Assembly (NCBI GenBank): GCA_965222445.1
Contig: CBDCTY010000002.1
Location: forward strand, 365,279-429,278
Source: Dehalococcoidia bacterium
GTDB lineage: Bacteria; Chloroflexota; Dehalococcoidia; Lucifugimonadales; CAJWER01
Length of the DNA stretch: 64,000 nucleotides
Direction: 5' to 3'
Shown: positions 1 through 64,000 of the stretch, piece after piece
Layout: the number at the start of each line of letters is the position of its first letter
Numbering within the stretch: the stretch's first letter is position 1
The notes under the pieces: generated by a model
The model's input: only the letters and a program-made list of their open reading frames with translations
Told to the model about the DNA's origin: nothing
Databases searched by the model: none
Program-made: the position numbers and the translations under genes

Positions 1-216
1 GGCCGTGTTCAGGAAGCCGTCGGACACGTTCCGCCAGTACGTGCCGCCGTCGGTCGACTTCCACACGCCGCCGCCGACCGATCCGAAGTAGAAGGTGCGC
101 GGGTCGACCGGGTCTCCGGCGACGGCGATGACGCGCCCGGCGCGGTAGGGCCCGATGCACCGCCATTCGAGCGCGCCTGCGAGGGCTTCGACGGCATTAG
201 GGGGGCTGGAGGTCAT
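1..216 (-). CDS. BNR/Sortilin(VPS10)-like repeat protein, N-terminal fragment (gene runs off the window)
   Basis: Not in the ORF track because it is open-ended. Reverse translation from ATG (cat at 214-216) gives MTSSPPNAVEALAGALEWRCIGPYRAGRVIAVAGDPVDPRTFYFGSVGGGVWKSTDGGTYWRNVSDGF. This is colinear with the N-terminus of the 11907-15059 protein. Confidence 0.75.
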   Translation of the reverse strand, partial: MTSSPPNAVEALAGALEWRCIGPYRAGRVIAVAGDPVDPRTFYFGSVGGGVWKSTDGGTYWRNVSDGFLNTA

Positions 217-327
217 GTTGCTTGGCACCTTAGTTTGTGGGAGTCGCCTGGCCGCACCTAGGCCGCCGGGCGGAGGGAGTATATTACATATGGAACTGGG
301 TGGCGGCGTTCTGCAAGGGTGGTGGAG

Positions 328-993
328 TCAGGGAGGGGTGAGGAGTTTGCAGGTGTGGTCGTGGGAGCAGGCCCAGTGGTAGAGGGTCTCGGGGCGGCCG
401 AACCAGGATAGGGCTATCTCGCGGACTCTGGCGTCGATCTCCCAGGGCAGCAGGTCAGGGCGGTTCGCGGCGAGGACGGGACGGGCCAGGCGCAGGGCTG
501 ATATGGCTTCCACTGCCGACCTGGGGGTCATGTAGGGGCGCAGACATGGTGGCGGGGTATCCTGTGGCATGTGGGCGAGGATGCGGGTGATCACTGCCTG
601 GGCTTCGGCTGCGATCCTGGGGATGCGGTCCCTGCCGGCGGAGGAGGTGTTCCCGACAAGGTCCCTGAAGCCGGCAGGGGTCGCCTCCCGCCCGGCCCGG
701 CACTCGGCAGCCACGTAGACGGCGGCGTAGTGATCGAAGTCGGCCAGCGCGTCGTCGATGGAGTCGGGGCTGTCGTGGTAGAAGGGAAGCACGACGAGCT
801 CGTAGTCGCTCCTGGAGGGCCAGCCTGGAGGGTCAGCCATCATATCGCCGATGAGCTGGTCCGTAAGCTGCTCGACTGAGGCGGGCCGTGAGTCCGCGGT
901 CGGGGTCGCCGGTGGAGCCGGCTGCTCCGGCCCTGCATCACCGGCGCACCCGAACAGCCATACGGCGAACGTGAGCAGTACGGCCCTTCGCAT
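328..993 (-). CDS. hypothetical lipoprotein
   Basis: 221-aa ORF with an N-terminal signal peptide and lipobox (VWLFGC), then a Pro/Ala-rich linker. No family recognised. Confidence 0.5.
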   Translation of the reverse strand: MRRAVLLTFAVWLFGCAGDAGPEQPAPPATPTADSRPASVEQLTDQLIGDMMADPPGWPSRSDYELVVLPFYHDSPDSIDDALADFDHYAAVYVAAECRAGREATPAGFRDLVGNTSSAGRDRIPRIAAEAQAVITRILAHMPQDTPPPCLRPYMTPRSAVEAISALRLARPVLAANRPDLLPWEIDARVREIALSWFGRPETLYHWACSHDHTCKLLTPP

Positions 994-1008
994 ATGTGCG
1001 CCAGCGTC

Positions 1009-1716
1009 TCAGCCGAGGCCGTTGAGGATGCCCGGAAGCTCGGACAGGCTCTCGATGCGGGGGCATTCCCGGTAGCGCGGGTGGTTCCCGTCGCGGTCGA
1101 TGAGTACGGCGCGGATGCCGACGGCTAGAGCGCCCTGTACGTCGGAGGAGAGCTGGTCGCCCACGTGGACGGACTCGTGCGGCTCGACGCCCGCCCTAGA
1201 CAGGGCCGCCCAGAATATGGCTGGGTCGGGCTTTGCGGCGCCCACGTCGGCGGACGTGACGGTGAGGTCGAAAAGCCCGGCAAGGCCGAGCTGGCTGACG
1301 AGCTCGTCGCCGCCGGTGTCCATGTTGGAGATGAGGCCCGTCAGCAGACTTCGGTCCCGCAGGGCATGGAGGGTCGGCGCTGCGTCAGGAAAGGGAGCGA
1401 GGCCGTGGGGTATCTGCTGTATGCGGCGCCATATCTTGCCCGCGGTCTCGAGGGAGACCTCGACGCCGCTGCCCCGGACCACGCGCCGCTCGTACTCCTC
1501 GAAGACGGCGGTCCTCTGGGCGGGGCTCCGGCGTCCTATGTGATGAGCGGCGTTCTCGCGGCTTAGGTATGCGTCGGCGTCCGCATACCCCCTGAGGACG
1601 CCCTCCGGGGTCAGGGTGATGCCGAAGTCGGCGCAGGCTTGGGACTGGACCTCGAACCGGCCCGGCTCGAATCCGGCTATGGTGCCGTACAGGTCGAAGA
1701 AGACGGCTCTCAGCAT
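1009..1716 (-). CDS. HAD-superfamily hydrolase (subfamily IA-like)
   Basis: ORF 1009-1956 trimmed to the ATG at 1716. MLRAVFFDLYGTI matches HAD motif I, and HVGDQLSSD lies near the C-terminus. The rejected upstream extension covers a REP-like repeat. Confidence 0.85.
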   Translation of the reverse strand: MLRAVFFDLYGTIAGFEPGRFEVQSQACADFGITLTPEGVLRGYADADAYLSRENAAHHIGRRSPAQRTAVFEEYERRVVRGSGVEVSLETAGKIWRRIQQIPHGLAPFPDAAPTLHALRDRSLLTGLISNMDTGGDELVSQLGLAGLFDLTVTSADVGAAKPDPAIFWAALSRAGVEPHESVHVGDQLSSDVQGALAVGIRAVLIDRDGNHPRYRECPRIESLSELPGILNGLG

Positions 1717-1802
1717 AAGCAGGTCACCTTCTGAGCACGGCAATCTCTTCTGTCGGGTTGACGTGGTTTGCACACCCGTCCCAGGCGCGCCCCCAGGCCC
1801 CT

Positions 1803-1853
1803 CTGGATACCGCCTCCGCATCGAGTACGGGGCAGGCTTGTCGCCGGAATCAC
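1803..1853. repeat. REP-like palindromic mini-repeat (long variant)
   Basis: CTGGATACCGCCTCCGCATCGAGTACGGGGCAGGCTTGTCGCCGGAATCAC is near-identical in layout to 37045-37102. Confidence 0.7.
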
Positions 1854-2061
1854 CATGGCCTTCCGAAGGCCACATAAGGGTATGAAAATGCGCGCGGGTT
1901 TCTCCGTTGCCAGATAATCCGCGGCAGCGACCGGGGGATGGGTTCCCCGCCCCCAACTGCTCGGGGGCAGGCTCTGCGCGGGAGCGACGATGAGGGGTTC
2001 GCGGCTCATTTCTATAGCTATGACGATGTTACGGTATAGGTCTATGGTAGCATCGTCCGAA

Positions 2062-3084
2062 ATGCAGGCTGGCAAGCTACATCTCGATCTCCTTTCGGAG
2101 ATGCTCGGAAAACTGGACATCCGAGACCCCAGGGTCGTCCTGGGGCCGCGGCCCGGCGAGGATGCGGCGCTGATCGACTTCGGCGACCGTTACCTGGTCG
2201 CGAAGAGCGACCCGATAACCTTCGCGACGGACCTGATCGGCTGGTACGTGGTGCAGGTCAACGCCAACGACCTGGCGGTCATGGGTGCGACGCCGCGCTG
2301 GTTCATGGCTACGCTGCTGCTGCCCGAAGGCTCGGACAGGCAGATGGTCGAGTCCATATTCGACCATCTATCCGAGGCGTGCCGGGAGCACGACGTGACC
2401 CTAGTCGGCGGCCACACCGAGGTCACGTACGACTTGCCGCGGCCCATAGTGGCCGGCACGATGCTGGGCGAGGTCGAGAAGGACCGGGTGGTGCTGACGT
2501 CGGGGGCGAGGTCGGGCGACAGCATCGTCCTGACCAAAGGGATAGCGGTCGAGGGTACGGCGATCCTCGCGCGGGAGGCGTCCGACGCCCTGACGGCGGC
2601 CGGGGTGACGGAGGATACGCTGAAGAGGGCGGGGCAGTTCCTGTTCGAGCCCGGCATCAGCGTACGAAAGGAGGCCGTCATCGCCTGCGAGGCCGGGGCG
2701 GCGCGCTCGATGCACGACCCGACGGAGGGCGGGCTGGCCACCGGGCTCCTGGAGATGGCTGCGGCGAGCGGTCTCGGCCTCCAGGTGGACGCGGCGCGAA
2801 TCCCCGTGCTGCCGGAGTGCCGCCAGCTCTGCGACGCGCTGGGGCTTGACCCGATGGGACTGATCGCATCCGGCGCGCTTCTCGCTGGCGTGCCGCCCGA
2901 ACGCGCCGCCGGGCTGATCGACGCACTGGCCGGGGCGGGAATCGAGGCATGGGAGATCGGCAGGTTCACGGAGCCCTCGGCAGGACTGAAGCTGAAGACC
3001 GAGTCGGGGACGGAGGATCTGCCAAAGTTCGAGCGGGACGAGCTGGCCCGGTACTTCGGGTCGCAGCTTACGGGAAGCGGATAA
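2062..3084 (+). CDS. AIR synthase-related (PurM/HypE/ThiL-fold) protein
   Basis: Motifs GEDAALIDFGDRYLVAKSDPITF and ANDLAVMGATPRW are typical of the PurM-like superfamily. The ORF opens at 1990; the ATG at 2062 (MQAGKL) is the more likely start. Confidence 0.8.
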   Translation: MQAGKLHLDLLSEMLGKLDIRDPRVVLGPRPGEDAALIDFGDRYLVAKSDPITFATDLIGWYVVQVNANDLAVMGATPRWFMATLLLPEGSDRQMVESIFDHLSEACREHDVTLVGGHTEVTYDLPRPIVAGTMLGEVEKDRVVLTSGARSGDSIVLTKGIAVEGTAILAREASDALTAAGVTEDTLKRAGQFLFEPGISVRKEAVIACEAGAARSMHDPTEGGLATGLLEMAAASGLGLQVDAARIPVLPECRQLCDALGLDPMGLIASGALLAGVPPERAAGLIDALAGAGIEAWEIGRFTEPSAGLKLKTESGTEDLPKFERDELARYFGSQLTGSG

Positions 3085-4159
3085 TCCCCCGGCCGTCCTC
3101 GCCGCGAACGAGGGCCGCGAAGCCGTCGTTGATCTCGTCCAGGGAGTAGGTCCTGGTGACGAGGCTGTCGACGTCGAGCTGCCCCTTCAGGTAGAAGCCG
3201 ACCAGCTTGTCGAAGGTCTCGTGGGGGCTCGCCGCGCCGTAGTAGCTGCTGACGAGTGACTTCTGGTTCCGCAGGAAGTCCACCATGTCGATGGGGGCCG
3301 TCTCGCCGACGTGACCGAGTCCTATGAGGACGGCGGTGCCGGCCTTGCGGAGTGCCATGACGGCGCTGTTGGTCGTCCGTGCGCTACCGAAGCTGTCGAA
3401 GGCCATGTCCACGCCGCCGCCCGTGATCTCCCTGATGGCCTCGACGGGGTCCTGCTCGCGGGCGTTCACGACGTCGGTCGCGCCGAACTTATAGCTGAAC
3501 TCCAGCTTGTGGTCGTGGATGTCGACGGCGATTATGCGGCTCGCGTTAAAGAGCCGCGCGCCCTGTATGACGCTGAGGCCGACTCCGCCGCATCCGAAGA
3601 CCGCGACCGTCATGCCCACCCTGGCCGCGGGCATGTTGATCACCGAGCCGACGCCCGTGGTGACGCAGCAGCCTATCAGGGCCGCGACGTGCATGGGCAC
3701 CTCGTCGGGGATGGGGTGGCACGCCTGCTGGGGCGCGACGAGCGACTCGCCGAAGACGCCGAGCTTGCTCATCTGGCCGATGTCCGTGCCGCCGTCGTGC
3801 AGCCGCGCGGTGCCGTCGTACTGCAGGGGGCCGGTCTTGATATTGGTGTCGCATAGCTGGGGATTGCCTGTCCTGCACTGGTGGCAGTGGCCGCAGTTGG
3901 AGACGAAGGAGAGGATGCACCGGTCACCGGGCTTCACCCGGGTCACGCCTTCGCCGACCTCGGTGACTATCCCCGCCCCCTCGTGGCCCAGGACGATGGG
4001 GACCGGTTGGATGGCCGTGCCCTTCATGACGTGGTAGTCGCTGGCGCACAGGCCCGCGACCTCAGTCTTGACCCGCACCTCCTGGGCCTTGGGCGCGTCC
4101 TGCCGCAGGTCCATGATTTCGAGGGGGCGGTCTATCTCCTGCAGGACGGCGGCTTTCAA
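3068..4159 (-). CDS. zinc-dependent alcohol dehydrogenase family oxidoreductase
   Basis: Motifs GLCASDYH, GHEGAGIV, a CGHCHQC structural-Zn cluster, and a GCGGVG Rossmann motif. Start set to the TTG at 4159 (M-KAAVLQE), preceded by GGAGGA. The ORF-track ATG at 4267 adds a non-homologous extension. Confidence 0.85.
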   Translation of the reverse strand: MKAAVLQEIDRPLEIMDLRQDAPKAQEVRVKTEVAGLCASDYHVMKGTAIQPVPIVLGHEGAGIVTEVGEGVTRVKPGDRCILSFVSNCGHCHQCRTGNPQLCDTNIKTGPLQYDGTARLHDGGTDIGQMSKLGVFGESLVAPQQACHPIPDEVPMHVAALIGCCVTTGVGSVINMPAARVGMTVAVFGCGGVGLSVIQGARLFNASRIIAVDIHDHKLEFSYKFGATDVVNAREQDPVEAIREITGGGVDMAFDSFGSARTTNSAVMALRKAGTAVLIGLGHVGETAPIDMVDFLRNQKSLVSSYYGAASPHETFDKLVGFYLKGQLDVDSLVTRTYSLDEINDGFAALVRGEDGRGIIRFP

Positions 4160-4317
4160 GGCATCCTCCGTGGTGAGTGAGGGTCGTGGGGCAATCCTAC
4201 TATATGGAGCGCCCGCATGGCAGTCAAGACAAACGGCGCGCTGCGGGCCATCGGGCGAGGGGGGCATGGGGGCGTGTTATATTATGCTTCGTATGCTGGC
4301 CCGGGGGTGCTGCGGCG

Positions 4318-5082
4318 ATGGCAGTGCGCATAGATATGAACTGCGACATGGGAGAGAGCTTCGGGATGTACAAGATGGGCCTCGACGAGGAGATCATCCG
4401 CCACGTAAGCTCCGCGAACATCGCCTGCGGCTTCCACGCGGGCGATCCGACGTGGATGAGGACGACGGTCCGGCTGGCCGAGGAGAACGGCGTGGCCGTC
4501 GGCGCGCATCCGAGCTACCCCGACCTCGTCGGCTTCGGCCGCCGGAACATGAACGCGACGGCTGACGAGGTGAAGTGCGACGTGGCGTACCAGCTAGGGG
4601 CGCTGCAGGCTTTCACTGCGGGGAAGCGCCTCCAGCACGTCAAGCCCCACGGGGCGATGTACAATCAGGCGGTGGACGACGAGGGCCTGGCGCGGGCCAT
4701 ATGCGAGGCGGCGCTGGACTTCGACCCGGGCATCATCCTCGTCGCGCTGGCCGGCTCGAAGTGGGTCGATATCGCGTCGGAGATGGGGATGAAGGTGGCC
4801 CCCGAGATATTCGCCGACCGCGCCCTCAACGCCGACGGGACGCTGGTATCGCGCTCGAAGCCCGGCTCGGTGCTCCACGACGTGGGCGAGGTGGTGGAGC
4901 GGAGCGTGCAGATGGTGACGGAGGGGGTGGCGACGGCGATCACAGGCGAGCGCATCGACGTGGAGGCGTCTTCGATCTGCATCCACGGCGACACGCCCGG
5001 CGCGGTGGAGATGGCCGCGCAGGTGCGCCAGGGCCTGGAGGCGAGCGGGGTCGAGGTCGTTCATATGGCCGAGCTGGTCTAG
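4318..5082 (+). CDS. pxpA: 5-oxoprolinase subunit A (LamB/YcsF family)
   Basis: MAVRIDMNCDMGESFG...ANIACGFHAGDP is the LamB/YcsF signature. The ATG at 4318 lies within ORF 4177-5082. Confidence 0.9.
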   Translation: MAVRIDMNCDMGESFGMYKMGLDEEIIRHVSSANIACGFHAGDPTWMRTTVRLAEENGVAVGAHPSYPDLVGFGRRNMNATADEVKCDVAYQLGALQAFTAGKRLQHVKPHGAMYNQAVDDEGLARAICEAALDFDPGIILVALAGSKWVDIASEMGMKVAPEIFADRALNADGTLVSRSKPGSVLHDVGEVVERSVQMVTEGVATAITGERIDVEASSICIHGDTPGAVEMAAQVRQGLEASGVEVVHMAELV

Positions 5083-5149
5083 CCTCGCAGCTACGGAGTC
5101 CGTTGCATTGGAGAGCATGTACAGGTCCCGCTTGCGTCGATTGCCGCTG

Positions 5150-5315
5150 AGGAGGGTCACCCTCACCCCTTCGTCAGGCTCAGGGCAGGCTCTAACCCAC
5201 TCCCGTCGAGGGAGAGGGGATTGGCGGTTCCCCTCCCATGGCCGCGCTGCCCGCTCATTCAGGGCGAGAGCCCCCATCTCAATCTTCCCCCTCGGGGGGA
5301 AGAGGCTAATCTTCT
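5150..5315. repeat. cluster of GC-rich hairpin mini-repeats between pxpA and pxpB
   Basis: Contains GAGGGTCACCCTC, GCTCAGGGCAGGCTC, CTCCCGTCGAGGGAG and CTTCCCCCTCGGGGGGAAG hairpins. Related copies occur at 8871-8940, 26485-26560 and 30459-30503. Confidence 0.6.
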
Positions 5316-5336
5316 CACGTCGTGGAAGTCCTGCTC

Positions 5337-6023
5337 ATGCATGACGAGCCTGTCTTCCGTGCGGCGGGGGACCAGGCGGTACTGGTGGAGCTCGGCGACG
5401 AGATCAGCCCCGATACTAACGCCCGCGTTCACGGCCTGGCGCGGGCCATCGAGGAGGCGGATGTGGCCGGGGTGGTCGACCTCATACCCGCATACGACAG
5501 CCTGCTGGTGCAGTACGACGGTACTGCCGTGTCGATGGCGGACCTGCAGACGCGGATCGTCAAGCTCGATTCGGAGGGTACGCAGTCGGAAAAGAGCGGC
5601 AGGGTCGTTGAGCTGCCGGTGCTCTACGGCGGCGACTACGGCTCGGACATCGAGAGGGTGTCCGAGCACTCGGGCATGGCGGTCTCTGACGTGATACGGC
5701 TCCACTCAGGCACCGACTACCTCGTGTACATGCTGGGCTTCACGCCGGGCTTCCCGTATCTTGGCAGTCTCGACGACCGCCTGGCCACGCCGAGGGTAGC
5801 TACGCCTCGGCTGGAGATCCCGGCGGGCTCTGTGGGGATCGCGGAATCGCAGACGGGCGTCTATCCCCTGACGAGCCCGGGGGGCTGGAACATCATCGGC
5901 CGGACGCCGCTGTCGCTGTTCGACCCGACGCGGGAGCCGCCGTCGCTGCTCGCGCCGGGCGACCTGGTGCGATTCGTTCCGCTGGACGGCACCAAGGAGT
6001 ACGAAGGGATGGCGGACGGATGA
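5337..6023 (+). CDS. pxpB: 5-oxoprolinase subunit B (KipI/allophanate hydrolase subunit 1 family)
   Basis: Motifs AGDQAVLVELGDE and GFTPGFPYLG...GSVGIA..QTGVYP..SPGGW. An alternative GTG start lies at 5322. Confidence 0.85.
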   Translation: MHDEPVFRAAGDQAVLVELGDEISPDTNARVHGLARAIEEADVAGVVDLIPAYDSLLVQYDGTAVSMADLQTRIVKLDSEGTQSEKSGRVVELPVLYGGDYGSDIERVSEHSGMAVSDVIRLHSGTDYLVYMLGFTPGFPYLGSLDDRLATPRVATPRLEIPAGSVGIAESQTGVYPLTSPGGWNIIGRTPLSLFDPTREPPSLLAPGDLVRFVPLDGTKEYEGMADG

Positions 6024-7138
6024 GCCCGGCGATCGAGGTCATAGAGCCGGGTCTGTTCACGACGGTCCAGGATCGCGGGCGCTATGGGTACCAGCGCATA
6101 GGTGTGCCGGTGTCGGGCGCGATGGACCAGTTCGCGCTGCGTGCGGCGAACCTGCTGGTCGGCAATGACGAGAACGCCGCAGCCCTGGAGATGACGGTGA
6201 TCGGGCCGACGGTGGAATTCAAGGGTGACGCGGCCATCGCCGTCACGGGCGCGGACCTGACGCCGATGCTGGACGGCTCGCCTATGCCTCGCTGGGAGGC
6301 GGTCCCGGTGGCGGCCGGGAGCAGGCTCTCCTTCCACGGGATGGCTGACGGAATCCGTGGCTACCTGGCCATTTCGGGGGGCATCGACGTTCCCGAGGTG
6401 ATGGGCAGCCGGTCCACGTACGTGAAGGGCGGCTTCGGCGGCCTGAACGGCTCGGCGATCTCCAGCGGCGATGTCCTCGATACCCTCGACGCGCCGGGAC
6501 AGACGCGTGCAATGCCGCCGGACTTCGAGCCGCCGGTATACGGGACGGAGCACGAGCTCCGGGTGATCCTGGGCCCGCAGGACCACGCATTCGACGACGG
6601 GGCCATATCCACCCTCCTGGGATCGACGTTTACCGTATCCCTAGACTCGGACCGCATGGGGTACCGGCTGGAAGGCCCGCAGATAGCACACAAGGGGTCG
6701 CCCGACATCATCTCCCAGGGGAACGCGCCCGGAGCGGTGCAGGTGTCCGGCGACGGCGTGCCCACAGTGCTGATGGCCGACCGTGGCACGACGGGCGGCT
6801 ACACGAAGATAGCCGCGGTCATAACGGCGGACGTGGGCAGGCTGGCGCAGGCGGTGCCGGGCGAGTCGGTGAGGTTCACCGCCGTGGGCCACGACGAGGC
6901 TGTGGCTGCGCTGGTGGAGCAGGAGGCCATTCTCGCGGCAATAAACGGCGCCGCGCCTACTGTGGCGGTCCCGGTCACGGTAGTTGTGGACGGCCAGACG
7001 CTCGAGGTGGTCGACGAGCGCGGCGAGCCGGTTACGGCGGGCGAGGGGCCCTCTCGGGCCCACAGGGCTACAGCGGTGGTGAAGGGTCTGACGTACAGCT
7101 TCGACGTCGAGGTCCGGACGGACGCGCCTGCCGAATGA
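6020..7138 (+). CDS. pxpC: 5-oxoprolinase subunit C (KipA/allophanate hydrolase subunit 2 family)
   Basis: Motifs PGLFTTVQDRGRYGYQRIGVPVSGAMD and DRGTTGGYTKIA. ATGA overlap with pxpB. The protein carries an extra C-terminal segment of about 45 aa. Confidence 0.85.
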   Translation: MSPAIEVIEPGLFTTVQDRGRYGYQRIGVPVSGAMDQFALRAANLLVGNDENAAALEMTVIGPTVEFKGDAAIAVTGADLTPMLDGSPMPRWEAVPVAAGSRLSFHGMADGIRGYLAISGGIDVPEVMGSRSTYVKGGFGGLNGSAISSGDVLDTLDAPGQTRAMPPDFEPPVYGTEHELRVILGPQDHAFDDGAISTLLGSTFTVSLDSDRMGYRLEGPQIAHKGSPDIISQGNAPGAVQVSGDGVPTVLMADRGTTGGYTKIAAVITADVGRLAQAVPGESVRFTAVGHDEAVAALVEQEAILAAINGAAPTVAVPVTVVVDGQTLEVVDERGEPVTAGEGPSRAHRATAVVKGLTYSFDVEVRTDAPAE

Positions 7139-7758
7139 CGGAGTGGCTGCACGACCTGGCCGACTGGACGGTCGCCTTCGCTGACAGCGACTGGGCAATC
7201 GGCATCCTGGCGCTGTTGTCCTTCTCCGAGGCGATTTTCTTCCCGATCCCGCCGGACCCGCTGCTTGTCGGCGTTGCTCTGGTCCAACAGCCCCTCGCTT
7301 TGTGGCTTGCCATACTGGTGACCCTAACGTCGGTTGCCGGAGCGCTGGTGGGGCATTGGCTTGGCAGAAAGCTTGGCAGGCCCATCCTCGACCGGCTCTT
7401 CTCCGAAAGAACGATCGCGGCGGCAGAGAGATGGCTCAGGCGCTACGGCGTCTGGGCGACGGTCCTCGCCGCCTTCACGCCGATTCCCTACAAGGTCTTC
7501 GCAATCACGGCCGGGGTGCTCGACCTAGACCGCCGCAGCTTTGCGCTGGCGTCCCTGGTGGGTCGGGGCGCCAGGTTCCTGACGATCGGTGTGCTGGTCA
7601 TGCTCTTCGGCGAGGAGATACAGGAGTTCATTACCGGCAACTTCGAGATTCTCACGATCGCCGCCGGCCTGGCCGCGGTCGTGCTGCTAGCAGCCTGGCG
7701 CCTGTTCCACTGGCTGCGGGCCCGACGCCAGGGGGTTGGAGGGGAGGGGATGCCGTGA
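7135..7758 (+). CDS. DedA/YqaA-family (VTT domain) membrane protein
   Basis: Motifs FSEAIFFPIPPDPLL and AFTPIPYKVFAITAG, with multiple TM segments. ATGA overlap with pxpC. Confidence 0.75.
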   Translation: MTEWLHDLADWTVAFADSDWAIGILALLSFSEAIFFPIPPDPLLVGVALVQQPLALWLAILVTLTSVAGALVGHWLGRKLGRPILDRLFSERTIAAAERWLRRYGVWATVLAAFTPIPYKVFAITAGVLDLDRRSFALASLVGRGARFLTIGVLVMLFGEEIQEFITGNFEILTIAAGLAAVVLLAAWRLFHWLRARRQGVGGEGMP

Positions 7759-8852
7759 TATTCGACTCGCACGCCTACTGCTTCCTGTCCGCAGACTCGC
7801 CCAGGGGGTATATCGACGGGGCCGAGCACCTGCGCTGGGTCCAGTCGGCCCACGCGCGGCACCACCAGCCCGCCTTCCGCATCCGCGACGGGGCGCCCGG
7901 CCCGTCCGAGGTTCTTGCGCCGGGCGGACGCGGCACGGGGAGCCTGCCCGACCTGGGATTCCACGTCGACCACGAGCGGGGGCGAGTCGCGTGGGAGTAC
8001 GAGGGCGAGGAGTACACCAAGCACTTCTACCCGCCGGCCCTGAGCGGGTGCGAGTTCTCGCCCCACAGCCTGATCGGTGAGATGGACTACGCGGGCATCG
8101 ACATGGCCCTGCTTCACACCGACCCGATGCTGGTGCGGGACAGCAGCTACCTCGCGGAGTGCGTCGCGTTCTACCCCGACCGGCTCCGCGTGATGGCGCC
8201 GGTCGAGGAGTGGAGGTTGCTGGACGACGCGGACGCGGTGATCGACGAGGTGACGAGGGCTGTCCGGGGGCACGGGCTGCACGCCATCAAGTTCAATCCG
8301 TTCGGCTACACGGTGAGCGACGAACCCTGGGACGGCGGCTCCTACGGTCCGTTCTGGGACACCGTCACGGAGCTGGGCGTGCCGGTGTTCTTCACGCTCG
8401 GCTCCGGGCCGGCGTCGGGCCCGGGCGGGCGCGAGGGCTACCTGAACGAGCTGCGCGTCCTGATGCGCTGGATGGAGCGCTACCCTGATGCCGTGTGCAG
8501 CCTGACCCACGGCTTCCCCTGGCGGGACTTCCTCGAAGGCGACGCAATCGTGCTCCCTGACGACGTGTGGGAGCCGTTCAGGGGAGGCCGGTGCAACCTG
8601 GAGGTGTGCTTCCCCGTCCGGCTCGGCGACCTGTTCGACTTCCCGTACAGGGAGGTGTGGCCGACGCTCGATGCGATGGTGCGCAACATCGGCGCCGACC
8701 ACCTCCTCTGGGGGACGGACATGCCGTTCCAGAACCGGTTCTGCACGTACCGCCAGTCGCGTCGATGGATCGAGGCGTACTGCGAGTTTCTGGGCGAGGA
8801 CGAGCTCGCTATGATTATGGGAGGAACGGCGGCGAGGATATTGGGGGAGTAG
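7755..8852 (+). CDS. amidohydrolase-2 family metal-dependent hydrolase
   Basis: The GTG at 7755 overlaps the dedA stop (GTGA). VIFDSHAY at the N-terminus and HLLWGTDMPF near the C-terminus are typical of PF04909-like amidohydrolases. ORF-track 7302-8852 is over-extended. Confidence 0.75.
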   Translation: MIFDSHAYCFLSADSPRGYIDGAEHLRWVQSAHARHHQPAFRIRDGAPGPSEVLAPGGRGTGSLPDLGFHVDHERGRVAWEYEGEEYTKHFYPPALSGCEFSPHSLIGEMDYAGIDMALLHTDPMLVRDSSYLAECVAFYPDRLRVMAPVEEWRLLDDADAVIDEVTRAVRGHGLHAIKFNPFGYTVSDEPWDGGSYGPFWDTVTELGVPVFFTLGSGPASGPGGREGYLNELRVLMRWMERYPDAVCSLTHGFPWRDFLEGDAIVLPDDVWEPFRGGRCNLEVCFPVRLGDLFDFPYREVWPTLDAMVRNIGADHLLWGTDMPFQNRFCTYRQSRRWIEAYCEFLGEDELAMIMGGTAARILGE

Positions 8853-8870
8853 TCTTCATTGGTTGAGAAC

Positions 8871-8973
8871 TGCCCGTCGACAGGCTCAGGGCGAACGCGA
8901 TTGTTCACTCAGGGCTCGCTGGCGGCAGGTCGCTCGAAGGACTAGAAACTCAAAACTAGAAACTGGGAACTGA
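8871..8973. repeat. GCTCAGGGCGAACG-type mini-repeat plus ACTAGAAACT direct repeat
   Basis: CGACAGGCTCAGGGCGAACGCG..CTCAGGGCTCGC is followed by ACTAGAAACTcaaaACTAGAAACTgggaACTGA, directly upstream of the 8977 ATG. Confidence 0.5.
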
Positions 8974-8976
8974 CCC

Positions 8977-9948
8977 ATGGAATACGTACGGCTGGGTAGA
9001 TCGGGTGTGAAGGTCTCGAGGATTGCCCTGGGGCTGGGGTTCAGGGGGCAGTCGTCCGTTGCCGCGGCGAGGCGTCTCATCGAGCACGCCATCGACTCGG
9101 GCGTGAACTTCATCGACTGCGCGAACTTCTACCGGGTGATTGGCGGGCCGCTGTCCGAGGAAGTCCTGAGTCCGGTGCTCAGGAAGAGGCGCGACGAGGT
9201 GGTGGTCACCTCGAAGGTCTACGGGCACGTGGGGCCCGGCCCGAACAACGGCGGCAGCACCAGGTACCACATCCTCTCGCAGGTCGAGAGGTCGCTACGC
9301 AGGCTCGGCACCGACCACGTGGACGTCTACCTGCTCCACCAGTTCGACGACGAGACCCCCGTCGACGAGACGGTGAGGGCCCTGGACGACCTGGTGACAT
9401 CCGGCAAGACGCGGTATATCGGCGTCTGCAACTTCAAGGCCTGGCAGGTGTGCAGGTTTCTCTGGACGGCGGACAGGGTGGGAGCGGACCCGCTCGTCAC
9501 CATCCAGAACCCGTACAGCCTCCTGAACCGGACGCTCGAGACGGAGATGTTCGGGCTGCTGCGGGACCAGGGCCTCGGTGCGATGGCCTTCAGCCCTCTG
9601 GGGGCAGGGCTGCTCAGCGGGCTGTACACGCCGGGCGAGCCGCCTGCTCCGGGCTCGCTGTGGGCCTCGAAGGACCCGGCGCGGTACGACCGCTCGCTTG
9701 CCGGCCAGGGCCCGGCTATCATCGCAGCGCTCCGCGACATCGCGGCGGACAGGGGCAAGACGCCGGGCCAGGTGGCCCTGAACTGGGTCATGTCGAAGCC
9801 GGAGATCACGGTCGCAATCTCGGGCAATGACACGATCGATCAGCTGGACGAGAACCTGGGGGCCGTCGGCTGGCGCCTGTCGGACGAGGAGATGGACCGC
9901 CTGGACCGGGCGTCGGAGGGCACGGACGTCAGCTTCGTGAATCTGTAG
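8977..9948 (+). CDS. aldo/keto reductase
   Basis: MEYVRLGRSGVKVSRIALG, DCANFY and RYIGVCNF are AKR family signatures. Confidence 0.9.
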   Translation: MEYVRLGRSGVKVSRIALGLGFRGQSSVAAARRLIEHAIDSGVNFIDCANFYRVIGGPLSEEVLSPVLRKRRDEVVVTSKVYGHVGPGPNNGGSTRYHILSQVERSLRRLGTDHVDVYLLHQFDDETPVDETVRALDDLVTSGKTRYIGVCNFKAWQVCRFLWTADRVGADPLVTIQNPYSLLNRTLETEMFGLLRDQGLGAMAFSPLGAGLLSGLYTPGEPPAPGSLWASKDPARYDRSLAGQGPAIIAALRDIAADRGKTPGQVALNWVMSKPEITVAISGNDTIDQLDENLGAVGWRLSDEEMDRLDRASEGTDVSFVNL

Positions 9949-9986
9949 TGTAAGCTTTGGTTCGAGTTCCTGGTGCTGGTGGGTAT

Positions 9987-10298
9987 ATGACCTTGCAGAT
10001 TCCCATACCGCAGGAAGAGGTGGCTGCATTTTGCCGCCGCTGGCGGATCACCGAGATGGCGCTCTTCGGGTCCGTGCTGCACGACGACTTTCGACATGAC
10101 AGCGACGTGGATGTGCTGGTCCGCTTTCACCCGAAAGCCCGCCATTCTCTCTTCGACCTCGGGCACATGGAGGAAGAGTTGTCCCGGATATTTGGCAGAG
10201 AGGTGGAACTGGTCGAGCGAGTGGCTGTCGAGCGGAGTCGGAACTATATCCGCCGCAAGGCGGTCCTCCAATCGGCAGAGGTGATTCATGTCTCGTGA
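9987..10298 (+). CDS. mntA: MNT-type nucleotidyltransferase antitoxin (type VII TA)
   Basis: ALFGSVLHDDFRHDSDVDVLV matches the GSxx..DxD nucleotidyltransferase motif. It overlaps the downstream DUF86 gene by 11 nt. The ORF opens at 9957. Confidence 0.85.
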   Translation: MTLQIPIPQEEVAAFCRRWRITEMALFGSVLHDDFRHDSDVDVLVRFHPKARHSLFDLGHMEEELSRIFGREVELVERVAVERSRNYIRRKAVLQSAEVIHVS

Positions 10299-10632
10299 CG
10301 ACGATGCGTACCTGCTAGACATGTTGCTGGCTGCGCCCGACGGTGTGCGCTTCGCAACGGGACTGACGTATGCACAGTTCAATGCGAGCCGCTTGCAGCA
10401 GTACGCGATACTCAAGGCAATTGAGATCGTTGGGGGGGCTGCGGCCCACATCAGCGCGGAGACGAAGGATAGCGAGCCGGATGTTTCCTGGGCAGAGACC
10501 ATCGGTATGCGCAACCGCCTCGTGCATGGGTACTTCGAGGTGGATCTAGAGAGGGTGTGGGACACGGTACAAAACGATCTTCCCAAGCTGATAGCACAGA
10601 TAGAGCCGTCGGTGCCGCCGGACACTGACTAA
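10288..10632 (+). CDS. hepT: HepT-like (DUF86) HEPN ribonuclease toxin
   Basis: RNRLVHGYFEVD is the Rx4HxY HEPN motif. Classic pairing with the upstream MNT gene. Confidence 0.85.
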   Translation: MSRDDDAYLLDMLLAAPDGVRFATGLTYAQFNASRLQQYAILKAIEIVGGAAAHISAETKDSEPDVSWAETIGMRNRLVHGYFEVDLERVWDTVQNDLPKLIAQIEPSVPPDTD

Positions 10633-10719
10633 TGACCATGGCCGTGTCAGGCCACACGAGGGGTATGACAATGGCGATGACCCTCCCATCGCCACCCGGC
10701 CTACGGCAAGGGTCGGGGA

Positions 10720-10751
10720 CTGGATACCGGCCTCCGCCGGTATGACGTTGG
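10720..10751. repeat. REP-like palindromic mini-repeat (short variant)
   Basis: CTGGATACCGGCCTCCGCCGGTATGACGTTGG has the stem ATACCGGC/GCCGGTAT. Confidence 0.6.
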
Positions 10752-10832
10752 GTGGGGCAGGCTGCGATAGACATGTCATGGGACGTACGGGAGGTTCAAT
10801 GCGCGGTGGAACCCTCATGTAGCCCGGCATAG

Positions 10833-11738
10833 TCAACGTAGGGAGATCGTGGCGATCCCGGCGACGATGAGGATGGTCGCGGCCGTCTTGACGGCGACCG
10901 CTCGTGGATTGACCTGCTCGCCCAGCATCCCGCGAAACTGCAGCCCCAGCAGCGTGCTGTAGAGCAGCAGGAATAGAGAAGAGCTGGCCGAGAGCGCCGT
11001 GACGAGCGACACGGGGCCCAGCGACGTGGCCCACAGGTTCAGGATCATCCCGGTATTGACTACCAGGAACTCGTTGACCCCGAAGATCGCCAGGGCCGGG
11101 CTCCTGTCCCGGATCATGCTGCGGAGCTCCACCATTGGCTCGACGCGGGCCGTGAAGGCCAGCAGCGGGATGGAGACGCCTAGGGACCGGAATGCGTGCA
11201 CCAGCAGCACGGGCAACGTGCCGAGCGCCTGCTTGGCCGCAATGTTCATCCCCGCCATCAGGATACTGGCACCCAGAAGCTGGTAGAAGGACCTGTCGAT
11301 GGCGAACCCGCGGCCCGCGGCATCCTGCCGCACCGAGATCAAGACCGCGCCTAGGACCGTCAAGAGTATGGCGGCCCAGTCCAGCAGCCTCAGGCTCTCG
11401 TCCAGGAAAAGGACGGCGGCCGGTGCGACGAATATCGGGGACGTCTGAACGACGGGGATGGTGCGTGACACCTCCCTCCGAGCCATCACCCGGAAGAACA
11501 CCACGGCGCTAAGGCCCCCTAAGACGCCTGCCCCCAGTCCCCAGGCCGCCGCGCCCACTGTCAGGTCGTCCAGGGGCGAGACGGCGATGAACACGGCCGC
11601 TATGGGTATGTGGCTCAGGCCGATGAGCATGGGAAGGGTCCGGAGCGACCTGGCGTAGTGGTGTATGAACGCCTTGTCGAGGACGCCGACGAGGCCCAGG
11701 ACGACGGCGCCCAGGAGGGTGATGGCTATCCAGGACAA
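10833..11738 (-). CDS. EamA/DMT-family transporter
   Basis: About 10 TM segments. Start set to the TTG at 11738 (GGAG 8 nt upstream). The 462-aa ORF-track version overlaps the divergent gene and is non-membrane-like at its N-terminus. Confidence 0.75.
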   Translation of the reverse strand: MSWIAITLLGAVVLGLVGVLDKAFIHHYARSLRTLPMLIGLSHIPIAAVFIAVSPLDDLTVGAAAWGLGAGVLGGLSAVVFFRVMARREVSRTIPVVQTSPIFVAPAAVLFLDESLRLLDWAAILLTVLGAVLISVRQDAAGRGFAIDRSFYQLLGASILMAGMNIAAKQALGTLPVLLVHAFRSLGVSIPLLAFTARVEPMVELRSMIRDRSPALAIFGVNEFLVVNTGMILNLWATSLGPVSLVTALSASSSLFLLLYSTLLGLQFRGMLGEQVNPRAVAVKTAATILIVAGIATISLR

Positions 11739-11906
11739 GGCGGCCTCCGGGCAGGGTGGGTGGGAGTGAGAGGCGCGCCTTAGCCATGCTCTCGCATACG
11801 GCTGCCGGTGCGTGTATGCTTTTGCCCGGCCGTAGCGGCATCGCCTGTGCCGCATTATACATCGGGGGCTCCCCCCGTCGGACTCAGATTCAATCCAGGT
11901 GGACAC

Positions 11907-14900
11907 ATGAACCCTCATCGCATCCCTGCAGCAGCCATTCCAGTCGACCGTTTCGAAGCTCTCCACTGGCGGTGCATTGGGCCGTACAGGGGCGGGCGCG
12001 TCGTGGCCGTGGCGGGGCATCCCGTGGAGCGCGGGGGCTTCTACTTCGGGGCTTGCGCGGGCGGCGTGTGGAAGACGGAGGACGGCGGCACATACTGGCA
12101 GAACGTGTCGGACGGCTACTTCGGGACGGCGGCCGTCGGCGCGATCGCGGTTGCGCAGTCCGATGCCAACGTGGTATACGCCGGGACGGGCGAGGCGTGC
12201 ATCAGGGGCAATGTCTCCCACGGCGACGGGGTCTACCGCTCAACCGACGGAGGGCGCACCTGGCGCAACTTGGGGCTTCGAGATACGAGGCACATCGCGA
12301 GGGTACGGGTACACCCGTCGGACCCGGACGTTGCCTACGTAGCCGCGCTCGGGCACGCGTTCGGCCCCAACGACGAGCGCGGGGTCTTCCGCACTACGGA
12401 CGGCGGCGAGAGCTGGGAGCGCGTGCTCGACCGGGGCGACATGGCGGGGGCAGCCGACCTGTGCATGGACCCCGGCAACCCGCGGGTCCTCTACGCGACG
12501 ACGTGGGAGACGCTGCGGCAGCCCTGGAGCTTCACCAGCGGCGGCCCTGGCAGCGGCATCTTCCGGTCCACCGACGGCGGGGACACGTGGGCCGATCTCA
12601 CATGCAATCGGGGCCTGCCCGAGGGGGTAAAGGGCCGTATCGGCGTCGCGGTCTCGCCGGCGATGCCCGGGCGCGTGTGGGCCATCGTCGAGGCCGAGGG
12701 GGGCGGCCTGTTCCGTTCCGACGACGGGGGCGAGACGTGGCAGCATCTCACCGGCGACGCGAACCTGATGCAGCGGCCCTGGTACTACAGCCACGTCGTC
12801 GCCGACCCACGGGACGCGAACACCGTGTGGGTGCTGAACCTCAAGGCGTGGAAGTCTACGGACGGCGGGCGAACGTTCACACATGTGACGACCCCGCACG
12901 GCGACAACCACGACCTCTGGATCGACCCGAACGACACCGACCGGATGATCGAGGGGAACGACGGCGGGGCCTGCGTGTCGTTCAACGGCGGCGATTCGTG
13001 GTCGTCGATATACAACCAGCCGACGGCCCAGTTCTACCACGTGGTGACCGACGACCAGTTCCCGTTCCGTTCCTACGGGACACAGCAGGACAACTCCGCG
13101 GTCAGCGTTCCAAGCCGCTCCATCAAGGGCGCCATCGAGTGGAGGGAGTGCGAGCGGGTGGGCAACTCGGAGTCAGGGCACATTGCCGTGAATCATGGCG
13201 ACCCCAACATCGTCTACTCCGGCACGCCCACCCACGGCGGCGACTTCCTGCTGCGCTACGACAGCCGCACGGAGCAGGTGCGCATCATCACGCCGTGGCC
13301 GGAGTTCAACTGGGGCTACGGGGTGAAGCACCACAAGTACCGCTTCCAGTGGACGTACCCGATCGTCGCCTCACGCCACGACCCCGGCGTCCTGTATGTA
13401 GCGGCGAACGTGGTGCTTAGGTCGCTGGACGAGGGGTCGAGCTGGGAGGAGATCAGCCCCGACCTGACCCGGGCCGACGTGACCAAGATGGAGGTGGCCG
13501 GCGGGCCGATCACGCTCGATGCGACCGGCCCCGAGCACTACGGCACGATATTCGCCCTGGCCGAGTCGCCCCTGGACGCGGAGATGTTGTGGGCCGGCTC
13601 GGACGACGGGCTCGTGCACCTGTCGACCGACGGGGGCGGGAGCTGGCGCAACGTTACGCCGCCGGACATGCCCGAATGGGCGACCGTCAGCGCCATCGAG
13701 CCATCGCCCCACGATAAGGGCGCGGCATATCTGGCCGCCACCCGCTACAAGCTGGACGACTACGCGCCGATCCTGTACCGCACGACGGACTACGGCGAGA
13801 CGTGGGCGCAGATTTTGGACGGCATCAGGCCGGGCGACTTCACGCGGGTCATCAGGGCCGATCTCGTCCGCCCGGGGCTGCTGTACGCTGGGACCGAGAC
13901 GGGCGTGTACGTGTCGTTCGACGACGGGGCGAGGTGGCAGCCGCTCCAGCTCGACCTGCCCGTCACCCCGGTCCACGACCTGTCGGCCAGGGAGAACGAG
14001 CTGGTAGCGGCCACCCACGGACGCTCGTTTTGGGTGCTCGACGACCTGACGTACCTGCGCCAAATCGACGACCCGGACGGCGGCGTGCGCCTGTTCAGGC
14101 CCGCGGACACGTACCGGATACCGCCGGTGAAGGGGCTGCGCCTGTTGCTGCCGGGCAAGAGCTATGGCTTTGGGGCCGCGGAGCAGGCGACGTACCTTCC
14201 GGGAGGGGTCCGCGGCGGGCCGCGCTTCCTGGACGCGGGCGCGAACCCGCCGGACGGCGTCGTGGTCCGCTACGTGCTGCTGGAGGACGCCGGCGAGGTT
14301 ACTTTGGAGATACTGGACTCGGCGGGAGGGTTAGTCAGGGAATTCTCGTCGCGGGCGGCTGACAATCAAGCGCCCGGCGAGCCGGAAGAGCCCGTGCTGC
14401 CCTCGGAGCCGGGTGTCAACGCATTCGAGTGGGACATTAGACACGCCGGTGCGGTGGGAGTCCCGGGCGCGGGCGCCGCCGACAAGGGCCTCCCCGGCCC
14501 GCTGACCGCGCCCGGCAAGTACGAGGCGCGGCTATTGGTCGGCGGCACTGCCAGGTCGCAGTCGTTCGAGCTGCTGCAGGACCCGAGGGGAGGCGCGTCC
14601 ATCGGCGACCTGGAGTCCCAGCGCGACCTTCTGCTGCGAATAAGGGACCGGCGCACCGACCTGAGCCGGGCGGTGCACCAGGTCCGCGCCATTCGCGAGC
14701 AGGTGAGGGAGTGGAGCGAACGGGCGTCGTCCGACGAGCGTTTCCAGACGGTGGTCGAGGCAGCGGACGGCATCGTCAAGGCGCTCGATGGGATCGAGGA
14801 GTCGCTGGTACAGCTCAAGGCCGACGGGCAGCTGAACGGCATCTCGCACGAGGCGCGGCTAGATGCCAAGCTGGCCGATCTGACGGTGGTGGTGTCGTCG

Positions 14901-15059
14901 GGGGACCACCCGCCGACGAGCCAGGCCTACGCGGTGTTCGACGAGGTGACCGAGCGGCTGAGGAAGGTCCTGGACCGGCTGGAGCGAGTCAAGAGCGAGG
15001 ACGTGGGGAAGCTCAGCGCGCTGATCGGGGAGCTGGGCGTGCCTGCGATCAGGGCGTAG
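11907..15059 (+). CDS. BNR/Sortilin(VPS10)-like repeat protein (glycosyl-hydrolase-like beta-propeller)
   Basis: Repeated S-x-D-x-G-x-T-W motifs: TEDGGTYW, STDGGRTW, TTDGGESW, STDGGDTW, SDDGGETW, STDGGRTF, STDGGGSW and TTDYGETW. The ATG at 11907 (MNPHRIP) lies within ORF 11808-15059. Confidence 0.85.
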   Translation: MNPHRIPAAAIPVDRFEALHWRCIGPYRGGRVVAVAGHPVERGGFYFGACAGGVWKTEDGGTYWQNVSDGYFGTAAVGAIAVAQSDANVVYAGTGEACIRGNVSHGDGVYRSTDGGRTWRNLGLRDTRHIARVRVHPSDPDVAYVAALGHAFGPNDERGVFRTTDGGESWERVLDRGDMAGAADLCMDPGNPRVLYATTWETLRQPWSFTSGGPGSGIFRSTDGGDTWADLTCNRGLPEGVKGRIGVAVSPAMPGRVWAIVEAEGGGLFRSDDGGETWQHLTGDANLMQRPWYYSHVVADPRDANTVWVLNLKAWKSTDGGRTFTHVTTPHGDNHDLWIDPNDTDRMIEGNDGGACVSFNGGDSWSSIYNQPTAQFYHVVTDDQFPFRSYGTQQDNSAVSVPSRSIKGAIEWRECERVGNSESGHIAVNHGDPNIVYSGTPTHGGDFLLRYDSRTEQVRIITPWPEFNWGYGVKHHKYRFQWTYPIVASRHDPGVLYVAANVVLRSLDEGSSWEEISPDLTRADVTKMEVAGGPITLDATGPEHYGTIFALAESPLDAEMLWAGSDDGLVHLSTDGGGSWRNVTPPDMPEWATVSAIEPSPHDKGAAYLAATRYKLDDYAPILYRTTDYGETWAQILDGIRPGDFTRVIRADLVRPGLLYAGTETGVYVSFDDGARWQPLQLDLPVTPVHDLSARENELVAATHGRSFWVLDDLTYLRQIDDPDGGVRLFRPADTYRIPPVKGLRLLLPGKSYGFGAAEQATYLPGGVRGGPRFLDAGANPPDGVVVRYVLLEDAGEVTLEILDSAGGLVREFSSRAADNQAPGEPEEPVLPSEPGVNAFEWDIRHAGAVGVPGAGAADKGLPGPLTAPGKYEARLLVGGTARSQSFELLQDPRGGASIGDLESQRDLLLRIRDRRTDLSRAVHQVRAIREQVREWSERASSDERFQTVVEAADGIVKALDGIEESLVQLKADGQLNGISHEARLDAKLADLTVVVSSGDHPPTSQAYAVFDEVTERLRKVLDRLERVKSEDVGKLSALIGELGVPAIRA

Positions 15060-15075
15060 CCGAGTCCTACTGCCC

Positions 15076-15576
15076 TCAGACCATGAGAGCCGGGCAGAGG
15101 AACACGACGTCAACCCCGTGTCTTTGCAGCGGCTCGCGGTGATGCCACCAACTCCTTCTATCCGAGGCGTTAAGCACCTGGGGTTTGCCTCCGCTGGCCA
15201 GCGCTACGGCGACGAACTTGCGGTCGCCTCTGTCGAACGACGCAAGATCAGGATCGTCAGGGAATTCCTCGAATCCACGAGCTTCGTGAGGGGTTACAGG
15301 CACTGTCCGGCAGAGTCGTTCGTTTGCCTGACTCTCCCAGACCCATAGCATGAAGAAGTCGCCGAACCCAGGCTGACCGGAGAGGCTGAGATTATCCCTG
15401 TACTCTTCGAAAATCAGGTACTTGTTGTCCAGGAGAAGAAGGTACTCCTCGGCCACTATCTGCTTCAACTTGTCGATGCACGTAGATACACACATTTGGT
15501 CGGCCTGCTCGGCTTCGCCATTGGCTACGACGGCGACATTGGTATCCACCACGACCGCCGTCTTCTCGACGCTCAC
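15076..15576 (-). CDS. PIN-like domain nuclease (predicted)
   Basis: N-terminal AVVVDTNVAV, then acidic positions FEEY, DRGDRKFVAVA and NASD, laid out as in PIN domains. The GTG start overlaps the ATPase stop (GTGA). Confidence 0.6.
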   Translation of the reverse strand: MSVEKTAVVVDTNVAVVANGEAEQADQMCVSTCIDKLKQIVAEEYLLLLDNKYLIFEEYRDNLSLSGQPGFGDFFMLWVWESQANERLCRTVPVTPHEARGFEEFPDDPDLASFDRGDRKFVAVALASGGKPQVLNASDRRSWWHHREPLQRHGVDVVFLCPALMV

Positions 15577-16934
15577 TCTGCATCTCTCCGTCTCTTGAGC
15601 GCGGCCTCGCTCATAGCGGCAATCTCGCCGAACTGGTCTCGAAAGAAGTCCTTGGGCCAGTTCGTGATGTTGCCGTAGGGGTCAAGCTCGAGTGTGTCGA
15701 GGATGGAGCTATCGTCATCCGCCCGGCAGAAGAATAGGCCGACATCGTCATTTGAGACATCCTCTTCGGCTATGCGGCGCTGGAGCCTGCGCAGCAGGTG
15801 CTCGCTGTGACTCTCTAGTAAGATCTGCACTCCTCGCTTCTTCCATGCGTCGATGAAGACGTCCGCAAGGCCGGCCTGAATAGCCGGGTGCAGGTGGATT
15901 TCGGGCTGCTCCAGAATCACCGTAGATCCCTTTGGCACGTAGAAGCACAGCACGAGCACGGGGAGTATCTGTGAAACGCCGAAGCCTACGTCTGTGATGA
16001 GCACTTCGGCTGACTTCGGGGACTTTCGAACCCTGACCTCGAAGACAGGGCTGCCTTGGGCGAGGGGCACGACGCGGAAGTCGTGGATCAGTCCTAGCTC
16101 TTTGAGCCACAGGGCCACGTATTCCTCGAGTGTGGCTCGGCGTCTGCCCTTGCCGCGCCCAATCTTCTCACCCCGTTCTCGCGACGCCAGTATCGCGTCC
16201 ACTACGGATTCGCCGGCGCGTCCCATGTCTATGGGCTTCGCACCTGACCAGGTGTATCTGCGTTCCGGCTGGGCTCGCAACGGGCCGAGGTAGTGCACGT
16301 TCTCCAGGCTTTCTTCCAGCGCAAGTTCTAGATCAGATAGGAATCCTGCGTTTGTGAAGTACGCGCGCACTTGATCGGGGAAGCCGTAACATTTGACCGG
16401 TGAGGGCAAATCCCAGGCCCGTCCCCTATTGCGTATGAATTTGAAGTCCGTACCATCGGTGAAGAGGTTGTACTTCGCTTTGGGGTTCCGGCGCATTCCG
16501 AACGTCACGTTGCCGACGCCGTACGACACTTCGTCTACGATCATCGACTTGCTGGAACGGATCATCTCCTCTCGCGAGGCGACCTCGTATCTGATGCGGC
16601 TACTCCGAACGACTCTCTCGTTAGTGCTCGCATCGATTACTCTCAAGGGACTCGGTGGCTTCCAGCGAAGCGATATCTTCAGGGTGCCGCTCGTATCGTG
16701 CTTATGTACTACGCTCTTCAAGTCACCCAGATCCGCAGGTGTCCTTCTGTCTCCGAAGTGGAAGACTATGCCGCGGTCCGGCGAGTCCGCAGTCTGCTTC
16801 AGGAGGAGCAGGGCTTGAATCAGGCTGGTCTTGCCGGAGCTATTGGCGCCAAAGAAGCCCGTGATGGGCTTGAGCGCGATGTCTCCGGTGTTCTTCCAGG
16901 ACTTGAAGTTCTCCAGGCGCATTCGTGTCAGCAT
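15573..16934 (-). CDS. AAA_15/AAA_21-type ABC ATPase with DUF3696-like C-terminus
   Basis: MRLENFKSWK..GFFGANSSGKTS is Walker A, VILEQPEIHLHP is Walker B, LLESHSEHLL is the H-loop, and the C-terminal DPYGNITNWPKDFF is a DUF3696-like tail. Confidence 0.8.
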   Translation of the reverse strand: MLTRMRLENFKSWKNTGDIALKPITGFFGANSSGKTSLIQALLLLKQTADSPDRGIVFHFGDRRTPADLGDLKSVVHKHDTSGTLKISLRWKPPSPLRVIDASTNERVVRSSRIRYEVASREEMIRSSKSMIVDEVSYGVGNVTFGMRRNPKAKYNLFTDGTDFKFIRNRGRAWDLPSPVKCYGFPDQVRAYFTNAGFLSDLELALEESLENVHYLGPLRAQPERRYTWSGAKPIDMGRAGESVVDAILASRERGEKIGRGKGRRRATLEEYVALWLKELGLIHDFRVVPLAQGSPVFEVRVRKSPKSAEVLITDVGFGVSQILPVLVLCFYVPKGSTVILEQPEIHLHPAIQAGLADVFIDAWKKRGVQILLESHSEHLLRRLQRRIAEEDVSNDDVGLFFCRADDDSSILDTLELDPYGNITNWPKDFFRDQFGEIAAMSEAALKRRRDAE

Positions 16935-16953
16935 CGGATTTCACCGTGCGGCA

Positions 16954-17562
16954 TCATCTGTGAGTCTTGCTGTGCGACGGCATGATATTCTCGTACACTT
17001 CTACACCACACTTACTGCACTTTACCATTGCCTTTGGCCGCCACCTTTCAACGGGTGGTGAATTGCTCCGGGCTTGACGCCTAGCCTCGCGTTCTCTGTG
17101 AGAGCTACCGCAGTACGGGTGACCCTCATCGTCCTCACATCGGTCATCGGTGGGGTTGATGATCTTGCGGCAGCCTGTTTCAGAGCAGCGCTCCAGCTCC
17201 GGCAGGTCGCGCTGGCAATGTGGACATGCCGCAGCTAGCTCATGGACCTCCTGGATGCAGTGAGGGCACAGTCGGACGTCGAGAGTCTGCCTGCTAACGC
17301 TTCTTTCCGGCACTGGAAGTGACGGCGATCGCGTGTGGTGGCGGCGACTCTCGTCGGATGTGCGCTGCTCGCTCGGCAATCCGATGAGGACCAGCAGGGC
17401 CAGGATGCTGAAGAAGAGGCCCAGGAAGAACCAGGCTCCGCCGCCTCGTCCCTTCTGGCTCGCCAAGTAGGCGCAGAAGGCTCCGATGATCGCACCTTGA
17501 ATCATGTACAGTACCAGGAATTCCAAGGCTACTCCTCCCGTCGTTGCGGTCTGTCTACCCAA
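16954..17562 (-). CDS. membrane protein with two zinc-ribbon-like Cys clusters
   Basis: Two N-terminal TM helices, then CPHC..x12..CPHC, a Cys-rich middle segment and a C-terminal CSKCG. Start uncertain. Confidence 0.45.
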   Translation of the reverse strand: MGRQTATTGGVALEFLVLYMIQGAIIGAFCAYLASQKGRGGGAWFFLGLFFSILALLVLIGLPSEQRTSDESRRHHTRSPSLPVPERSVSRQTLDVRLCPHCIQEVHELAAACPHCQRDLPELERCSETGCRKIINPTDDRCEDDEGHPYCGSSHREREARRQARSNSPPVERWRPKAMVKCSKCGVEVYENIMPSHSKTHR

Positions 17563-17948
17563 CCGTTCCGTTGCGCTCGATGCAGGCCTTTGAGCCGGGT
17601 CGACGGCAGTCTGGTGAGCCTCTGATTGCGCGGGTCGACTTCTATGCCTACGGATTCCAGGGCGGTCACGCCGAGCAGCGGCTCGGAGTCCTCCTCGCCG
17701 AACACGATCGTCGACCCAACGAGATCCCCCATGAACTCTATCTGGCCCACTGTGACATCCATCCTGACTTCGCTGCCATCGGCAAGTCCGTACACACGCT
17801 GGCCTTTGGGCTGGAGACCTATGGCTTCCAGATGCTGCCTGGGCACGAGAGAGTCGACCGCGCCCGTGTCGACCAGGAAGAGCCCTTCCCAGGTCCTGTC
17901 AGGCTCCGCAGGATTCCGAACGGTAACAGTGACGTGTGTAACTCCCAT
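17529..17948 (-). CDS. retropepsin-like (clan AA) aspartic protease
   Basis: LFLVDTGAVDSLV carries the D-T-G-A active-site motif. Single-lobe size (about 125-139 aa) and a LLGVTALESVG flap-like segment. Confidence 0.7.
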   Translation of the reverse strand: MGVTHVTVTVRNPAEPDRTWEGLFLVDTGAVDSLVPRQHLEAIGLQPKGQRVYGLADGSEVRMDVTVGQIEFMGDLVGSTIVFGEEDSEPLLGVTALESVGIEVDPRNQRLTRLPSTRLKGLHRAQRNGWVDRPQRREE

Positions 17949-17961
17949 TTCAACCCCTTGG

Positions 17962-18723
17962 CTAGCGGGCCGTCCAGCCTGCGTCCACGGAGATGGATGC
18001 GCCGGTGATGGAGCGGGCGGCGTCGGATGAGAGGTAGGCGGCCATGGATGCGATTTCGTCGGGCTCGACGAGGCGCTTGATGGCGGCCGGGGCGAGCATC
18101 ACGTCGGTCACGACGTTGGCTTCAGGGATTCCCAGGGTGCGGGACTGGTCGCCGATCTGCTTCTGGACGAGGGGCGTGTTGGCGTAGCCGGGGCAGATGG
18201 AGTTGACGGTGATGCCGTAGTCGCCGACCTCGAGGGCGACGGTCTTGGTGAGGCCGATGACGCCGTGCTTGGCGGCGTTGTATGCGGACTTGTAGGGGCT
18301 GGCGACCAGGCCGTGGATGGACGAGATGTTGATGATCCGGCCCCAGCCGCGCTCCTTCATGCCGGGCACCACGGCCTTGGTGAGCTGGAAGGGCGCGTTG
18401 AGCATGATCTGGATCATCGTGGCCCACTCGTCGTCGGGGAACTCGTCGACTGGGTGGATCTTCTGGATGCCGGCGTTGTTGACCAGGATGTCGACCCCGC
18501 CCGCCTCCTCGAGGGCGCGCCTGCCTAGGTCGTTGGTGCCCTCCATGGTGGAGATGTCGGCCTGGATGAAGGTCCCGCCGACCTCCTCGGCCGTCTCGGA
18601 ACCCGATTCGAGGAGGTCGGTGACCAGGACGCGCGCGCCATCCGCCGCCAGGGCCTTGGATATAGCCCGTCCGAAGCCGCCTCCCGCACCGGTCACCAAC
18701 GCTACCCTATCCGTCAGTGTCAT
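17962..18723 (-). CDS. SDR-family oxidoreductase (3-hydroxybutyrate dehydrogenase-like)
   Basis: TGAGGGFG, NNAG and YKSAYNAAKHG (YxxxK). The ATG at 18723 has GGAGGG 8 nt upstream. Confidence 0.9.
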   Translation of the reverse strand: MTLTDRVALVTGAGGGFGRAISKALAADGARVLVTDLLESGSETAEEVGGTFIQADISTMEGTNDLGRRALEEAGGVDILVNNAGIQKIHPVDEFPDDEWATMIQIMLNAPFQLTKAVVPGMKERGWGRIINISSIHGLVASPYKSAYNAAKHGVIGLTKTVALEVGDYGITVNSICPGYANTPLVQKQIGDQSRTLGIPEANVVTDVMLAPAAIKRLVEPDEIASMAAYLSSDAARSITGASISVDAGWTAR

Positions 18724-18757
18724 GATCGAACCCTCCAATTGGGCACAATGCTATCAT

Positions 18758-20503
18758 ATGTATGGGCGGTGGCCAGATGCGCCAGATGCGCCAGGGCTCG
18801 CAGAGGGCCCAGCCCCCGCCGGAGGTGCGGCATTGTTCGATAGCAGGCTGTTCGCGAGGTGGTGGATACTCCCGATTGTGTTGCTGTTTTTGCTAGGGGC
18901 CTTGGCCTGCGGCAGCGCCGACGACGAAGAGGGCTACTATGGCGATTCTGCATCCGCACCCACCCAGCGTGCGCCTATCGCGGTTTCCGATGCGCCTGTG
19001 CGCTCCGAGTCGCAAGCCGCCGCCGCTCCGGGTGCCCCGGGCCTCCCGGGCCGGCCTGGTCCTCTGGGCGATCCGGGTGCTCCGGCTGCCGCGGCCAAGT
19101 TTGCAGCGGGCGACGCGTCGGTAGAGTCGAGCGTGTCTTCCGGCGAGCAGCTTGCCCAGCTCGTCGTGCAGCAGCGGATCATCATCCGCACGGTCGACAT
19201 GGGTGTCGAGGTCGACGACGTGGGCGTTGCCATCGACGATATCGGTGAGCTGGCGAAGAGGATGGGAGGCTGGATCGTCTCGTCCAACAGGCCGCTGATG
19301 CACACGGGCTCCGTCTCGGTCCGCGTCCCGGCGGACATGCTGGACCAGGCGGTGCTGGAGATCAGGGCGCTCTCGCTCAGGGTGAAGTACGAGAGCTCCG
19401 ACAGCCGGGATGTTACCGACGAGTACGTCGACCTGTCCAGCCGGCTGAAGAACACGAAGGCGACCGAGGAGGCGCTGCTCAAGCTGCTGGAGCGCGCGGA
19501 GAAGGTCGACGACGCGCTGGCCGTGCAGTCGAACCTCTCGAGGGTCCAGGAGGATGTGGAGCGACTACAGGGGCGGATCAAGTACCTGGAGCAGACCTCG
19601 GCCTTCTCGCTCATGAACGTGTCGCTGTCGGAGGAGCCGCGGGAGATGGTGCCCGACGCCGGTCCGGACGTGAGGGCGGGAGTGGGAGAGCCGATCAGGT
19701 TCCGGGCGTCCTTCACGCCGTCAGACGGCATCGAGAGCTTCGACTACACGTGGGACTTCGGCGACGGAACGGGGGTCGTTGCCGGAAACCGCACGGCCCC
19801 CACGGGCGACGGGAGCCGCAGGGTGACTGCGACCGTCCACCACAGGTATGAGGACGAGAGGGACTCGCCCTACATCGTCCAGTTCAAGATCACGGGGTTC
19901 GGCGACGGAGGCTTGGCGGAGGGCGAGGACACACTCATCGCCACCGTCTCCAGGATTCCGAACATCGAGGTCTTCGCCGGCGAATGGATAGATGCCGAGG
20001 AGGGCGAGACGGTGGAGCTTTCGGGCTCCTTCACCAGGCCCGCCGGCATGACGGACATGAGGTACACCTGGGACTTCGGCGACGGGTCGAGCCCGGCATC
20101 GGGCACCCTGGAGGAGGGCGTGACGACGGTCGTCGACGGGCACATCTACTCGAACTACCGGCCCCGTCCGTACACTGCCAGGCTCACTATCACCGGTACG
20201 ATGGAGACGGGGGAGGTCGAGGGCTCCAGCACGGTGGACGTACGCGTCGAGGAGGCACAGGGGTGGGTCATAGGGGGATGGAGCTTCTCTGACCAGTGGA
20301 AGACCGCGGTCAGGACGCTGTCGGCCGTGGCGGCGGCCGCTCTCACCGGCTCGATATGGCTGCTGGTCTTCAGCCCCATCATCGCCATCATCGTGGGAGC
20401 GGCAATCTTCCTGGGGAGACGGGCAGGCTCCGCCTCCGGAAGGCGGGCGGCGCAGGCTGGTGATACAGACGGTGCGGGCGAGGACCCTCAGGCCGGGCCT
20501 TAG
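18758..20503 (+). CDS. DUF4349-like coiled-coil protein with two PKD-like modules and a C-terminal TM anchor
   Basis: Signal/TM with lipobox-like LGALAC, a GAPGLPGRPGPLGDPGAP Gly-X-Y run, and a DUF4349-like core (IIRTVDMGVEV..VTDEYVDLSSRLKN). YTWDFGDG occurs twice and a hydrophobic C-terminus follows. Start uncertain within ORF 18317-20503. Confidence 0.65.
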   Translation: MYGRWPDAPDAPGLAEGPAPAGGAALFDSRLFARWWILPIVLLFLLGALACGSADDEEGYYGDSASAPTQRAPIAVSDAPVRSESQAAAAPGAPGLPGRPGPLGDPGAPAAAAKFAAGDASVESSVSSGEQLAQLVVQQRIIIRTVDMGVEVDDVGVAIDDIGELAKRMGGWIVSSNRPLMHTGSVSVRVPADMLDQAVLEIRALSLRVKYESSDSRDVTDEYVDLSSRLKNTKATEEALLKLLERAEKVDDALAVQSNLSRVQEDVERLQGRIKYLEQTSAFSLMNVSLSEEPREMVPDAGPDVRAGVGEPIRFRASFTPSDGIESFDYTWDFGDGTGVVAGNRTAPTGDGSRRVTATVHHRYEDERDSPYIVQFKITGFGDGGLAEGEDTLIATVSRIPNIEVFAGEWIDAEEGETVELSGSFTRPAGMTDMRYTWDFGDGSSPASGTLEEGVTTVVDGHIYSNYRPRPYTARLTITGTMETGEVEGSSTVDVRVEEAQGWVIGGWSFSDQWKTAVRTLSAVAAAALTGSIWLLVFSPIIAIIVGAAIFLGRRAGSASGRRAAQAGDTDGAGEDPQAGP

Positions 20504-20505
20504 GA

Positions 20506-20988
20506 ATGGCCGCGACCAGGCACTTCACGGCAACCGGGTTCGTCGTACACGGGGGCAGCGTGGCCCTGCACTGGCACCCGAAGGTGAAGGCATGGCTGCC
20601 CCCTGGGGGGCACATCGAGGCCAACGAGGACCCGGTGCAGGCGGTCCTGCGCGAGATCGAGGAGGAGACGGGCCTAGACGCGGTCGTAGTCCCGACCGCC
20701 ACGCGTCTCGATCTCCAGTACCCCGAGCACGTTCAGCCGCCGTTCACGATCATGATCGAGGACATCCACGATCCCGTCGACGGCTACCACCAGCACATCG
20801 ACATGATCTACTTCTGCCGTCCGGCGGGGGAGCCCGGCGCGATGAACGACGGCTGGCGCTGGATCGACAGGGCGGTCCTGAGGGCCGGGGCTACCATCGA
20901 CGCAGGCGGAGGCACTTCTGAAGCGCCGCCGGAGGACGTACGCCTGCTCGCCGAGTACGCCTTTGCGCTGATCGAAGGGGCGCAGTAG
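20506..20988 (+). CDS. NUDIX hydrolase
   Basis: The Nudix box is GGHIEANEDPVQAVLREIEEETG. Confidence 0.9.
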   Translation: MAATRHFTATGFVVHGGSVALHWHPKVKAWLPPGGHIEANEDPVQAVLREIEEETGLDAVVVPTATRLDLQYPEHVQPPFTIMIEDIHDPVDGYHQHIDMIYFCRPAGEPGAMNDGWRWIDRAVLRAGATIDAGGGTSEAPPEDVRLLAEYAFALIEGAQ

Positions 20989-21018
20989 ACACTCGGCGAG
21001 GTCTTGAACCGCCGCCCG

Positions 21019-21032
21019 AGGGTATATACCCT
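21019..21032. promoter_or_regulatory. perfect 14-bp palindrome AGGGTATATACCCT (possible operator/-10 region) upstream of the GYD gene
   Basis: Seen directly. It lies about 35 nt upstream of the GAGGAG RBS and the ATG at 21068. Confidence 0.3.
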
Positions 21033-21067
21033 ATGCCGCGTCCGGTGGTCTAGCGAGGAGGCGGCCA

Positions 21068-21397
21068 ATGCCCAAGTTCCTGGTGCGATTCTCATACACG
21101 AGAGAAGGACTTCAGGGCCTCGTGAAGGAGGGTGGCACCTCCCGCCGCGACTCCTTGGCGAGAACAGTGGAAGCCGTGGGAGGGACGCTCGATGCCTTCT
21201 ACTACGCCTTCGGCGATCACGACCTGTACGCCATCGTAGAGGCGCCCGACCAGGAGGCGATGACGGCCGTCGCTCTCACGATAGGCGCGTCGGGGTCGGC
21301 GTCGTGAACACGACCGTGCTGGTGACGCCCGAGGAGGTCGACGGCGCCGTGAATCAGGAGCGTAGCGTACCGGCCTCCCGGACATGACGCGGGGTAG
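21068..21397 (+). pseudogene. GYD-domain protein gene with two compensating frameshifts
   Basis: Frame A gives MPKFLVRFSYTREGLQGLVKEGGTSRR...FYYAFGDHDLYAIVEAPD..ASGSAS*, stopping at 21307. Another frame gives VNTTVLVTPEEVDGAVNQE (about 21306-21362). Frame A then resumes with AYRPPGHDAG* (21365-21397). Confidence 0.6.
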
Positions 21398-21427
21398 GCC
21401 GAGAATGCCGAGCAGGGGGTTGATCCA

Positions 21428-22288
21428 GTGAAGCTGTACATACTGGGCGCAGGCACACCGGTGCCGTCGCCGGAGCGATTCGGCTCTTCATACGTGGTCC
21501 AGGTGGGCGGCGACCACATCATGTTCGACTGCGGCCCGGCGACGACGCACAAGCTGTCGAAGGCCGGGCTCAGCCCGGTCCAGATCGACTACCTGCTGTT
21601 CACACATCACCACTACGATCACGACGTGGACTACCCGTGCTTCCTGCTCAGCCGGTGGAACCTCCACGTCGGCGACGAGAACGAGCTCCAGGTGTTCGGG
21701 CCTGCGCTGACTGAGCAGCTCCACCACCGGCTGATGGACGAGCACCAGGGGGCGTTCGCCCACGACTGGATCGCGCGGATCAACCACCCCCTTAGCCTGA
21801 ACGCCTACACGAGTAGGGGCGGAGTACTGCCGAGACCGGAGCCGTCCTTTTCGGTATCGGACATAGGCCCCGGGAAGGTGTGCCAGGGCAGCACGTGGGA
21901 GATCACGGCGGCCCCCGCCGAGCACGTTGAGCCCTGGCTGGACTCTCTGGCCTATCGGATCGAGAGCGAGGAGGGCAGCATCGTCGTCACGGGCGACACG
22001 CGGCCCTGCCAGACGGTGACAGACCTGGCGTCGGATACCGATGTCCTGGTATGCCTCTGCGTCTACGTGCAGGAGGAGATAGAGGGCACGCCCGAGGCCG
22101 AGTACATGTGCGGCAGCGTCACGTGCGCCGAGATGGCGCGCGACGCGGGCGCGAAGAGGCTCGTGCTGGTACACCAGGCCGAAGAGCTGGACTCCCCCGG
22201 CGAGACCGAGCGCGCCCTGGCCGACATCACCCGGATATACGACGGTCCCGTGGTGTGGGGGCGCGAGCTGATGGTGCTGGAAGTCTGA
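21428..22288 (+). CDS. MBL-fold metallo-hydrolase (RNase Z/arylsulfatase-like), copy 1
   Basis: THHHYDHD metal-binding motif. GTG start. Confidence 0.85.
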   Translation: MKLYILGAGTPVPSPERFGSSYVVQVGGDHIMFDCGPATTHKLSKAGLSPVQIDYLLFTHHHYDHDVDYPCFLLSRWNLHVGDENELQVFGPALTEQLHHRLMDEHQGAFAHDWIARINHPLSLNAYTSRGGVLPRPEPSFSVSDIGPGKVCQGSTWEITAAPAEHVEPWLDSLAYRIESEEGSIVVTGDTRPCQTVTDLASDTDVLVCLCVYVQEEIEGTPEAEYMCGSVTCAEMARDAGAKRLVLVHQAEELDSPGETERALADITRIYDGPVVWGRELMVLEV

Positions 22289-22334
22289 CGAGACGCAGGG
22301 CAGGCCGAAGAATCCCGAGCAGGGGGGCGCACCA

Positions 22335-23195
22335 GTGAAGCTGTACATCCTGGGAGCAGGCACGCCGAGACCGTCGCCGGACAGGTTCGGCTCCGCATAC
22401 GTCGTGCAGGTGGGCGGCGACCACATCATGTTCGACTGCGGCCCGGCGACGACGCACAAGCTGTCGAAGGCGGGGCTCAGCCCTGTGGATATCGACTACC
22501 TGCTGTTCACACACCACCACTACGATCACGACGTGGACTACCCGTGCTTTCTGCTCAGCCGGTGGAACCTCCACGTCGGCGACGAGAACGAGCTACAGGT
22601 GTTCGGACCGGCGCTGACTGAGCAGCTGCACCACCGGCTGATGGACGAGCACGAGGGGGCGTTCGCCCACGACTGGATCGCGCGAATCAACCACCCCCTT
22701 AGCCTAAACGCCTACACGAGCAGGGGTGGTGTGCTGCCGAGACCGGCGCCGTCCTTCTCGGTGTCGGACATAGGGCCTGGGAAGGTGTGCCAGGGCAGCA
22801 ACTGGGAGATTACGGCGGCCCCCGCCGAGCACGTCGAGCCCTGGCTGGACTCGCTGGCCTACAGGATCGACAGTGAGGAGGGCAGCATCGTCGTCACGGG
22901 CGACACGCGGGCCTGCCGGTCTGTGACTGACCTGGCGTCGGACGTCGACATGCTGGTCTGCATCTGCGTCGACATAGAGGACAAGGTGGCGGGTACGGCC
23001 GAGGCCGAGTACATGTGCCACAGCGAGACGTCAGCCGAGATGGCGCGGGACGCGGGCGCGAAGAGCCTCGTGCTGGTGCACCAGGCCTTTAGTATGGACG
23101 AACCCGGACTGACCGAGCGCGCTCTGGCCGACATCACCCGGATATACGATGGGCGCGTCGTGTGGGGCGAAGAGCTGATGGTGCTGGAAGTCTGA
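22335..23195 (+). CDS. MBL-fold metallo-hydrolase, copy 2
   Basis: 286 aa, colinear with copy 1, same THHHYDHD motif. Confidence 0.85.
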   Translation: MKLYILGAGTPRPSPDRFGSAYVVQVGGDHIMFDCGPATTHKLSKAGLSPVDIDYLLFTHHHYDHDVDYPCFLLSRWNLHVGDENELQVFGPALTEQLHHRLMDEHEGAFAHDWIARINHPLSLNAYTSRGGVLPRPAPSFSVSDIGPGKVCQGSNWEITAAPAEHVEPWLDSLAYRIDSEEGSIVVTGDTRACRSVTDLASDVDMLVCICVDIEDKVAGTAEAEYMCHSETSAEMARDAGAKSLVLVHQAFSMDEPGLTERALADITRIYDGRVVWGEELMVLEV

Positions 23196-23259
23196 CGCCA
23201 GCAGCGTCTTTCGACATGAACGACTACATCGAGGACATCAGCGGGAGGGGACGCCCGGC

Positions 23260-24207
23260 CTAGCGTTGGCGAATGATGTACCTGTCCCGCTCCCACCGCG
23301 AGCTAAGGAGGGGACTCGCCTCCAGCAGTCGCTGGAGGGTCTTGTACTTGGAGGCGCTCAGCTTGCCGACACCCAGGACGCGGGCCGCGTCGTTGGCGGC
23401 GGTGCTCCCGGCCATCTTGTCGCCGGAGTTTGGCGCCCGCTCCAGCCATGCCTCGTCAATCCCCTTGTGCCACGTATCCGTCTGCTCCGCGCCCTCGACC
23501 AGCTCCACGGACATGTTGCCGCCGCCCCTGGGCCGGGTGACCGACACCTCCGAGGACGCCTCCAGGTACCGTGAGAAGGTCGAGTACCCCAAACCGCGGT
23601 AGTCGAAGCTCGGGTCCATCCGCTGCATCGTCTCCATCAGCTTGCCGCCGTTGATCTGGCCCTGCGCGTCCATGCCGGTGCGCACGGCGCGGATGAGCAG
23701 GCTCTCGCCGGACGTCTCCTCGGTCGTCTCCGCAGACTTGGCCGACGTGCTGGCCTGGTCCAGGTAGTAGTAGCGGTCGCAGGACCTGACGAGAGTCTGG
23801 GAGACACCCTTCTTGCGCCCGCCGCCGATGACGCTCTTGCCCGCCGCCCTCAGCCGGCTGACCAGCGGCACGAAGTCCGTATCCGACGACACGATGACGA
23901 AGGTGTCGACGGGTGAGTTGTACATCAGCTCGACGGCGTCTATGGCAAGTCGGATGTCGCTGGAGTTCTTGCCTGATGCGGAGTGGAAGAGGTGGATGGG
24001 CTCGATGCCCAGCTCGAGAAGCTGGTCGCGCTGCCGCTTCTGGTCGCGGCCCGAACCGGCCTGCGACCAGTCGGCGTAGGCCCGCTTGACGATGACCCTG
24101 CCGTGGTCGGAGACCTGGTCGAGGAGCCACTGTATCGCTGTCAGCCCCACGTTCTCGTAGTCTATCAACACCGCTACCTGCCGCTCGCCTAAGCCCTCTG
24201 TCGCCAC
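23260..24207 (-). CDS. NYN (LabA-like) domain protein with C-terminal OST-HTH/LOTUS-like domain
   Basis: VAVLIDYENV and FVIVSSDTDFVPLVSRLRAAGKSVIG are NYN signatures. The C-terminal half resembles OST-HTH. GTG start. Confidence 0.75.
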   Translation of the reverse strand: MATEGLGERQVAVLIDYENVGLTAIQWLLDQVSDHGRVIVKRAYADWSQAGSGRDQKRQRDQLLELGIEPIHLFHSASGKNSSDIRLAIDAVELMYNSPVDTFVIVSSDTDFVPLVSRLRAAGKSVIGGGRKKGVSQTLVRSCDRYYYLDQASTSAKSAETTEETSGESLLIRAVRTGMDAQGQINGGKLMETMQRMDPSFDYRGLGYSTFSRYLEASSEVSVTRPRGGGNMSVELVEGAEQTDTWHKGIDEAWLERAPNSGDKMAGSTAANDAARVLGVGKLSASKYKTLQRLLEASPLLSSRWERDRYIIRQR

Positions 24208-24279
24208 TGTGAGTTTCCTCTATTCCGTCAAACTAGATCTTGGTGTCGAATGATAACAGGTTGCGCCCCGGAGGCGCGG

Positions 24280-24624
24280 TCAGCCCATCCCGCCCAGAGA
24301 CTTGCCGCCCAGTACGTGCAGATGCAGGTGGTCGACCACCTGGCCTGAGTCCCAGCCCTGGTTCACGACGAGCCTGTATCCGGTGGAGTCCACGCCCTCG
24401 CTGGCGGCGGCTTGGTGGGCGGCTGCAAACATGGCGCCGATCGCTTCGCGTTCGTCCGCCGTCAGGGTCGACAGGGACACGATGTGCCTGTTGGGTATGA
24501 CCAGCAGGTGTACCGGGGCCTTCGGGTCGATGTCCCTTATTACGAAGCAGTGGTCGTTGCGGAGGAGTACGTCGCCCAGAATCTCGCCGTCCCTGATCTT
24601 GCAGAATATGCAGTCGTCAGCCAT
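24280..24624 (-). CDS. HIT-family (histidine triad) nucleotide hydrolase
   Basis: CIFCKI and HLHLHVLGG. The ATG at 24624 gives MADDCIFCKI. Confidence 0.9.
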   Translation of the reverse strand: MADDCIFCKIRDGEILGDVLLRNDHCFVIRDIDPKAPVHLLVIPNRHIVSLSTLTADEREAIGAMFAAAHQAAASEGVDSTGYRLVVNQGWDSGQVVDHLHLHVLGGKSLGGMG

Positions 24625-24648
24625 GAATCTTACCACCTGTCATGTCGG

Positions 24649-25197
24649 CTAGCCCGCGAAGAGGGTGATTTCGAGCCACTCCAGGAACTCCATCACCACC
24701 ATGAGGGGCACGAATCCTACTGCCACCACGTATATGGCGCGAGACTCCTCGCTGTAGCCGAAGAGGCTGCGGACGGCAATGAACATCAGCGCGATCTGCC
24801 AGAACGTGGCTGCGTAGGAGATCACGATACCCAGGGCGGGAATGAAGGCCAGGCTCCGGAAGAGTCTGGGGGTCATGGCGAAGCCCAGCACGCGGGCGAC
24901 CTTCAGAGGGTCCGGGCCGTCCTGGCCTGCTCCGTAGTCGGTCGGGAGCGGCGGGAAGAGCCTGTGTCCGACCGCCCAGACGGTCAGGCTTAGGACGCCC
25001 CACCAGATCACCAGCTGGACCATGTGCAGCAGGATGAGCTCCGGGCCTCCGGCGGCAAGGCCGAGCACGCGGGCTACCGCACTGAGCAGGACGATCATTC
25101 CCGCCTGCGTCAGGGCCGTGGGGTCGCCGGCAATCTCCAGGTACAGGCGCTCGTCGAAGCTGAGGGCCCGGACCATCCTGCCGAAGATCGCGTTCAT
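24649..25197 (-). CDS. Yip1-domain membrane protein
   Basis: The N-terminal YLEIAGDP..TQAGMIVLL segment is followed by about 5 TM helices. Confidence 0.55.
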   Translation of the reverse strand: MNAIFGRMVRALSFDERLYLEIAGDPTALTQAGMIVLLSAVARVLGLAAGGPELILLHMVQLVIWWGVLSLTVWAVGHRLFPPLPTDYGAGQDGPDPLKVARVLGFAMTPRLFRSLAFIPALGIVISYAATFWQIALMFIAVRSLFGYSEESRAIYVVAVGFVPLMVVMEFLEWLEITLFAG

Positions 25198-25225
25198 ACG
25201 AAGTCAACGCCGCGCTACGCAGCCC

Positions 25226-25618
25226 TCACGGCCGGTGCTGGAGCAGCTCGATCCGAGCGCCTCCCGGGGCCTTTATGAAGGCTATGATAGGGCCGTTGGC
25301 CACATCCACGGGCCCTTCCATAAGCTGGGCCCCCATGCTGGTCAGTCGCGGGATCTCGGCCCCCATGTCCTCGACCTTGATGCCGATGTGCTCGAGTCCA
25401 TAGTGGGCGCTGGCGTCGGAGTCGCCCATCTTCTCGTCTGTGCGCGCTCCCGATATGTTCACCAAGGCGCCGTCGGAGGTCTGGCAGCGGATGAACCTGT
25501 CGCCCCAGGGACGGACTGCGTCGCTCAGTATCTCGAAGTCGAAGGCGCGGACGTACCAGTCGGCTACAGCCTTCGGGTCTACGGCTTTCAGGTGAACGTG
25601 GTCGAACTCGTAGGCCAT
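25226..25618 (-). CDS. VOC-family (glyoxalase/bleomycin-resistance fold) protein
   Basis: FDHVHLKAVD and GLEHIGIKVED paired beta-alpha-beta-beta-beta modules. Confidence 0.8.
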   Translation of the reverse strand: MAYEFDHVHLKAVDPKAVADWYVRAFDFEILSDAVRPWGDRFIRCQTSDGALVNISGARTDEKMGDSDASAHYGLEHIGIKVEDMGAEIPRLTSMGAQLMEGPVDVANGPIIAFIKAPGGARIELLQHRP

Positions 25619-25797
25619 CCCGGGGTCCTCCGTTCGGTGTTGCGATTTCCGACATTCAGACTAGGTTATCGTCGGCGGGCATGTCAAGGCGGCGCACGGC
25701 CGGTTGTAGATGTTCAATGATTATGTCAGGGTGGACAATGAAGGGAGGAAGGGCAATGCAGTCATACCTCGGGCGCGGGCCGTAGCGGTTTCTCCTA

Positions 25798-26454
25798 GTG
25801 GGCATCCTCATTGCGGCCGCTGTTGCTTGCTCCTCAGGTGAGCCTGGCAATCCTGACGCCAATGCGGAGCAGGCTGTGCGGACCATCGACGTGGCCGACC
25901 CGCCATCCCTGGACGGCCAGGTCTTCGTTAGCGACAAGGGTTTCATCAAGGTGGGCATCGGTATAGATAGTATCGATGACGTGTACCCGCCTGGGCTCGA
26001 TCCGTCTTGTGTCTCTCCCGGGCCTGGGTATGCCTTCCCTGCCTTCCCTGCCGCGTATGCCCCTCCGGCGGGTTCGCCGCCGGTGCCCAGCTACCTGCCG
26101 AAAGGGTTCGCCCTGAATAAAGAGATCCGCCACGGCGACAGGCACGTCGCAGATTCGTACGTAGATGCTGGCCGCTTCAGCGTATCGCACTGGACATGCG
26201 GCGGATTAGCTCTCCAACCCGAGGCCCACTGGGAGTTGGTGACCGTCGCAGATCACTGGGGCATCATGTTCGAGGGCGCATGCTTTGAGGGGTCGGATGG
26301 CGGCTGCGATCGGGACCCCGACTTTGCTCGGACCCTGCGGTTCGAGACTGACCAAGGCTACGTTGAGATTACGAGCCTGGCTGTCCCTCTCGACAAAGCC
26401 GAGCTTGTCAAGATCGCCGAGTCCATGCCAGTATTCGACACACAGGGGTCTTAG
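25798..26454 (+). CDS. hypothetical secreted/lipoprotein
   Basis: GTG start and a lipobox-like AAAVAC. No family recognised. Confidence 0.45.
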   Translation: MGILIAAAVACSSGEPGNPDANAEQAVRTIDVADPPSLDGQVFVSDKGFIKVGIGIDSIDDVYPPGLDPSCVSPGPGYAFPAFPAAYAPPAGSPPVPSYLPKGFALNKEIRHGDRHVADSYVDAGRFSVSHWTCGGLALQPEAHWELVTVADHWGIMFEGACFEGSDGGCDRDPDFARTLRFETDQGYVEITSLAVPLDKAELVKIAESMPVFDTQGS

Positions 26455-26484
26455 GGGCCGGCCATAGGTTATTGGGTAGGATTT

Positions 26485-26560
26485 ACCCCTTTCGGCAAGC
26501 TCAGGGCAGGCTCTTCGACCCTTCCACAAGCTCAGGGGAGCCAGGCTCAGGGCGAACGTG
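26485..26560. repeat. GCTCAGGGC-type mini-repeats (three tandem cores)
   Basis: AAGCTCAGGGCAGGCTC, AAGCTCAGGGGAGCC and GGCTCAGGGCGAACG overlap the 3' end of purL. Confidence 0.6.
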
Positions 26561-28793
26561 TTTCCCCCTGCCCTGCCTGTGGGGCGGTATTCTTGGCGTT
26601 GTCGAGGCCGCCGTTCCAGGCTGCAGCCAGGTCCTCGACCCGGACGTCCAAGAGGCCGGAGACGGCCATGGAGTCTCCTCCTACAGCGCCGATGACGACC
26701 CAGGGCGCGTCCGCCTCCTTGCATACGTCGCCGAAGTCGCCCAGCATTTCCGGGGCCAGCGACACGACGATCCGCGACTGTGCCTCACCGAAGAGGGCGG
26801 CATCCCACCTGCCGGTGATGGCCGCGTCGATCCGGGCTCCCACGCCGCCGACGATGCACGACTCGGCTATGGCGGCCGCGATGCCGCCGTCCGAGCAGTC
26901 GTGGGTGGAGCGCAGCAGGCGCCGGTCCGTAGCCTCGCGGCACGCCCGCTGTGCGGCCGCCTCCAGGTCGATGTCCAGGGCCGGACATCCGGCCACGAGC
27001 CCATGCACTAGCTCCAGATACTCGCTGCCGGCCAGTGAGTCGGCAGCGCCCGCGAGCTTCCCGGCGCCAATGAGGACGATGGCGTCGCCCTCGTCCTCGA
27101 ACCCCGGGGTGACGTGTGTGGTCACGTCCTCGAACAGGCCGAGCGCGCCCACGATGGGCGTGGGATAGATGGCCTCGCCCCTAGTCTCGTTGTAGAGGCT
27201 CACGTTGCCGCTGACCACGGGCGCACCCAGGGCCCGGCTGGCCATCGCCATACCCTCGACGCACTTCTCGAGCTGGTAATAGACGTCGGCCCGCTCGGGG
27301 TTGCCGAAGTTCAGGCAGTTGGTGAGCGCGATGGGCTCGGCACCCATCGCCGACACGTTCCTGCACGCCTCGGCCACCGCTATCATCCCGCCCACGTAGG
27401 GGTCGAGATAGCAGTAGCGCCCGTTCCCGTCCGTGGCCAGCGCGAGGCCCTTCCCGGCGCCCTTGATGCGCAGGACGGCGGCGTCCGCCCCCGGGTCGGC
27501 CACGGTGTTCGTCTGGACGTGGTGGTCGTACTGACGGTAGACCGGCTCCTTGCTGGCGATGTTGGGCGACGCCAGCAGCCTCAGCAGCACCAACGACGGG
27601 GACTCCCGGGGCAGGGGAACGGAGTCGAGATCGTAGGCCTGAAGCTCCGCCTGCCACGCGGGCTCCGCGCCGTCGAGCCGGTACTGGGGTGCGTCCCGTA
27701 GTGTCCGCACGGGAGCCTCGCCTCTGGGAACGCCCCGCTCGTAGATTCTCGCGTTCCGGCCCTCGGTGGCCCTGCCGATTACGGTCGCGTCGATGTCCCA
27801 ACGCTCGAAGATGCTGCAGACCTGGTCGACGCTGTCCTCTCTAACGAACAGGAGCATCCGCTCCTGGGACTCGGAGAGCATCACCTCGTACGGGGTCATG
27901 CCGCTCTCCCTGCGGGGTACGTCGGAGACTTCCAGGTCGAAGCCGCAGCCACCGTTGCCCGCCGCCTCCACAGAGGCGGACGTGAGCCCGGCCGCGCCCA
28001 GGTCCTGCAGACCCACGACGTGACCGCTCGCGGCCGCCTCCAGGCACGCCTCGATCAGCACCTTTTCCAGAAACGGATTGCTCACCTGCACGGCGGGACG
28101 CATCTCCCTATCGTCCTCGAAGGTTCGGGAGGCCAGCCCAGACGCGCCGTGTATCCCGTCCCTGCCTGTCTCGGAGCCGACCAGCATCATGACGCTTCCC
28201 GGCGGGCCCGTCGTCGCCCGCATCAGTTTGTCCTTCTCGACGAGGCCGACGCACATGGCGTTGACGAGGGGATTACCCGAGTAGCTGGGGGAGAAGACGA
28301 CCTCGCCGCCAACGTTCGGTATGCCTATGCAGTTGCCGTAGGACGAGATGCCCGCCACGACGCCTTCGAACAGGTACTTGTTCCGCGGCTCGGACGGGGG
28401 ACCGAACCGCAGGGAGTTCAGCAGCGCGATCGGCCTCGCGCCCATGGCGAATATGTCGCGGACGATGCCGCCGACCCCGGTGGCGGCGCCCTCGAACGGC
28501 TCGATGGCCGACGGGTGGTTGTGGGACTCGATCTTGAAGACGACCGCGAGGCCGCCGCCGATGTCGACCGCGCCGGCGTTCTCGTCGCCGGCCGACACGA
28601 GCAGCCGGGGGCTGTCCGCGTCGAACATGCGGAGCAGCGGCTTGGAATGCTTGTAGCCGCAGTGCTCGCTCCACAGGGAGCCGAACATGCCGAGCTCCAG
28701 CTCGTTCGGCTCCCGTCCCAGCCTATCCACGATGGCCTCGTACTCGGCCTCCGAGAGGGCAAGGGCGTCTAGGGCTTCCTTGGTTACAGTCAT
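26547..28793 (-). CDS. purL: phosphoribosylformylglycinamidine synthase subunit PurL
   Basis: MFGSLWSEHCGYKHSK, ESHNHPS and the duplicated PurM-like architecture. 748 aa. Confidence 0.95.
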   Translation of the reverse strand: MTVTKEALDALALSEAEYEAIVDRLGREPNELELGMFGSLWSEHCGYKHSKPLLRMFDADSPRLLVSAGDENAGAVDIGGGLAVVFKIESHNHPSAIEPFEGAATGVGGIVRDIFAMGARPIALLNSLRFGPPSEPRNKYLFEGVVAGISSYGNCIGIPNVGGEVVFSPSYSGNPLVNAMCVGLVEKDKLMRATTGPPGSVMMLVGSETGRDGIHGASGLASRTFEDDREMRPAVQVSNPFLEKVLIEACLEAAASGHVVGLQDLGAAGLTSASVEAAGNGGCGFDLEVSDVPRRESGMTPYEVMLSESQERMLLFVREDSVDQVCSIFERWDIDATVIGRATEGRNARIYERGVPRGEAPVRTLRDAPQYRLDGAEPAWQAELQAYDLDSVPLPRESPSLVLLRLLASPNIASKEPVYRQYDHHVQTNTVADPGADAAVLRIKGAGKGLALATDGNGRYCYLDPYVGGMIAVAEACRNVSAMGAEPIALTNCLNFGNPERADVYYQLEKCVEGMAMASRALGAPVVSGNVSLYNETRGEAIYPTPIVGALGLFEDVTTHVTPGFEDEGDAIVLIGAGKLAGAADSLAGSEYLELVHGLVAGCPALDIDLEAAAQRACREATDRRLLRSTHDCSDGGIAAAIAESCIVGGVGARIDAAITGRWDAALFGEAQSRIVVSLAPEMLGDFGDVCKEADAPWVVIGAVGGDSMAVSGLLDVRVEDLAAAWNGGLDNAKNTAPQAGQGETRSP

Positions 28794-28851
28794 GCGAAAT
28801 CAACCCACAGGATGGAGAGTGTGCCCATTGTACTGCGTCCCTTCTCCTCCA

Positions 28852-29319
28852 TCACACCGCCTGTCCCACGGAAACGAGGCCGATGCCAGCCACGACGAGG
28901 GTGGAGCCGAGCAGGGTGCGCAGGGTGACCCGCTCGAGGCGCTGCATGAAGAAGTGGACCATGGCGATGGCCATCAGCGGGTACACGCTGGACACCGATG
29001 TCACGAGGGCCACGGGGGCCTCGAGGAGGGCCAGGTTGTAGAAGGCCACACCCCACACGCCGGAGAGTCCGGCCAGGGCTATGAACACATACGACCGCCT
29101 GGGCGTGCCCTTAAAGTCCCTGTGCGACATGCCCGGCAGGACGACCAGCATGATCAGGGTGCCGAACAGGAGCGAGAAGGCCGTGGTGGTCATCGGGGAC
29201 GCCACGTCCGTCACGGCCTTCTTGGCGACGATGGCGCCGGTCCCGTAGCTCATGGCGGCCACCAGGGCGGCGGCGTACCCATAGAGGGTCCGGCGACGGC
29301 GGGCTGGCTGCAGCTTCAT
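28852..29319 (-). CDS. half-size EamA-domain membrane protein (second half of a split DMT transporter)
   Basis: [15 protein letters not shown].. with about 5 TM segments. Its ATG overlaps the stop of the upstream half (ATGA at 29316-29319). Confidence 0.65.
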   Translation of the reverse strand: MKLQPARRRRTLYGYAAALVAAMSYGTGAIVAKKAVTDVASPMTTTAFSLLFGTLIMLVVLPGMSHRDFKGTPRRSYVFIALAGLSGVWGVAFYNLALLEAPVALVTSVSSVYPLMAIAMVHFFMQRLERVTLRTLLGSTLVVAGIGLVSVGQAV

Positions 29320-29738
29320 TCCTGGTTCAGGGTCAGGGCAAGGCCCCCGATCACCGCGACGGTGCCGGCGAGCGTGACCGCATTGACCTTCTCGTCGAAG
29401 ATGAAGACCGCGAGGACGGTTGCGAAGAAGGGCGACGTGGCAACCACGGTGCTGGCCTTGGACACGCCGATCAGCCTCACGCTCGTGTAGTTGAACATGC
29501 GGCCGAGGGGGAAGTTGAAGAGCCCCACGAGGAAGAGCCACCCCAGAGCGGCCGCGCTGAGTGCAACGAATTCGCCGGGGTGCAGGGCGGCGGCGATGAT
29601 CATGGCCGCGACCGTGCTGACGCAGAGGGACAAGAAGGTGCCGTAGGGCGTGGACATCCTCCGGAGGGCGTTGCGGGCGAAGACGGCGGTGGCCGCGAAG
29701 CCCGAGGCGGCCAGGAGCGAGAAGATTATGCCGATCAT
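29316..29738 (-). CDS. half-size EamA-domain membrane protein (first half of a split DMT transporter)
   Basis: [15 protein letters not shown].., 140 aa, about 4-5 TM segments. Its ATG overlaps the purQ stop (ATGA at 29735-29738). Confidence 0.65.
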
Positions 29739-30424
29739 CCGGCAGAGGCGATTATCGACTCGAAGATGACCCGCCCATCGACGCCGCCGACGATCTCCTC
29801 GCAGCACCGCTCGGGATGAGGCATCATGCCGAGCACGTTGCCCGCCGCGTTGGTTATGCCCGCGATGTTGTTGAGGGAGCCGTTCGGGTTTGCCTCGCCG
29901 GCTATCTCGCCCGACTCGGTGGAGTAGCGGAACAGCACCCTGCCCGCATCCTCCAGCTCCCGAAGCGTCGCCCCGTCGGCGAAGTAGCTGCCCTCGCCGT
30001 GGGATATTGGCACGCGGAGGACCTGCTCCGGTCGCGCGGAGCCCGTGAACGGTGATCCGGTCGACTCGACGCGCACGTTTGTCCACTGGCACCGGAACTG
30101 CAGGTGGGAGTTGCGCATGAGGGCGCCCGGCAGCAGGCCAGCCTCGCACAGCACCTGGAACCCGTTGCAGATGCCGTAGACCAGGCCGCCGTCCGCGGCC
30201 ATCCTCTCGACCGCGCGCATCACGGGCGAGAACCTAGCGATCGCGCCCGTCCGCAGGTAGTCGCCGTAGGAGAAGCCGCCGGGAAGAATGACGCAGTCGA
30301 AGCGCGAGAGGTCCGTCTCCTTGTGCCAGACGTAGTCGACCGGCTGGCCGAGGACCTCGTCGAGGACGTGGTAGCAGTCCACGTCGCTATAGGTCCCGGG
30401 AAAGACGACGACCCCGAACCTCAC
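29735..30424 (-). CDS. purQ: phosphoribosylformylglycinamidine synthase subunit PurQ (glutaminase)
   Basis: [31 protein letters not shown] and MMPHPER. The GTG at 30424 is the likely start (ORF opens at 30448). Confidence 0.9.
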
Positions 30425-30454
30425 CGAGCACCACCCGCTCTTGTCCATTTCCTC

Positions 30455-30575
30455 TTGGCTCCCTCTCCCTTGACGGGAGAGGGTTGGGGTGAGGGTGAAA
30501 GGCCTACGTCTGCAAGCCGACCCCCTTGTTGAGACGGGGCCTGGATTCCGGCTTTCGCCGGAATGACGGGAATGT
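30455..30575. repeat. two adjacent mini-repeats (GAGAGGGTTGGGGTGAGGGTGA type plus REP-like short palindrome)
   Basis: CTCCCTCTCCCTTGACGGGAGAGGGTTGGGGTGAGGGTGAAAGG and CTGGATTCCGGCTTTCGCCGGAATGACGGG. Confidence 0.6.
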
Positions 30576-30653
30576 GCAGAGGTCTCCTGATAGGGAAGGT
30601 CGGAGCTTGCCCCTGCGCAGGCAGGGGATGGGGGCTGTCGGGCTGCGCGGCGG

Positions 30654-31127
30654 CTAGGATTTCAGGAGCTCCTGGACGATGCCGCTCACCAGCTTGCCGG
30701 GCGCCCTGCCCTTGCACTGCGGCATTACGCGGCCCATCACCTTGCCCATGTCGCCGGGGCCGGAAGCGCCCGTGTCCGCGATCGCGGCCTTGGCCAGCCC
30801 GGTGATCTCCTCTGCGGACATCTGCTTCGGCAGGTACTCCTGGATGATGGCGAGCTCGGCGCTCTCCTTCTCCACGAGGTCGGTCCTGCCCGCACTCTCG
30901 AACGCCTCGATGCTGTCCCGCCGTTGCTGCGCCTGGCGGCTCAGCACGTCCAGCACACCCTCGTCGTCCAGGTCGGCCCGCTTTTCGATCTCCCGGTTTC
31001 GGATGGCGGCTCGTACGAACCGGATGACGGACTTCCGCGTGTCGTCCCGGTCCCTCATCGCCTGTCTCAGATCGGCTTGCAGTCGCTCTTGCAAGGTCAA
31101 TGGAGGCACCTCGGGGGAGTGAGACAA
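30654..31127 (-). CDS. GatB/YqeY domain protein
   Basis: [36 protein letters not shown] and GKVMGRVM are typical YqeY motifs. Confidence 0.85.
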
Positions 31128-31321
31128 TAGTCGCCGACGCCCGGCCCGGTGTCAAGATTACCCAAGCAGGGGCAATCCCCTCCGCGGCGGGTCTGGGCGA
31201 TACCAAATCAGAGACACTGTCCTGGCATGATTGCGTGGTATGAGGCAGAATGTGTATGAGCCGCTGAGAGGCGCGTGGTAATCTGTGAGGGACTCCCAAG
31301 CGACCAGCGGAGGGCGAATAG

Positions 31322-31417
31322 ATGCGGCAGGTAATTCTCCATTCGGGTGAAGATGGCTATTGGATTGCTGAGTGTCCCCAGCCTAGACTGAATAGCCACG
31401 CGACGGTCGAGCAATGA
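31322..31417 (+). pseudogene. hicB antitoxin remnant (first ~20 codons only)
   Basis: MRQVILHSGEDGYWIAECPQ parallels MRQVIIHPGEDGYWVAECPS of the intact copy at 32953. Similarity ends near 31380, and the leader 31255-31321 is also duplicated at 32885-32952. Confidence 0.6.
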
Positions 31418-32505
31418 AGACCTACAGGGTCGCGATTATCGGGCTGGGCCGTATGGGCAGCACGATCGACGATGAGCATCCCTCCTTGGCTCCCTATTCA
31501 ATTGCGGCCGCGACGCGAGCAAGCGATCGGTTAGAACTAGTTGCAGGGTCCGACCTCATCTCGGACAAGAGGGAAGCATTCAGGACCAGGTGGGGGATCG
31601 ATTCCCTCTACCAAGACTACACAGAGATGATCGAGCGGGAGCGTCCCGATCTCGTCGCCGTGTGTACGAGAGCGACAAGCCTTCCCAGGCCGCATGACCG
31701 GGCGCCGTCACGGGAGTTCCGGGAGGACTCACATGCGGAGATAGGCACGAGAGTCGCCGAGGCAGGCGTTCCGATGCTGTACCTTGAGAAAGCGATCTCG
31801 AACACAATCAGAGGCGCTGACTCGGTATTGGAGGCCTGTAGAGGGAACGGCGCCGTGTTCAACTCAGGCGTGCTAAGGCGGTTCTGCAGCTGGGCAGATG
31901 CGACGCGTACCGCTATCGAGAAAGGCCAAATCGGCGAGCCGCAGGTGGTGGCGCATTTCGGGAGCGGCAGCCTGATGCACTCGCACGTCCATTCGATCGA
32001 CACGATCTCCTATCTGCTGGGCGATCCCGGAATAACGGCAGTCCGTGGAGAGCTCCGACCGCGAGAGACCCGGATCTACGGCAATCGAGTCGACGAAGAC
32101 CCACGGGCGACGTTCCACGTTGCATTCGCGAACGGCGTCGAAGCCTACTCCGTGCCGGGTGGACCGGTGGAGACTGAGGTCGTCGGGACGGAAGGCTCTA
32201 TCAGGGCGCTAAACACATTGGATACAGGCGAGGCGAGCGTACAGATCCGAGCGTCATCACGGGGACGGTCTGTGCCCGAATGGGAGCCCGTACCGGTGCC
32301 ACCGATCGCCGAAGGCAGCCCGGTAGTGGCGTGCCTGAACGACCTTGTTGCCTCCTACGAGTCGGGTCGCCCGACGAAAGCCAACGTCGAATCGAGCCAT
32401 GCGGTGGCTGAGGCGCTTCTCGCCGTTCCGGAAAGCCACCGGCAAGGCGGCGCCTGGGTCGAGCTTCCAGTCGAGAACCGCGACCTGTACGTCTTTCACG
32501 TCTAG
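31414..32505 (+). CDS. Gfo/Idh/MocA-family oxidoreductase
   Basis: YRVAIIGLGRMGS is the Rossmann N-terminus; size and layout fit the family. Confidence 0.8.
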   Translation: MKTYRVAIIGLGRMGSTIDDEHPSLAPYSIAAATRASDRLELVAGSDLISDKREAFRTRWGIDSLYQDYTEMIERERPDLVAVCTRATSLPRPHDRAPSREFREDSHAEIGTRVAEAGVPMLYLEKAISNTIRGADSVLEACRGNGAVFNSGVLRRFCSWADATRTAIEKGQIGEPQVVAHFGSGSLMHSHVHSIDTISYLLGDPGITAVRGELRPRETRIYGNRVDEDPRATFHVAFANGVEAYSVPGGPVETEVVGTEGSIRALNTLDTGEASVQIRASSRGRSVPEWEPVPVPPIAEGSPVVACLNDLVASYESGRPTKANVESSHAVAEALLAVPESHRQGGAWVELPVENRDLYVFHV

Positions 32506-32713
32506 ATTTCGATACCGACCTGGAGACGCGCCCGCCTCGCCGCACCATTCTTGACGGGCAGCCGGGGACTCCGCGCCGACACTTCTGCCGTAGCGAAGAG
32601 CTGCGGGTTACGGTCGTGCTCCATCAATCCTGCTCAGCGCGCCCGAATGCTCCACCTAATTTGGACGGATGGCGTGACGGCTGCCTCATGTGTCATGGAC
32701 ACTCACCCCGCCG

Positions 32714-32746
32714 GGGATGGATTCCCGCTTTCGCGGGAACGACGGA
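32714..32746. repeat. REP-like palindromic mini-repeat (short variant)
   Basis: GGGGATGGATTCCCGCTTTCGCGGGAACGACGG. Confidence 0.7.
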
Positions 32747-32765
32747 GTGGGGAATTTGGGGCGCG

Positions 32766-32866
32766 CCGGCACCCTTGACCCGCGTGCCCAAGGCCATGAC
32801 GCGGGAACGGAGGTCCCGGTCGGAGGTGTAGACGAGTACGTTGCGCCTGGGGAATGGACTCGTCAT
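32766..32866 (-). pseudogene. duplicated 3' fragment of the NYN/YacP-like gene at 33562-33978
   Basis: The run CCATGACGCGGGAACGGAGGTCCCGGTCGGAGGTGTAGACGAGTACG (47 nt) is shared with about 33617-33670. It encodes VLVYTSDRDLRSRVMALG. Confidence 0.6.
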
Positions 32867-32952
32867 GGCAAGCTCTGGGCATGTGTCAGGCGTTCAGCGT
32901 CGCGTGGTAATCTGAAGGGGACTTCCCAACGGGCCAAGCGGAGGACGAGTAG

Positions 32953-33159
32953 ATGCGGCAGGTGATTATCCATCCAGGTGAAGACGGCTATTGGGTTGCT
33001 GAGTGCCCCAGCCTGGCGGGCTGTATCAGTCAGGGCGAGGCCAGGGAGGCAGCTATCGCCAACATCAGAGAAGCGATCAAGGAATACATCGCCGCTCTCG
33101 AGGACGATGGCCTGCCAGTCCCAGAGGAACACTTCGAATCGCTAGTCGTAGCCGTATGA
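32953..33159 (+). CDS. hicB: HicB-family antitoxin (UPF0150)
   Basis: The 68-aa product contains GEDGYWVAECPSLAGCISQGEAREAAIANIREAIKEYI. Confidence 0.85.
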   Translation: MRQVIIHPGEDGYWVAECPSLAGCISQGEAREAAIANIREAIKEYIAALEDDGLPVPEEHFESLVVAV

Positions 33160-33561
33160 GCGGCTTGCCCAAGTTCCCTTGAGAAAGTTCTTAACATCTG
33201 CCCAGAGTTGTGACCTGATAGCCAAGTCCATTCCTGATGGAGGTAACCGTGACCATCGATTCTCCGCTACGCACCAGATTCCACGTTGCCTTTCCGGACA
33301 GGTATTCCGTCTCACGGCACAGTATGAGAAGTGGGAGTGGTTACCACACGGTCGTGTTTGGGGACATTGGAAGAATCTACTTGAACAAGGGCTCTTTCAA
33401 CATTCTAGAGTCGACACTTGAGAATGATAGGATTCCTGGAAGTCAGCAGATTCTTACCTTCTTGAGATTGAACAGTGTTCGCGCTTATGACACTCAGACT
33501 GGCCCAGACTTTAGGATTCCGGGCATATACGCAGACGATGTCATAAGGATCATCCAAACCG

Positions 33562-33978
33562 CTATTCTACGCCCCTAATCTTCCTGCTCAGGGACCCGGC
33601 GCCCTTCACGCTTGCGCCCAAGACCATGACGCGGGAACGGAGGTCCCGGTCGGAGGTGTAGACGAGTACGCTGCGCCCGGGGGTGGAATCGGAGGCCATT
33701 TCGACGATACGGTCGTCGGCTGCGTTTGTGCCGCGCCTGCCCGCATAGACAACACTCAGGGGGGATTCCGGCGGGACGATCAGGCGCCGCGTGGGGCCAT
33801 CGAACACTATCGTCCACTCCCCCCCGGCCTGGGCCGCGTGCGCCGCCACCTCGTCCACGAGCCGCTGCATCGCCCGCCGCCGGTCTCGCCACCAGCCGTC
33901 AGGGCGCGACCCCATGACGTTGTTGCCGTCCACGAGAACGAGCCGGGACTGGTCGTCTCCGCTCTCCCTGTCCGTCAT
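33562..33978 (-). CDS. NYN-domain (YacP/Rae1-like) predicted RNase
   Basis: LVLVDGNNVMGSRPDGWW and VLVYTSDRDL. Confidence 0.7.
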   Translation of the reverse strand: MTDRESGDDQSRLVLVDGNNVMGSRPDGWWRDRRRAMQRLVDEVAAHAAQAGGEWTIVFDGPTRRLIVPPESPLSVVYAGRRGTNAADDRIVEMASDSTPGRSVLVYTSDRDLRSRVMVLGASVKGAGSLSRKIRGVE

Positions 33979-33996
33979 TCCGCGGGCGCCGGCCGG

Positions 33997-35427
33997 CTAC
34001 AGCCGGCTGGCCGCCTCATTGATGGCCGCGAGGGAGCGCTGCTTGCCCAGAATCTCCAGCGTGCCGAACAGCGGCGGCGCGACCTTCAGCCCGGTGGTCG
34101 CAACGCGGACCGAGCCGAGCAGCTGGCCAACCTTGATGCCCAGCTCGCCGGCCAGCTCCCTCAGGGCCGACTCAATGGAGTCTTCGTCGAAGGCGTCCAG
34201 CCCCGCCAGCGTATCGTAAGCGCTTGACAGGGCCTCCTTCGTGCCCGCCGCGTCCATCTTCCTCTGCACCAGCTCGGCGGTGTCGTATTCCACGCTGTCC
34301 TGGAAGAAGAAGTCGACGAGGGGGGCGGCGTCCCGCAGCGTCTTCAGGCGCTCCCGCACGAGGGGGACGATGCGCACCACGTGGCCGCGCTCCGGCAGCG
34401 GGTCTATTGCTGCGTCGGGGAACGCGCGCCAGTAGTCCAGCAGCGTGTCGGCCAGATCGGCGGGCGGCATCTGGCGGATGTAGTGGCCGTTCATCCACTC
34501 GAGCTTCTTGGTGTCGAACATAGCGCCCGACTTCGACACCCGCTCCAGTGAGAAGACGCGCTTGAGTTCGTCGGTCGACATCACCTCCGTCCTGTCGTCT
34601 AGGGACCAGCCGAGGAGGGCGAGGAAGTTGACCATGGCCTCGGGCAGGTAGCCCATCTCGCGGTACTCGCGGACCGAGACCGCCCCGTGCCTCTTGCTCA
34701 GCTTCGACCTGTCGGGCGCCAGGATCTGCGGCAGGTGTGCGAAAAGCGGCGGCTCCCGGCCCAGGGCTTCGTACAGCTTAAGGTGGCGCGGCGCGCTCGA
34801 CAGCCACTCCTCGCCGCGAAAGACGTGGGAGATGTCCATCGACCGGTCGTCCACGACGCTGGCCAGGTGATAGGTGGGGAAGCCGTCCGACTTGAGGATT
34901 ACGAAGTCGTCCACCAACCCGTTCTCGAAGGACACAGTCCCCCTGATAAGGTCTTCGAGGACCGTCGTGCCGTCGAGGGGCATCGCAAACCTCACCACCG
35001 CGGGCCCCGAATCGCCCGGCTCTTCCGGCTCCCCGGCGCGGCACCGCCTGTCGTATCCGCCGTGCTCCTTGCGGACCGCGGCTAGCCGCTCGGGGGAGCA
35101 GCTGCACCGGTAGGCCGCGCCGCGCTCGATCAGCAGCTTCGCAGCGCGGTGATAGCCGTCCAGCCGCTCCGACTGGTAGTAGGGCGCGTTGGGCCCGCCG
35201 ACGTCGGGGCCCTCGTCCCAGTCGATGCCCAGCCACCGCAGCGAGTCGAGCATCTCTTCCACCGAGCCCTCGACAAGGCGGCCCTGGTCGGTGTCCTCGA
35301 TCCTGACGATGAACGTGCCGCCGCGCCCGCGGGCGAAGAGCCAGTTGTAAATCGCCGTGCGCATCATGCCGACGTGGGGGCTTCCCGTGGGACTCGGCGC
35401 CAACCTTACGCGAACGTGACCATCCAT
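33997..35427 (-). CDS. gltX: glutamate--tRNA ligase
   Basis: RLAPSPTGSPHVG (HIGH-type motif), IVRIEDTD and KLSKRHG (KMSKS). Confidence 0.95.
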   Translation of the reverse strand: MDGHVRVRLAPSPTGSPHVGMMRTAIYNWLFARGRGGTFIVRIEDTDQGRLVEGSVEEMLDSLRWLGIDWDEGPDVGGPNAPYYQSERLDGYHRAAKLLIERGAAYRCSCSPERLAAVRKEHGGYDRRCRAGEPEEPGDSGPAVVRFAMPLDGTTVLEDLIRGTVSFENGLVDDFVILKSDGFPTYHLASVVDDRSMDISHVFRGEEWLSSAPRHLKLYEALGREPPLFAHLPQILAPDRSKLSKRHGAVSVREYREMGYLPEAMVNFLALLGWSLDDRTEVMSTDELKRVFSLERVSKSGAMFDTKKLEWMNGHYIRQMPPADLADTLLDYWRAFPDAAIDPLPERGHVVRIVPLVRERLKTLRDAAPLVDFFFQDSVEYDTAELVQRKMDAAGTKEALSSAYDTLAGLDAFDEDSIESALRELAGELGIKVGQLLGSVRVATTGLKVAPPLFGTLEILGKQRSLAAINEAASRL

Positions 35428-35513
35428 GCTGTATGAATCCTCCGCAGATTAGATGATAGCGCAATCCTTAACGGGGTACGATGCTAACTGTGAACGAGAC
35501 ATGCTCTAATCCA

Positions 35514-35890
35514 ATGACCATTGATGAGCACATCGAACGGGCGCAGCGCTTATTGGTACAGGCTGAGAGGGAGTTCGAGCCCGGGGACCAGATGCAGGCG
35601 TCCGAGAAGCTGTGGGGAGCCGCCTCCCACGCGGTCATGGCTGCAGCTCAGTCACGTGATATGCGTGCGGCAGTCATCGTGCACAGAGAGTGGCAGTCGA
35701 GGAGATCTCGGCTGAACAGAACGATCCGCAAATCAAGACTGCTTACGCACTGGCTGGGAGATTTCACTCCAACTTCTACCACGGCTTCATGGAAGAAGAG
35801 GACTGGGTCCACGAGAGTCCTATCGTACGCGACTTCACCGAGCACATGCTGTCGCTTGCAGGAGAGGATCAGCCTCCTGTAGGTGCGTAG
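35514..35890 (+). pseudogene. PaREP1-like (HEPN-related four-helix) gene, frameshifted
   Basis: Frame 1 gives MTIDEHIERAQRLLVQAEREFEPGDQMQASEKLWGAASHAVMAAAQSR. The second frame gives YACGSHRAQRVAVEEISAEQNDPQIKTAYALAGRFHSNFYHGFMEE. The junction lies near 35655-35662. Confidence 0.5.
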
Positions 35891-35994
35891 GGGCAGGTGG
35901 CTCACTTCGCACCCGCTCATGCCGGTTGCGAGCGGCACACCAAGCGATGAGAATGGCTCAGGCCCCACTGCCCCGAGTTGAGGGTAGCGACCAA

Positions 35995-36025
35995 GGATGG
36001 GTTCCCGCCTTCGCGGGAACGACAG
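35995..36025. repeat. REP-like palindromic mini-repeat (short variant)
   Basis: GGATGGGTTCCCGCCTTCGCGGGAACGACAG. Confidence 0.7.
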
Positions 36026-36079
36026 TGGTGGAGTGCTTCCATCTATTCCCGCAGCAACCCGCGCCCCGGGCCCTCATTC

Positions 36080-36979
36080 CTACTGCGACAGGTCCACTGA
36101 GTCCAGGAAGGCCCGCAGGTCGTTGGGCAACTCCGATACTAGCTCCAGCCGTCTGCCAGTGCGCGGGTGGTCGAACGCGAGGCGGTGGGCGTGCAGGAAG
36201 TGGTGCTCGAGCCCCGGCGCGGGCCGCCCGTAGGTGGCGTCCCCCGCGACCGGGTGGCCGATGGACGCCATGTGGACGCGGATCTGGTGCGTCCTGCCGG
36301 TCCTGGGGCGGGCCTCCACGAGCGAGTAGCCGCGCAGCCGCTCCAGCACTTCGTATTCGGTGACCGCATCCCTTCCCGTGCTGACGACGGCCATGCGCGT
36401 GCGGCTCCTGGGGTGCCTGCCTATCGGCGCGTCGATGATCGCCCGCGCCGGCTCAGGGTACCCCGTTACGACCGCAAGGTACGCCTTCGACACGGTCCTG
36501 TCCTTGAACTGGCCTGATAAGCCCGCCTGCGCCGCGTCGTTCTTGGCGACGACGATCAGCCCCGACGTGTCCCTGTCGAGGCGGTGCACCAGGCCCGGCC
36601 TGACCTCGCCTCCCACGCCCTCCAGATCGGGGCAGTGGGCCAGCACCGCGTTGGCAAGCGTATGGTCCGGGTGGCCCGGCGCGGGGTGAGTCACGAGCCC
36701 CGCGGGCTTGTCGACCACCAGCAGGTCCGCGTCCTCGTACACGACGTGCAGGTCAATCGCCTGGGGCGTGAGCTTGGAGGGCGTGGGCGGAGGAACTACC
36801 AGGCTTATGGTCTGGCCCGCCCGCAGCCGCGTGGCAGGCTTTGCCGGACCGCCGTCTACGGTGACGCAGCCCTCGATTGTGAGGGCCTGTATTCGCGAGC
36901 GCGACAGGTCGGGACAGCGCTGCGCGAGGAAGCTGTCGAGCCGCTCGCCCCCGTCGTCAACCCTGAACGTGAGCGTCAT
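36080..36979 (-). CDS. rluD: RluA-family 23S rRNA pseudouridine synthase (RluD-like)
   Basis: S4-like N-terminus, HRLDRDTSGLIVVAKN catalytic motif and GRTHQIRVH. Confidence 0.9.
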   Translation of the reverse strand: MTLTFRVDDGGERLDSFLAQRCPDLSRSRIQALTIEGCVTVDGGPAKPATRLRAGQTISLVVPPPTPSKLTPQAIDLHVVYEDADLLVVDKPAGLVTHPAPGHPDHTLANAVLAHCPDLEGVGGEVRPGLVHRLDRDTSGLIVVAKNDAAQAGLSGQFKDRTVSKAYLAVVTGYPEPARAIIDAPIGRHPRSRTRMAVVSTGRDAVTEYEVLERLRGYSLVEARPRTGRTHQIRVHMASIGHPVAGDATYGRPAPGLEHHFLHAHRLAFDHPRTGRRLELVSELPNDLRAFLDSVDLSQ

Positions 36980-37751
36980 CGCGGGCGTCGGGCTGCGGCC
37001 GGCTGGCTTCCGGCGGGTTGCAGGCTGGCCTTGTCGATGCGTCCGGGGATGGATTCCCGCCCCGTATCGAGTACGGGGCAGGCTTTTCGCGGGAATGACG
37101 GATGCGGTGGGTTTGGGCCGCCGTCTCGTCCCGCTCCCTCGGCGTGAGAAAGATTATCAGGGCCAGGAGGCCTATGCCCGTCACTATCGACGAGTCGGCG
37201 ACGTTGAAGATGGGCCACCAGCCGATGTCTATGAAGTCGATTACCGAACCCAGCCGGACCCTGTCGAGCAGGTTGCCGAACGCGCCGCCGAGCTGCAGCC
37301 CGATCGCCAGCCTCAGCACCCGGCCGGACAGCGCGTGGGAGCGGTAGAAGTAGTAGATGAACCCGATGGCCAGGAGCGAGGTGATGATCAGCACCAGCGT
37401 CTGGTCGGGGAAGAGGCCGAACGCCGTCCCCGAGTTCGTCCCATAGGTCACGCGGACCAGCCCCTCGCGCGGCCACGACTCGTAGAGGTCCAAGTTGGTC
37501 TTGACGATGTACTTGGTGACCTGGTCCGCAATGAAGACGACCACGGCGACGGACAGCATGATACGGTCCCTGTACCAAGAAATCCGTGCCGTGCCGTGTC
37601 CTGCGTCTGCCTGGACGGCCCCCTGCTCCGACATGTCGTCCGACTCCTCGTCCTTCTTTTCGAGCATTCCCAGCACCGGTCGATACAGAATTGCGTACAC
37701 TACGGCGAAGAGGGCCGCGAAGCCGACGATCCGCACTGCCTCGATGGTCAC
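36957..37751 (-). CDS. lspA: lipoprotein signal peptidase II
   Basis: IADQVTKYIV, NSGTAFG and VIDFIDIGWWPIFNVADSSI. Start uncertain (candidate ATGs at 37751, 37634 and 37559). The C-terminal about 55 codons run through a REP-like repeat. Confidence 0.8.
   Translation of the reverse strand: MTIEAVRIVGFAALFAVVYAILYRPVLGMLEKKDEESDDMSEQGAVQADAGHGTARISWYRDRIMLSVAVVVFIADQVTKYIVKTNLDLYESWPREGLVRVTYGTNSGTAFGLFPDQTLVLIITSLLAIGFIYYFYRSHALSGRVLRLAIGLQLGGAFGNLLDRVRLGSVIDFIDIGWWPIFNVADSSIVTGIGLLALIIFLTPRERDETAAQTHRIRHSREKPAPYSIRGGNPSPDASTRPACNPPEASRPQPDARDDAHVQG
37045..37102. repeat. REP-like palindromic mini-repeat (long variant) inside the lspA 3' reading frame
   Basis: GGGGATGGATTCCCGCCCCGTATCGAGTACGGGGCAGGCTTTTCGCGGGAATGACGG; compare 1803-1853. 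Confidence 0.7.
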
Positions 37752-37896
37752 GGCAACCCCTCCGCCGCACTGCCTTCACGCGAATCAACTTGACGCAGCT
37801 ACCATCATATCAAGAGCGGCGGCAGAGTGTTGCGGGTTGACACTCCCGTAACCGCATTGTACCATTACGTGTAATATTGGCCCAGGGAGGGCAGCC

Positions 37897-38313
37897 GTGG
37901 GTAACGAAGAAGGAAAACGTCCAGGCGACAGGAGCAGGATGGCTGAGGGCATAGACATGATAGTCGACGAGGCCAAGATGGCGACGACGCGCGCCTACAA
38001 GAGGTCCGGCGCGGAGTCCATCGGTGAGAGCGTGAAGGAGGCGCTTCGGGGCGCCCTATCCTCTAGGGACAACGTGGTGATGGTGAGGCTCAACTCGGAG
38101 AGCGTGGCGAAGCTCGACGAGCTCGTCGAGTCGGGGATCGTCAACAGCAGGTCGGAAGCGGCAGCCTTCCTGATAGGCGAGGGAGCCGCCGCCCGCTCCC
38201 AGCTCTTCGAGCGCATCGCCGAGAAGACGGAGACGATCAGGAAGGCCAAGCAGGAGCTCCGCAGCCTCATCGACGACGAGCCCGCGGGGACTCCGCCCGC
38301 CGAGGGCGCCTAA
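37897..38313 (+). CDS. ribbon-helix-helix (CopG/Arc-like) domain protein
   Basis: VVMVRLNSESVAKLDELVESGIVNSRSEAAAFLI fits the RHH beta-alpha-alpha pattern. GTG start at 37897, uncertain. Confidence 0.55.
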   Translation: MGNEEGKRPGDRSRMAEGIDMIVDEAKMATTRAYKRSGAESIGESVKEALRGALSSRDNVVMVRLNSESVAKLDELVESGIVNSRSEAAAFLIGEGAAARSQLFERIAEKTETIRKAKQELRSLIDDEPAGTPPAEGA

Positions 38314-38412
38314 CGGTACCAACTGATTTACTCCCGTAGCCTGTGCAGAGTACCTTCCAACGCACGACACACGTACTCACGCACCTTGGTCTTCACGTAG
38401 CGAGGAGGACTT

Positions 38413-38853
38413 GTGGTGTACAAGCTTGACCCACTCGAAGCCACGCTGGCGTTTGAGCACAAGCAATACCGTCTAGGAGACACGATCGACGCAGCAGTCA
38501 CGCTTGTGCCCAACAGCGACATCGTTATCCGAAAAGCGTCCCTCAACCTCGTGGTGGAGGGGCGTCGAACGGAGGTCAAAATGGGAAGGGCAATGGGCAC
38601 GGGTGGTGCCAGCACCCTGCAGGGAGGTAACCCGCATGTGACGACCGACTTCACCCCCATGCAACAGACCGCGGAGGAAGAGACGTATACGGAGGTCTGC
38701 TATAGCGAGCCCTTCCTGGTTTCAACATCGGTGCGGAAGGGCAATTTCAGCAGACACGACGTGGCACTCGAAATAGGCCCAAGTCTCCCAAGGCCGGCGC
38801 TCGAGGCCAAGGAACTCCAGCGAGACGCGAATAGCCCGCTCTCCCTAGAGTGA
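38413..38853 (+). CDS. hypothetical protein (arrestin/Spo0M-like beta-sandwich pattern, weak)
   Basis: 146-aa ORF (GTG start) containing YRLGDTIDAAVTLVP..IRKASLNLVVEG. The frame stays open for 26 more codons after the TGA, with the next stop at 38932-38934. Confidence 0.4.
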   Translation: MVYKLDPLEATLAFEHKQYRLGDTIDAAVTLVPNSDIVIRKASLNLVVEGRRTEVKMGRAMGTGGASTLQGGNPHVTTDFTPMQQTAEEETYTEVCYSEPFLVSTSVRKGNFSRHDVALEIGPSLPRPALEAKELQRDANSPLSLE

Positions 38854-38956
38854 TGGTGGATTGAGGTCAAGGTCGACGTCGTCCGGGGACGGAACCCGAC
38901 CGTACTTCACAACATACATGCCAACCTGTCCTGAGCATCAAGCCCAAGGGTTCGCT

Positions 38957-39040
38957 GTAATTGATTAGCGGGGTCGGTGTCATGGTATCACATGGGTGTT
39001 GCGGAAGGCTGAGTAAGTCCTTATACTTTACCTATGTGTG
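38957..39040 (+). mobile_element. 5' end fragment (IRL plus ~70 bp) of the IS66-family element
   Basis: GTAATTGATTAGCGGGGTCGGTGTCATGGTATCAC...CTATGTG matches 62452-62540. Similarity ends just after the ATG at 39034. Confidence 0.85.
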
Positions 39041-39292
39041 AGTTCGTAGCCTTGCTTCGCCAGACCTGCTCAGGCGAAAGACATTCCACGCGTTCGGGGA
39101 TTACGAGTTCAACTTCTATGGCGACTGGAAAGGGACGGCGAGCCCTCACGCCAGATGGGTTACACCGGGCGATGACATCAATCACGGGCACCTGCTGGCC
39201 GCGATCCCTTTCGAGTTAATGCAGGACATTGAGAGCTTAGCTGATGTCAGACGCATCACTTGGTGGATACTCCAACAGATAGGGAGTCAGTA

Positions 39293-39976
39293 ATGATGTT
39301 CAATAGAAGGCGTCCTCTGTGGTACTACGGGATTGTCGGACTGTTCACCCTCGCTATCGTGGGGTCTGTCGTCATATTCCTTACCTTTACGCGAACCAGT
39401 GCCGAAGCTGCTGTACGCGAGGCTTGCGCGCAGACCGCCGCAGTAGATTCCTACGACCTAGTTTCTGCAACATCGGGGGAAACATCGTCGGAGGAATTAG
39501 GGGCATTCACCATGACCATGCGACTTGAGATCAGTGTATCGGGAAGCGCGCAACATGCCATTCTCAGGATAGGTGGCGTACCCAACGAGCCCGAAGGCGT
39601 CATAGAGCAGATATACGACGGTCAATCAGCAAGATACTTGCGCCGTAGCGATTCAAGCGAATGGACTGTCCTTCCTGCCACCGACGAGGGTATGGCCCTG
39701 CCTTTCCCCCACAGCAGAGAATCCCTATGTCCCGACGTGGACAACGCAACCCTACTTGGCGAGGAAACTTTAGACGGCGTTCAGACAAGGAAGTACAAGG
39801 TCGACACGCTAGGCGACAGCTGGCATATATGGATCGATTCCGAGGGATGGCTTGTACAGACTGAAGAGCTGCCAAGCGGGGTAGCGGGGGCCTCGGAAGA
39901 CCTACCGCTATTTGTCACCACATACTCCGGCATCGGGGAGTCCAACACCATCGTCATCCCGACCGTAGGCCAATGA
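39293..39976 (+). CDS. hypothetical membrane-anchored protein, paralog A
   Basis: MMFNRRRPLWYY plus a TM helix, with AGGGAG 7 nt upstream. It shares FPHSRESLCPD, ..RKYKVDT.. and WIDSEGWLVQ motifs with paralog B. Confidence 0.55.
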   Translation: MMFNRRRPLWYYGIVGLFTLAIVGSVVIFLTFTRTSAEAAVREACAQTAAVDSYDLVSATSGETSSEELGAFTMTMRLEISVSGSAQHAILRIGGVPNEPEGVIEQIYDGQSARYLRRSDSSEWTVLPATDEGMALPFPHSRESLCPDVDNATLLGEETLDGVQTRKYKVDTLGDSWHIWIDSEGWLVQTEELPSGVAGASEDLPLFVTTYSGIGESNTIVIPTVGQ

Positions 39977-40228
39977 AACTCAGCCCGCGCGTCGATGAGG
40001 TGCCACAGGCGACAAGGTAACCCCCTGATCCTTCCTGTCTAATGGCGGGCCAACGGCCACCTCCTTGCCATCGTTGGCCCGCCGTTCATTGTCTCTAGAT
40101 GTGTGATGCGATAGCGCATACGATAAATTGGATAATGGAACGAGCGGAGGACTAGGAGCCGAATAGCTCTGGCATCCAGCATTGTAGTCGTAGCGGTTGC
40201 GGGAATTGCATTCTGGATCATAGCCGCC

Positions 40229-40831
40229 GTGTCGCCGCCGAGTGCCGAAGCCACCGTTGCCGAGGCCTGCGCAAACGCAAACACGACCGACTCGTTTGAC
40301 ATAACATCTGAGGTCGGCGCAGGAGGCAGAGGGTCAGTTATACTGGAAGCACGGCTCTCTGGAAAGAAGATCCACTACACAACAAGGTTTAAGCGGAACG
40401 GAGAGATCTCGGACTGGCGCGGGGAATCCATCCACGACGGAGCCGGAACCGGGTACTACCGAGATAGCCTCAACCCCGAATGGAAGTCTCACGATGCGAT
40501 AGAAGGTCAGCATCCATTCCCGTACTCGCGAGAGTCTATATGTCCCGATCTGACAGATGCAGGGATTGCCTTCATCGGTGACGACACGGTGAACGGCGCT
40601 GCGGCAAGGAAGTACTCCCTCGACACAGAGGCCTTCGACTGGCTATTCTGGATAGACTCGGATGGATGGCTAATCCAGGTCGAGCGTACAGAACTTGGTG
40701 CATCTGGCGCGAGTAGCCCGGCTGATGGCGTTGCCATCTCAGCCACACTGTCGGGCAGGGGCGAGCATAACGAGATCGAGATACCCACTGATGCCGTCAG
40801 GGCTGACTCACCTAGAGACATTTCACGGTGA
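40229..40831 (+). CDS. hypothetical protein, paralog B (N-terminal TM segment not reachable from an ATG)
   Basis: It shares FPYSRESICPD, RKYSLDT and WIDSDGWLIQ with paralog A. The TM-encoding codons upstream (40139-40228) are in frame, but the only ATG (40135) is out of frame by 1. Confidence 0.45.
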   Translation: MSPPSAEATVAEACANANTTDSFDITSEVGAGGRGSVILEARLSGKKIHYTTRFKRNGEISDWRGESIHDGAGTGYYRDSLNPEWKSHDAIEGQHPFPYSRESICPDLTDAGIAFIGDDTVNGAAARKYSLDTEAFDWLFWIDSDGWLIQVERTELGASGASSPADGVAISATLSGRGEHNEIEIPTDAVRADSPRDISR

Positions 40832-40893
40832 CCAACTATTCTGGAACCCTTGAGCCTTGCGCTGATGTCACTCATCATTCACAGTGGTATCGC

Positions 40894-41367
40894 TAAGAGC
40901 CTGAGTGCGCTTTTGCGAGAAGCGATGGACCTGTGGAGAGCATATCACCGAGGAGAGGCTGAGAACTTTGCGGTCCAGGCCGAACGGTTGAAGCGAGAGG
41001 TGAGCTATCATCTCCGCGACCGCCCGATGGCTGATGCGGACAACTTGAGGCTGCAGAACGAGTTGGGCTGGCACGACGACCGGGGCAATCTGCTGCGCTT
41101 TCTGGACGATCCGGGCATTGAGCCGACCAACAACCGTGCTGAACGAGCGCTCCGCCCGGCAGTGATCGCACGGAAGGTATCCCACTGCTCGAAGAGCGTG
41201 GAGGGCGCCGATGCCTTCTCGGCCTTCACCAGCGTAACCAGGACGTTGGAGCGGAATGGCGACGACCAGCCTGTCGTGGACCGGCTCTGCGCTGTGTTCA
41301 GCGGCCCTCCCGTTCACTCCCCTTCAGTCTGAACGCATCCCCGAACTTGATGCCGCTAATCAATTAC
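40894..41367 (+). mobile_element. 3' fragment (~470 bp incl. IRR) of the IS66-family element
   Basis: ORF 40850-41332 ends ...NNRAERALRPAVIARKVSHCSKSVEGADAFSAFTSV.RTLERNG.DQPVVDRLCAVFSGPPVHSPSV, as the intact transposase does. The IRR CCGCTAATCAATTAC ends at 41367. Confidence 0.85.
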
Positions 41368-41530
41368 CCCGGCGTGTCAACTTACAGCGCGCAGGTGCGG
41401 GCACCTGGCTCAGGTTGGACGGGCGGCTCTTCCTCCGTCGCCGCTACCGGCACCACCACGCACACAGCGACAGGCCTAGCCCACGGGACCCTCCACCGTG
41501 TACGGGTTAGCGCGCGCGGCGATGGAGTAC
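41368..41530 (+). pseudogene. fibronectin type III-like domain fragment (5'-truncated by the IS end)
   Basis: YSAQVRAPGSGWTGGSSSVAATGTTTHTATGLAHGTLHRVRVSARGDG fits the FN3 C-terminal strand pattern (W..tGL..gT.Y.vrV.A). Confidence 0.4.
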
Positions 41531-41633
41531 GCTGGGTGCGTTCTGCTGTGCAGAAGCTGCATTCAGGAGCAGTTCAACACCTGGAGCGGTACATAAGGAG
41601 TGGAGGGGAGATCTCAAGAGGTCTTACAAGATA

Positions 41634-42062
41634 TTGCCAAAGAGCTTCCAGACAATGGATCTCGACAACATGAGTACCGTCGCGGAATTCAAGGCTCTCT
41701 ATCGCGAGCTTACCCCTCCCAAGGCCTCCGACGCAGGAATCATCCCTCCGGCAATACAGCAATGCTGGTACTGCGAGGGTGGCACAGTGCAGACGGACCC
41801 ACAGGGCGTAGAGTACGGCCACCTGCGGACATCCGTCCTCTACGCCATCGGTACATTCACTTACTCGTACTACGGAGGCTGGACCCAAAACATTCCTAGC
41901 GGAGTGCGCGCGAGATACGAGATACCGCAGCTAAAGACGGTGTACGACCTCGGCATAACTGGCGCATTGGTTTCCGAATTAAGAGAAGACCTATCCCCGG
42001 GCGATGCACATGAAGTCGCTGGTTGGCCAGTTGTGCGACTGATTGCAGAGGTAGCAGACTAA
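41634..42062 (+). CDS. hypothetical protein
   Basis: 142-aa ORF in an AT-richer segment. No family recognised. Confidence 0.35.
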   Translation: MPKSFQTMDLDNMSTVAEFKALYRELTPPKASDAGIIPPAIQQCWYCEGGTVQTDPQGVEYGHLRTSVLYAIGTFTYSYYGGWTQNIPSGVRARYEIPQLKTVYDLGITGALVSELREDLSPGDAHEVAGWPVVRLIAEVAD

Positions 42063-42109
42063 GGAGGCGTAGCCATGCTAATACCATTTCGTTTTGAGCG
42101 CGCCGTAAA

Positions 42110-42139
42110 GCCGTCATTCCCGCTAAGGCGGGAACCCAC
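42110..42139. repeat. REP-like palindromic mini-repeat (short variant, inverted orientation)
   Basis: GCCGTCATTCCCGCTAAGGCGGGAACCCAC. Confidence 0.65.
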
Positions 42140-42224
42140 TCCCTGGCCGCACATATACGGCGGCATCACACCTAATTGGTATAAGAATCATAATCGGCGC
42201 GACCATCGTAGCCTTGGCGGGAAT

Positions 42225-43741
42225 GTAATTGATTAGCGGCTGGCAGGGAGAGAGACGTTCAGACTGAAGGGGAGTGAACGGGAGGGCCGCTGAAAACAGC
42301 GCAGAGCCGGTCCACGACAGGCTGGTCGCCTCCATTGCGTTCCAACGTCCTGATTACGCTGGTGAACGCCGAGAACGCATCGGCCCCCTCCACGCTCTTG
42401 GAGCAGTGCGATACCTTCCGCGCGATCACTGCCGGGCGGAGCGCTCGCTCAGCACGGTTGTTGGTCGGCTCAATGCCCGGATCGTCCAGGAAGCGCAGCA
42501 GGTTCCCCGGTCGTCGTGCCAACCCAGCTCGTTCTGCAGCCGACAGCTGTCCGCATCCGACATAGGACGGTCACGGAGATGATAGCTCACCTCTCGCTTC
42601 AACCGTTCAGCCTGGATACGAAAGTCCGCAGCCTCTCCTCGGTGATATGCCCTCCACAGGTCCATGGCTTCTCGCAAAAGCGCACTCAGACTCTTGCCGA
42701 AGCTGCGTCCCCTCCCTGTCTTGGTCTGGACCACTTCGCTGACCGAGCGCAGCACGTGCGCCAGACACTTCTGCTGTTTGATCTCGGACAGCGTCTGGGC
42801 ATCGTAGCTCCGTCCTCGATCAGTCACCATCACCCCTCCATAGTCCGACGGGACCACCTCCCGCACCTCTTCGTTCCGGTGACGCGCACGGACCTGATAC
42901 ACCGTCGCCTCATCCGTCTCGAACGCCATCAGAAACGCACGCTCGCCTCCCACACGCCAGCCCGTGTCGTCGGTGTGGACGAACGGACTGGCGCGCACCG
43001 ATGTCCGCAGCCTGCTGTAGGCATCACCCACCGCACCAGCAGCACGACGCAGCGCGTCCTGGCTGATCGCTCCCTGACTCACTCTCACCCCGGTCAGCGC
43101 TCTGAGAACGGCAGGAACCTTCCGTACCGGAACGCCCACCCCATAGTGGAGCACGTGGGCCGCAGCCATCACTCGTCTCCCCACCCGGTGGGCGCTGGCC
43201 CCGTACTGGTCCGGCGCAACTTCTGGGTGCTCGCCACGCACTTGCCTGCCGCACGCCGGCACCGGCATACCTGCACACGATACGCCGTTACCTGGGGACG
43301 TGGAACCGGCAGAAGGTCGGTCACGTAGGCAAGCCGCACTCCCTCATGTTCGAGGACGCCTCCACATCCAGGGCAGGTGTCCCCCGACACTGGCGCCTCT
43401 ACAACCGGCTCGGTGATCTCATCGGCGGACGGCGGCTTGCGGTAGCTGAACTGCCCCGTACCCGGCTTGCGGCCAGGACGCCTAGGCTTGCTGCTGCGCC
43501 TGCCCTTGGAGAACGGCGCAGCCTGACGCTTTCCTCTCCGTTCGGACCCGGCAAGTTGGCTGTGCAACTCTTCGTTGGCTGCCTTCAACTCGGCAATCCG
43601 CTTCTGCTGCCCCTCGACCAGGGCCATCAGTTCGGCGTGCTCAGAATCCGTCTTGCACATAGATAGAGTATAAGAACTTACCGAGTCTTCCACAACACCC
43701 ATGTGAGTGATACCATGACACCGACCCCGCTAATCAATTAC
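42225..43741 (-). mobile_element. full-length IS66-family element, transposase broken into three ORFs
   Basis: The ends GTAATTGATTAGCGG (42225) and CCGCTAATCAATTAC (43741) are inverted repeats. ORFs 43169-43702, 42426-43268 and 42259-42522 together are colinear with the 481-aa transposase at 62491-63936. Confidence 0.9.
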
Positions 43742-43764
43742 TTTGGATTCATGGGGGAAGCGTC

Positions 43765-44889
43765 ATGAATGTCTTGGTTACAGACAGTTCGGGGTTCATT
43801 GGCTCCGTACTAGTTAAAGCTCTGCTTCAGCGGGGACACCATGTCAGTGCTTTTGACAGGGTGCCAACGATGCATGCGTTGCCTGTCAACACACTGCTGG
43901 GGGACATACGGAGCTGTGACGATGTTCAGGCCGCCGTGCAGGGACAGGATATGGTGTATCACTTAGCGGGTGTTCTGGGGAGTCACGAACTGATTGGCAA
44001 CGTACGGCATTCGCTGGATGTGAATGTTGGGGGTACTCTTAACGTCCTTGAGTCCTGCAGAATTCACAGAGCGAAAATGCTATTGGTGTCCAAGCCAAAC
44101 GTCTGGCTGAACACCTATTCCATTACAAGAGAGACTGCCGAACAGTTTAGCAAGATGTACATGGTGGAGTATGGCGTCATTACGACGATCGTCAAATGGT
44201 TTGACGCGTATGGACCTGGACAGAAAGTGGGCCCTGGGCATATCCAGAAAGTGGTGCCGACGTTCATTGTCAACGCTCTCGAAAACAGGCCATTATCTGT
44301 GTTTGGGGATGGTAAGCAGACCGCCGACTTCATTTACGTTGACGATTTAGTCGAAGCAACAATAGCCGTCGCGGAAACACCTGCGGCAGTCGGGCGCACT
44401 GTGGAGATAGGTACGGGGATTGAGACGTCGATGCTGCAGTTGTGCAAAATGATCCTTGATATGACAGAAAGCTCCTCTGAGATCGAGTTTCAACCGATGC
44501 GCCCAGGCGAGACTGCGAATACTGAATTACGTGCAGATATGGCGACATTGAAGGAAACGACAGGCTTCGTACCACGAATCAAGCTAGACCATGGGCTCAA
44601 GCAGACGATTGCGTACTATAGGCAGATGCTAGATCGCGTAGCCATTTCGTCAGCCGTTCCAACTAACTTGCCTGACGACTCGGGCTGCGGTGCTTCCAAG
44701 CTCCCGACCATTCGCGAGATGGAGGTGTTGCGCTTGTTGGCCCTAGGTTACGATACCAAGGAGATTGCTGGTGAGCTTTACCTCAGCCCCCACACCGTTC
44801 TCAATCACATACGCAACATTCGCGAGAAACTTCAAGTGCCGACCAGACTGGGCGCTGTGCTTGCCGCCCAGCGCCGTGGCTTGCTCTAA
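43765..44889 (+). CDS. extended-SDR (NAD-dependent epimerase/dehydratase-like) domain fused to a LuxR/GerE-type HTH
   Basis: Epimerase-like fold (MNVLVTDSSGFIGS, VYHLAG, FIYVDDLV). The C-terminal 65 aa, REMEVLRLLALGYDTKEIAGELYLSPHTVLNHIRNIREKL, form a LuxR_C HTH. Confidence 0.75.
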   Translation: MNVLVTDSSGFIGSVLVKALLQRGHHVSAFDRVPTMHALPVNTLLGDIRSCDDVQAAVQGQDMVYHLAGVLGSHELIGNVRHSLDVNVGGTLNVLESCRIHRAKMLLVSKPNVWLNTYSITRETAEQFSKMYMVEYGVITTIVKWFDAYGPGQKVGPGHIQKVVPTFIVNALENRPLSVFGDGKQTADFIYVDDLVEATIAVAETPAAVGRTVEIGTGIETSMLQLCKMILDMTESSSEIEFQPMRPGETANTELRADMATLKETTGFVPRIKLDHGLKQTIAYYRQMLDRVAISSAVPTNLPDDSGCGASKLPTIREMEVLRLLALGYDTKEIAGELYLSPHTVLNHIRNIREKLQVPTRLGAVLAAQRRGLL

Positions 44890-45206
44890 GAGAACTGCCT
44901 CGCAGATGACTGAAGCTTCTTGCCCCAACCGCTATGATGCGGCACGCCGGTGAGGTGCAATAGCTCCGCAGATCGACTCAAACCCTAGAATAGACAGACG
45001 GTCGGAGCCTCCGCGTCGGCTATCTCATGGCGAACGGGGAGACGAAGGGACAAGGAGACTGGTATGTCGATCCTCCCCTCATCGCCGCCACCGGACATTT
45101 GCCCGATAGGCCTGGACCAAGCCTTGCTAGATGTCCAGAATGAATCTCAACATAAAGGTTCTTGATTTTGTCCAGTTGGGTGGGGAGAGGACAAAACGAC
45201 CAGCGA

Positions 45207-45470
45207 TTACATACGATCCGGAGCGTCCATGACCATCAGGGACAGACAGCGCGCTAAGGAGATCCTGGCTGCATCCACCAGCTTGAGGCGAGCCTTGGAA
45301 ATCTCCGTGTCCTCAGGGGACTTGGAGATCACCTGGCACTGCTCATAGAAACGTTGGAAACTCGTCGCCAGCTCCAGGGCGTAGTGGGGAAGGTGGTGCG
45401 GAGCCAGGCTCCGGGCCATCTTCTCCACCAACTCGGGTAGCTCCAACATCTTGCGTATCAGCGCCAACTC
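45207..45470 (-). pseudogene. argS: arginine--tRNA ligase C-terminal (DALR anticodon-binding) fragment
   Basis: The last 87 aa of ORF 45207-45791 read [48 protein letters not shown]...[28 protein letters not shown]. They match the conserved ArgS C-terminus, including the terminal Met. The upstream 107 aa are not ArgS-like. Confidence 0.7.
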
Positions 45471-46069
45471 CGACTCGTGAGTGTAAGACGGGATAGGGCA
45501 TAAGGACTTTGGAGAGAATGATGCTCCTATAGATGTCAAGCCGCGCGTGCGATTATCTCGGCCTACATTTCTTTGAGACTGCCAGAACGAGGAGATCACT
45601 CCCTTGACGGATCTCCATGTGGCCCTCAGGAGGTGGCCGACAGGGCCAGCCGACAAAGAAGCCCTGAAGATCACTCGGACCAATTCCATCTGTCGTTTCT
45701 TGGTACGTAATCGGCATCGTCGCGCTCTATAATCAGCGAGCCAACGAACTATAAGCCGTGATACCTCATCCGCCACACTGCGGAGCACCACAAGGCGAAC
45801 CTGCCTAGATGGTCGCCACCAAATGGGACCGCCCTCCTGGCGTCCTCAGTTTCTGAAGGCCACCGCGAGTTGCGGGCGGCAAGTCCTGTTCTCCAATGCG
45901 ATCCTTGCTTCCGGGCTTTCTTCTAACCCCAGGGCCCCAAGGAAAGTTGCCCTGCATTTGATATGCTGGGACTTGAACAGTCAACATCCCCGGTCATCGG
46001 CTTAGGACGCCGGCGTAGCACCCTTATAGGTGGCTGTGAACCGAATCCAAGCGCAATCAGCGCTCTCAG

Positions 46070-47065
46070 TTGGATCAACCAAAGGAACCCCTGCCCGACG
46101 AGAAGTCCGCGTACAGACCAACAACCTTCGCAAAATCCCTGCAGACTCATATGGAAGAGTGGCGTTACGGCGTAGACGGCTCACGCGGCCGGTGGTGGGA
46201 TCACTGGTCCCAGGGCATCTACCCAGCATTCCGCTCACTTGCTGAGGAAGTCGTGCGCGCCGATTCGGTCAGGCTACACAAGCATGCCGCACATCTGAGA
46301 AGCTCACAGATGTTCGCCTTGAACCTCTTCCTTCCATTCCATAGGGGAAGCCTGTCGCGACTGTCTGACCGGGTCTGCGAGATTGTCGGCGTCAGGCTGT
46401 CCATTATGGATGTGTGTTTCGAGTGGGTGCCTCCCGGCTCGTTGCTGGGGGAAATCGACGGCGACCGTCCTGCCGGGGGCGAACCCGCAACGGCAGTGGA
46501 TGTCATCCTCCGGGGTCGTCTGGCAGACGACCGCCAGGCGGTGGTCGTGCTGGAGGTAAAACTGAGCGAGTCTGAATTCACACACTGCAAGGGCCGGACC
46601 AGCCCTGCGAACCGCCGGCTAGATGTATGTGAATCAGCCAGTCTTTTCTTTGAGGACCCCAAGGCCTGCTACCTTCGCAGACCGGTGAGGAAGCGGCGGG
46701 ACCGGCGTTACTGGGACATCTTTGCCCTAGAGCATGGCAGTGTGCGCGCAGCGTTCCCTGGCGCCGATCTCGAAGGGGCCTGTCCATTCTCTCAGAGCAT
46801 GCAACAGCCGATGCGCAACCTCGCTATAGCCAGAGGGCTCGTACAGGACAGGGGCTATGCCATCGCGAAGGCCTGGTTCGCGCTCTGTGCGCACGACGGC
46901 AACCAGGATGCCGCTGAGCATTGGGAGCGCTGGAAGCGCCTCTTGCCCGATGCGTCGATGGCTCCTGTGCTTTCGGCATCTGACGTCGTACGTGCCGGCG
47001 AGGACGAGGGACTCGTCGATTGGGCGGCGTGGATGCGCGATCGCTATCGGCTATGTTCGGCATAG
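46070..47065 (+). CDS. hypothetical protein with PD-(D/E)xK-like nuclease motif
   Basis: AVDVILRG..x13..VVVLEVKLSE has D...E-x-K spacing, followed by a Cys-rich segment (HCKG..VCES..ACYL..GACPF). TTG start at 46070, uncertain. Confidence 0.4.
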   Translation: MDQPKEPLPDEKSAYRPTTFAKSLQTHMEEWRYGVDGSRGRWWDHWSQGIYPAFRSLAEEVVRADSVRLHKHAAHLRSSQMFALNLFLPFHRGSLSRLSDRVCEIVGVRLSIMDVCFEWVPPGSLLGEIDGDRPAGGEPATAVDVILRGRLADDRQAVVVLEVKLSESEFTHCKGRTSPANRRLDVCESASLFFEDPKACYLRRPVRKRRDRRYWDIFALEHGSVRAAFPGADLEGACPFSQSMQQPMRNLAIARGLVQDRGYAIAKAWFALCAHDGNQDAAEHWERWKRLLPDASMAPVLSASDVVRAGEDEGLVDWAAWMRDRYRLCSA

Positions 47066-47242
47066 CCGCCATAGTAGCCACCACAGACTTGCCCGACCCT
47101 TGTCCAAGGCTCACTGGAGCCACGCTAATGGGTTGGTCAGGAGCTCGATGCTCGCACTTGTGATGCTGCGAGAGATATTCGGACATAGTCTCTCGACTTC
47201 GCCCGCCTTGTAATGCCACAATGTTAACCTGTGAGGCCACTC

Positions 47243-50200
47243 ATGGTGAATCGCTTCTTCGAACAACCCATACTCAACTCCCCTTACGAGTACCCAGCGA
47301 AGCACTGGGAGCTCGATGATCAGGGCCAGCCGACCCAGCAGATCATCGAGAACCGGCGAGGCGCGGAGTTCATCACGCCCATCCCGAAGCCCAGGAAGCG
47401 AAGGGCGGATAAGCGTCAGCAAGAATTCGTCATCGACGAGGGCAAGGGGCTGTCCACCCAGGAGCAACAGTACGACGTCACGGCGATGGTGAATGAGATT
47501 CGCCGCCAGGTCGACCAGTGGCGGGAGCTGCGCAATCCCAACGACTGGCGCGTCACGCCTGAGACCGCCCGCCTGCTCCAGCATTGGCGACACCACGACT
47601 TCAGCGACATCCGTCCCTTCTTCTGCCAGAGGGAGGCGGCCGAGACGGTCATATGGCTGACCGAGGTTGCGCCTAAGTCCGGGCAGGCCGGAAGGCGACT
47701 CCTCGACCGTCTCGCCAACACCAACAACGACGCCAACCCGGAGCTGTCGCGCCTAGCCCTGAAGCTGGCCACCGGCGCCGGCAAGACCACCGTCATGGCC
47801 ATGATCATCGCGTGGCAGACCATCAACGCCGTCCGGCATCCCAACAGCAGGCGCTTTACGCGGGGTTTCCTGGTAGTGGCTCCGGGCATCACGATCAAGG
47901 ATCGGCTGCGCGTGCTTCAGCCCAACGACCCGGACAGCTACTACGCTAGCAGAGAGCTGGTGCCCAGGGAGATGCTCGGAGACCTTGAACGCGCCAGGAT
48001 CGTCATCACCAACTTCCACGCACTCAGGCTGCGTGACCGTATGGAGCTCTCCAAAGGCGGACGTGCGCTCCTACAGGGCCGCGGGGCCGAGTTGGATACA
48101 GTGGAGACCGAGGGGCAGATGGTCCAGCGCGTCATACCCGATCTCATGGGTATGAGGAACATCTGGGTGCTGAACGACGAAGGACACCACTGCTACCGCC
48201 ACAAGCCGGGCGAGGACGACGAGGACACGCTTAAGGGCGACGACAGGAAAGAGGCCGAGAAGAATAACGAGGCCGCCCGTGTGTGGATATCAGGGCTGGA
48301 AATCGTCAAGCGTAGGATCGGCGTCAGGCAGGTTGTCGACCTGTCAGCGACCCCCTTCTTCCTTCGAGGCTCCGGCTATGCCGAGGGCACCCTGTTTCCC
48401 TGGACGGTCAGCGACTTCTCGCTCATGGACGCCATCGAGAGCGGCATCGTCAAACTGCCCCGCGTGCCGGTGGCTGACAACATCCCAGGCGGCGACATGC
48501 CCAAGTACCGCGTCCTGTGGGAAACCATCCGCGGTGACATGCCCAAGAAGGGCCGGGGCAAAGCGAAGGGGGCTCTCGACCCGCTCAGTCTGCCGGTGCA
48601 GCTTCAGACCGCCCTTCAAGCTCTCTATGGGCACTACGTGAAGACCTACGAAGCCTGGGCCAAGGCAGGAATAACCGCGCCGCCCTGCTTCATAGTGGTC
48701 TGCAACAACACCTCTACCTCTAAGCTGGTCTATGACTATATCTCCGGCTTCTACCGTGAGAACGAGGACGGCTCCGAGACCCTGGAGCAGGGCCGCCTTG
48801 CCCTGTTCCGAAACTTCGATGATCACGGCAACCCGTACCCTATACCCCAAACGGTGCTGATAGACAGCGAGCAGATCGAGTCCGGCGACGCACTGGACAG
48901 GGACTTTCGCAAAATGTCCGCCGATGAGATCGAGCGTTTCCGCAGGGAGAGGGTGGAGCGCACAGGCGACGCCCGGGAGGCCGAGAATATCACCGACCAG
49001 GACCTTCTCAGGGAGGTGATGAACACCGTCGGCAAGGAGGGCCGCCTTGGGCAGTCCATCCGTTGCGTCGTGTCGGTCTCCATGCTCACCGAGGGTTGGG
49101 ACGCGAACACCGTCACACACGTTCTTGGCGTGCGAGCCTTCGGGACCCAGCTTCTGTGCGAGCAAGTCATTGGCCGCGCCTTGCGCCGACAGTCCTACGA
49201 ACTCAACGACGATGGACTGTTCGATGTCGAGTACGCTGACGTGCTTGGCGTACCGTTCGACTTCACGGCGAGGCCGGTCGTCGTAAAGCCCCAGCAGCCT
49301 CGCCAGACCGTACAGGTAAAGGCGGTTCGGCCCGAACGGGACCATCTAGAAATCCGGTTCCCCAGGGTGTCAGGCTATCGCACCGATCCGCCCAGGGAAG
49401 AGCTCGCGGCCGAGTTCACCGACGACTCCTACCTGGAGCTTACGCCAGAGTTGGTCGGCCCGTCGACGACTAGGAACGAGGGCATCATCGGCGAGGGTGT
49501 CGATCTCAACCTGGTGCACACCGGCGATCTCAGGCGCTCCACCTTGCTGTTCCACCTCACGCAGCGACTGCTATACACCAAGTGGCGTGACTCAAACGAA
49601 GACCCCAAGCTGCACCTATTCGGGCGGCTAAAGGGAATCGCAAGACAGTGGCTGGACGGCTACCTAGTCTGCAAGGGCGGCACCTATCCGGCACAGCTCA
49701 TGTACCAAGACTTGGCGGACAGGGCTTGCGAGATCATCACGGCCGCCATCACCAACAGCCGCGCGAATGGGTATCCCGTCAAGGCGCTGCTCGATTCGTT
49801 CAACCCGACCGGATCGACCGTGCACGTGAACTTCAGCACGTCCAAGACCAGCCGCTGGGAGACGGACTCTCGCAAGTGCCACGTGAACTGGGTCGTCCTC
49901 GACAGCGACTGGGAGGCCGAGTTCTGCCGCGTGGCCGAGGCCCATCCCAGGGTGCGGGCATACGTGAAGAATCACAATCTGGGTCTTGAGGTGCCGTACC
50001 GCTCCGGCTCCATTGCACGCACCTACATCCCCGACTTCATCGTCCAGGTAGACGACGGACGCGGGGAAGACGACCCTCTTAACCTTGTCGTGGAGATCAA
50101 GGGCTACCGCAACGAGGACGCCAAGGCGAAGAAGCTCACCATGGAGACGTACTGGGTCCCCGGCGTGAACAACCTTCGCCAGTACGGACGGTGGGCCTTC

Positions 50201-50383
50201 GCAGAGTTCACGGACGTTTACGACATTGAAGCCGGGTTCGACGGCCTGGTACAGAGGTTCGTGGGGGGATCCAGCATTCCGGACTACAGCGCTCTCAGCG
50301 CCAAGGAGCTGCTCGCGTCCTGTCCCATTGACGAGGAGTATTTGGTCCGGCCTCGCGAGTTCCCGAGAGACATCGATTTTTGA
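47243..50383 (+). CDS. res: type III-like restriction enzyme Res subunit (SF2 helicase plus C-terminal PD-(D/E)xK nuclease)
   Basis: MVNRFFEQPILNSPYEYP N-terminus, LATGAGKTTVMA (motif I), VLNDEGHHCY (DEGH, motif II), SVSMLTEGWDANTVTHVLG (motif V/VI region) and PDFIVQV..x13..VVEIKGY nuclease core. Confidence 0.85.
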   Translation: MVNRFFEQPILNSPYEYPAKHWELDDQGQPTQQIIENRRGAEFITPIPKPRKRRADKRQQEFVIDEGKGLSTQEQQYDVTAMVNEIRRQVDQWRELRNPNDWRVTPETARLLQHWRHHDFSDIRPFFCQREAAETVIWLTEVAPKSGQAGRRLLDRLANTNNDANPELSRLALKLATGAGKTTVMAMIIAWQTINAVRHPNSRRFTRGFLVVAPGITIKDRLRVLQPNDPDSYYASRELVPREMLGDLERARIVITNFHALRLRDRMELSKGGRALLQGRGAELDTVETEGQMVQRVIPDLMGMRNIWVLNDEGHHCYRHKPGEDDEDTLKGDDRKEAEKNNEAARVWISGLEIVKRRIGVRQVVDLSATPFFLRGSGYAEGTLFPWTVSDFSLMDAIESGIVKLPRVPVADNIPGGDMPKYRVLWETIRGDMPKKGRGKAKGALDPLSLPVQLQTALQALYGHYVKTYEAWAKAGITAPPCFIVVCNNTSTSKLVYDYISGFYRENEDGSETLEQGRLALFRNFDDHGNPYPIPQTVLIDSEQIESGDALDRDFRKMSADEIERFRRERVERTGDAREAENITDQDLLREVMNTVGKEGRLGQSIRCVVSVSMLTEGWDANTVTHVLGVRAFGTQLLCEQVIGRALRRQSYELNDDGLFDVEYADVLGVPFDFTARPVVVKPQQPRQTVQVKAVRPERDHLEIRFPRVSGYRTDPPREELAAEFTDDSYLELTPELVGPSTTRNEGIIGEGVDLNLVHTGDLRRSTLLFHLTQRLLYTKWRDSNEDPKLHLFGRLKGIARQWLDGYLVCKGGTYPAQLMYQDLADRACEIITAAITNSRANGYPVKALLDSFNPTGSTVHVNFSTSKTSRWETDSRKCHVNWVVLDSDWEAEFCRVAEAHPRVRAYVKNHNLGLEVPYRSGSIARTYIPDFIVQVDDGRGEDDPLNLVVEIKGYRNEDAKAKKLTMETYWVPGVNNLRQYGRWAFAEFTDVYDIEAGFDGLVQRFVGGSSIPDYSALSAKELLASCPIDEEYLVRPREFPRDIDF

Positions 50384-50820
50384 CGTATCTGCTCGATACC
50401 AACGTGATCTCGGAACTGCGCAAGGGCGACCGCTGTGACGCCAACGTGACGGCTTGGTACGCAGGCGTGGAGGAAACGGACATATTCCTTAGCGTACTGG
50501 TGCTTGGTGAGATGCGCAGAGGCATCGAGTGGATACGGAGGCGTGATCCGCAGCAGACCGTCGTTCTGGAACGCTGGCTCGAAGAGACCGCTCTGAGGTT
50601 CGCCGGTCGGATAATGCCCGTCGACGACATGATTGCCGAACTTTGGGGGAGAACATACTATGTGCGCAACGTCCCAGTGGTCGACGGCCTGTTGGCTGCC
50701 ACCGCCATGGCGCATGACATGACCCTGGTAACTCGAAATGTCTCGGACGTTGAAGGGCTGGGTGTACGAGTGCTCGACCCCTTCAGAGGAAACGACAACT
50801 CGCACGAATTAGTCCAATAG
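50380..50820 (+). CDS. vapC: VapC-family PIN-domain toxin
   Basis: YLLDTNVISELRK, GEMRRG and LLAATAMAHDMTLVTRNVSD. The TTG start overlaps the res stop (TTGA). Confidence 0.9.
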   Translation: MTYLLDTNVISELRKGDRCDANVTAWYAGVEETDIFLSVLVLGEMRRGIEWIRRRDPQQTVVLERWLEETALRFAGRIMPVDDMIAELWGRTYYVRNVPVVDGLLAATAMAHDMTLVTRNVSDVEGLGVRVLDPFRGNDNSHELVQ

Positions 50821-50837
50821 AGAGGACAACGACTCTC

Positions 50838-53495
50838 ATGCCAAAAGGACGAGCCAAACGGCCCAAGTCAGTCGAGACCCTCACACACGAGGAGGCCCGG
50901 CGGAGAAACCTGCCGTCAGCCGAGCACCAGCCTCTGATGCGAGAGGAGGAGCAGAGCGCCGTTCGCGTGGCCTACGAGCGGCGCAACCGCGATCTGGATC
51001 CTCAGCTCGTGTGGCGGGGCAAGGACGAGCAGGACTCGGAGGACCTGGAGGTCAACGTCCCGCCGCTGTACATCCAGGAGCGGACCCACCCGAAGGTACT
51101 GGTCGACGACCTGATGCGGCAAACCGGCAGCGGCGGGACATCGGAGGACGAAGGGCGACAGCAGGGGTTCGCGGACCTGTTCGCCGACTTCAACGGCCTG
51201 CCGTCCGAGGACGCGAAGACCGAGTTCTACCAGCACGACGCCAACTGGTCGAACCGCATGATCCTCGGCGACAGCCTGCAGGTGATGGCGTCGCTCGCCG
51301 AGCGCGAGGGACTGCGGGGCAAGGTGCAGTGCATCTATGTCGACCCGCCCTACGGCATCAAGTTCAACTCCAACTTCCAGTGGTCCACGACCAGCCGCGA
51401 CGTGCGTGACGGCAACGCCGCTCACATCACCCGCGAGCCGGAGCAGGTGAAGGCATTCCGCGACACTTGGCGCGACGGGATTCACTCGTACCTGACCTAC
51501 CTGCGCGACCGCCTAACCGTGGCCCGAGACTTGCTCTCCGATTCGGGTTCGATCTTCGTGCAGATTGGGGATGAGAACGTTCATCGTGTGCGAGCACTCA
51601 TGGACGAGGTATTTGGGGACGGAAACTTCATCAGTCTTATAACCTATCGCACGAGCAGCGGAACCACGCAACAGAGTTCAGTCAAACGCGTATCGGACTA
51701 CATAGTTTGGTACTGTAAAGACTCGGACTCGATTAAGTTCCGGAGGCTACTTGAGGATAAGCACGTTGATACCAGTATGTACAATCAACTGGAACTTGAG
51801 AATGGGACTCGACGTCCTATGACCGCAGACGAAAGACGTGACCCTTCAACTTGCCCTGCCGACGCCCGACCATACCAGAAGCTTCCAGTTCATTCTATGG
51901 CTTCTGGAGACCATGAGCCACGGGCGATTTTTGGAGCCGTCTGGCGCATACCGCCAACTTCTCATTGGCGGTATGCGCCAGACGGCTTTACGAGACTTTA
52001 CAAAGCCTCACGCATCCATCCTGACAGGACAGCCCTCAGAGCGGTCTACCATCACGATGACTATCCAGCCTTCGAAATCTCAAACTCATGGATCGATACT
52101 GGCCCTGAAATTGAGAAGTCTTATGTAGTTCAGACTTCAACGTCACCAATTGAACGCTGCATCCTGATGACGACCGATCCCGGAGACTTAGTGCTGGATC
52201 CAACCTGTGGGTCAGGCACCACCGCCCATGCCTCTGAGAAGTGGGGCCGCCGCTGGATCACCATCGACACCTCTCGTGTGGCACTCGCCCTAGCCCGTGC
52301 CCGTATCATGGGAGGCCGATATCCGTACTACCTACTCTCAGACAGCCGTGATGGGCAAGTCAAGCAGGCGGAGATCGAGCGCAAGGCCGCATCAGAGTCT
52401 CCTACATACGGGGATATCCGCCAAGGCTTCGTCTACGAGAGGGTGCCGCACATCACGCTACGGGCCATCGCCAACAACACGGAGATCGACGTTATCTGGG
52501 AGGACGCCCAGGAGGATTTGGAGTCCCTTAGAGAGGAGTTGAACCACGTGCTCGGCGAGTCGTGGGAGGAGTGGGAAGTTCCCCGCGATGCGGATAAGGT
52601 CTGGCCGGATGACGCACGAAGTCTTCACGCCCAATGGTGGGAGCGACGCATCGCGCGCCAGAAGGAGATCGACACTTCCATAGCCGCCAAGGCCGACTAC
52701 GAGAACCTATACGACAAGCCCCATGAGGACCGAAGCAAGGTAAGGGTCGCGGGGCCATTCACGGTCGAGAGCATCTCACCACACCGTGTCCTTGGAGTAA
52801 ACGAGGACGGTGACGTCATCGCAGAGTCGTCCAACGGTTACGGGAGCGAATATGACTTCGCTCAGGTCATGCTGGACAACCTGGGAACCTCTGGCGTACA
52901 GCAGGCCAATAGAGAGGACAGGATAGAGTTCACGTCCATCACCCCCTGGCCGGGGCGTTTGGTGTGCGCTGATGGGCGCTACGTGGAGGGCGGCGAGGAG
53001 AACGGCATCGAGCGCCGCGCCGCGATCTTCATCGGCCCCGAGTTCGGCACGGTGTCCCGCCCGGACCTCGTGGAAGCGGCGCGCGAGGCCGCTGACGGCG
53101 GATTCGATGTCCTAATCGCCTGTGCCTTCAACTACGAGGCGCACACCACCGAGTTCGAGAGCCTTGGGCGGGTCCCTGTGCTGAAGGCTCGCATGAACGC
53201 CGACCTCCACATGGCCGAAGACCTGAAGAACACGGGCAAGGGCAACCTGTTCGTGATCTTCGGAGAGCCGGACATCGACATCCTCGACGCGGACGATGGC
53301 CGGATCCAGGTAAGGGTCAACGGCGTGGACGTGTTCCATCCCAATACGGGCGAAGTACGCAGCGACGGGCCGGAGGGAATCGCCTGCTGGTTCATCGACA
53401 CCGACTACAACGAAGAGGCGTTCTTCGTCCGTCACGCCTACTTCCTGGGAGCCAGCGACCCATACAAGTCGCTGAAGACCACGCTCAGGGCTTGA
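50838..53495 (+). CDS. mod: type III-like DNA methyltransferase Mod (N6/N4 class), 3' end frameshifted
   Basis: LVWRGKDE, NRMILGDSLQVM, IYVDPPYG (motif IV) and DPTCGSGTTAHA (motif I). The conserved-looking C-terminal tail continues in another frame (53494-53631). Confidence 0.85.
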   Translation: MPKGRAKRPKSVETLTHEEARRRNLPSAEHQPLMREEEQSAVRVAYERRNRDLDPQLVWRGKDEQDSEDLEVNVPPLYIQERTHPKVLVDDLMRQTGSGGTSEDEGRQQGFADLFADFNGLPSEDAKTEFYQHDANWSNRMILGDSLQVMASLAEREGLRGKVQCIYVDPPYGIKFNSNFQWSTTSRDVRDGNAAHITREPEQVKAFRDTWRDGIHSYLTYLRDRLTVARDLLSDSGSIFVQIGDENVHRVRALMDEVFGDGNFISLITYRTSSGTTQQSSVKRVSDYIVWYCKDSDSIKFRRLLEDKHVDTSMYNQLELENGTRRPMTADERRDPSTCPADARPYQKLPVHSMASGDHEPRAIFGAVWRIPPTSHWRYAPDGFTRLYKASRIHPDRTALRAVYHHDDYPAFEISNSWIDTGPEIEKSYVVQTSTSPIERCILMTTDPGDLVLDPTCGSGTTAHASEKWGRRWITIDTSRVALALARARIMGGRYPYYLLSDSRDGQVKQAEIERKAASESPTYGDIRQGFVYERVPHITLRAIANNTEIDVIWEDAQEDLESLREELNHVLGESWEEWEVPRDADKVWPDDARSLHAQWWERRIARQKEIDTSIAAKADYENLYDKPHEDRSKVRVAGPFTVESISPHRVLGVNEDGDVIAESSNGYGSEYDFAQVMLDNLGTSGVQQANREDRIEFTSITPWPGRLVCADGRYVEGGEENGIERRAAIFIGPEFGTVSRPDLVEAAREAADGGFDVLIACAFNYEAHTTEFESLGRVPVLKARMNADLHMAEDLKNTGKGNLFVIFGEPDIDILDADDGRIQVRVNGVDVFHPNTGEVRSDGPEGIACWFIDTDYNEEAFFVRHAYFLGASDPYKSLKTTLRA

Positions 53496-53631
53496 GATCG
53501 ACGCAGATGCCTGGGCGACGCTCCACAGCGACACCTCGCGCCCGTTCAACAAGCCCGACTCCAGCCGCATCGCCGTCAAAGTCATCAATCACCTCGGCGA
53601 CGAGGTGCTGAAGGTGTTCCGGGTAGAATGA
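53494..53631 (+). pseudogene. displaced C-terminal 45 codons of mod
   Basis: EIDADAWATLHSDTSRPFNKPDSSRIAVKVINHLGDEVLKVFRVE* sits in the frame shifted by one base. Removing one T at 53492-53493 joins ..LKTTLRA to EIDADAW. Confidence 0.6.
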
Positions 53632-53700
53632 ACTGGCTTAACTCAAACGGGAGTTGTGTAGGATGAACTGGGAAGGCATTGCTGCCTCGGGGACTACAGG

Positions 53701-56472
53701 ATGACGTTTACGAGACAGGACGCTGACAACTGGGCGAAAGAGGTGCCGGGTGCGCGGTGGCTCAAGGCCGATCTGCACATCCACACCGTGGACGACCTTC
53801 CGGGACGCAGGGCGAAGTTCCCGGCCGACGTTAACGGGGACCCGCAGGCGTCCAATACCATTTCGGCCTACGCCAAGCGGTTCCTTCAGAGCGCGGCGGA
53901 ACGTGGCGTGCGGGTGCTTGGCATCACACCGCACTCGCCCCGCGTCGGAACCGCAGCGGAGACCAGTGTGGTGTGGAGGATAGTGGAAGAGTGGAACAGC
54001 GGCGTCGATGACGATGATGTCCCGTTCCGGGAAAAGATATACGCTGTGTTCCCCGGCTTCGAACCGTCCTTCAACCAAGGTCGCAGCGGACTACACATGC
54101 TGTTCCTGTTCGATCCGGAGATAGGCCGCACCGACTATCTAAAGGCCTTCGACCTTGTGATGGGTGGGGTGTCGCCGTGGAATGGGCGCGAGCTTCAACT
54201 GTCCGGGAGGGGCGCCAGTGATGCGTTCAGTGAACTCCGCAAGTTCCACCGTCGTGAAGGTCGCAGGTCAGATGATGGTGGCTTCCAATGGAACTATATG
54301 ACGCTTGCGCCTCACATCGACCAAGAGAAGGGACTGCTTGGAGCACAGGGGATGCATGTGCTGAACCTCTTCCCACACTCTGAGGTGGCCGGCCTAGAGC
54401 TCGGTGATGAAAAGTTGCCCGAGGATTACATGGGAGGCGGTTTGGATCTGGCGAAAAGAATGGCGGAGCTTCGGCAGGCGTTCTACCACAGTAGTGATGC
54501 CTATAGGATCGACGAAATTGGCAAGCGCCATACATGGCTCAAGCTCGCCAGTCCTAGGATAGAGGCGTTGCGGCAGGCGTTCATCGCCAGCGAATCAAGA
54601 ATGCGGATAGGATACGAACGTGGTGAAGACGGCACCTTGTACGAAGCTCCAGATCCCCCCGACGTAACTATGAACAAACGTCCGTGGCTGAAGTCCGTCA
54701 GGGTCTCCGGCAAGGCTTCGTTCTTCGGCGCCGGCGGTGAAGACGGACAGGGCAGCCATTTCGACTTCAGCCCCGACCTTACTTGCGTCATTGGCGGCAG
54801 CATGACGGGCAAGAGCACCCTCCTCGACGGTCTGAGAGTGCATGTCGACGCCCCGCTGCCAGAGGACGACAGCGTGAGGAAACAGGTTGAGGCGCGCGGC
54901 AGGGACCGCTTTCTGAGTGGCTCTGCGGAGGTTCTTCTCGACTGTCCTGGTCGGGATCCGACTGCGGCGCCTCGTGAGCAGTGGCCTGCGGAGTTCTACA
55001 CGCAGACCGAGTTGCAGAGGCTGGCGCAGAACCCCGAGGCTGTAGAGGACATTCTCGCCAGGCTGGTGGCGTCTGAGACACAAGACATCATGGAACGTGA
55101 GGGACGCTTGGGCGAGCTCGACGGGGAATTGACTCGCGCCGCCGGTCGTCTCGCGAAACTAGGCGACGACCAGGCGGATGCCGAGCAGGCATTCCAGAGA
55201 AGCCAGAGAGCGGCAGAGGAGCTTGCCGCATTTTCGGATGCCGGCGTGGAGAGCTTGAATCGCGTGTCCAGCGATCTGAGCCGCTCGCGGGGTTCTGCAA
55301 AGGCTGCGACTGAGCTGGCGGGCGAGGTGGACAGGCTCTTGGAATCTATATCGGTGGTAGACATACCGGATATCGACGACGGCCTTACCGGAGTGCTCGA
55401 AGCCGCGGGGATAGTTGAGGGCGAAGTGGACTTCCGCGCGCGGTGGGACCGTATTCGACGCTCGCTAAGGTCCGCTAAGGACGAGTTGGGTGCGGCGAGT
55501 GTTGTGCTCAAGTCCATAGTTGATGCGCTGGAAGACCACGAGGATAGTGTCCGTGTACGGGTAGACCGCGATTTGGCGGCCCGTGAACTGGATGGAGCGA
55601 GGATCAATCAGCTCCAGGAGCTGACCGCTCAGGCTTCACTGCTGGAGAGCTATCAGGCGCATCTCAATGAACAGCGAGGCACGCTTCTCCGCGCTAAGGA
55701 CAAGTTCGAAACACTGCGCCAAGAGCGAAGGGACCTTGTGCAGCAGCAGCGATGCGCGTTCGACCGTGTGATGGATGCGGTCCATTCCCAGTTCGACGGC
55801 CGAATAGAGGCCCGTCGGATCGATGAAGGCCGCAAAGACACTCTGGATCGTCTTCTCAGGGCGTTGAATCAGAGGGGGATCACACGATGGTGGAATGATT
55901 TGACGGATGAGCAGCGGCCCGCGCCCGATGACCTGCTCGAAAAGCTAGCCTCTGGGCATTTGGAAGAAGTCGGAATGAGCGAAGCAGTGGGTGAAACGTT
56001 CCGGGTGCAATTCACCCCATCGAGACAGCGCGAACTGGCAGCCCTCCGTTGTCCAGATAACTACGTGCTGGAATTCATGATGGGAGATGGCAGCTATCGG
56101 CCGCTAAGGGACCTTTCCGGCGGCCAGCGGGTGAACCTCTTGCTCTCTCTCCTGTTGGAGACAAATGACGAGCGGCCTCTGGTAATTGATCAGCCCGAGG
56201 ATGAACTGGACAACCGGTTTTTGTTCGAGACGATGCTTCCTGCACTCAAGCGGCTCAAGGGACGCAGGCAGATCATAGTAGCGACGCACAACGCGAATAT
56301 AGTGGTCAACGGGGACGCCGACCAAGTGATTCAATTGGAAGCGACCGCCGACCATGGATATGTTGCACGTTCAGGGGCCATCGAAGAGCCCGCCGTCCGA
56401 GATGCTATCGTCCAGACGGTTGATGGAGGTGACGAGGCATTTCGTCTGCGTCGGTTGAAGTACGGCTTCTAG
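53701..56472 (+). CDS. PHP-domain phosphoesterase fused to SMC/ABC-like ATPase (Ppl/TrlF-like architecture)
   Basis: KADLHIHTVDD and LGITPHS are PHP metal ligands and GGSMTGKST is Walker A. A coiled-coil of about 350 aa follows, then LSGGQR (signature-like), LVIDQPEDELD (Walker B) and VATHNANIVVNGDAD. Confidence 0.8.
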   Translation: MTFTRQDADNWAKEVPGARWLKADLHIHTVDDLPGRRAKFPADVNGDPQASNTISAYAKRFLQSAAERGVRVLGITPHSPRVGTAAETSVVWRIVEEWNSGVDDDDVPFREKIYAVFPGFEPSFNQGRSGLHMLFLFDPEIGRTDYLKAFDLVMGGVSPWNGRELQLSGRGASDAFSELRKFHRREGRRSDDGGFQWNYMTLAPHIDQEKGLLGAQGMHVLNLFPHSEVAGLELGDEKLPEDYMGGGLDLAKRMAELRQAFYHSSDAYRIDEIGKRHTWLKLASPRIEALRQAFIASESRMRIGYERGEDGTLYEAPDPPDVTMNKRPWLKSVRVSGKASFFGAGGEDGQGSHFDFSPDLTCVIGGSMTGKSTLLDGLRVHVDAPLPEDDSVRKQVEARGRDRFLSGSAEVLLDCPGRDPTAAPREQWPAEFYTQTELQRLAQNPEAVEDILARLVASETQDIMEREGRLGELDGELTRAAGRLAKLGDDQADAEQAFQRSQRAAEELAAFSDAGVESLNRVSSDLSRSRGSAKAATELAGEVDRLLESISVVDIPDIDDGLTGVLEAAGIVEGEVDFRARWDRIRRSLRSAKDELGAASVVLKSIVDALEDHEDSVRVRVDRDLAARELDGARINQLQELTAQASLLESYQAHLNEQRGTLLRAKDKFETLRQERRDLVQQQRCAFDRVMDAVHSQFDGRIEARRIDEGRKDTLDRLLRALNQRGITRWWNDLTDEQRPAPDDLLEKLASGHLEEVGMSEAVGETFRVQFTPSRQRELAALRCPDNYVLEFMMGDGSYRPLRDLSGGQRVNLLLSLLLETNDERPLVIDQPEDELDNRFLFETMLPALKRLKGRRQIIVATHNANIVVNGDADQVIQLEATADHGYVARSGAIEEPAVRDAIVQTVDGGDEAFRLRRLKYGF

Positions 56473-56482
56473 GAGGCCGGGA

Positions 56483-57670
56483 ATGGAATGGCTGAGAATC
56501 CTTGAGTGTATCGAACGAGGTGAGGATAGACACACCGAGTTCAAACGTGGGCTTGGCGATCTGTCGGCGGTCGGCAAATCAGTTTGCGCCTTCGCGAACA
56601 CTGAGGGAGGCGTCATCATACTAGGCGTAACCGATACTACCCGGCAGATTGTGGGTGTCAAGGAGGACGCTGAACAGGTCCAAGAGAAGTTAGCGTCGTT
56701 TCTTCAGTCTGGCTGCAGCTCACCGGTTTCTGCTCGCGCCGGGCGACATGAGAGTCCGAACGGTTGGGTCCACTGGCTTGAGGTCCCTCGCCAGCGCGGC
56801 TTTGAGCCCTTACGGTACGGTGGTCGAGTGTGGGTACGCCGGGAACGGAGCAGCGTCGAGCCATCTCCGACTGAGCTTCAAGAGCTATACAACGCCTTTG
56901 GGTACATCTTCACTGAGGAACGCACGATACAAGCTGCGACGGCGGCTCATGTCGATCTTCAAGTCTTCCACGCCTATCTCCAAGAGGTCGGACTCGACAT
57001 CGAGGACGAACCCCAGCCCGATGATGAGGACGACCTCCGTAATCGCGGTGTGGTAGCGGAGTTGGGAGGCGTGTTGCATCCTACGCTCTACGGCGTGCTG
57101 GCATTTGGCAAGGAGCCACAAAGCTATCCGCAAACACAAAACTTCCGGGTAGAGTGTGTCGCATACGAGGGCGACGACCGGGCTTCGAATGTGCTGCAAG
57201 TGGCTGAAGCCTCAGGCCGTCTGGACGAACAAGTACTACGAGCGGTCGGCTGGTTCTCGAGCCTCGGGCGGTTCGAGTCGTACCGTGGACTGATCAGGGA
57301 AGACCATCCGTTGCTGCCACAGGCGGCTCTTCGAGAGTCGCTGGTAAACGCTGTGGTGCACAGGGACTACGCAATCACCGGATCGAAGGTGCTGCTTGAG
57401 GTTTTCACTCGGCACGTAGACGTGACGAGCCCGGGCGGATTGCCCAATCACATGAGTGTCGAGAGTGTCCAGGCCGGCGGTCATCCGCGGTCGAGGAACG
57501 AGTCGATGGCGAACTACATGCTGGTGATGGGTTACATGGAGCAGCGGGGCAGGGGTTGGCCTGTGATGCGCAGGGCAATGCGCGAGTTCAACGGAACCGA
57601 ACCTGAGATTACGCAGGGAGACTCTGGCGCATTTGTCAGATTGAGATTCCATCTCGAATCATTAAAGTAG
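56483..57670 (+). CDS. AlbA_2 (Schlafen-type) DNA-binding domain plus HATPase_c_4-like domain protein
   Basis: GEDRHTEFKRGL..VCAFANTEGGVIILGV is AlbA_2. NAVVHRDY..TSPGGLP..RSRNESMANYM..GYMEQRGRG is HATPase_c_4-like. Confidence 0.8.
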   Translation: MEWLRILECIERGEDRHTEFKRGLGDLSAVGKSVCAFANTEGGVIILGVTDTTRQIVGVKEDAEQVQEKLASFLQSGCSSPVSARAGRHESPNGWVHWLEVPRQRGFEPLRYGGRVWVRRERSSVEPSPTELQELYNAFGYIFTEERTIQAATAAHVDLQVFHAYLQEVGLDIEDEPQPDDEDDLRNRGVVAELGGVLHPTLYGVLAFGKEPQSYPQTQNFRVECVAYEGDDRASNVLQVAEASGRLDEQVLRAVGWFSSLGRFESYRGLIREDHPLLPQAALRESLVNAVVHRDYAITGSKVLLEVFTRHVDVTSPGGLPNHMSVESVQAGGHPRSRNESMANYMLVMGYMEQRGRGWPVMRRAMREFNGTEPEITQGDSGAFVRLRFHLESLK

Positions 57671-57674
57671 TGAC

Positions 57675-59696
57675 ATGGACTTTCGGATTGCCGATACGTT
57701 TACGGGTAGTCTTACGAGGTTGACCGGCGACGAGCAGAAGGTCATCAAGACCACGGCCTTCGATCTACAAATGGACCCATCCCGTCCGGGCCTGCAACTC
57801 CACAGGCTTGATGGGGGACGAGACCGCAACTTCTGGTCTGTACGGGTTAGCCGCGACATCAGGATCATCGTCCACCGGACCCAAAGTAGCCTCATGCTCT
57901 GCTACGTCGACCACCACGACGAGGCGTACAGTTGGGCAGTGCGACGCAAGCTAGAGACCCATCCAAAGACCGGCGCTGCCCAACTGGTCGAGGTGCGAGA
58001 GACTGTCGAGGAGATTGCCGTCCCAGTATATGTTCCGGTAGCGCAGGAAGCGCAACCCAAGCGCCTCCCGTTCGCCGGTTTGTCAGACGATCAACTGCTG
58101 AGCTATGGGGTCCCTGCCGAGTGGCTGCCCGACATCCATACCGCCGATGAGGACGGCATTCTCGATCTTGCCAGCCATCTGCCAAGTGAGGCTGCAGAAG
58201 CGCTCTTGGAGTTGGCCACTGGCGGGACGCCCCAGGTTCCTAGCCCTGTTGCAGCAGGTATCGACCCATTCGATCACCCTGACGCGCAGCGCCGCTTCCG
58301 CGTCATGCGCGATTGGGAAGCGTTGGAGCAGGCCCTCGACTACCCGTGGGAGAAGTGGGCAATCTTCCTGCATCCGTCCCAGCGTGCGATAGTCGAACGG
58401 GACTATACCGGTCCTGCCAGAGTCTCAGGCTCGGCGGGTACGGGGAAGACCATCGTTGCGCTACATCGTGCGGTACATCTGGCTCGTACGAATCCCAACG
58501 CCAGAGTGCTGCTGACGACATTCTCGGAGACGCTCGCTAACTCGCTGCGCGACCGGCTGCGTATACTCGTCAGCTCCGAGCCCCGACTCGCAGAGCGAGT
58601 GGAAGTCTACGCCATGGACGCTCTTGGGGAGAGGCTGTTCGAGCTCAACCTGGGCGCGCCTTCGTATGCCTCGGAAGCGCAGATCTACACGCTGATCGAG
58701 GAGGCGGCTACCAACGTCGAGGGCAATAGGTTTGCGACGAGCTTCGTGCTGACGGAGTGGAAGCAGGTTGTGGATGCGTGGCAGCTCGATACATGGGAAG
58801 CCTATCGTGATGTCCCTCGCCTCGGCCGCAGGCGGCGGTTACCCGAAAGCCAACGCCAAGTTCTGTGGTCAATCTTCGAGCATGTACGGTCAGGGCTCAA
58901 AGAGCGGAATCTAACCACACGTTCGGAGATGTTTGGGCAGCTTGCGTCCAGGTTCGGCGAGACCCAGCGGTCGCCATTCGACTTCATAGTCGTGGACGAG
59001 GCGCAAGATATAGGCGTATCCCAGCTTCGCTTCCTTGCATCTCTGGGAGCGGAGCGGCCCGATGGACTCTTCTTCGCAGGGGATCTGGGCCAGCGCATCT
59101 TCCAGCAGCCGTTCTCGTGGCAAGCGCTGGGCGTGGAGATACGTGGGCGCTCCCGCACGCTGAAGATCAACTACCGGACCTCACACCAGATCAGGAAACG
59201 GTCCGACCTTCTCTTGGGGACGGAAATATCCGACATCGACGGCAACACGGAAGAGCGCTCAGGCACGATATCGGTATTCAACGGCCCCGAGCCGTCCATA
59301 GCGATTGCCGAATCCGCTGAGGAAGAACCCACGGCCGTCGCCGACTGGCTAATTGAGTTAATTGGACGAGGCCTGGAGCCTCACGAGATCAGCGTCTTCG
59401 TCAGATCAACCGATCAGGTCGACCGTGCCACTACTGCTATCGAGGCCGCCGGGCTACGGTCCAGAGTCCTGGGCGATTACGTTCAGACGACCGGAAGGCA
59501 CGTCTCGGTCAGCACCATGCATTTGGCGAAGGGACTGGAGTTCCGCGCCGTTGCTGTCATGGCCTGCGACGATGAGGTCATCCCGCTTCAGGAGCGGATT
59601 GAGTCGGTCACCGACGACTCGGACTTGGAAGATGTAGAGACTTCTCCGGCTGTCGTATCGTGTCAGAGGCGACAGGCATTCCAGAGGAAACCGTGA
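57675..59696 (+). CDS. SF1 UvrD-like helicase with RelE/ParE-fold-like N-terminal domain
   Basis: N-terminal motifs FWSVRVSRDIRIIVHR and YVDHHDEAYSWA. The helicase part has SGSAGTGKT (Walker A), FIVVDEAQD (motif II), INYRTSHQI and VSTMHLAKGLEF. The ORF ends soon after a degenerate motif VI (SCQRRQAF). Confidence 0.8.
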   Translation: MDFRIADTFTGSLTRLTGDEQKVIKTTAFDLQMDPSRPGLQLHRLDGGRDRNFWSVRVSRDIRIIVHRTQSSLMLCYVDHHDEAYSWAVRRKLETHPKTGAAQLVEVRETVEEIAVPVYVPVAQEAQPKRLPFAGLSDDQLLSYGVPAEWLPDIHTADEDGILDLASHLPSEAAEALLELATGGTPQVPSPVAAGIDPFDHPDAQRRFRVMRDWEALEQALDYPWEKWAIFLHPSQRAIVERDYTGPARVSGSAGTGKTIVALHRAVHLARTNPNARVLLTTFSETLANSLRDRLRILVSSEPRLAERVEVYAMDALGERLFELNLGAPSYASEAQIYTLIEEAATNVEGNRFATSFVLTEWKQVVDAWQLDTWEAYRDVPRLGRRRRLPESQRQVLWSIFEHVRSGLKERNLTTRSEMFGQLASRFGETQRSPFDFIVVDEAQDIGVSQLRFLASLGAERPDGLFFAGDLGQRIFQQPFSWQALGVEIRGRSRTLKINYRTSHQIRKRSDLLLGTEISDIDGNTEERSGTISVFNGPEPSIAIAESAEEEPTAVADWLIELIGRGLEPHEISVFVRSTDQVDRATTAIEAAGLRSRVLGDYVQTTGRHVSVSTMHLAKGLEFRAVAVMACDDEVIPLQERIESVTDDSDLEDVETSPAVVSCQRRQAFQRKP

Positions 59697-60482
59697 TAAC
59701 CATCTGGAAGCAGCGTAATAAGCCCTTCGCATCCCAAATGCAGAAACATTGGAAGGCCATCGCAGAACGCAACGGGCCATTCCATTCCACGGAGGGCTGA
59801 CCCCAACTCGAGCTTACGGACCCAGTCGTCCTCCTATCGGTAGACCTTTCCTGTTCCAGGTCACCAATGTGCCTTGGCCTAGGTCGTGCACTTGCATGAC
59901 CACTGGCCGGGGCGTTTGACTCGCGCGTAGGTGTAAAGGGTGTCGATGGCCAGTGGTGACGGGCTGGGACCCCTCGATGCCCGACACGGAAGAGGACAGG
60001 TGGGCAATTGGGAGGTCACTCCGGCGCGCGACGGTGTATCTGCGGAGACGGACGCGGGCGCTACCATGGACGTGCCCAAGGACGTGTAGGCTGAGCTACG
60101 TCAGCGCGCCGAGCAAGAGGGCGGGCCTGTGAGCGCGACCGCGTCCGTCCGGTTCTCGCACGATCTGGTGACCCGCGAGACAGACGCCGACGTGAGTCTG
60201 CCGAGCGCGATGTCGCCAGCCGCGCAGCCGCGCTTGCGGCCGCTGCTAAGGACGCGCCTTGGGAACAGGGCGGGGCGCTATCGGGCGCTCTCAACCCCCG
60301 GTACCAGAAGATATTTGACAGTATGCAGACGGAAGGGCAGCAGTCCAAGGTAGCGAGAAGACGGGGGGGCGGGCGCCGGCGCGATGACCTGAAGGACAGC
60401 GCGTACACGATGCCACAGATCGTGATTGAGCAGGAGCCCGCATCCCTGCGGCGCGTGGGGTAGGGACATGACCACGGGCGAG

Positions 60483-60785
60483 TTAGCCGCCTCCCGACAG
60501 GCGTTTGTACATCTCTGCATACTTCCGCGACAGCTCAGGGGCGACTTCACGGTCGCCAGCTTTGCTGCGCACGCGGTTGAGGGGTGGCAGGTCGCTGGCT
60601 TCCTCCAGGGCCTCGTGGATGCGCCGGTACGTGTGTCCATTGACGAGGCGGCTGACTGCGCTGTGAGACAGACCAAAGGCGTCTGCCAACTCGTTGACTC
60701 GATAGCCCGCGCGATAACGTTTGAGAATCTCGATCACCTGATCGGTCGGGATGAGCTTTTCGCGTGCATGTGTGCGTGCTGCCAT
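60483..60785 (-). CDS. small HTH-domain regulator
   Basis: VNELADAFGLSHSAVSRLVNG fits a helix-turn-helix. Divergent from the P-loop gene across an AT-rich spacer. Confidence 0.55.
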   Translation of the reverse strand: MAARTHAREKLIPTDQVIEILKRYRAGYRVNELADAFGLSHSAVSRLVNGHTYRRIHEALEEASDLPPLNRVRSKAGDREVAPELSRKYAEMYKRLSGGG

Positions 60786-61001
60786 TGCGTACCTCTATGG
60801 TGCGGTCTCGTGCGCGGGCGCCACGGAAACCAGCCTATGTCGTGTACTGTATCAGAATTCGCGTTCGGCTGTCAGATACGAAAGCGGGCCGGTGGGCGGG
60901 GCGGTTGTGTAGACAGACCAAAAAACCCCAACCTATATTATATAAGAGGGTATTACTATTACCGCACTTTCGGACTAGACCGCTGTGGGGGGGTGCCCTA
61001 G
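60786..61001. promoter_or_regulatory. AT-rich divergent intergenic region (likely promoters/operators)
   Basis: CCTATATTATATAAGAGGGTATTACTATTACC stands out against the GC-rich flanks. It lies between divergent genes. Confidence 0.35.
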
Positions 61002-61656
61002 ATGACGATGGACGAGGCAGAGGCCCGAGAGATACTGGCGGGTCCCACGCAACCCTTGGCCCCAGGCCCCCGCCAGCTCGTCGACCCACCTGAGGTCGCA
61101 AGGTACGCACAAAGGGGAGACCCCGACATTATTGACTGGCCTGGCAGGGTAGTCACTCGCCAAGACCTTATGATGGCCAGCGGGGACCCTCGGGACTGGT
61201 TCAGGTATCGTCATAGAGAAAAGGCATACGAAGAGGCGTGGCATGAGTTCGTAGACGCCCGCAGCCGCCGCAAGGACTTCATGGCGGGTTTCGATTGGAA
61301 TCAGATTCTGGTGCTGGGAGACTATGGCTCAGGCAAGACGACCTTGGCGACCCACCTGGCCAGGCATTTCTTTGGGTTGGGCCATCCAGTGTTTTCCAAA
61401 CGCCTCGTGCCTGTTCGGTTGGCGTCTGGAGCACGAGGCAATGTATACGGCCTTGGGGTTCATGCCCAAAGCCTCTGTGCTGCTGATTGATGAGTCCTCG
61501 GCGGCGCTGGCCTCTCGTATGGGCCACTCGATTGCCGTCACCAGCTCCACAGAAATGAACCCAAATGTGCGCAAGCAGAATGGGATCGTCGTCTATATGT
61601 CAGCGCAGGACTGGCAGATTGCCCCCAGCATCAGGCGCGATTGCAAGGAAGTTTAG
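61002..61656 (+). pseudogene. Zot/pI-like P-loop NTPase gene, frameshifted
   Basis: Frame 1 gives ILVLGDYGSGKTTLATHLARHFFGLGHPVFS (Walker A). Frame 2 gives ASCLFGW..ASVLLIDESSAAL (Walker B) and NVRKQNGIVVYMSAQDWQIAPSIRRDCKEV. The shift lies at the TTTTCCAAA run, 61392-61400. Confidence 0.5.
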
Positions 61657-61965
61657 ATGCCGGTGCCCAAGGCCGACCTCACAGTCTCGGACAACCGAGA
61701 TGACGACGACGAGGGCAGAGCCGACTACGAGACGCCATTCACAGGGAAGGTCAGCGGTGGAAACGACCCCGACAACTTCCGCCTGGCGTGGCACGTTTGG
61801 GACGACTACCCGTTCAGAAAAGCCAACCTGATAGAAGGCCCCGACCCAACCGATAAGGGCGGGTTCGGCCCACCTGAAGAGGATCGAACCACCCCGCGTG
61901 CCATCGCGGTGTTAAGGGTCACAGCTCCATACACGATGCGGGATAGGTGGCCTCGGCAGACTTGA
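61657..61965 (+). CDS. hypothetical acidic protein
   Basis: Its ATG abuts the stop of the preceding frame (TAGATG). 102 aa with a DNRDDDDEGRADYE stretch. Confidence 0.35.
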   Translation: MPVPKADLTVSDNRDDDDEGRADYETPFTGKVSGGNDPDNFRLAWHVWDDYPFRKANLIEGPDPTDKGGFGPPEEDRTTPRAIAVLRVTAPYTMRDRWPRQT

Positions 61966-62068
61966 GCGACTGGGGACAGTCGCTCATAGACAACAATCGC
62001 TAGCTATCCCCTTATAGTGGTCATCAGTATTAATGTTGCAAAACTCCCATCCCCGCATCCAAGAGTAG

Positions 62069-62455
62069 GTGAATGAGATGACTGATTCGACTCCAAGCTA
62101 CTACGACCTGAGAATCGAGAACACTTGGATGGATTACCTCAGAACCAGGTTGCCGTACTCCTTCAACCGCATAGAAGAGAAGGGAAGCGGTCCATCTCGA
62201 CACTACGTGCTGTCAGAACCTGTATTGCTGATTGGAACATTGGCAGCTGATAGACACAACTTTTGGAGACGCGGCAACGTCTACTATATGTCGGGCAAGC
62301 TCTTGGACTACTACAACATTTCTGATGTCGGCAGGAACTACCGAACCCTTGAAGTCGAGCAGCTGCTCACCGATACAGGCAGTGCGCCCTTCATCTGGCC
62401 CAGCAACGCATTTGCCTTCTACAACTCGATGCAAGTGGAGAAGGTCTGGGGGTAA
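62069..62455 (+). CDS. hypothetical protein, probably 3'-truncated by IS insertion
   Basis: AT-richer 128-aa ORF. Its TAA stop (62453-62455) lies inside the IS left inverted repeat. Confidence 0.4.
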   Translation: MNEMTDSTPSYYDLRIENTWMDYLRTRLPYSFNRIEEKGSGPSRHYVLSEPVLLIGTLAADRHNFWRRGNVYYMSGKLLDYYNISDVGRNYRTLEVEQLLTDTGSAPFIWPSNAFAFYNSMQVEKVWG

Positions 62456-63970
62456 TTGATTAGCGGGGTCGGTGTCATGGTATCACTCACATGGGTGTTG
62501 TGGGAGACTCGGTAAGTTCTTATACTCTATCTATGTGCAAGACGGATTCTGAGCACGCCGAACTGATGGCCCTGGTCGAGGGGCAGCAGAAGCGGATTGC
62601 CGAGTTGACGGCAGCCAACGAAGAGTTGCACAGCCAACTTGCCGGGTCCGAACGGAGAGGAAAGCGTCAGGCGGCGCCGTTCTCGAAGGGCGGACGCAGC
62701 AGCAAGCCCAAGCGTCCTGGCCGCAAGCCGGGTATGGGGATGTTCAGCTACCGCAAGCCGCCGTCCGCCGATGAGATCACCGAGCCGGTTGTAGATGTGC
62801 CAGTGTCGGGGGACACCTGCCCTGGATGTGGAGGCGTCCTCGAACATGAGGGAGTGCGGCTTGCCTACGTGACCGACCTTCTGCCGGTTCCACGTCCGCA
62901 GGTGAGAGCGTACCGGGTGCGGGTATGCCGGTGTCGGTCGTGCGGCAAGCAGGTGCGAGGGCGGCATCCCGACATAGCGCCGGACCAGTACGGGGCCAGC
63001 GCCCACCGAGTGGGGAAGCGGCTGATGGCGGCGGCCCACGTGCTCCACTATGGGGTGGGCGTTCCGGTACGGAAGGTTCCTGCCGTTCTCAGAGCGCTGA
63101 CCGGGGTGAGAGTGAGTCAGGGAGCGATCAGCCAGGACGCGCTGCGTCGTGCTGCTGGTGCGGTGGGTGATGCCTACCGCAGGCTGCGGACATCGGTGCG
63201 CGCCAGTCCGTTCGTCCACACCGACGACACGGGCTGGCGTGTGGGAGGCGAGCGTGCGTTTCTGATGGCGTTCGAGACGGAAGAGGCTGCGGTGTATCAA
63301 GTCCGTGCTCGTCACCGGAACGAAGAGGTGCGGGAGGTTGTCCCCTCGGACTATGGAGGGGTGATGGTGACTGATCGAGGACGGAGCTACGACGCCCAGG
63401 CGCTGTCCGGGGTCAAGCAGCAGAAGTGTCTGGCGCACGTACTGCGCTCGGTCAGCGAGGTGGTCCAGACCAAGACAGGGAGGGGACGCAGCTTCGGCAA
63501 GAGTCTGAGTGCGCTTTTGCGAGAAGCCATGGACCTGTGGAGGGCATATCACCGAGGAGAGGCTGAGGACTTTGAAGTGCAGGCCGAACGGTTGAAGCAA
63601 CAGCTGAGCTATCATCTCCGCGACCGTCCTATGACGGATGCGGACAGCTACAGGTTGCAGAACGAACTTGGCTGGCACGACGATCGTGGCAACCTGCTGC
63701 GATTTCTGGACGATCCGAACATTGAGCCGACCAACAACCGTGCTGAGCGAGCGCTCCGCCCGGCAGTGATCGCGCGGAAGGTATCGCACTGCTCGAAGAG
63801 CGTGGAGGGGGCCGATGCGTTCTCGGCGTTCACCAGCGTAATCAGGACGTTGGAACGCAATGGAGGCGACCAGCCTGTGGTGGATCGGCTCTGCGCTGTT
63901 TTCAGCGGCCCTCCCGTTCACTCCCCTTCAGTCTGAACGTCTCTCTCCCTGCCAGCCGCTAATCAATTAC
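62452..63970 (+). mobile_element. intact IS66-family insertion sequence (single-ORF, ISBst12-like organisation)
   Basis: IRL GTAATTGATTAGCGG at 62452 and IRR CCGCTAATCAATTAC ending at 63970. 1519 bp with one uninterrupted transposase ORF. Confidence 0.9.
62491..63936 (+). CDS. IS66-family transposase
   Basis: Leucine-zipper-like N-terminus (LMALVEGQQKRIAELTAANEEL), zinc finger CPGCGG..CRCRSCG, and DDE region HTDDTGWRV..MVTDRGRSYD..NNRAERALR. The true start may be the ATG at 62533 (MCKTD), which is conserved in the fragment at 39034. Confidence 0.9.
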   Translation: MGVVGDSVSSYTLSMCKTDSEHAELMALVEGQQKRIAELTAANEELHSQLAGSERRGKRQAAPFSKGGRSSKPKRPGRKPGMGMFSYRKPPSADEITEPVVDVPVSGDTCPGCGGVLEHEGVRLAYVTDLLPVPRPQVRAYRVRVCRCRSCGKQVRGRHPDIAPDQYGASAHRVGKRLMAAAHVLHYGVGVPVRKVPAVLRALTGVRVSQGAISQDALRRAAGAVGDAYRRLRTSVRASPFVHTDDTGWRVGGERAFLMAFETEEAAVYQVRARHRNEEVREVVPSDYGGVMVTDRGRSYDAQALSGVKQQKCLAHVLRSVSEVVQTKTGRGRSFGKSLSALLREAMDLWRAYHRGEAEDFEVQAERLKQQLSYHLRDRPMTDADSYRLQNELGWHDDRGNLLRFLDDPNIEPTNNRAERALRPAVIARKVSHCSKSVEGADAFSAFTSVIRTLERNGGDQPVVDRLCAVFSGPPVHSPSV

Positions 63971-64000
63971 GATCGTGGCAACCTGCTGCGATTTCTGGAC
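63971..64000 (+). mobile_element. start of another 5'-truncated IS copy abutting the IRR
   Basis: GATCGTGGCAACCTGCTGCGATTTCTGGAC is identical to 63682-63711 inside the transposase gene. The window ends here. Confidence 0.7.

Follow-up and report, generated by a model that had tools for sequence, protein, structure and literature searches.

The window analysed in this study is a stretch of 64,000 nucleotides from an uncultured Dehalococcoidia genome. On its minus strand, four tightly packed genes, encoding a protease, a membrane zinc-finger protein (hereafter ZnTM), an ATPase and a PIN-fold protein, are flanked by a BNR/sortilin gene and an SDR gene. The initial annotation had drawn these four open reading frames, and all of them were recovered on this strand with the same coordinates. 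It had also described the segment as richer in AT than its flanks, which is the case: the GC content of the four genes is 0.575–0.617, compared with 0.687 in the BNR gene and 0.664 in the SDR gene, and their GC3 is 0.68–0.72, compared with 0.885 and 0.911, respectively. As 10–12% of equal-sized stretches of the window have an equally low or lower GC content, the dip is unexceptional, and we rejected it as proof of a recent transfer because comparably low values are common in the window. A larger low-GC island was also observed at 38–62 kb. Promoters, terminators, flanking direct or inverted repeats and tRNAs were not found above chance in a scan of 14.5–19.2 kb, and the same scan gave no mobile-element signature. 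The gap between the SDR gene and the protease gene is also just 13 nt, and therefore tight spacing by itself defines no unit here. In the related locus L006, the same gap between the SDR and BNR genes additionally carries an NB-ARC STAND NTPase, which indicates that the site is a variable hotspot. The SDR and BNR genes are conserved, and the gap between them, in which the ATPase–PIN pair sits, is variable.

The ATPase gene (15573–16934, minus strand) encodes a protein of 453 aa with an AAA_15/AAA_21 core and a C-terminal DUF3696 tail. The initial call of an AAA_15/DUF3696-like ATPase agreed with our Pfam matches, which were AAA_15 (1.2e-22), AAA_21 (2.2e-22) and DUF3696 (PF12476, 5.3e-10), and the motifs quoted for it were all found by translation, namely Walker A GANSSGKTS (residues 29–37, 16824–16850), Walker B VILEQPEIHLHP (residues 339–350, 15885–15920) and the tail DPYGNITNWPKDFF. 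Among 70 ATPase homologues, the Walker A, signature-like motif, Walker B and H-loop are all conserved, and G29, N31, S32, G34 and K35 of Walker A are invariant. The Walker B region has E-Q-P-E in place of the D-E-P-E of related OLD-type ABC ATPases; E342 and E/D345 are kept in 70/70 homologues and Q343 in 68/70. Judging from the sequence, this E-Q dyad may make ATP hydrolysis weak or absent, so that it is uncertain whether one can speak of an ATPase cycle, and the motif points more to a nucleotide-gated switch than to a fast ATPase. The DUF3696 tail covers residues 394–435 (15630–15755), and G421, W426, P427, F430 and F431 are invariant among the 70 homologues. By analogy with the AF3 models of Menshen NsnB–NsnC (PMC12065111), this tail may be the docking surface for the PIN protein.

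The last gene (15076–15576, minus strand) starts with GTG and encodes a protein of 166 aa. Its start overlaps the stop of the ATPase gene by 4 nt (15573–15576), seen as gaGTGAgc, just as the GTGA overlap had been noted before, and this overlap is translational coupling of the two genes. The earlier proposal that the product has a PIN fold was supported by an AF2 model (pLDDT 90, pTM 0.87), for which the best Foldseek matches in the PDB were FitB (2h1c), M. tuberculosis VapC (7vwo), SMG6, KHNYN and HARP. The PIN/NYN matches had probabilities of 0.9–1.0, but their E-values were modest (6e-3 to 0.1) and their TM-scores were 0.4–0.6. The candidate catalytic residues of the acidic tetrad, D11 (15544–15546), E58 (15403–15405), D118 (15223–15225) and D139 (15160–15162), all on the minus strand, are invariant in 35 homologues. 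At the sequence level, no PIN match was found in Pfam (including PF01850) or NCBIfam, a profile search of the PDB returned spurious SH3 matches alone (E > 0.4), and hhalign against the canonical PF01850 PIN protein encoded at 50380–50820 of the window gave a probability of 0.5%. Support for the PIN assignment therefore comes from the structure prediction, from the conservation of the acidic residues and from the published analysis. TOPRIM and HNH matches to this protein were absent from Pfam and PADLOC.

Both proteins match the PADLOC-DB v2 models of HEC-03, which are PDLC04147 for the PIN protein and PDLC04148 for the ATPase. The ATPase matched at 1.4e-154 (residues 1–449, profile positions 1–452 of 458) and the PIN protein at 1.3e-32 (residues 8–163, profile positions 3–153 of 159). 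HEC-03, the Hma-embedded candidate 03, was described by Payne, Hughes, Fineran and Jackson in a 2024 bioRxiv preprint (10.1101/2024.01.29.577857). They reported that HEC-03 of Pseudomonas cichorii ATCC 10857 defends E. coli, that both genes are required, that plaquing of at least two phages was cut by orders of magnitude, and that the system is toxic upon IPTG induction in E. coli (10.1101/2024.01.29.577857). Its architecture is likewise one of two genes, the first for an ABC ATPase with a DUF3696 tail and the second for a small PIN-fold protein. In BLASTP, our ATPase is 44% identical to the tested ATPase WP_025259138.1 over 399 aa (E 5e-120), and our PIN protein is 38% identical to WP_025259137.1 over 157 aa (E 3e-29). 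The motifs in common between the two pairs include EQPEIHLHP, which in the tested ATPase is part of the shared FMEQPEIHLHP at Walker B, and ESHSEHLLRRLQRRIAEE. There are also differences. The first acidic residue of the tested PIN protein is Glu (VVETNV), whereas that of the window copy is Asp (VVDTNV), and the tested pair comes from P. cichorii, whereas the host here is an uncultured Dehalococcoidia with a lineage-specific ZnTM gene upstream. The window copy stands by itself among housekeeping genes, outside any Hma system, with the SDR, protease and ZnTM genes on one side and the BNR gene on the other; Hma is the context in which HEC-03 was discovered and is not required by the PADLOC model. 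We also note that the letters A and B are swapped between the sources, as A is the ATPase in the text of the paper while PADLOC HEC-03A matches the PIN protein.

The survey of related loci, proposed earlier as a check on whether homologues of the ATPase have a PIN partner, showed that the two genes are adjacent in 84/84 loci, found in Chloroflexota, Latescibacterota, Acidobacteriota, Planctomycetota, Pseudomonadota, Bacteroidota and Cyanobacteria. The co-oriented, contiguous order with the ATPase first is seen in the window and in 83 of the 84 related loci, and the 4-nt overlap in 56 of the 69 that could be scored. The pair lies between HmaB and an HEPN_Swt1+DUF499 gene in 11–12 loci, which is the published context embedded in Hma. 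The ATPase belongs to a very large family, which numbers at least 7,689 homologues at E ≤ 1e-50 and spans many phyla, and some relatives of the pair are located on conjugative plasmids, where Hok/Gef and AbiEii genes adjoin them. The third gene differs by lineage: Dehalococcoidia have ZnTM, and an Aeromonas plasmid carries an RNA ligase beside its homologue. This ligase would fit a system that targets RNA.

The logic of an ABC ATPase joined to a nuclease, which led the initial annotation to propose a defence module, is shared with PARIS (AriA/AriB), Septu (PtuA/PtuB) and Gabija (GajA/GajB), and it was borne out for the pair. It is, however, not a new PIN variant of that logic, as HEC-03 is already in PADLOC-DB v2, defends E. 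coli and needs both genes. The AriA, GajA and PtuA models match our ATPase at least 100 orders of magnitude more weakly than HEC-03 does. The effector domain is TOPRIM in PARIS (AriB) and Gabija (GajA C-terminus) and HNH in Septu (PtuB), unlike the PIN fold found here, and the UvrD helicase GajB of Gabija has no counterpart adjacent to the window pair. A related system is Menshen, whose NsnB has the ABC core and DUF3696 tail in common with our ATPase. The NsnB model scores 7.1e-61 against it, whereas the HEC-03 model scores far better. NsnC likewise has a PIN-like fold, and in the AF3 models its PIN-like domain is placed between two NsnB DUF3696 tails (PMC12065111). However, the PIN-like domains of NsnC are without catalytic residues and the protein carries a C-terminal nuclease effector, whereas the window PIN protein is a single domain of 166 aa that keeps D-E-D-D. 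Upstream of the Menshen ATPase is NsnA (ParB-DUF262), while the upstream genes here are ZnTM and the protease, neither of which gave a DUF262/ParB match or a PADLOC NsnA match. Membership of the pair in Menshen, PARIS, Septu or Gabija was rejected because their defining partners are absent.

The protein encoded directly upstream of the ATPase, ZnTM (16954–17526, minus strand), has 190 aa when read from the TTG at 17526. It is predicted to contain a two-TM hairpin (17377–17526) followed by a disordered linker, Cys4 zinc ribbons in a Cys-rich part (17119–17280) and a C-terminal C2H2-like finger (16957–17034). AF2 placed the TM helices at residues 2–24 and 29–49 and a beta-beta-alpha finger at 167–189, with a pTM of 0.30; Pfam gave weak zinc-ribbon matches alone, and PADLOC had no match. 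The gap from the ZnTM stop to the ATPase start is 19 nt instead of the 20 nt given before. An overlap of the protease gene with ZnTM had also been described, and it holds for the longest ORF (16954–17562, TTG 17562) alone. The homologues begin at the position that corresponds to TTG 17526. This codon follows the Shine-Dalgarno sequence GGGAGGAG and lies 2 nt past the protease stop; from this we take ZnTM to be 190 aa and the two genes to abut rather than overlap. The ZnTM family comprises 49 proteins. A scan of the JGI metagenomes with the alignment of ZnTM yielded 279 pattern matches, none of which was confirmed, and tblastn against the INPHARED phages gave no match, despite an HMM match to phrog_8436. 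The fourth gene (17529–17948, minus strand) encodes a clan AA retropepsin-like aspartic protease of 139 aa with the active-site motif LFLVDTGAVDS (DTGA motif at 17844–17891). It matched NCBIfam TIGR03698 clan_AA_DTGF at 6.7e-24 (84.3 bits, above the cutoff of 57.35) and Pfam gag-asp_proteas at 7.3e-07.

The proposal of a two- to four-gene system stood for the pair; a third gene is conceivable in one Dehalococcoidia lineage and not in general, and the fourth was not supported. That the protease takes part in a four-gene system is very unlikely. All five loci with the SDR..BNR context (the window, L005, L006, L090 and L094) have it directly beside HEC-03 or ZnTM, its GC3 of 0.71 is like the islet and unlike the flanks, and its gene is coupled to that of ZnTM, the two being 2 nt apart in the window and overlapping by 4 nt in L006. 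Against this, the SDR gene is equally close to it, it changes sides relative to the pair between the window and L006, and its PADLOC score of 0.041 is not significant. The two other contexts that hold ZnTM and HEC-03 are without an adjoining protease, which is 4 kb off and on the opposite strand in L001–L003 and absent in L085–L087. It is also missing from all 78 more distant HEC-03 loci, out of the 84. As its adjacency is restricted to the SDR..BNR context of close Dehalococcoidia relatives, the four-gene reading is unsupported and was rejected on distribution; the protease is a local-synteny neighbour outside the system. More can be said for ZnTM as a functional partner in a three-gene variant of one Dehalococcoidia lineage, either as a sensor in the position of NsnA or as a regulator that tempers toxicity, and we regard this as possible though doubtful. 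The order ZnTM–ATPase–PIN, with gaps of 16–69 nt, recurs in three genomic contexts: SDR..BNR (window, L090), PGM/DUF2298..SelA (L002, L089) and DUF2335..2-Hacid_dh (L085–L087). In the latter two, ZnTM is the first gene past a divergent intergenic region and therefore resembles an operon head. At least 14 of the 49 family members are on the same contig as a HEC-03 gene, four of six members sampled regardless of HEC-03 are adjacent to it or its remnant, and the GC3 of ZnTM (0.68) is similar to that of the pair (0.69–0.72). On the other hand, ZnTM is missing from about 78 of the 84 HEC-03 loci, including the nearest relatives L005 (pair 96–99% identical), L094 and L004. It is decayed beside an intact pair in L001 and L003, kept after deletion of HEC-03 in L091, found alone in L088 and L092, and located downstream of the pair in L006. 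The tested HEC-03 functions with two genes (10.1101/2024.01.29.577857), and the lack of a PADLOC match points the same way. ZnTM is best regarded as an accessory gene beside HEC-03 that is restricted to a lineage, and not as a core component.

The function of the pair itself could also be read otherwise. The predicted fold and acidic active-site arrangement of the PIN protein resemble the VapBC/FitAB toxins, with VapC and FitB among the Foldseek matches, and the pair might chiefly be a toxin–antitoxin or addiction module serving to stabilise a region that is mobile or variable, in which the ATPase would restrain a VapC-like toxin. The toxicity of HEC-03 on induction in E. coli (10.1101/2024.01.29.577857), the relatives on conjugative plasmids next to Hok/Gef and AbiEii genes, and the Pfam annotation of AAA_21 as an AbiEii-type family would fit such a role. 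We consider it improbable, as a homologue with 38–44% identity was directly measured to have anti-phage activity (10.1101/2024.01.29.577857), relatives are found repeatedly inside Hma defence systems, the locus has no VapB-like antitoxin and the ATPase is unrelated to VapB. In VapBC and FitAB a small VapB or FitA antitoxin gene is present, whereas the PIN gene here is preceded by the gene for a 453-aa ATPase; in addition, the VapBC toxin belongs to PF01850, which the window PIN protein does not match. A classical VapBC system was rejected because there is no antitoxin gene. Toxin–antitoxin and anti-phage roles are not mutually exclusive. A housekeeping module for DNA repair or RNA processing, made of a RecF/SMC-like ATPase and a nuclease, is scarcely tenable. 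The weak SMC_N, RecF and Rad50 matches which could suggest it are confined to the N-terminal P-loop, spanning just about 45 residues far under the family cutoffs. The pair is patchy across phyla, occupies variable genomic positions, has an atypical GC3 and is lost in L091, and universal syntenic conservation across Dehalococcoidia was not observed.

Taken together, the best explanation, to which we give a probability of about 85%, is that the pair is a free-standing HEC-03, a two-gene anti-phage system in which a phage cue would free a sequestered PIN nuclease, with ZnTM optional and the protease a mere neighbour. We presume that the ATPase would oligomerise and that its DUF3696 tails, arranged in pairs, would clamp the PIN protein in an inactive state. 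The nuclease would then be released or activated by a cue from the phage combined with the nucleotide state of the ATPase, and it may cut RNA and arrest the infected cell by abortive infection. Sequestration and release are proposed for HEC-03, as is the RNA target, by analogy with Menshen, PARIS, Septu and VapC.

The main value of this analysis is correct filing, as the flagged ATPase–PIN candidate is the known and experimentally validated HEC-03. Since it is already in PADLOC-DB and validated, a discovery effort is unneeded. The survey of related loci may in addition be of use to others who study HEC-03. The sole new point is the small membrane zinc-finger gene that often accompanies HEC-03 in a Dehalococcoidia lineage. 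That HEC-03 of these bacteria gained in ZnTM a membrane-anchored third component, giving a Menshen-like version with sensor, transducer and effector, is rather unlikely. A functional ZnTM could tether the ATPase–PIN complex to the membrane or gate it there, for example to sense phage genome entry or to damp toxicity, and it would offer a handle on how HEC-03 senses infection, which was left open by the original paper.

Both members of the ATPase–PIN pair were recognised by a PADLOC-DB profile search, and the pair is HEC-03, a system that is already known and validated. The 453-aa ATPase (positions 15573-16934, minus strand) matched PDLC04148 (HEC-03B) over its full length at 1.4e-154, and the 166-aa protein (15076-15576, minus strand) matched PDLC04147 (HEC-03A), also over its full length, at 1.3e-32. 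The runner-up matches of the ATPase were NsnB of Menshen (7.1e-61) and PDC-M55A (8.9e-60), the AriA, GajA, AbiLi and PtuA models scored far lower, and Pfam gave AAA_15, AAA_21 and DUF3696. Payne et al. (10.1101/2024.01.29.577857) described HEC-03 among the 'Hma-embedded candidates' as an ABC ATPase with a VapC-like PIN protein, and reported that in E. coli it lowered plaquing, needed both genes and was toxic with IPTG. The letters are inverted between the sources, as HEC-03A is the ATPase and HEC-03B the PIN protein in the text of Payne et al. The pair tested in that study comes from Pseudomonas cichorii ATCC 10857 (WP_025259138.1 and WP_025259137.1); direct BLASTP against it showed 44% identity over 399 aa for the ATPase (E 5e-120) and 38% over 157 aa for the PIN protein (E 3e-29). 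The initial annotation had proposed a defence system variant, which was right in kind but not in novelty.

The family of the 166-aa protein has at least 1,335 members and no Pfam annotation. A Pfam search with the protein gave no match, and no PIN domain was found at the sequence level; the PIN assignment is therefore based on the predicted structure, together with residue conservation and the published identification. D11, E58, D118 and D139 were invariant across an alignment of 35 diverse members, as was D50, and D115 was nearly so. The AF2 model built on this alignment is confident (pLDDT 90, pTM 0.87) and has alternating strands and helices, and Foldseek against the PDB matched it best to the PIN/NYN domains of FitB (2h1c), M. 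tuberculosis VapC (7vwo; probability 1.0, TMt 0.60), SMG6, KHNYN, HARP and VapC4, with modest E-values of 6e-3 to 0.1. These data support a PIN fold with the acidic tetrad, as had been suspected.

All the motifs first noticed in the ATPase (Walker A, Walker B and the tail) were found. Among 70 homologues, Walker A (G-x-N-S-S-G-K-T/S), YLGPLR, TDVGFGVSQxLP, Walker B, ESHSEHLL and the tail G-N-I-x-N-W-P-x-x-F-F were essentially invariant. The Walker B region (residues 339-350; 15885-15920) reads E342-Q343-P-E/D, with E342 in 70/70, Q343 in 68/70 and E/D in 70/70 homologues, and the tested P. cichorii ATPase likewise has E-Q-P-E/D. The corresponding residues of related OLD-type ABC ATPases are D-E-P-E, and exchange of the catalytic Glu for Gln classically gives a hydrolysis-deficient state. 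The Gln at the catalytic-base position suggests that ATP is bound but little hydrolysed, and we infer from it that the HEC-03 ATPase may be a nucleotide-gated switch and not a fast ATPase. Menshen offers the best analogy for the coupling to the PIN protein, as NsnB shares the ABC core and the DUF3696 tail, and in AF3 models two NsnB DUF3696 tails hold the PIN-like domain of NsnC between them (PMC12065111). Unlike NsnC, the HEC-03 PIN protein retains D-E-D-D and lacks a further effector domain, and is therefore probably the effector itself. An ATPase oligomer would sequester the PIN protein, a phage cue would release it, and the released protein would cleave RNA and arrest growth.

The pairing is widely conserved. 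With E <= 1e-50 as the cutoff, the ATPase family (NCBI name 'DUF3696 domain-containing protein') comprises 7,689 proteins or more. One genome per GTDB species was scanned, which gave 484 relatives. The 80 loci fetched from these span Dehalococcoidia, Caldilineaceae, Latescibacterota, Acidobacteriota, Planctomycetota, Gemmatimonadota, Gammaproteobacteria, Hymenobacter and cyanobacteria, and the nearest is L005, from a Dehalococcoidia MAG. A survey of the neighbourhoods found an ATPase homologue next to the PIN gene in 84 of 84 loci, upstream of it in 83, with a 4-nt overlap in 56 of the 69 that could be scored. When immediate neighbours were clustered, the gene upstream was HmaB in 11 loci, and the gene downstream encoded a HEPN_Swt1+DUF499 protein in 12; where a large upstream ORF was tested, it was HmaB (E = 0) in 8 of 9 loci. 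These flanks correspond to the Hma embedding published for HEC-03. The family also occurs on 11 plasmids.

In the window, the pair is preceded on the same strand by the gene of a zinc-ribbon/transmembrane protein, here ZnTM (16954-17562 as the longest ORF), and an aspartic protease gene (17529-17948, 139 aa). All four ORFs lie where the initial annotation had placed them, and the ATPase gene ends and the PIN gene begins within a shared GTGA. ZnTM and the ATPase gene are separated by 19 nt and not 20. The reported overlap of protease and ZnTM is an artefact of the longest-ORF choice, as the most likely start of ZnTM is TTG 17526 (gene 16954-17526), 2 nt past the protease stop; the GGGAGGAG Shine-Dalgarno motif in front and the homologue N-termini agree with this start. 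The four genes (GC 0.575-0.617, GC3 0.68-0.72) are AT-richer than the flanking BNR/sortilin (0.687, 0.885) and SDR (0.664, 0.911) genes, but 10-12% of window stretches of equal size are as AT-rich or more. The SDR gene is 13 nt from the protease gene, a tight spacing usual in this compact genome.

The protease, a TIGR03698 clan-AA enzyme with a DTGA motif, had been considered as part of a four-gene system. In each of the five loci with the SDR..BNR context it is a direct neighbour of HEC-03 or ZnTM, in the order protease-ZnTM-ATPase-PIN in the window and L090, protease-ATPase-PIN in L005 and L094, and ATPase-PIN-protease-ZnTM in L006. Outside this context it was missing, save for a copy 4 kb off on the opposite strand in L001-L003, and it was absent from 78 more distant loci. 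This pattern is local synteny, not system membership, and the four-gene system was rejected. Alignments to L005, L006, L090 and L094 showed SDR and BNR to be conserved anchors between which the contents vary, with genes for a TPP enzyme, a sulfotransferase, an M24 peptidase and an NB-ARC STAND NTPase among them. The borders are marked neither by repeats nor by a tRNA or integrase gene. The NTPase (878 aa, NB-ARC/NACHT, GYGGIGKTSLA, PF00931 2.1e-12) lies between ZnTM and BNR in L006 (7636-10272, minus strand) and marks the gap as a variable, defence-prone hotspot. In L001, a HindIII-type restriction enzyme and N6/N4 methylase pair (434-2300) lies upstream of the HEC-03 locus; it is absent in L002, a near-identical contig of the same sample.

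The window holds a second, larger low-GC3 defence island on the plus strand (46070-59696). It encodes a REase-ARP/PD-(D/E)XK nuclease (46070-47065), a ResIII-like helicase (47231-50383, 1050 aa), a canonical PF01850 PIN protein (50380-50820, 146 aa) that overlaps the helicase by 4 nt and is wedged before a type III-like methylase (50838-53495, 885 aa), a Ppl-like ABC ATPase (53701-56472, 923 aa), a Schlafen AlbA_2/HATPase_c_4 protein (56483-57670) and a GajB-like UvrD helicase (57675-59696). In its helicase-[PIN]-methylase-ATPase order the island is like an Hma-type system in which a gene is embedded, but it gave no match to the HmaB model, and that helicase had no PADLOC match. Also on the plus strand are a low-GC3 MNT/HepT toxin-antitoxin pair of nucleotidyltransferase and HEPN RNase (9957-10298 and 10288-10632; PF01909 6e-13, PF01934 5.4e-26, PADLOC candidate PDC-S09 2e-21) and, where the low-GC region ends, an IS66-family transposase (62491-63936; PF03050, 1.2e-31), of which the small ORFs ahead at 61324-62455 could be accessory genes.

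The only potentially new element is the three-gene form with ZnTM, in one Dehalococcoidia lineage. The ZnTM family is tiny, with 49 proteins, almost all of which share 46% identity or more across the aligned region; no members were found in JGI metagenomes, nor by tblastn in 50,697 GenBank phage records (INPHARED). A confident two-TM hairpin and a disordered linker are followed by a conserved CPHC...CPHC ribbon and then by a C-x-K-I-I-N-P-T-D-D-R-C-E-D-D-E-G-N-P-Y-C module present in one to three copies, with a C2H2-like beta-beta-alpha finger in some members, the window copy included. The N-terminal half (residues 1-111, hairpin and first ribbon) matches phrog_8436, of unknown function, at 2.7e-15. 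ZnTM stands immediately 5' of the pair in three unrelated neighbourhoods, SDR..BNR, PGM/DUF2298..SelA and DUF2335..2-Hacid_dh, and in the latter two a divergent intergenic region precedes it, so that it appears to open a three-gene operon. Several loci speak against a required role of ZnTM. In L005 the pair is 96.6% identical in nucleotides to that of the window, yet 72 bp lie where ZnTM would be; L094 and L004 have no ZnTM, and in L001 and L003 it has decayed beside an intact pair. Conversely, in L091 (6001-6817) ZnTM survives with a 74-aa N-terminal ATPase stub and SelA directly after, the pair being deleted, and in L088 and L092 it occurs on its own. Given these losses, decayed copies and solitary copies, ZnTM is an optional, lineage-restricted companion of HEC-03; a functional link between the two is conceivable, if rather unlikely.

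Another neighbour was found on the Aeromonas veronii conjugative plasmid NZ_AP022291.1, where, at 5566-8194, an RNA ligase family gene (PF09414, 2.2e-33) lies 3 nt downstream of the DUF3696 ATPase–PIN pair; Hok/Gef and AbiEii genes are close by. The ligase is compatible with an RNA target of HEC-03, at which it hints, and there are hints that different lineages attach different third genes to this system.

Follow-up and report, generated by a model that had tools for sequence, protein, structure and literature searches.

Toxin-antitoxin (TA) modules and restriction-modification (R-M) systems cluster with each other, and some genes for PIN-domain toxins lie in R-M operons with no antitoxin beside them (PMC5499597). 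Matelska et al. 2017 (PMC5499597) described PIN and TA genes transcriptionally coupled to subunits of type I R-M systems, from which the antitoxins were sometimes missing; those arrangements were not conserved, and as of 2017 no direct interaction between TA and R-M components had been shown. A functional connection of a comparable kind is known from PrrC, a tRNA(Lys) anticodon nuclease that stays latent on the type Ic enzyme EcoprrI until a T4 anti-restriction peptide activates it (PMC1484252, PMC2610378). The other relevant point of comparison is the VapBC/FitAB group of TA modules, e.g., FitAB of Neisseria gonorrhoeae (PDB 2BSQ/2H1C/2H1O) and VapBC1 of Caulobacter crescentus (PMC5389673), in which the toxin is likewise a PIN-domain protein. 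Here we describe a locus in a 64,000-nucleotide stretch of DNA from a Dehalococcoidia bacterium (the window) that suggests a sequence-level answer to the missing antitoxin: the restriction endonuclease itself carries the predicted neutralizing peptide as a covalent tail at its C-terminus, and is thus probably what keeps VapC inactive.

The locus is best explained as a three-gene res-vapC-mod operon (Table 1). Its restriction subunit belongs to the BPTD_3080 family of restriction endonucleases (NCBIfam NF046055; 1358 bits against a cut-off of 800), and the family model, the helicase and PD-(D/E)xK domains (Pfam ResIII at aa 158-324 and RE_endonuc at aa 887-965) and the adjacent methyltransferase together place the system among the type III-like R-M systems. 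Mod, which starts 17 nt past the vapC stop, matches Pfam N6_N4_Mtase (1.5e-34) and the PADLOC model MTase_III PDLC03632 (1244 bits). Orthologues of Res that are 72-90% identical are present in 80 species, and the gene order res...mod is kept in about 70 loci. A scan of the + strand between the three genes saw no promoter-like or terminator-like site, a weak result inasmuch as it comes from a sigma-70 consensus scan. The R-M operon sits in a defence island, with a REase-ARP, a Ppl-like ATPase, a Schlafen/AlbA protein and a UvrD-like helicase encoded nearby.

Table 1. Features of the res-vapC-mod locus, in positions of the window.
Feature	Coordinates	Strand	Description
res	47231-50383	+	1050 aa; C-terminus ...SAKELLASCPIDEEYLVRPREFPRDIDF, then stop
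res core (Res aa 1-1004)	47231-50242	+	SF2 helicase-like ATPase and PD-(D/E)xK endonuclease, type III-like R-M
Variable linker (Res aa 1005-1022)	50243-50296	+	GLVQRFVGGSSIPDYSAL; between native Res C-terminal helix and antitoxin-like motif
Antitoxin-derived tail (Res aa 1023-1050)	50297-50380	+	SAKELLASCPIDEEYLVRPREFPRDIDF; predicted VapC-binding/neutralizing segment
TTGA overlap	50380-50383	+	vapC TTG start on res TGA stop, read from the sequence
vapC	50380-50820	+	146 aa; FitB-like PIN-domain toxin by homology
mod	50838-53495	+	885 aa; type III-like DNA methyltransferase

The toxin gene has the features expected of an intact member of its family. VapC matches Pfam PIN (1.8e-11), and its nearest solved structure is that of FitB (2BSQ, 2H1C, 2H1O; E 8e-17). 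Across an alignment of 43 VapC homologues, the acidic PIN residues D6, E44 and D102 show no variation, and at least 90% of the proteins keep D123; the window vapC is full length, encodes all four of these acidic active-site residues, and its product is 96% identical to a protein found on 5 contigs. The NCBIfam model for tRNA(fMet)-specific VapC matches it weakly (27.5 against an equivalog cut-off of 140). An initial annotation of this DNA had placed the feature at 50290-50820, which is off by no more than a few bases (the motif of 28 aa itself being 50297-50380), and had read vapC as starting on a TTG that overlaps the res TGA, between res and mod; the sequence bears this out. The TTG is the first ATG, GTG or TTG past the upstream in-frame stop and lies 5 codons ahead of the first catalytic Asp, and it is therefore the sole usable start of vapC. 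Each of the 16 cassettes examined has a stop/start overlap (TTGA, TGATG, TAGTG or TAATG), and the same geometry is seen in three free-standing antitoxin-VapC pairs (L012, L093 and L094). Two features of a type II VapBC module are found here, a PIN toxin with its acidic residues and an overlapping ORF immediately upstream, that ORF being res and not a small gene.

The Res protein itself runs on past the domains that define it. Positions 1-967 of the 970 in the NF046055 model align to Res aa 10-1004, leaving 46 extra residues (50243-50380) beyond the model end, in keeping with the earlier observation of a tail beyond the PD-(D/E)xK core. Immediately upstream of the tail is the native C-terminal helix of Res, common to orthologues that lack the tail. 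No N-terminal DNA-binding domain of an antitoxin (AbrB, RHH, Phd/YefM or HTH) is present in Res, of which only the last ~30 residues match, to positions 62-93 of the 94 in the HMM of the cognate antitoxin family. Scans of the C-terminal 77 aa of Res against Pfam and NCBIfam returned no antitoxin family; these curated libraries are without a model for this tail. A separate small antitoxin ORF, the lack of which the initial annotation had remarked upon, was also sought and is ruled out: the cognate-family HMM run against the 1166 six-frame segments of the window matched the Res tail only, with no stand-alone antitoxin, and the six small ORFs lying over the res/vapC junction gave no Pfam match at E<=1.

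The evidence that this tail derives from an antitoxin comes from the partners of the nearest free-standing VapCs. Homologues of VapC at 62-68% identity that lie outside R-M cassettes (L012, L093 and L094) are preceded by antitoxins of 92-95 aa, which share with the Res tails both the C-terminal motif and its register relative to the protein end; between the L094 antitoxin and the window Res 17 of 28 tail residues are identical, and a K, an L, a P and two R residues are invariant across the Res tails and the antitoxins together. In a profile-profile comparison, the Res tails align end to end with the C-terminus of the ~94-aa antitoxin family (hhalign 97.9%, P 5.7e-13). The antitoxin HMM matches the C-terminus of 19/19 tail-bearing Res proteins (best 3e-10) and of 0 tail-less ones. 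Its match to the window tail, in a search of window size, has an E of 0.0013 over HMM positions 62-93; for the tail subtype of the window the direct match is thus a moderate one, and confidence in its homology comes by transitive links through subtype T2 and the L093/L094 antitoxins. Taken together, these sequence comparisons establish the Res tail as a homologue of what is, by family resemblance, the toxin-binding C-terminus of the antitoxins partnering the nearest free-standing VapCs. An antitoxin-derived tail of toxin-binding type ahead of an orphan, translationally coupled VapC, as first proposed for this locus, is supported by this homology and by the co-occurrence of tail and vapC considered below.

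The motif also travels more widely. An exhaustive profile search of 1.84 billion representatives gave 391 proteins at E<=1e-3. The best 150 of these 391 are small proteins throughout (38-243 aa), and nearly all of them end in the motif; two among these best 150 read through into the N-terminus of a VapC. It further ends small proteins whose N-terminal regions are unrelated or unclassified, and therefore behaves as a movable module. A natural single-chain fusion of antitoxin to VapC was sought as well and none was found; P0411 (300 aa) is a VapC-Mod read-through.

As to which kind of antitoxin donated the tail, the AlphaFold2 model of a free antitoxin has a helical N-terminal domain, with the motif outside this fold as a short helix (68-74) followed by an extended peptide. 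In the model, this arrangement resembles the lateral helix and the Arg-bearing groove segment of solved VapB tails (PMC5389673). Searches of the PDB with the free antitoxin sequence and with the tail profile gave chance-level matches only, to no solved structure, FitA included, and a Foldseek search of the antitoxin model against the PDB found nothing at E<=0.001; the donor-like free antitoxins are also without a Pfam match. An origin from Phd/YefM (PF02604) is rejected on the lack of any Pfam or NCBIfam antitoxin match and on the helical N-terminal domain of the model. The tail of a rhizobial Phd/YefM antitoxin, the partner of a 48%-identical VapC, looks similar by eye, and its best stretch scores 0.2 bits, which is not significant. 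The donor antitoxin is, going by its sequence and its predicted fold, VapB/FitA-like and not Phd/YefM. Thus, of the earlier suggestion that the tail resembles the end of a Phd/VapB-type antitoxin, the antitoxin homology stands and the Phd part falls.

The arrangement is a recurrent one. The res-PIN-mod cassette houses homologues of the window VapC from 96% down to 63% identity, with cassettes in GTDB extending to 54%. Alignment of Res orthologues from 77 species-level loci, a check that had been recommended with the initial annotation, found the tail together with vapC in 11, the tail only in 3, vapC only in 0 and neither in 63, these counts being phylogenetically non-independent; the tail is thus in 14/77 loci, and vapC accompanies 11 of those and 0/63 of the tail-less ones. 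The occurrence of the tail in Res proteins without a neighbouring vapC had been held to count against its link with the toxin, and such loci bear out this objection in form only: L013, L017 and L038 carry an NYN or Fic gene in the place of vapC and are close relatives of vapC-bearing cassettes, and these are cases of toxin loss, to judge by their sequences, and not of a toxin-independent tail. In another locus, L014, vapC is truncated (112 aa). The identity of the tail tracks that of VapC (r 0.67; partial 0.64) and not that of the Res core (0.27-0.29), a pattern which, as far as sequence can tell, shows that tail and vapC have been swapped between Res backbones as one module. The linker varies in sequence among the cassettes. 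In a codon alignment, the tail has a pN/pS of 0.16, compared with 0.23 in the Res core, 0.28 in vapC and 0.45 in the linker, which shows by this sequence measure that the tail is under purifying selection.

In sister loci, Res bears fusions to three other types of antitoxin, each preceding a PIN gene of its own type: one in L062 and L079 (E 1.5e-9 and 0.002), one in L046 (E 3e-18) and one in L021 (97% over 34 aa), where the PIN gene is internally deleted; the fusions in L046 and L021 are layered or chimeric. The res-mod gap is, moreover, a hotspot for cargo that includes Schlafen/AlbA, Bro-N, YhcG, NYN and Fic genes and complete TA pairs. Unfused TA pairs occupy the gap in L076, L090 and L068, and these represent the precursor state of the fusions. 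By sequence comparison, the tailed res-vapC arrangement has originated more than once within this Res family and has been conserved. The proposal that the DNA-binding half of an antitoxin was lost and its remainder fused to Res draws support both from these unfused pairs and from the three other Res-antitoxin fusions.

These observations are, in our judgment, quite probably best explained by a TA module that landed after res and lost its DNA-binding half, so that the neutralizing tail now resides in Res and the silencing of VapC is tied to the synthesis of Res. A vapBC module would have inserted directly after res, in the cargo-hotspot gap, whereupon a deletion may have removed the DNA-binding half of the antitoxin and joined its neutralizing tail in frame to Res. 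VapC synthesis would then depend on termination-reinitiation by ribosomes fresh from translating full-length Res, and the product would be captured by the Res tail in the way that the tails of VapB and FitA fill the active-site groove of their PIN partners. Since VapC would arise only after full-length Res and be captured by its tail, silencing should depend on the continued synthesis of intact Res; a frameshift, nonsense mutation, insertion or loss of the operon would remove the C-terminal antidote while VapC made beforehand persists. From this we infer that the primary consequence would be addiction to, and stabilization of, res and the R-M operon. A second role, plausible by analogy with PrrC/EcoprrI, would be the release of VapC upon degradation of Res, clipping of the linker or a stop of synthesis during phage infection.

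Because the fused tail would be indispensable for as long as VapC is active, its conservation could reflect a selfish lock-in and not a benefit to the host: a deletion struck a TA module lying past res, only in-frame fusions of the tail survived it, and loss of the tail kills the cell with no integrated function involved. This account shares its molecular mechanism, neutralization of VapC by the tail, with the explanation that we prefer, and the two differ only on adaptive value. The general cargo-hotspot nature of the res-mod gap speaks for it, as do the several unrelated antitoxins fused to Res, the layered or chimeric ones among them, and the truncation or replacement of vapC in some lineages. 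We nevertheless regard it as somewhat unlikely: the fused state persists in two phyla and over VapC identities of 54-96%, tail and vapC have moved together from one Res backbone to another, vapC is under purifying selection although loss of the toxin would be harmless and does occur, and four independent fusions in one enzyme family are many for a pure accident. Some of the same facts, namely the range of VapC identities, the purifying selection and the exchange of tail and vapC as a module, lend indirect support to the earlier idea that the tail was retained as a working tether. Pressed further, that idea would make VapC a guard parked on the Res tail, whose release or activation would follow from the inactivation, degradation or sequestration of Res by a phage, or from a stop of Res synthesis or of host translation at large. 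Cleavage of RNA or tRNA would then lead to abortive infection, as a backup to restriction. This would be a logic of the PrrC type, reinvented several times in this R-M family by the grafting of tails from different TA families. The precedent of PrrC, the position of a PIN toxin inside an R-M operon within a defence island, and the identity of the weak NCBIfam match as a tRNA(fMet)-specific VapC are all consistent with such a guard; since, however, that match scores far below its cut-off and nothing in the sequence separates regulated release from simple neutralization, we consider it a doubtful reading.

Two further possibilities dispense with the full-length protein or with function. The effective antitoxin might be a free peptide of ~40 aa, produced by internal initiation or clipping in the 3' end of res, with full-length Res uninvolved. 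In subtype T1 (the window, L006, L013, L014, L017 and L020) there is indeed an in-frame GTG or ATG 12 codons before the motif with a GAGG 3 nt upstream, and the exhaustive search lists proteins of 38-62 aa with little beyond the motif. Yet a Shine-Dalgarno site with a spacing of 3 nt would be a poor one, the AGG within the putative site encodes a conserved Arg of Res, subtypes T2-T4 have no conserved internal start (L032 being without any), and many of the short database entries could be fragmentary, coming from short contigs, all of which makes a free peptide improbable. The remaining reading, that tail and vapC are dead remnants of a TA module in decay, could appeal to the truncated vapC of L014, the degraded PIN of L021 and the replacements of vapC in L013, L017 and L038. 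It appears very improbable in the face of the full-length window vapC with its four acidic residues and near-identical counterpart on 5 contigs, the low pN/pS of tail and vapC, and an overlapping start that is retained in every cassette.

If the preferred explanation, a VapC silenced by the antitoxin tail on Res, is confirmed, antitoxin tails would be seen as portable modules by which any host protein could be given control of a toxin, and R-M operons, specifically through intact res, would have a simple route to becoming addictive. The presence of four antitoxin types on one enzyme family provides several natural replicates for testing this. The locus also serves as a warning for annotation, in that the antitoxin of a seemingly orphan toxin may lie concealed in the last part of a large neighbouring gene. 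Searches of the open-access literature found no earlier account of a restriction subunit that bears an antitoxin tail.

Set against the known systems, the window locus combines elements that otherwise occur apart. With VapBC and FitAB it shares, besides a PIN toxin closest to FitB, the form of its predicted neutralizer, a C-terminal short helix and extended Arg-bearing peptide encoded just upstream with a stop/start overlap, whereas the tail profile has no detectable match to FitA itself or to any PDB chain. The autoregulating DNA-binding and dimerization domain at the N-terminus of a canonical VapB is replaced in the window by a restriction endonuclease of 1004 aa, and expression would therefore be governed by the R-M operon. 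On plasmid pALVIN02 of Allochromatium vinosum, with its gene order hsdM-antitoxin-vapC-hsdS, the VapC is of the same clade as that of the window (57% identity) and the antitoxin has the same tail motif; there, however, the antitoxin is a separate gene of 74 aa, whereas in the window the antitoxin segment is fused to a type III-like Res. The window cassette is also conserved across many species, unlike the arrangements described in PMC5499597. In TA systems fused into single genes (CapRel SJ46, fused HicAB and RelE-YiaG; PMC11980606, bioRxiv 10.1101/2023.12.08.570793), the antitoxin is likewise covalently attached to another protein, but fusions of the CapRel SJ46 type join it to its own toxin, whereas here it is joined to a third party, Res, with the toxin separate. 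With PrrC/EcoprrI (and RloC) the locus shares the placement of a gene for an RNA-targeting toxin, here an RNase by homology, between the genes of an R-M operon, and its apparent silencing by the R-M enzyme. The architecture is different: PrrC couples an ABC-ATPase-like N-domain to an anticodon-nuclease C-domain and associates with a type I enzyme, whereas the window toxin is a single PIN domain of 146 aa in a type III-like system, and its predicted silencing element is a recognizable antitoxin peptide covalently fused to Res. If confirmed, the locus would be a second, and mechanistically transparent, case of the PrrC/EcoprrI principle.

The restriction subunit of the window's type III-like operon scores 1358 bits against the NCBIfam equivalog NF046055 (BPTD_3080 family restriction endonuclease), whose cut-off is 800, and has its Pfam endonuclease domain at residues 887–965; the model ends at residue 1004, leaving a 46-aa extension, GLVQRFVGGSSIPDYSALSAKELLASCPIDEEYLVRPREFPRDIDF, comprising a linker (1005–1022) and a 28-residue tail (1023–1050). 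The gene coordinates and the TTGA overlap bear out the initial annotation's observation of an extended Res followed, before mod, by a vapC that begins on the res stop. Since this TTG is the first possible start codon past the upstream in-frame stop and precedes the first catalytic Asp (LLDTN) by five codons, the start of VapC is confined to the res stop codon. Its product is a PIN protein (Pfam, 1.8e-11) with catalytic residues intact in the homologue alignment; among solved structures FitB is the closest to it (E 8e-17). A plus-strand scan between res, vapC and mod found no promoter-like or terminator-like site, which is weak evidence, and small ORFs around the res/vapC junction gave no Pfam family matches.

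Coordinates of features in the window and at related loci (L-handles)
Locus	Feature	Position	Strand	Remarks
Window	IS66-family transposase ORF	42426-43268	-	flanks island
Window	NAD-dependent epimerase/dehydratase with C-terminal LuxR/GerE helix-turn-helix domain	43765-44889	+
Window	194-aa ORF	45207-45791	-	only the DALR anticodon-binding domain of arginyl-tRNA synthetase; just upstream
Window	REase-ARP/PDDEXK_13 nuclease	46070-47065		upstream of cassette
Window	res	47231-50383	+	1050 aa
Window	vapC	50380-50820	+	146 aa; TTG start overlaps res TGA as TTGA
Window	mod	50838-53495	+	type III-class methyltransferase; PADLOC PDLC03632, 1244 bits
Window	923-aa ATPase	53701-56472		downstream; partial match to PADLOC Ppl model (1.7e-34)
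Window	Schlafen/AlbA_2-HATPase_c_4 protein	56483-57670		downstream of cassette
Window	UvrD-like helicase	57675-59696		downstream of cassette
Window	IS66-family transposase ORF	62491-63936	+	flanks island
L013	NYN-domain gene	8320-9045		replaces vapC; window-type Res tail kept
L017	NYN-domain gene	8229-9038		replaces vapC; window-type Res tail kept
L038	Fic/DOC protein and unknown 476-aa protein	8180-9292		replace vapC; window-type tail kept
L062	Res end; PIN gene	8174; 8177-8551
L079	Res end; PIN gene	7971; 7968-8342
L046	PIN	within 8275-8805		antitoxin pieces at Res aa 1009-1112
L021	Res end	8195
L035	free counterparts of L062/L079/L046 fusions	9521-9853, 9850-10221, 8622-8984, 8981-9394
L011	free counterpart of L021 fusion	5750-5974		74-aa antitoxin
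L011	small chimeric ORFs	5452-5652, 6399-6563
L073	Res end; 210-aa ORF	8408; 8405-9037

The cassette sits in a defence island, and the Ppl-like gene downstream of mod recurs at the related loci L004–L006. The DALR ORF may be a gene cut short at the edge of an insertion, and the epimerase protein is an enzyme-regulator fusion of an unusual kind.

Sequence comparison establishes the Res tail as homologous to the C-termini of cognate antitoxins. Three VapC homologues of 62–68% identity (P0117 at L012, P0068 at L093 and P0080 at L094) are free-standing, each preceded by a 92–95-aa protein whose stop overlaps the vapC start; the C-termini of these antitoxins align end to end with the window tail, e.g., with 17 of 28 residues identical between the L094 antitoxin end ...SFKELLASCPLEGIDLSRSRELPRDVDL and the Res end ...SAKELLASCPIDEEYLVRPREFPRDIDF. 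The free antitoxin family (76 clusters in a collection of 5.8 billion proteins) has no Pfam domain. Its HMM (70 members), run against 1166 six-frame window segments, had Res residues 1019–1050 as its sole match (E 0.0013, aligned to positions 62–93 of 94), and among 82 Res proteins it matched the C-termini of all 19 tail-bearing ones (best 3e-10, L015) and of no tail-less one. Profile-profile comparison joined Res tails and antitoxins, C-terminus to C-terminus, over 32 columns (97.9% probability, P 5.7e-13), with K, L, P and two Arg invariant in both. For the window's own tail subtype the antitoxin HMM match is moderate, and the homology case rests on intermediates and the closer free antitoxins.

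A 40-position tail profile, run exhaustively with HMMER over 1.84 billion representatives, matched 391 proteins at E<=1e-3. The 150 best-scoring of these are all small (38–243 aa), with the motif at the C-terminus in nearly all, MazE/AbrB, RHH or PrlF N-domains on a few, and two running on into a VapC N-terminus. From these small proteins with varied N-domains, the motif appears to be a portable, predicted toxin-binding module of VapB-type antitoxins. AF2 models the free antitoxin (pLDDT 80.6) with a helical N-domain (residues 4–60), outside which the motif forms a short helix (68–74, LKxLLAS) and then an extended peptide, much like the VapB C-terminus in solved VapBC complexes, where a 'lateral' helix is joined to an extended 'groove' segment whose arginines point into the PIN active sites (PMC5389673). 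The antitoxin likeness proposed at the outset is upheld; its 'Phd-type' label finds no support. A Phd/YefM origin was rejected: the close antitoxins have no Phd/YefM domain, and the tail of a rhizobial Phd/YefM antitoxin (...SLVEALAMPGLSGIDFEPHRVEISPRHVDLS), the partner of a 48%-identical VapC, is similar by eye only, its best alignment scoring 0.2 bits.

The res-vapC-mod arrangement is conserved and not a one-off: VapC homologues at 96%, 87%, 65%, 64% and 63% identity (P0001, P0019, P0073, P0066, P0099, P0071) all belong to cassettes of one order, Res(~1050 aa)-PIN-Mod, whose Res ends in variants of the motif, e.g., ...LSFKEILVAGPSFDDLDLTRSPDSGRDVSF...; the relatives are without exception MAGs or metagenome contigs. 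Scanning one genome per GTDB species with the Res alignment yielded 80 loci from many phyla (Res 72–90% identical to the window's), 77 with a complete Res 3' end. The tail does exist on other orthologues: 14 of the 77, from Dehalococcoidia/Chloroflexota and Latescibacterota, carry it, 11 with vapC immediately downstream and three without; 63 have neither, and none has vapC without the tail (Fisher's exact p = 5e-11, over loci that are not phylogenetically independent). Stop and start codons overlap or abut in all 11 loci, and the 63 tail-less Res stop 5–40 aa past position 1004, typically ...AKVEAEFNKMIE... The initial annotation took a tail on Res without a neighbouring vapC to count against its reading; three such loci exist (L013, L017, L038), in each of which another gene replaces vapC, and L032, the sister locus of L038, retains it. 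The tails at these three loci are orphaned, a state after toxin loss that toxin–antitoxin (TA) logic permits; the reverse is the class with no members. As a separate observation, BPTD_3080-family Res are 72–77% aa-identical across Chloroflexota, Nitrospirota, Desulfobacterota, Planctomycetota, Acidobacteriota and Bacillota (L013–L092), which would imply strong constraint and extensive horizontal transfer.

Antitoxin segments of at least three other, unrelated kinds are joined in frame to Res orthologues at the C-terminus, each before its own PIN gene. The extensions of L062 (...SWLADAGGSEPQIEDIPRRRSEL) and L079 (...LGGSDPDAQYVPRRR...) match a 110-aa L035 antitoxin (E 1.5e-9 and 0.002) and precede a different 124-aa PIN; the 133-aa extension of L046 carries in tandem a remnant of this tail and ~70 aa of a third antitoxin type (E 2e-7 to the 110-aa antitoxin, 3e-18 to a 120-aa L035 protein) before a third PIN type. 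The L021 Res end is a chimera in which the window-type tail (LSFKE) is joined to the C-terminal part of a ParD-like antitoxin (97% over 34 aa against the 74-aa L011 antitoxin), before an internally deleted, degraded PIN. Res has captured an antitoxin's predicted neutralising segment in frame at least four times. At L073, a 137-aa Res extension of unknown type is followed by an ORF without Pfam match that begins on the Res stop codon, and the two may be another fused antidote-toxin pair of unknown family.

Among tail-less loci, examples of cargo between res and mod include Schlafen/AlbA_2-HATPase_c_4 genes (8), Bro-N (6), 23S-rRNA-IVS protein (3), the nuclease YhcG (2), NYN (2) and unfused TA pairs, namely a 79-aa protein with PIN (L076, L090) and a 96-aa protein with TumE (L068). 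From this varied cargo and these complete pairs, the res-mod gap of BPTD_3080-family R-M systems (L024, L026, L028, L030, L034, L036, L040, L041, L052, L057, L063, L064, L067, L068, L076, L082, L084, L087, L090) is a cargo hotspot, and unfused precursors exist. The ends that flank it, Res C-terminal and Mod N-terminal, show high conservation and may anchor recombination. The chimeric ORFs of L011 duplicate the Mod N-terminus (MPRRARTRQP...SAEHQPLM), with the Res tail (AGPSFDDLDLTRPRDSGRDVSFLYDD...) attached in one case. Lying on either side of a second TA insertion (ParD-like and PIN), they resemble scars left by recombinational cassette exchange.

Across 14 cassettes, tail and vapC behave as one module at the sequence level: tail identity follows that of VapC (r 0.67; partial r 0.64 with the core controlled for) and neither follows the Res core (0.27–0.29), as at L015 (core 87%, tail 50%, VapC 60%) and L020 (core 78%, tail 96%, VapC 80%). 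In a codon alignment of four subtype-1 cassettes, the pN/pS of the 28-codon motif is 0.16, marking purifying selection on the tail, against 0.23 in the Res core, 0.28 in vapC and 0.45 in the linker; the pS of tail and vapC (0.42–0.43), below the core's 0.65, would fit a module exchanged at a later time. A rough NJ tree, without support values, intersperses free-standing VapCs among cassette VapCs, suggesting more than one fusion or fission event.

These patterns are probably those of an addictive antidote. The Res tail would bind and block VapC, as VapB and FitA tails do; VapC would be translated by reinitiation once complete Res is made, with the weak TTG start limiting toxin relative to antidote. 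Since the antidote would lie in the final 28 codons of a 3.1-kb gene, any res truncation would remove it; after such a mutation, or operon loss, pre-existing VapC would persist, and this dependence on full-length res would make intact res addictive. By analogy, a PrrC/EcoprrI-like abortive backup is possible but rather unlikely, with VapC released once Res is broken down, cut in the variable linker or left unsynthesised in infection. The same molecular mechanism could also serve a selfish lock-in without benefit, which is rather unlikely. That the antitoxin is instead a free peptide, begun at a GTG inside res close to a GAGG, is improbable, these signals being confined to subtype 1, and the selection data contradict a decaying relic of tail and vapC, which is scarcely credible.

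A survey of the PIN superfamily describes PIN genes that are coupled to subunits of type I R-M systems, some without antitoxin and in arrangements usually not conserved, and states that no direct TA-RM interaction has been shown (PMC5499597). In reported fused TA genes the partner of the antitoxin is its own toxin and not some third protein (PMC11980606, bioRxiv 10.1101/2023.12.08.570793), and searches of the open-access literature turned up no restriction subunit described with an antitoxin tail. The window system is predicted to work like type II VapBC/FitAB, but lacks one of their defining features: where the antitoxin would have a DNA-binding domain of its own, there is a restriction endonuclease. 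It resembles PrrC/EcoprrI (PMC1484252, PMC2610378) in logic, not in parts. On the Allochromatium vinosum DSM 180 plasmid pALVIN02 (L098; NC_013862.1 3326-5124), a 57%-identical VapC of the same clade lies in the order hsdM-antitoxin-vapC-hsdS, with a 74-aa 'hypothetical' antitoxin bearing the same tail motif: the same TA module stands there as separate, unfused genes in a type I operon, in contrast to the fused tail of the window.

What the first reader, a model, noticed from the sequence alone, without database searches (positions are those of the whole stretch)
53701..59696. PHP-ATPase / AlbA_2-HATPase / RelE-fold-UvrD helicase cassette: candidate undescribed composite defence module
Three large same-strand genes are packed with 10-nt and 4-nt spacers (56472->56483, 57670->57675), 205 nt downstream of a type III-like R-M. 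Gene 1 fuses a PHP phosphoesterase (KADLHIHTVDD) to a Walker A/B SMC-like ATPase with a long coiled-coil. As far as I recall, that is the architecture of the single-gene Ppl system and of TrlF-like ATPases. Gene 2 is a Schlafen-type AlbA_2 domain plus an HATPase_c_4-like domain. Gene 3 is an SF1 helicase carrying a toxin-like RelE/ParE-fold N-terminus. Each domain type is individually enriched in defence islands, but I do not know a named system with this three-gene combination. The spacing suggests co-translation as one unit.
Basis: partly seen in the sequence, partly recalled or inferred. Interest (0 to 1): 0.8.

Follow-up and report, generated by a model that had tools for sequence, protein, structure and literature searches.

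The report
Schlafen–ATPase pair nested in restriction operon
The three genes are not one system: the first two are a widespread two-gene candidate anti-phage module (a nuclease/ATPase plus a Schlafen-type RNA cutter), and they sit in a variable slot of a three-gene restriction-modification operon whose last gene is the helicase.

Summary
The ORFs, spacers and domain calls are real. The proposed three-gene unit is not.

- **g1+g2 are a pair.** In 83 loci fished with gene 1, gene 2 follows it in 75. There are 72 full pairs, with a gap of 5-22 nt and correlated divergence (r=0.79). The helicase follows in only 5.
- **g3 belongs to the R-M genes.** In 33 loci fished with gene 3 that have at least 9 kb upstream, 32 carry the upstream methyltransferase and 30 also the BPTD_3080-family endonuclease.

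The real layout is therefore a three-gene frame (endonuclease, methyltransferase, RelE-fold/UvrD helicase) with two internal cargo slots. Slot 2 holds 58 different gene clusters across 50 loci, including IetAS-, Hachiman-, GmrSD- and OLD/Gabija-like genes. In this window slot 1 holds a PIN gene and slot 2 holds g1+g2.

- **g1** is a TrlF/Ppl-like ABC/SMC ATPase with a divergent PHP domain.
- **g2** is a prokaryotic Schlafen with an intact Ex4ExK motif and a GHKL-type HATPase_c_4 domain.

I found no paper describing either the pair or the slotted frame.

In this genome the frame is decaying. The methyltransferase is frameshifted, so the "205-nt gap" is really 69 nt. The helicase has lost motif VI.

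The parts
47231..50383 (+). Frame gene 1: BPTD_3080-family Res-like endonuclease (SF2 ResIII ATPase plus C-terminal endonuclease domain)
   Evidence: NCBIfam NF046055 at 1358 bits (cut-off 800), Pfam ResIII and RE_endonuc. Lies upstream of g3 homologues in 30 of 33 loci.
50380..50820 (+). Slot-1 cargo: lone PIN-domain (VapC-like) gene
   Evidence: Pfam PIN at 45 bits. In other frames this position is empty or holds NYN, DUF1828+MNT+HepT, DUF3883 or AlbA_2-like genes.
50838..53631 (+). Frame gene 2: N6/N4 DNA methyltransferase. It is frameshifted near 53493: the ORF as read stops at 53495, and the last 45 codons continue in the +1 frame to 53631.
   Evidence: Pfam N6_N4_Mtase at 120 bits, PADLOC MTase_III at 1244 bits. 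The frameshift is shown by comparison with the C-termini of L001, L002 and L008.
53650..53700 (+). Conserved 5' leader of the g1-g2 cassette (GTGTA..AT at -45, CTCGG(A/G)GA at -15)
   Evidence: Both motifs occur at fixed positions in 10 of 81 g1 upstream regions, including two outside any frame (L003, L020), and in 0 control regions. A promoter or RBS role is inferred, not shown.
53701..56472 (+). g1: TrlF/Ppl-like protein. Divergent PHP phosphoesterase (aa 1-~335), then a Rad50/SMC-like ABC ATPase with a ~400-aa helical insert.
   Evidence: NCBIfam TrlF 350.3 vs 350; Ppl 143 vs 1000; PADLOC Ppl at 117 bits. Invariant residues in alignment A1. Rad50 and AriA hits in PDB. Transitive link to PHP.
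54793..54819 (+). g1 Walker A (GGSMTGKST, aa 365-373)
   Evidence: Invariant in 27 homologues.
56113..56211 (+). g1 ABC signature LSGGQ (aa 805-809) and Walker B/D-loop LVIDQPEDELD (aa 827-837)
   Evidence: Invariant in A1. Aligned to Rad50 and AriA.
56483..57670 (+). g2: prokaryotic Schlafen (AlbA_2) nuclease domain plus GHKL-type HATPase_c_4 domain
   Evidence: Pfam. PDB hits to SLFN5/8/14 and 3LMM. PADLOC SLFN-pAgo model matches aa 30-349. Directly downstream of g1 in 75 of 83 loci.
56522..56545 (+). g2 Schlafen catalytic motif E14-x4-E19-x-K21
   Evidence: E14 and K21 are invariant and E19 is at least 90% conserved in 20 homologues down to 53% identity. The motif is defined in PMC13056530.
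57675..59696 (+). Truncated here: homology ends at about nt 59636 and motif VI is missing.
   Evidence: Pfam UvrD, Foldseek RelE/YoeB, alignment A2, DNA homology break, link to MT and RES.

Best explanation
The region is the 3' two-thirds of a six-gene, co-oriented, tightly packed array built from two nested units.

**Unit A, the frame.** This is a three-gene restriction-modification-like operon:
- a BPTD_3080-family Res-like endonuclease;
- an N6/N4 methyltransferase;

The frame has two positions, RES|slot 1|MT and MT|slot 2|HEL, at which unrelated genes are found in different genomes.

**Unit B, the slot-2 cargo here.** This is an autonomous bicistronic module, g1+g2, that occurs mostly outside such frames.
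- g1 is a TrlF/Ppl-like divergent PHP phosphoesterase fused to a Rad50/SMC-like ABC ATPase.
- g2 is a prokaryotic Schlafen RNase with an intact Ex4ExK motif, fused to a GHKL-type ATP-binding domain.

**Inferred mechanism (not shown).** g1 acts like Ppl, as an NTP-gated sensor and 3'-5' exonuclease of phage DNA ends. g2 acts like other bacterial Schlafens, with ATP-dependent oligomerisation through the GHKL domain and tRNA cleavage that stops translation. g1 most likely supplies, in trans, the sensor that single-polypeptide Schlafens carry as a fused domain.

The frame probably restricts unmethylated DNA in a type III-like way. The helicase's contribution is unknown.

In this genome the frame looks partly inactivated (MT frameshift, helicase truncated), while g1 and g2 are full-length.
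For: **Shown**
1. g2 lies 5-22 nt (median 9) after g1 in 72 full pairs, from Dehalococcoidia, Acidimicrobiia, Acidobacteriota (Vicinamibacterales and relatives), Proteobacteria, Poribacteria and others. g1 identity runs from 49 to 83%, and g1 and g2 divergence correlate at r=0.79.
2. Look-ups starting from g2 always find a roughly 924-aa g1 homologue, or a remnant of one, 10-12 nt upstream.
3. The nearest neighbours of the non-frame pairs (97 ORFs scanned, drawn from 55 loci) are heterogeneous, so there is no third conserved partner.
4. g3 homologues have MT upstream in 32 of 33 loci and RES+MT in 30 of 33.
5. A bare RES-MT-HEL operon with abutting or overlapping stops and starts sits on a Pseudomonas avellanae plasmid. 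Frames with small cargo sit on Gemmobacter, Rhizobium and Sphingomonas plasmids.
6. Slot 2 is empty in 17 of 61 loci and filled with 0.5-8 kb in 44 of 61. The cargo is 100 ORFs in 50 loci, 92 of them co-oriented, in 58 sequence clusters.
7. The cargo includes an IetA homologue (245 bits) next to an S8-peptidase gene, HamA+DEAD, GmrSD, OLD-TOPRIM, AriA/GajA/PtuA-like ATPases and nSTAND.
8. Frames whose helicases are 84-88% identical carry different cargo.
9. In L171-L174 extra ORFs separate g2 from HEL.
10. A conserved g1 leader travels with the cassette inside and outside frames.

**From the literature**
- Ppl is a single-gene PHP 3'-5' ssDNA exonuclease/NTPase, gated by NTPs and 3'-OH ends (PMC12904381).
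- Bacterial Schlafens cleave tRNA through Ex4(E/D)xK and are usually fused to sensors (PMC13056530).
- In SLFN-pAgo, GHKL ATP binding tetramerises and arms the Schlafen domain.
Against: - There are no functional data of any kind.
- All six genes are co-oriented with spacers of 69 nt or less and no predicted terminator on that strand. Co-transcription and cross-talk between frame and cargo therefore cannot be excluded.
- The PHP assignment for g1 rests on motifs and transitive homology only.
- The Schlafen-HisKinase class was tested in E. coli but was not among the two constructs that protected. g2 may therefore be inactive alone, or may not be a defence effector.
- That g1 senses for g2 is pure inference.
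- The synteny samples are biased: one genome per species for g1, and the top 80 of at least 587 metagenome hits for g3.
- g2 is absent after g1 in 8 of 83 loci, so g1 can exist alone.
Confidence: 0.8

Rival explanations
1. One reading: g1+g2+g3 are one composite three-gene defence system. The UvrD helicase serves the PHP-ATPase much as GajB serves GajA in Gabija.
For: The spacers are 10 nt and 4 nt. The same trio recurs in L001, L002/L005, L008 and L019. g3 matches PADLOC GajB models (70.8 bits) and g1 weakly matches GajA/AriA ATPases.
Against: The trio occurs in only 5 of 83 g1 loci, and in all five there is a methyltransferase gene or remnant upstream, with the endonuclease in four. g3's family is tied to RES+MT in 30-32 of 33 loci, with any cargo or none. 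g2 and HEL are separated by 4-5 ORFs in L171-L174. g3 homologues (at least 8000 clusters) far outnumber g1 homologues (850).
Confidence: 0.04
2. Integrated six-gene system. The cargo is not autonomous here. The frame guards or licenses it, as EcoprrI masks the PrrC anticodon nuclease, so the Schlafen tRNase fires when a phage inhibits the R-M enzyme.
For: The cargo is packed into the operon on the same strand (92 of 100 ORFs), with overlaps or very short gaps to the frame genes. g2 is a predicted tRNase, like PrrC. An R-M-embedded anticodon nuclease is an established precedent (own knowledge: PrrC/EcoprrI, RloC).
Against: About 90% of g1-g2 pairs lie outside any frame. Cargo types such as IetAS, Hachiman and GmrSD are known to work alone. 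Cargo differs between closely related frames, which fits a passive hotspot better than co-adapted partners.
Confidence: 0.12
3. g2 is a regulator rather than an effector. AlbA_2/HATPase_c_4 proteins are often annotated as transcriptional regulators or 'RecG-like', so g2 might control g1 expression while g1 alone is a Ppl-like single-protein defence.
For: One database source names members of g2's cluster 'ATP-dependent DNA helicase RecG'. Canonical TrlF on enterobacterial plasmids, and 41%-identical g1-like genes in L122/L123, stand alone without g2. Schlafen-HisKinase constructs were not among those that protected.
Against: The Schlafen catalytic residues E14, E19 and K21 are invariant or nearly so across the family. 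g2 is more conserved than g1 (mean 67% vs 58% identity). No Pfam family other than AlbA_2 and HATPase_c_4 matches g2, and none matches its middle region scanned alone; the protein ends 12 residues after the HATPase_c_4 match, so no HTH was found.
Confidence: 0.12
4. g1 and g2 are two independent single-gene systems (a Ppl-like gene and a pSlfn gene) that merely hitch-hike together.
For: Both protein types are known to work as single genes in other versions.
Against: They are adjacent in 75 of 83 loci with a 5-22 nt gap across many phyla. Their divergence is correlated (r=0.79). The association holds in both directions.
Confidence: 0.06

Closest known systems
Ppl (Gao et al. 2020 single-gene system; NCBIfam NF042955, PADLOC PDLC02208)
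   Same: N-terminal PHP-type phosphoesterase followed by an ABC/SMC-like NTPase in one roughly 900-aa protein. PADLOC Ppl matches g1 at E 1.7e-34. It is the likely model for g1 activity: a 3'-5' ssDNA exonuclease gated by NTPs and 3'-OH ends.
   Different: g1 scores 143 bits against a Ppl cut-off of 1000, and the best-scoring stretch is the ATPase C-terminus. g1 has a dedicated partner gene, whereas Ppl works alone.
TrlF family AAA-like ATPase (NCBIfam NF045780)
   Same: Full-length match (aa 17-922 to model positions 2-944), just at the cut-off: 350.3 vs 350 bits.
   Different: Canonical TrlF on Klebsiella, Raoultella and Enterobacter plasmids is a solo gene next to a type II R-M and shares only about 34% identity over the last 20% of g1. 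I found no paper describing TrlF function.
Prokaryotic Schlafen nucleases (pSlfn), Slfn-HisKinase class, and the SLFN-GHKL module of SLFN-pAgo
   Same: AlbA_2 Schlafen domain with the Ex4ExK motif, followed by a histidine-kinase/GHKL-type ATP-binding domain. This is the commonest pSlfn architecture, at 34%. The PADLOC SLFN-pAgo model aligns to g2 aa 30-349.
   Different: Characterised pSlfns carry their sensor in the same polypeptide (Ig-like, DUF262, Ago). g2 instead has a conserved upstream partner gene. No defence phenotype has been reported for the HisKinase class.
Type III restriction-modification (Mod/Res)
   Same: The frame has an N6/N4 methyltransferase that PADLOC files as MTase_III (1244 bits). 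It also has a Res-like protein with an SF2 ATPase and a C-terminal endonuclease domain.
   Different: The gene order is res then mod. PADLOC REase_III models barely match (E about 1e-4). A third conserved gene (RelE-fold/UvrD helicase) is present in about 97% of sampled loci, and there are two internal cargo slots.
PrrC/EcoprrI and RloC (R-M-linked anticodon nucleases; from my own knowledge, not tested here)
   Same: A tRNA-cutting effector coupled to an ABC/Rad50-like NTPase and embedded within or next to an R-M operon. RloC joins a Rad50-like coiled-coil ATPase to a tRNase, which resembles g1+g2 taken together.
   Different: There is no sequence relationship. Here the nuclease is a Schlafen rather than a PrrC-type ACNase, the ATPase carries a PHP domain, the two functions are on separate proteins, and most g1-g2 pairs are not R-M-linked.
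Gabija (GajA OLD-ATPase/TOPRIM + GajB UvrD helicase)
   Same: An ABC-type ATPase-nuclease and a UvrD-type helicase lie close together. g3 matches GajB models.
   Different: The g1-g3 linkage is not conserved. g1 has PHP rather than TOPRIM, and its GajA matches are marginal (E about 3e-3).

Membership tests
Ppl (single-gene anti-phage system) | Protein reaches the curated family score (NCBIfam NF042955, cut-off 1000 bits) | tested here: not met
   143.2 bits; the best-scoring stretch covers aa 778-917.
Ppl (single-gene anti-phage system) | N-terminal PHP phosphoesterase domain | tested here: inconclusive
   No Pfam PHP hit on g1, the AlphaFold model failed (pLDDT 35), and there was no PDB sequence hit. 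However, invariant PHP-like motifs are present, and remote relatives of the N-domain carry Pfam PHP, one of them at the cut-off.
Ppl (single-gene anti-phage system) | Acts as a stand-alone gene | tested here: not met
   g2 follows g1 in 75 of 83 loci.
TrlF family AAA-like ATPase (NF045780) | Full-length match at or above the 350-bit cut-off | tested here: met
   350.3 bits, aa 17-922 against model 2-944/944. This is marginal: 0.3 bits above the cut-off.
Prokaryotic Schlafen nuclease (pSlfn) | SLFN_AlbA_2 domain above the Pfam cut-off | tested here: met
   74 bits vs 25.3. PDB hits to SLFN5/8/14.
Prokaryotic Schlafen nuclease (pSlfn) | Catalytic Ex4(E/D)xK motif | tested here: met
   E14-DRHT-E19-F-K21. 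E14 and K21 are invariant and E19 is at least 90% conserved in 20 homologues. Motif definition from PMC13056530.
Prokaryotic Schlafen nuclease (pSlfn) | tRNA cleavage and phage protection | not testable with these tools
   Needs biochemistry and plaque assays.
Type III restriction-modification | Mod methyltransferase of the N6/N4 class | tested here: met
   N6_N4_Mtase at 120 bits; PADLOC MTase_III at 1244 bits. In this window the gene is frameshifted.
Type III restriction-modification | Res subunit matching type III Res models | tested here: inconclusive
   Pfam ResIII at 26.1 and RE_endonuc at 24.0 bits, just above their cut-offs. PADLOC REase_III only at E about 1e-4. NCBIfam type III endonuclease PRK15483 at 16.6 vs 564 bits, but the separate BPTD_3080 family at 1358 bits.
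Type III restriction-modification | Two-gene (mod, res) system | tested here: not met
   The loci fished with the helicase carry MT upstream in 32 of 33 cases and RES+MT in 30 of 33. The order is res-mod-hel.
Gabija | GajA (OLD ATPase + TOPRIM) adjacent to a GajB UvrD helicase as a conserved pair | tested here: not met
   g1-g3 adjacency in 5 of 83 loci only. g1 has no TOPRIM and its GajA E-values are about 3e-3.
RelE/ParE toxin superfamily (g3 N-domain) | RelE/YoeB fold | tested here: met
   Foldseek top 35 PDB hits are all RelE/YoeB/YafQ/HigB, best E 1.2e-4, TM (target) up to 0.75, probability 1.0. Model pLDDT 77.6.
RelE/ParE toxin superfamily (g3 N-domain) | Sequence-family membership (Pfam cut-off) and a cognate antitoxin | tested here: not met
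   HigB-like at 21 bits vs 27; ParE_like at 15.7 vs 24.4. The domain is fused to a helicase, and no antitoxin-like gene is seen next to it in the bare frame.
Lamassu | LmuB SMC ATPase with LmuA effector (and LmuC) | tested here: not met
   g1 matches LmuB at E 1.3e-10 through the SMC region only. No LmuA or LmuC homologue is adjacent.

The most novel reading that the evidence does not exclude
The BPTD_3080 endonuclease, methyltransferase and RelE/UvrD helicase operon is a dedicated mobile carrier of other immune systems. It has two fixed intra-operon slots whose contents are swapped by recombination between the conserved frame genes. Cargo expression, and perhaps firing, is tied to the state of the R-M enzyme (PrrC-like guard logic).

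The g1-g2 cargo is an undescribed split sensor-effector system. A Ppl-like DNA-end/NTP-sensing PHP-ATPase licenses, in trans, a Schlafen-GHKL tRNase. That would explain why the most abundant Schlafen-HisKinase class showed no protection when tested alone.
Probability: 0.3. Interest if true: 0.75.

Novelty: new variant of a known kind. Interest (0 to 1): 0.55.

Why it matters
**1. It corrects the unit of analysis.** Cloning the three genes as one system would test the wrong thing. The constructs to test are g1+g2, and separately RES-MT-HEL.

**2. The g1-g2 pair links two recently validated immune protein types.** These are the Ppl-like PHP nuclease-ATPases and the bacterial Schlafen tRNases. 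The pair offers a concrete, testable idea: at least some of the abundant Schlafen-HisKinase proteins may need a separately encoded sensor.

**3. The three-gene frame may be a discovery tool.** It is widespread in metagenomes, sponge-symbiont MAGs and plasmids of cultured Pseudomonas, Rhizobium, Sphingomonas and Gemmobacter. About 70% of sampled copies carry slot-2 cargo, in 58 clusters. Many clusters are known defence systems and many are unannotated. The slot is therefore a ready-made bait for finding new defence genes.

Tried and rejected
- Literature searches for 'TrlF' returned only spectroscopy and unrelated papers. The origin of the family name stays unknown.
- 'BPTD_3080' returned no paper.
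- Searches combining UvrD, RelE, restriction, hotspot and embedded found nothing that describes the frame.
- 'AlbA_2' with 'HATPase_c_4' gave one irrelevant paper.
- The primary Ppl mechanism paper is not in the library. I used a review instead.
- AlphaFold on the g1 N-terminal 335 aa with a 13-sequence alignment failed (pLDDT 35), so no fold search was possible for the PHP claim.
- PDB sequence searches with the g1 N-domain profile and the g3 N-domain profile gave only chance-level hits.
- Pfam at E up to 10 on the g1 N-domain, the g2 middle region and the methyltransferase C-terminal half gave nothing.
- A search for the missing 3' end of g3 elsewhere in the window gave only noise, so the piece is deleted rather than displaced.
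- The exact-sequence contig look-up for the window's g1 found nothing on record.
- The first neighbour alignment was too large for the family scan and was redone with 97 sequences.
- A Gabija-like reading of g1+g3 was considered and rejected on synteny.
- A Lamassu reading was rejected for lack of LmuA and LmuC.

Full report
**Observation.**
- g2 has SLFN_AlbA_2 (74 bits) and HATPase_c_4 (63 bits). g3 has UvrD-helicase and UvrD_C.
- g1 is an ABC/SMC-type ATPase (AAA_21, SMC_N, AAA_23). Its Walker A (GGSMTGKST), signature (LSGGQ) and Walker B/D-loop are invariant, and its C-terminal lobe aligns to Rad50 and AriA.
- NCBIfam places g1 full-length in the TrlF family, just at the cut-off (350.3 vs 350). 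It is far below the Ppl cut-off (143 vs 1000) and the Spaf_1101 cut-off (183 vs 475). PADLOC's Ppl model matches at E 1.7e-34, and the stretch it reports is the C-terminal ATPase region.

**The PHP claim.**
- I could not confirm it directly. There was no Pfam PHP hit even on the isolated N-terminal 340 aa, no PDB sequence hit, and the AlphaFold model was unusable (pLDDT 35).
- Indirect support is good. DLHIHT (24-29), TPH (H78), GFE (E121), GLH (H132), APH (H205) and H263..SDAY (D266) are invariant or nearly so in 27 homologues, and they occur in the order of the PHP motifs.
- A profile of the N-domain, searched against 1.84 billion representative proteins, found 502 relatives. Five of the ten remote relatives I scanned (E 1e-12 to 1e-18) have Pfam PHP followed by SMC/AAA_23. 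One of them is at the gathering score (26.7 vs 26.4 bits).

**The RelE-fold claim.** This holds. An AlphaFold model of g3 residues 1-125 (pLDDT 77.6) has RelE, YoeB, YafQ and HigB toxins as its top 35 PDB matches (E from 1.2e-4, target TM about 0.7). Pfam HigB-like stays below its cut-off.

**Two corrections to the anatomy.**
- The methyltransferase ORF stops at 53495 only because of a one-base frameshift. Homologues continue '...TTLKAEIDADAWATLHSD...KVINHLGDEVLKVFRVE*', and that text is present in the +1 frame up to 53631. The R-M to g1 spacer is therefore 69 nt, as in L001 and L002, not 205 nt.
- g3 is truncated. All homologues are 687-701 aa. The window copy diverges after residue 654 and lacks the invariant YNTERHLLYVACTRAR (SF1 motif VI). 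DNA homology to other loci stops at about 59636. The missing piece is nowhere else in the window. Other members of its own 90% cluster are 687-690 aa.

**Which genes belong together: starting from g1.**
- A g1 profile retrieved 80 loci from species-dereplicated genomes, mostly MAGs of Dehalococcoidia, Acidimicrobiia, Vicinamibacterales, Latescibacterota, Paracoccaceae, Poribacteria and others. Many carry sponge-symbiont names.
- With three more contexts, tblastn of the window proteins shows g2 directly after g1 in 75 of 83 loci. g3 follows in 5, and there are g3 remnants in 2 more.
- RES and/or MT lie upstream in 9. All five full g3 cases are among those 9.
- The 72 full g1-g2 pairs have a 5-22 nt spacer (median 9; one outlier overlaps). 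Their divergences from the window copies correlate at r=0.79.
- Look-ups starting from three g2 homologues always found a g1 homologue, or a g1 remnant, 10-12 nt upstream.
- The nearest neighbours of the pairs outside any frame (97 ORFs scanned, from 55 loci) are heterogeneous. They include TonB receptors, oxidoreductases, Eco57I-type methylases, BrxL and Fic. No third partner recurs.

**Which genes belong together: starting from g3.**
- g3's family is much larger: at least 8000 90%-clusters, against 850 for g1.
- Five contexts showed ResIII-X-MTase-Y-helicase, where X was PIN, NYN or DUF1828+MNT+HepT, and Y was nothing, DUF5677 or three small ORFs.
- A metagenome scan gave 80 more loci. Of 33 loci with at least 9 kb upstream, 32 have the methyltransferase and 30 have endonuclease plus methyltransferase on the same strand.
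- On a Pseudomonas avellanae plasmid the three genes abut or overlap with no cargo. RefSeq names them 'BPTD_3080 family restriction endonuclease', 'site-specific DNA-methyltransferase' and '3'-5' exonuclease'.
- Gemmobacter, Rhizobium and Sphingomonas plasmids have the same frame with small hypothetical genes in both slots.

**The slots.**
- The MT-to-helicase interval (slot 2) is empty in 17 of 61 loci. The measured 137-238 nt includes about 138 nt of methyltransferase C-terminus that my frameshifted query lacks.
- Slot 2 holds 0.5-8.3 kb in the other 44. The RES-to-MT interval (slot 1) is filled in 17 of 40 loci.
- Slot-2 cargo is 100 ORFs in 50 loci, 92 of them co-oriented, falling into 58 sequence clusters.
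- Representatives include an IetA homologue (245 bits) beside an S8 peptidase, HamA with DEAD helicases, GmrSD, OLD-TOPRIM, AriA/GajA/PtuA-like ATPases, nSTAND, RhuM, Fic and one transposase.
- Frames whose helicases are 84-88% identical carry cargo of different size, so cargo turns over faster than the frame diverges.
- In L171-L174 the slot holds g1-g2 plus four or five further ORFs before the helicase.
- L122 and L123 hold a 41%-identical g1-like gene without g2. L136 holds a distant g1-like/g2-like pair (25% and 26% identity).

**The resulting parse.**
- The window array is RES (47231-50383) | PIN | MT (50838-53631) | g1-g2 | HEL (57675-59696).
- The spacers are -4, 17, 69, 10 and 4 nt, and no terminator is predicted on the + strand.
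- A short leader upstream of g1 (GTGTA..AT at -45, CTCGGAGA at -15) is shared by the framed copies and by two unframed ones, L003 and L020. It is absent from control regions. This suggests the cassette moved with its own 5' region.

**What g1-g2 probably does (inference).**
- A review reports that E. coli Ppl is a PHP 3'-5' ssDNA exonuclease/NTPase, inhibited by bound NTPs and activated by nucleotide depletion and 3'-OH ends (PMC12904381).
- Bacterial Schlafens protect against phage by tRNA cleavage through an Ex4(E/D)xK site and are usually fused to sensor domains. The commonest fusion partner is a histidine-kinase-type domain, at 34%. In that study only the DUF262 and Ig-like fusions protected (PMC13056530).
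- g2 has E14-x4-E19-x-K21, which is conserved across the family.
- g2 also aligns to the SLFN-GHKL part of PADLOC's SLFN-pAgo model. [quoted passage not shown]
- I therefore propose that g1 is the sensor (and a DNA nuclease) and g2 the ATP-dependent tRNase effector of a split system. By architecture this resembles RloC, a Rad50-like ATPase fused to an anticodon nuclease (own knowledge). Nothing here tests that proposal.

**What is known and what is new.**
- Each protein type is known. PADLOC v2 and NCBIfam have no model pair for g1+g2.
- In the paper library I found no description of the pair, of the BPTD_3080 family, or of a RES-MT-RelE/UvrD operon with internal slots.
- Defence genes embedded in R-M or BREX operons are an established theme, PrrC in EcoprrI being one example.
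- I therefore rate this a new variant of known kinds, not a new category.

**State in this genome.**
- g1 and g2 are full-length.
- The methyltransferase frameshift could be an assembly error. The helicase truncation is not: the DNA is missing.
- IS66-family transposase genes lie at 62491-63936 and, as a fragment, at 42426-43268. GC content falls from about 0.66 to about 0.55-0.61 from about 38 kb onwards. This looks like a rearranged island.

Noticed in passing
window 53480-53631: The methyltransferase has a one-base frameshift near 53493. The last 45 codons (EIDADAWATLHSD...KVFRVE*) continue in the +1 frame to 53631. This could be real decay or an assembly indel.
   Followed up: yes
window 59636-62490: Homology of g3 to all relatives ends at about 59636. 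Downstream lie only short ORFs and a 162-aa P-loop fragment (61002-61490, weak nSTAND3/AAA_25 hits), then an IS66-family transposase at 62491-63936. A second IS66 transposase fragment is at 42426-43268 on the - strand.
   Followed up: partly
window 46070-47065: A REase-ARP / PDDEXK_13 nuclease gene lies directly upstream of the endonuclease. No homologue occurs next to the frame in any of the other loci, so it is a separate island gene.
   Followed up: partly
window 50380-50820: A lone PIN (VapC-like) gene without a recognisable antitoxin sits in slot 1, overlapping the endonuclease stop by 4 nt. The same PIN occupies slot 1 in L001, L002, L005, L008 and L085, but not in most frames.
   Followed up: partly
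window 38000-64000: GC content drops from about 0.66 to 0.55-0.61. A 194-aa ORF with only a DALR_1 anticodon-binding domain (45207-45791, - strand) and an epimerase-GerE fusion ORF (43765-44889) lie between the housekeeping genes and the defence genes. This looks like an acquired, rearranged island.
   Followed up: no
window 53650-53700; L001, L002, L003, L005, L008, L018, L019, L020, L045 upstream of g1: A conserved leader with GTGTA(A/G)NAT at -45 and CTCGG(A/G)GA at -15 relative to the g1 start. In the window the 9-mer ATGAACTGG occurs twice, 35 nt apart (53629 and 53664). It may be an internal promoter or operator.
   Followed up: partly
L085 12392-18583 and L086 12464-18583: Downstream of the helicase is a conserved trio: DUF6361, a 600-aa protein and a 1060-aa DEAD-like protein. 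In L086 the DUF5677 gene and the helicase occur without the endonuclease or methyltransferase, next to transposase-type genes.
   Followed up: no
L104 5095-6564, L144 2825-4327, L161 1535-3007: AlbA_2-like proteins of about 490 aa (26-30% identical to g2) occupy slot 1 of three frames. Schlafen-type genes therefore recur as cargo in both slots.
   Followed up: no
L122 5690-8491, L123 205-3006, L136 6129-9753: A 41%-identical g1-like gene sits alone in slot 2 of two frames. A very distant g1-like plus g2-like pair (25% and 26% identity) sits in slot 2 of a third. PHP/ABC ATPase genes appear to have entered this slot more than once.
   Followed up: partly
L004-L083 record titles: A large share of g1-g2 carriers are MAGs of typical sponge-symbiont lineages (Poribacteria, Ca. 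Poriferisodalis, Dehalococcoidia, Latescibacterota, Acidimicrobiia). They span many phyla at 50-80% protein identity, which suggests wide horizontal spread within that habitat.
   Followed up: no
g3 residues 49-85 (window 57819-57929): The RelE-like domain keeps an invariant 'FWSVRVSRDIRIIVH...CYVDHHDxAY' stretch. It resembles the YoeB/RelE 'WSRRI..HRLVY' and C-terminal His-Tyr catalytic region, so the domain might still be an active RNase. This comparison is from memory and was not tested.
   Followed up: no
L184 (Methylibium pT29A) 983-7157: A BPTD_3080 endonuclease is followed directly by a Tn3 transposase, with no methyltransferase or helicase. This is an example of a frame destroyed by transposition.
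   Followed up: no
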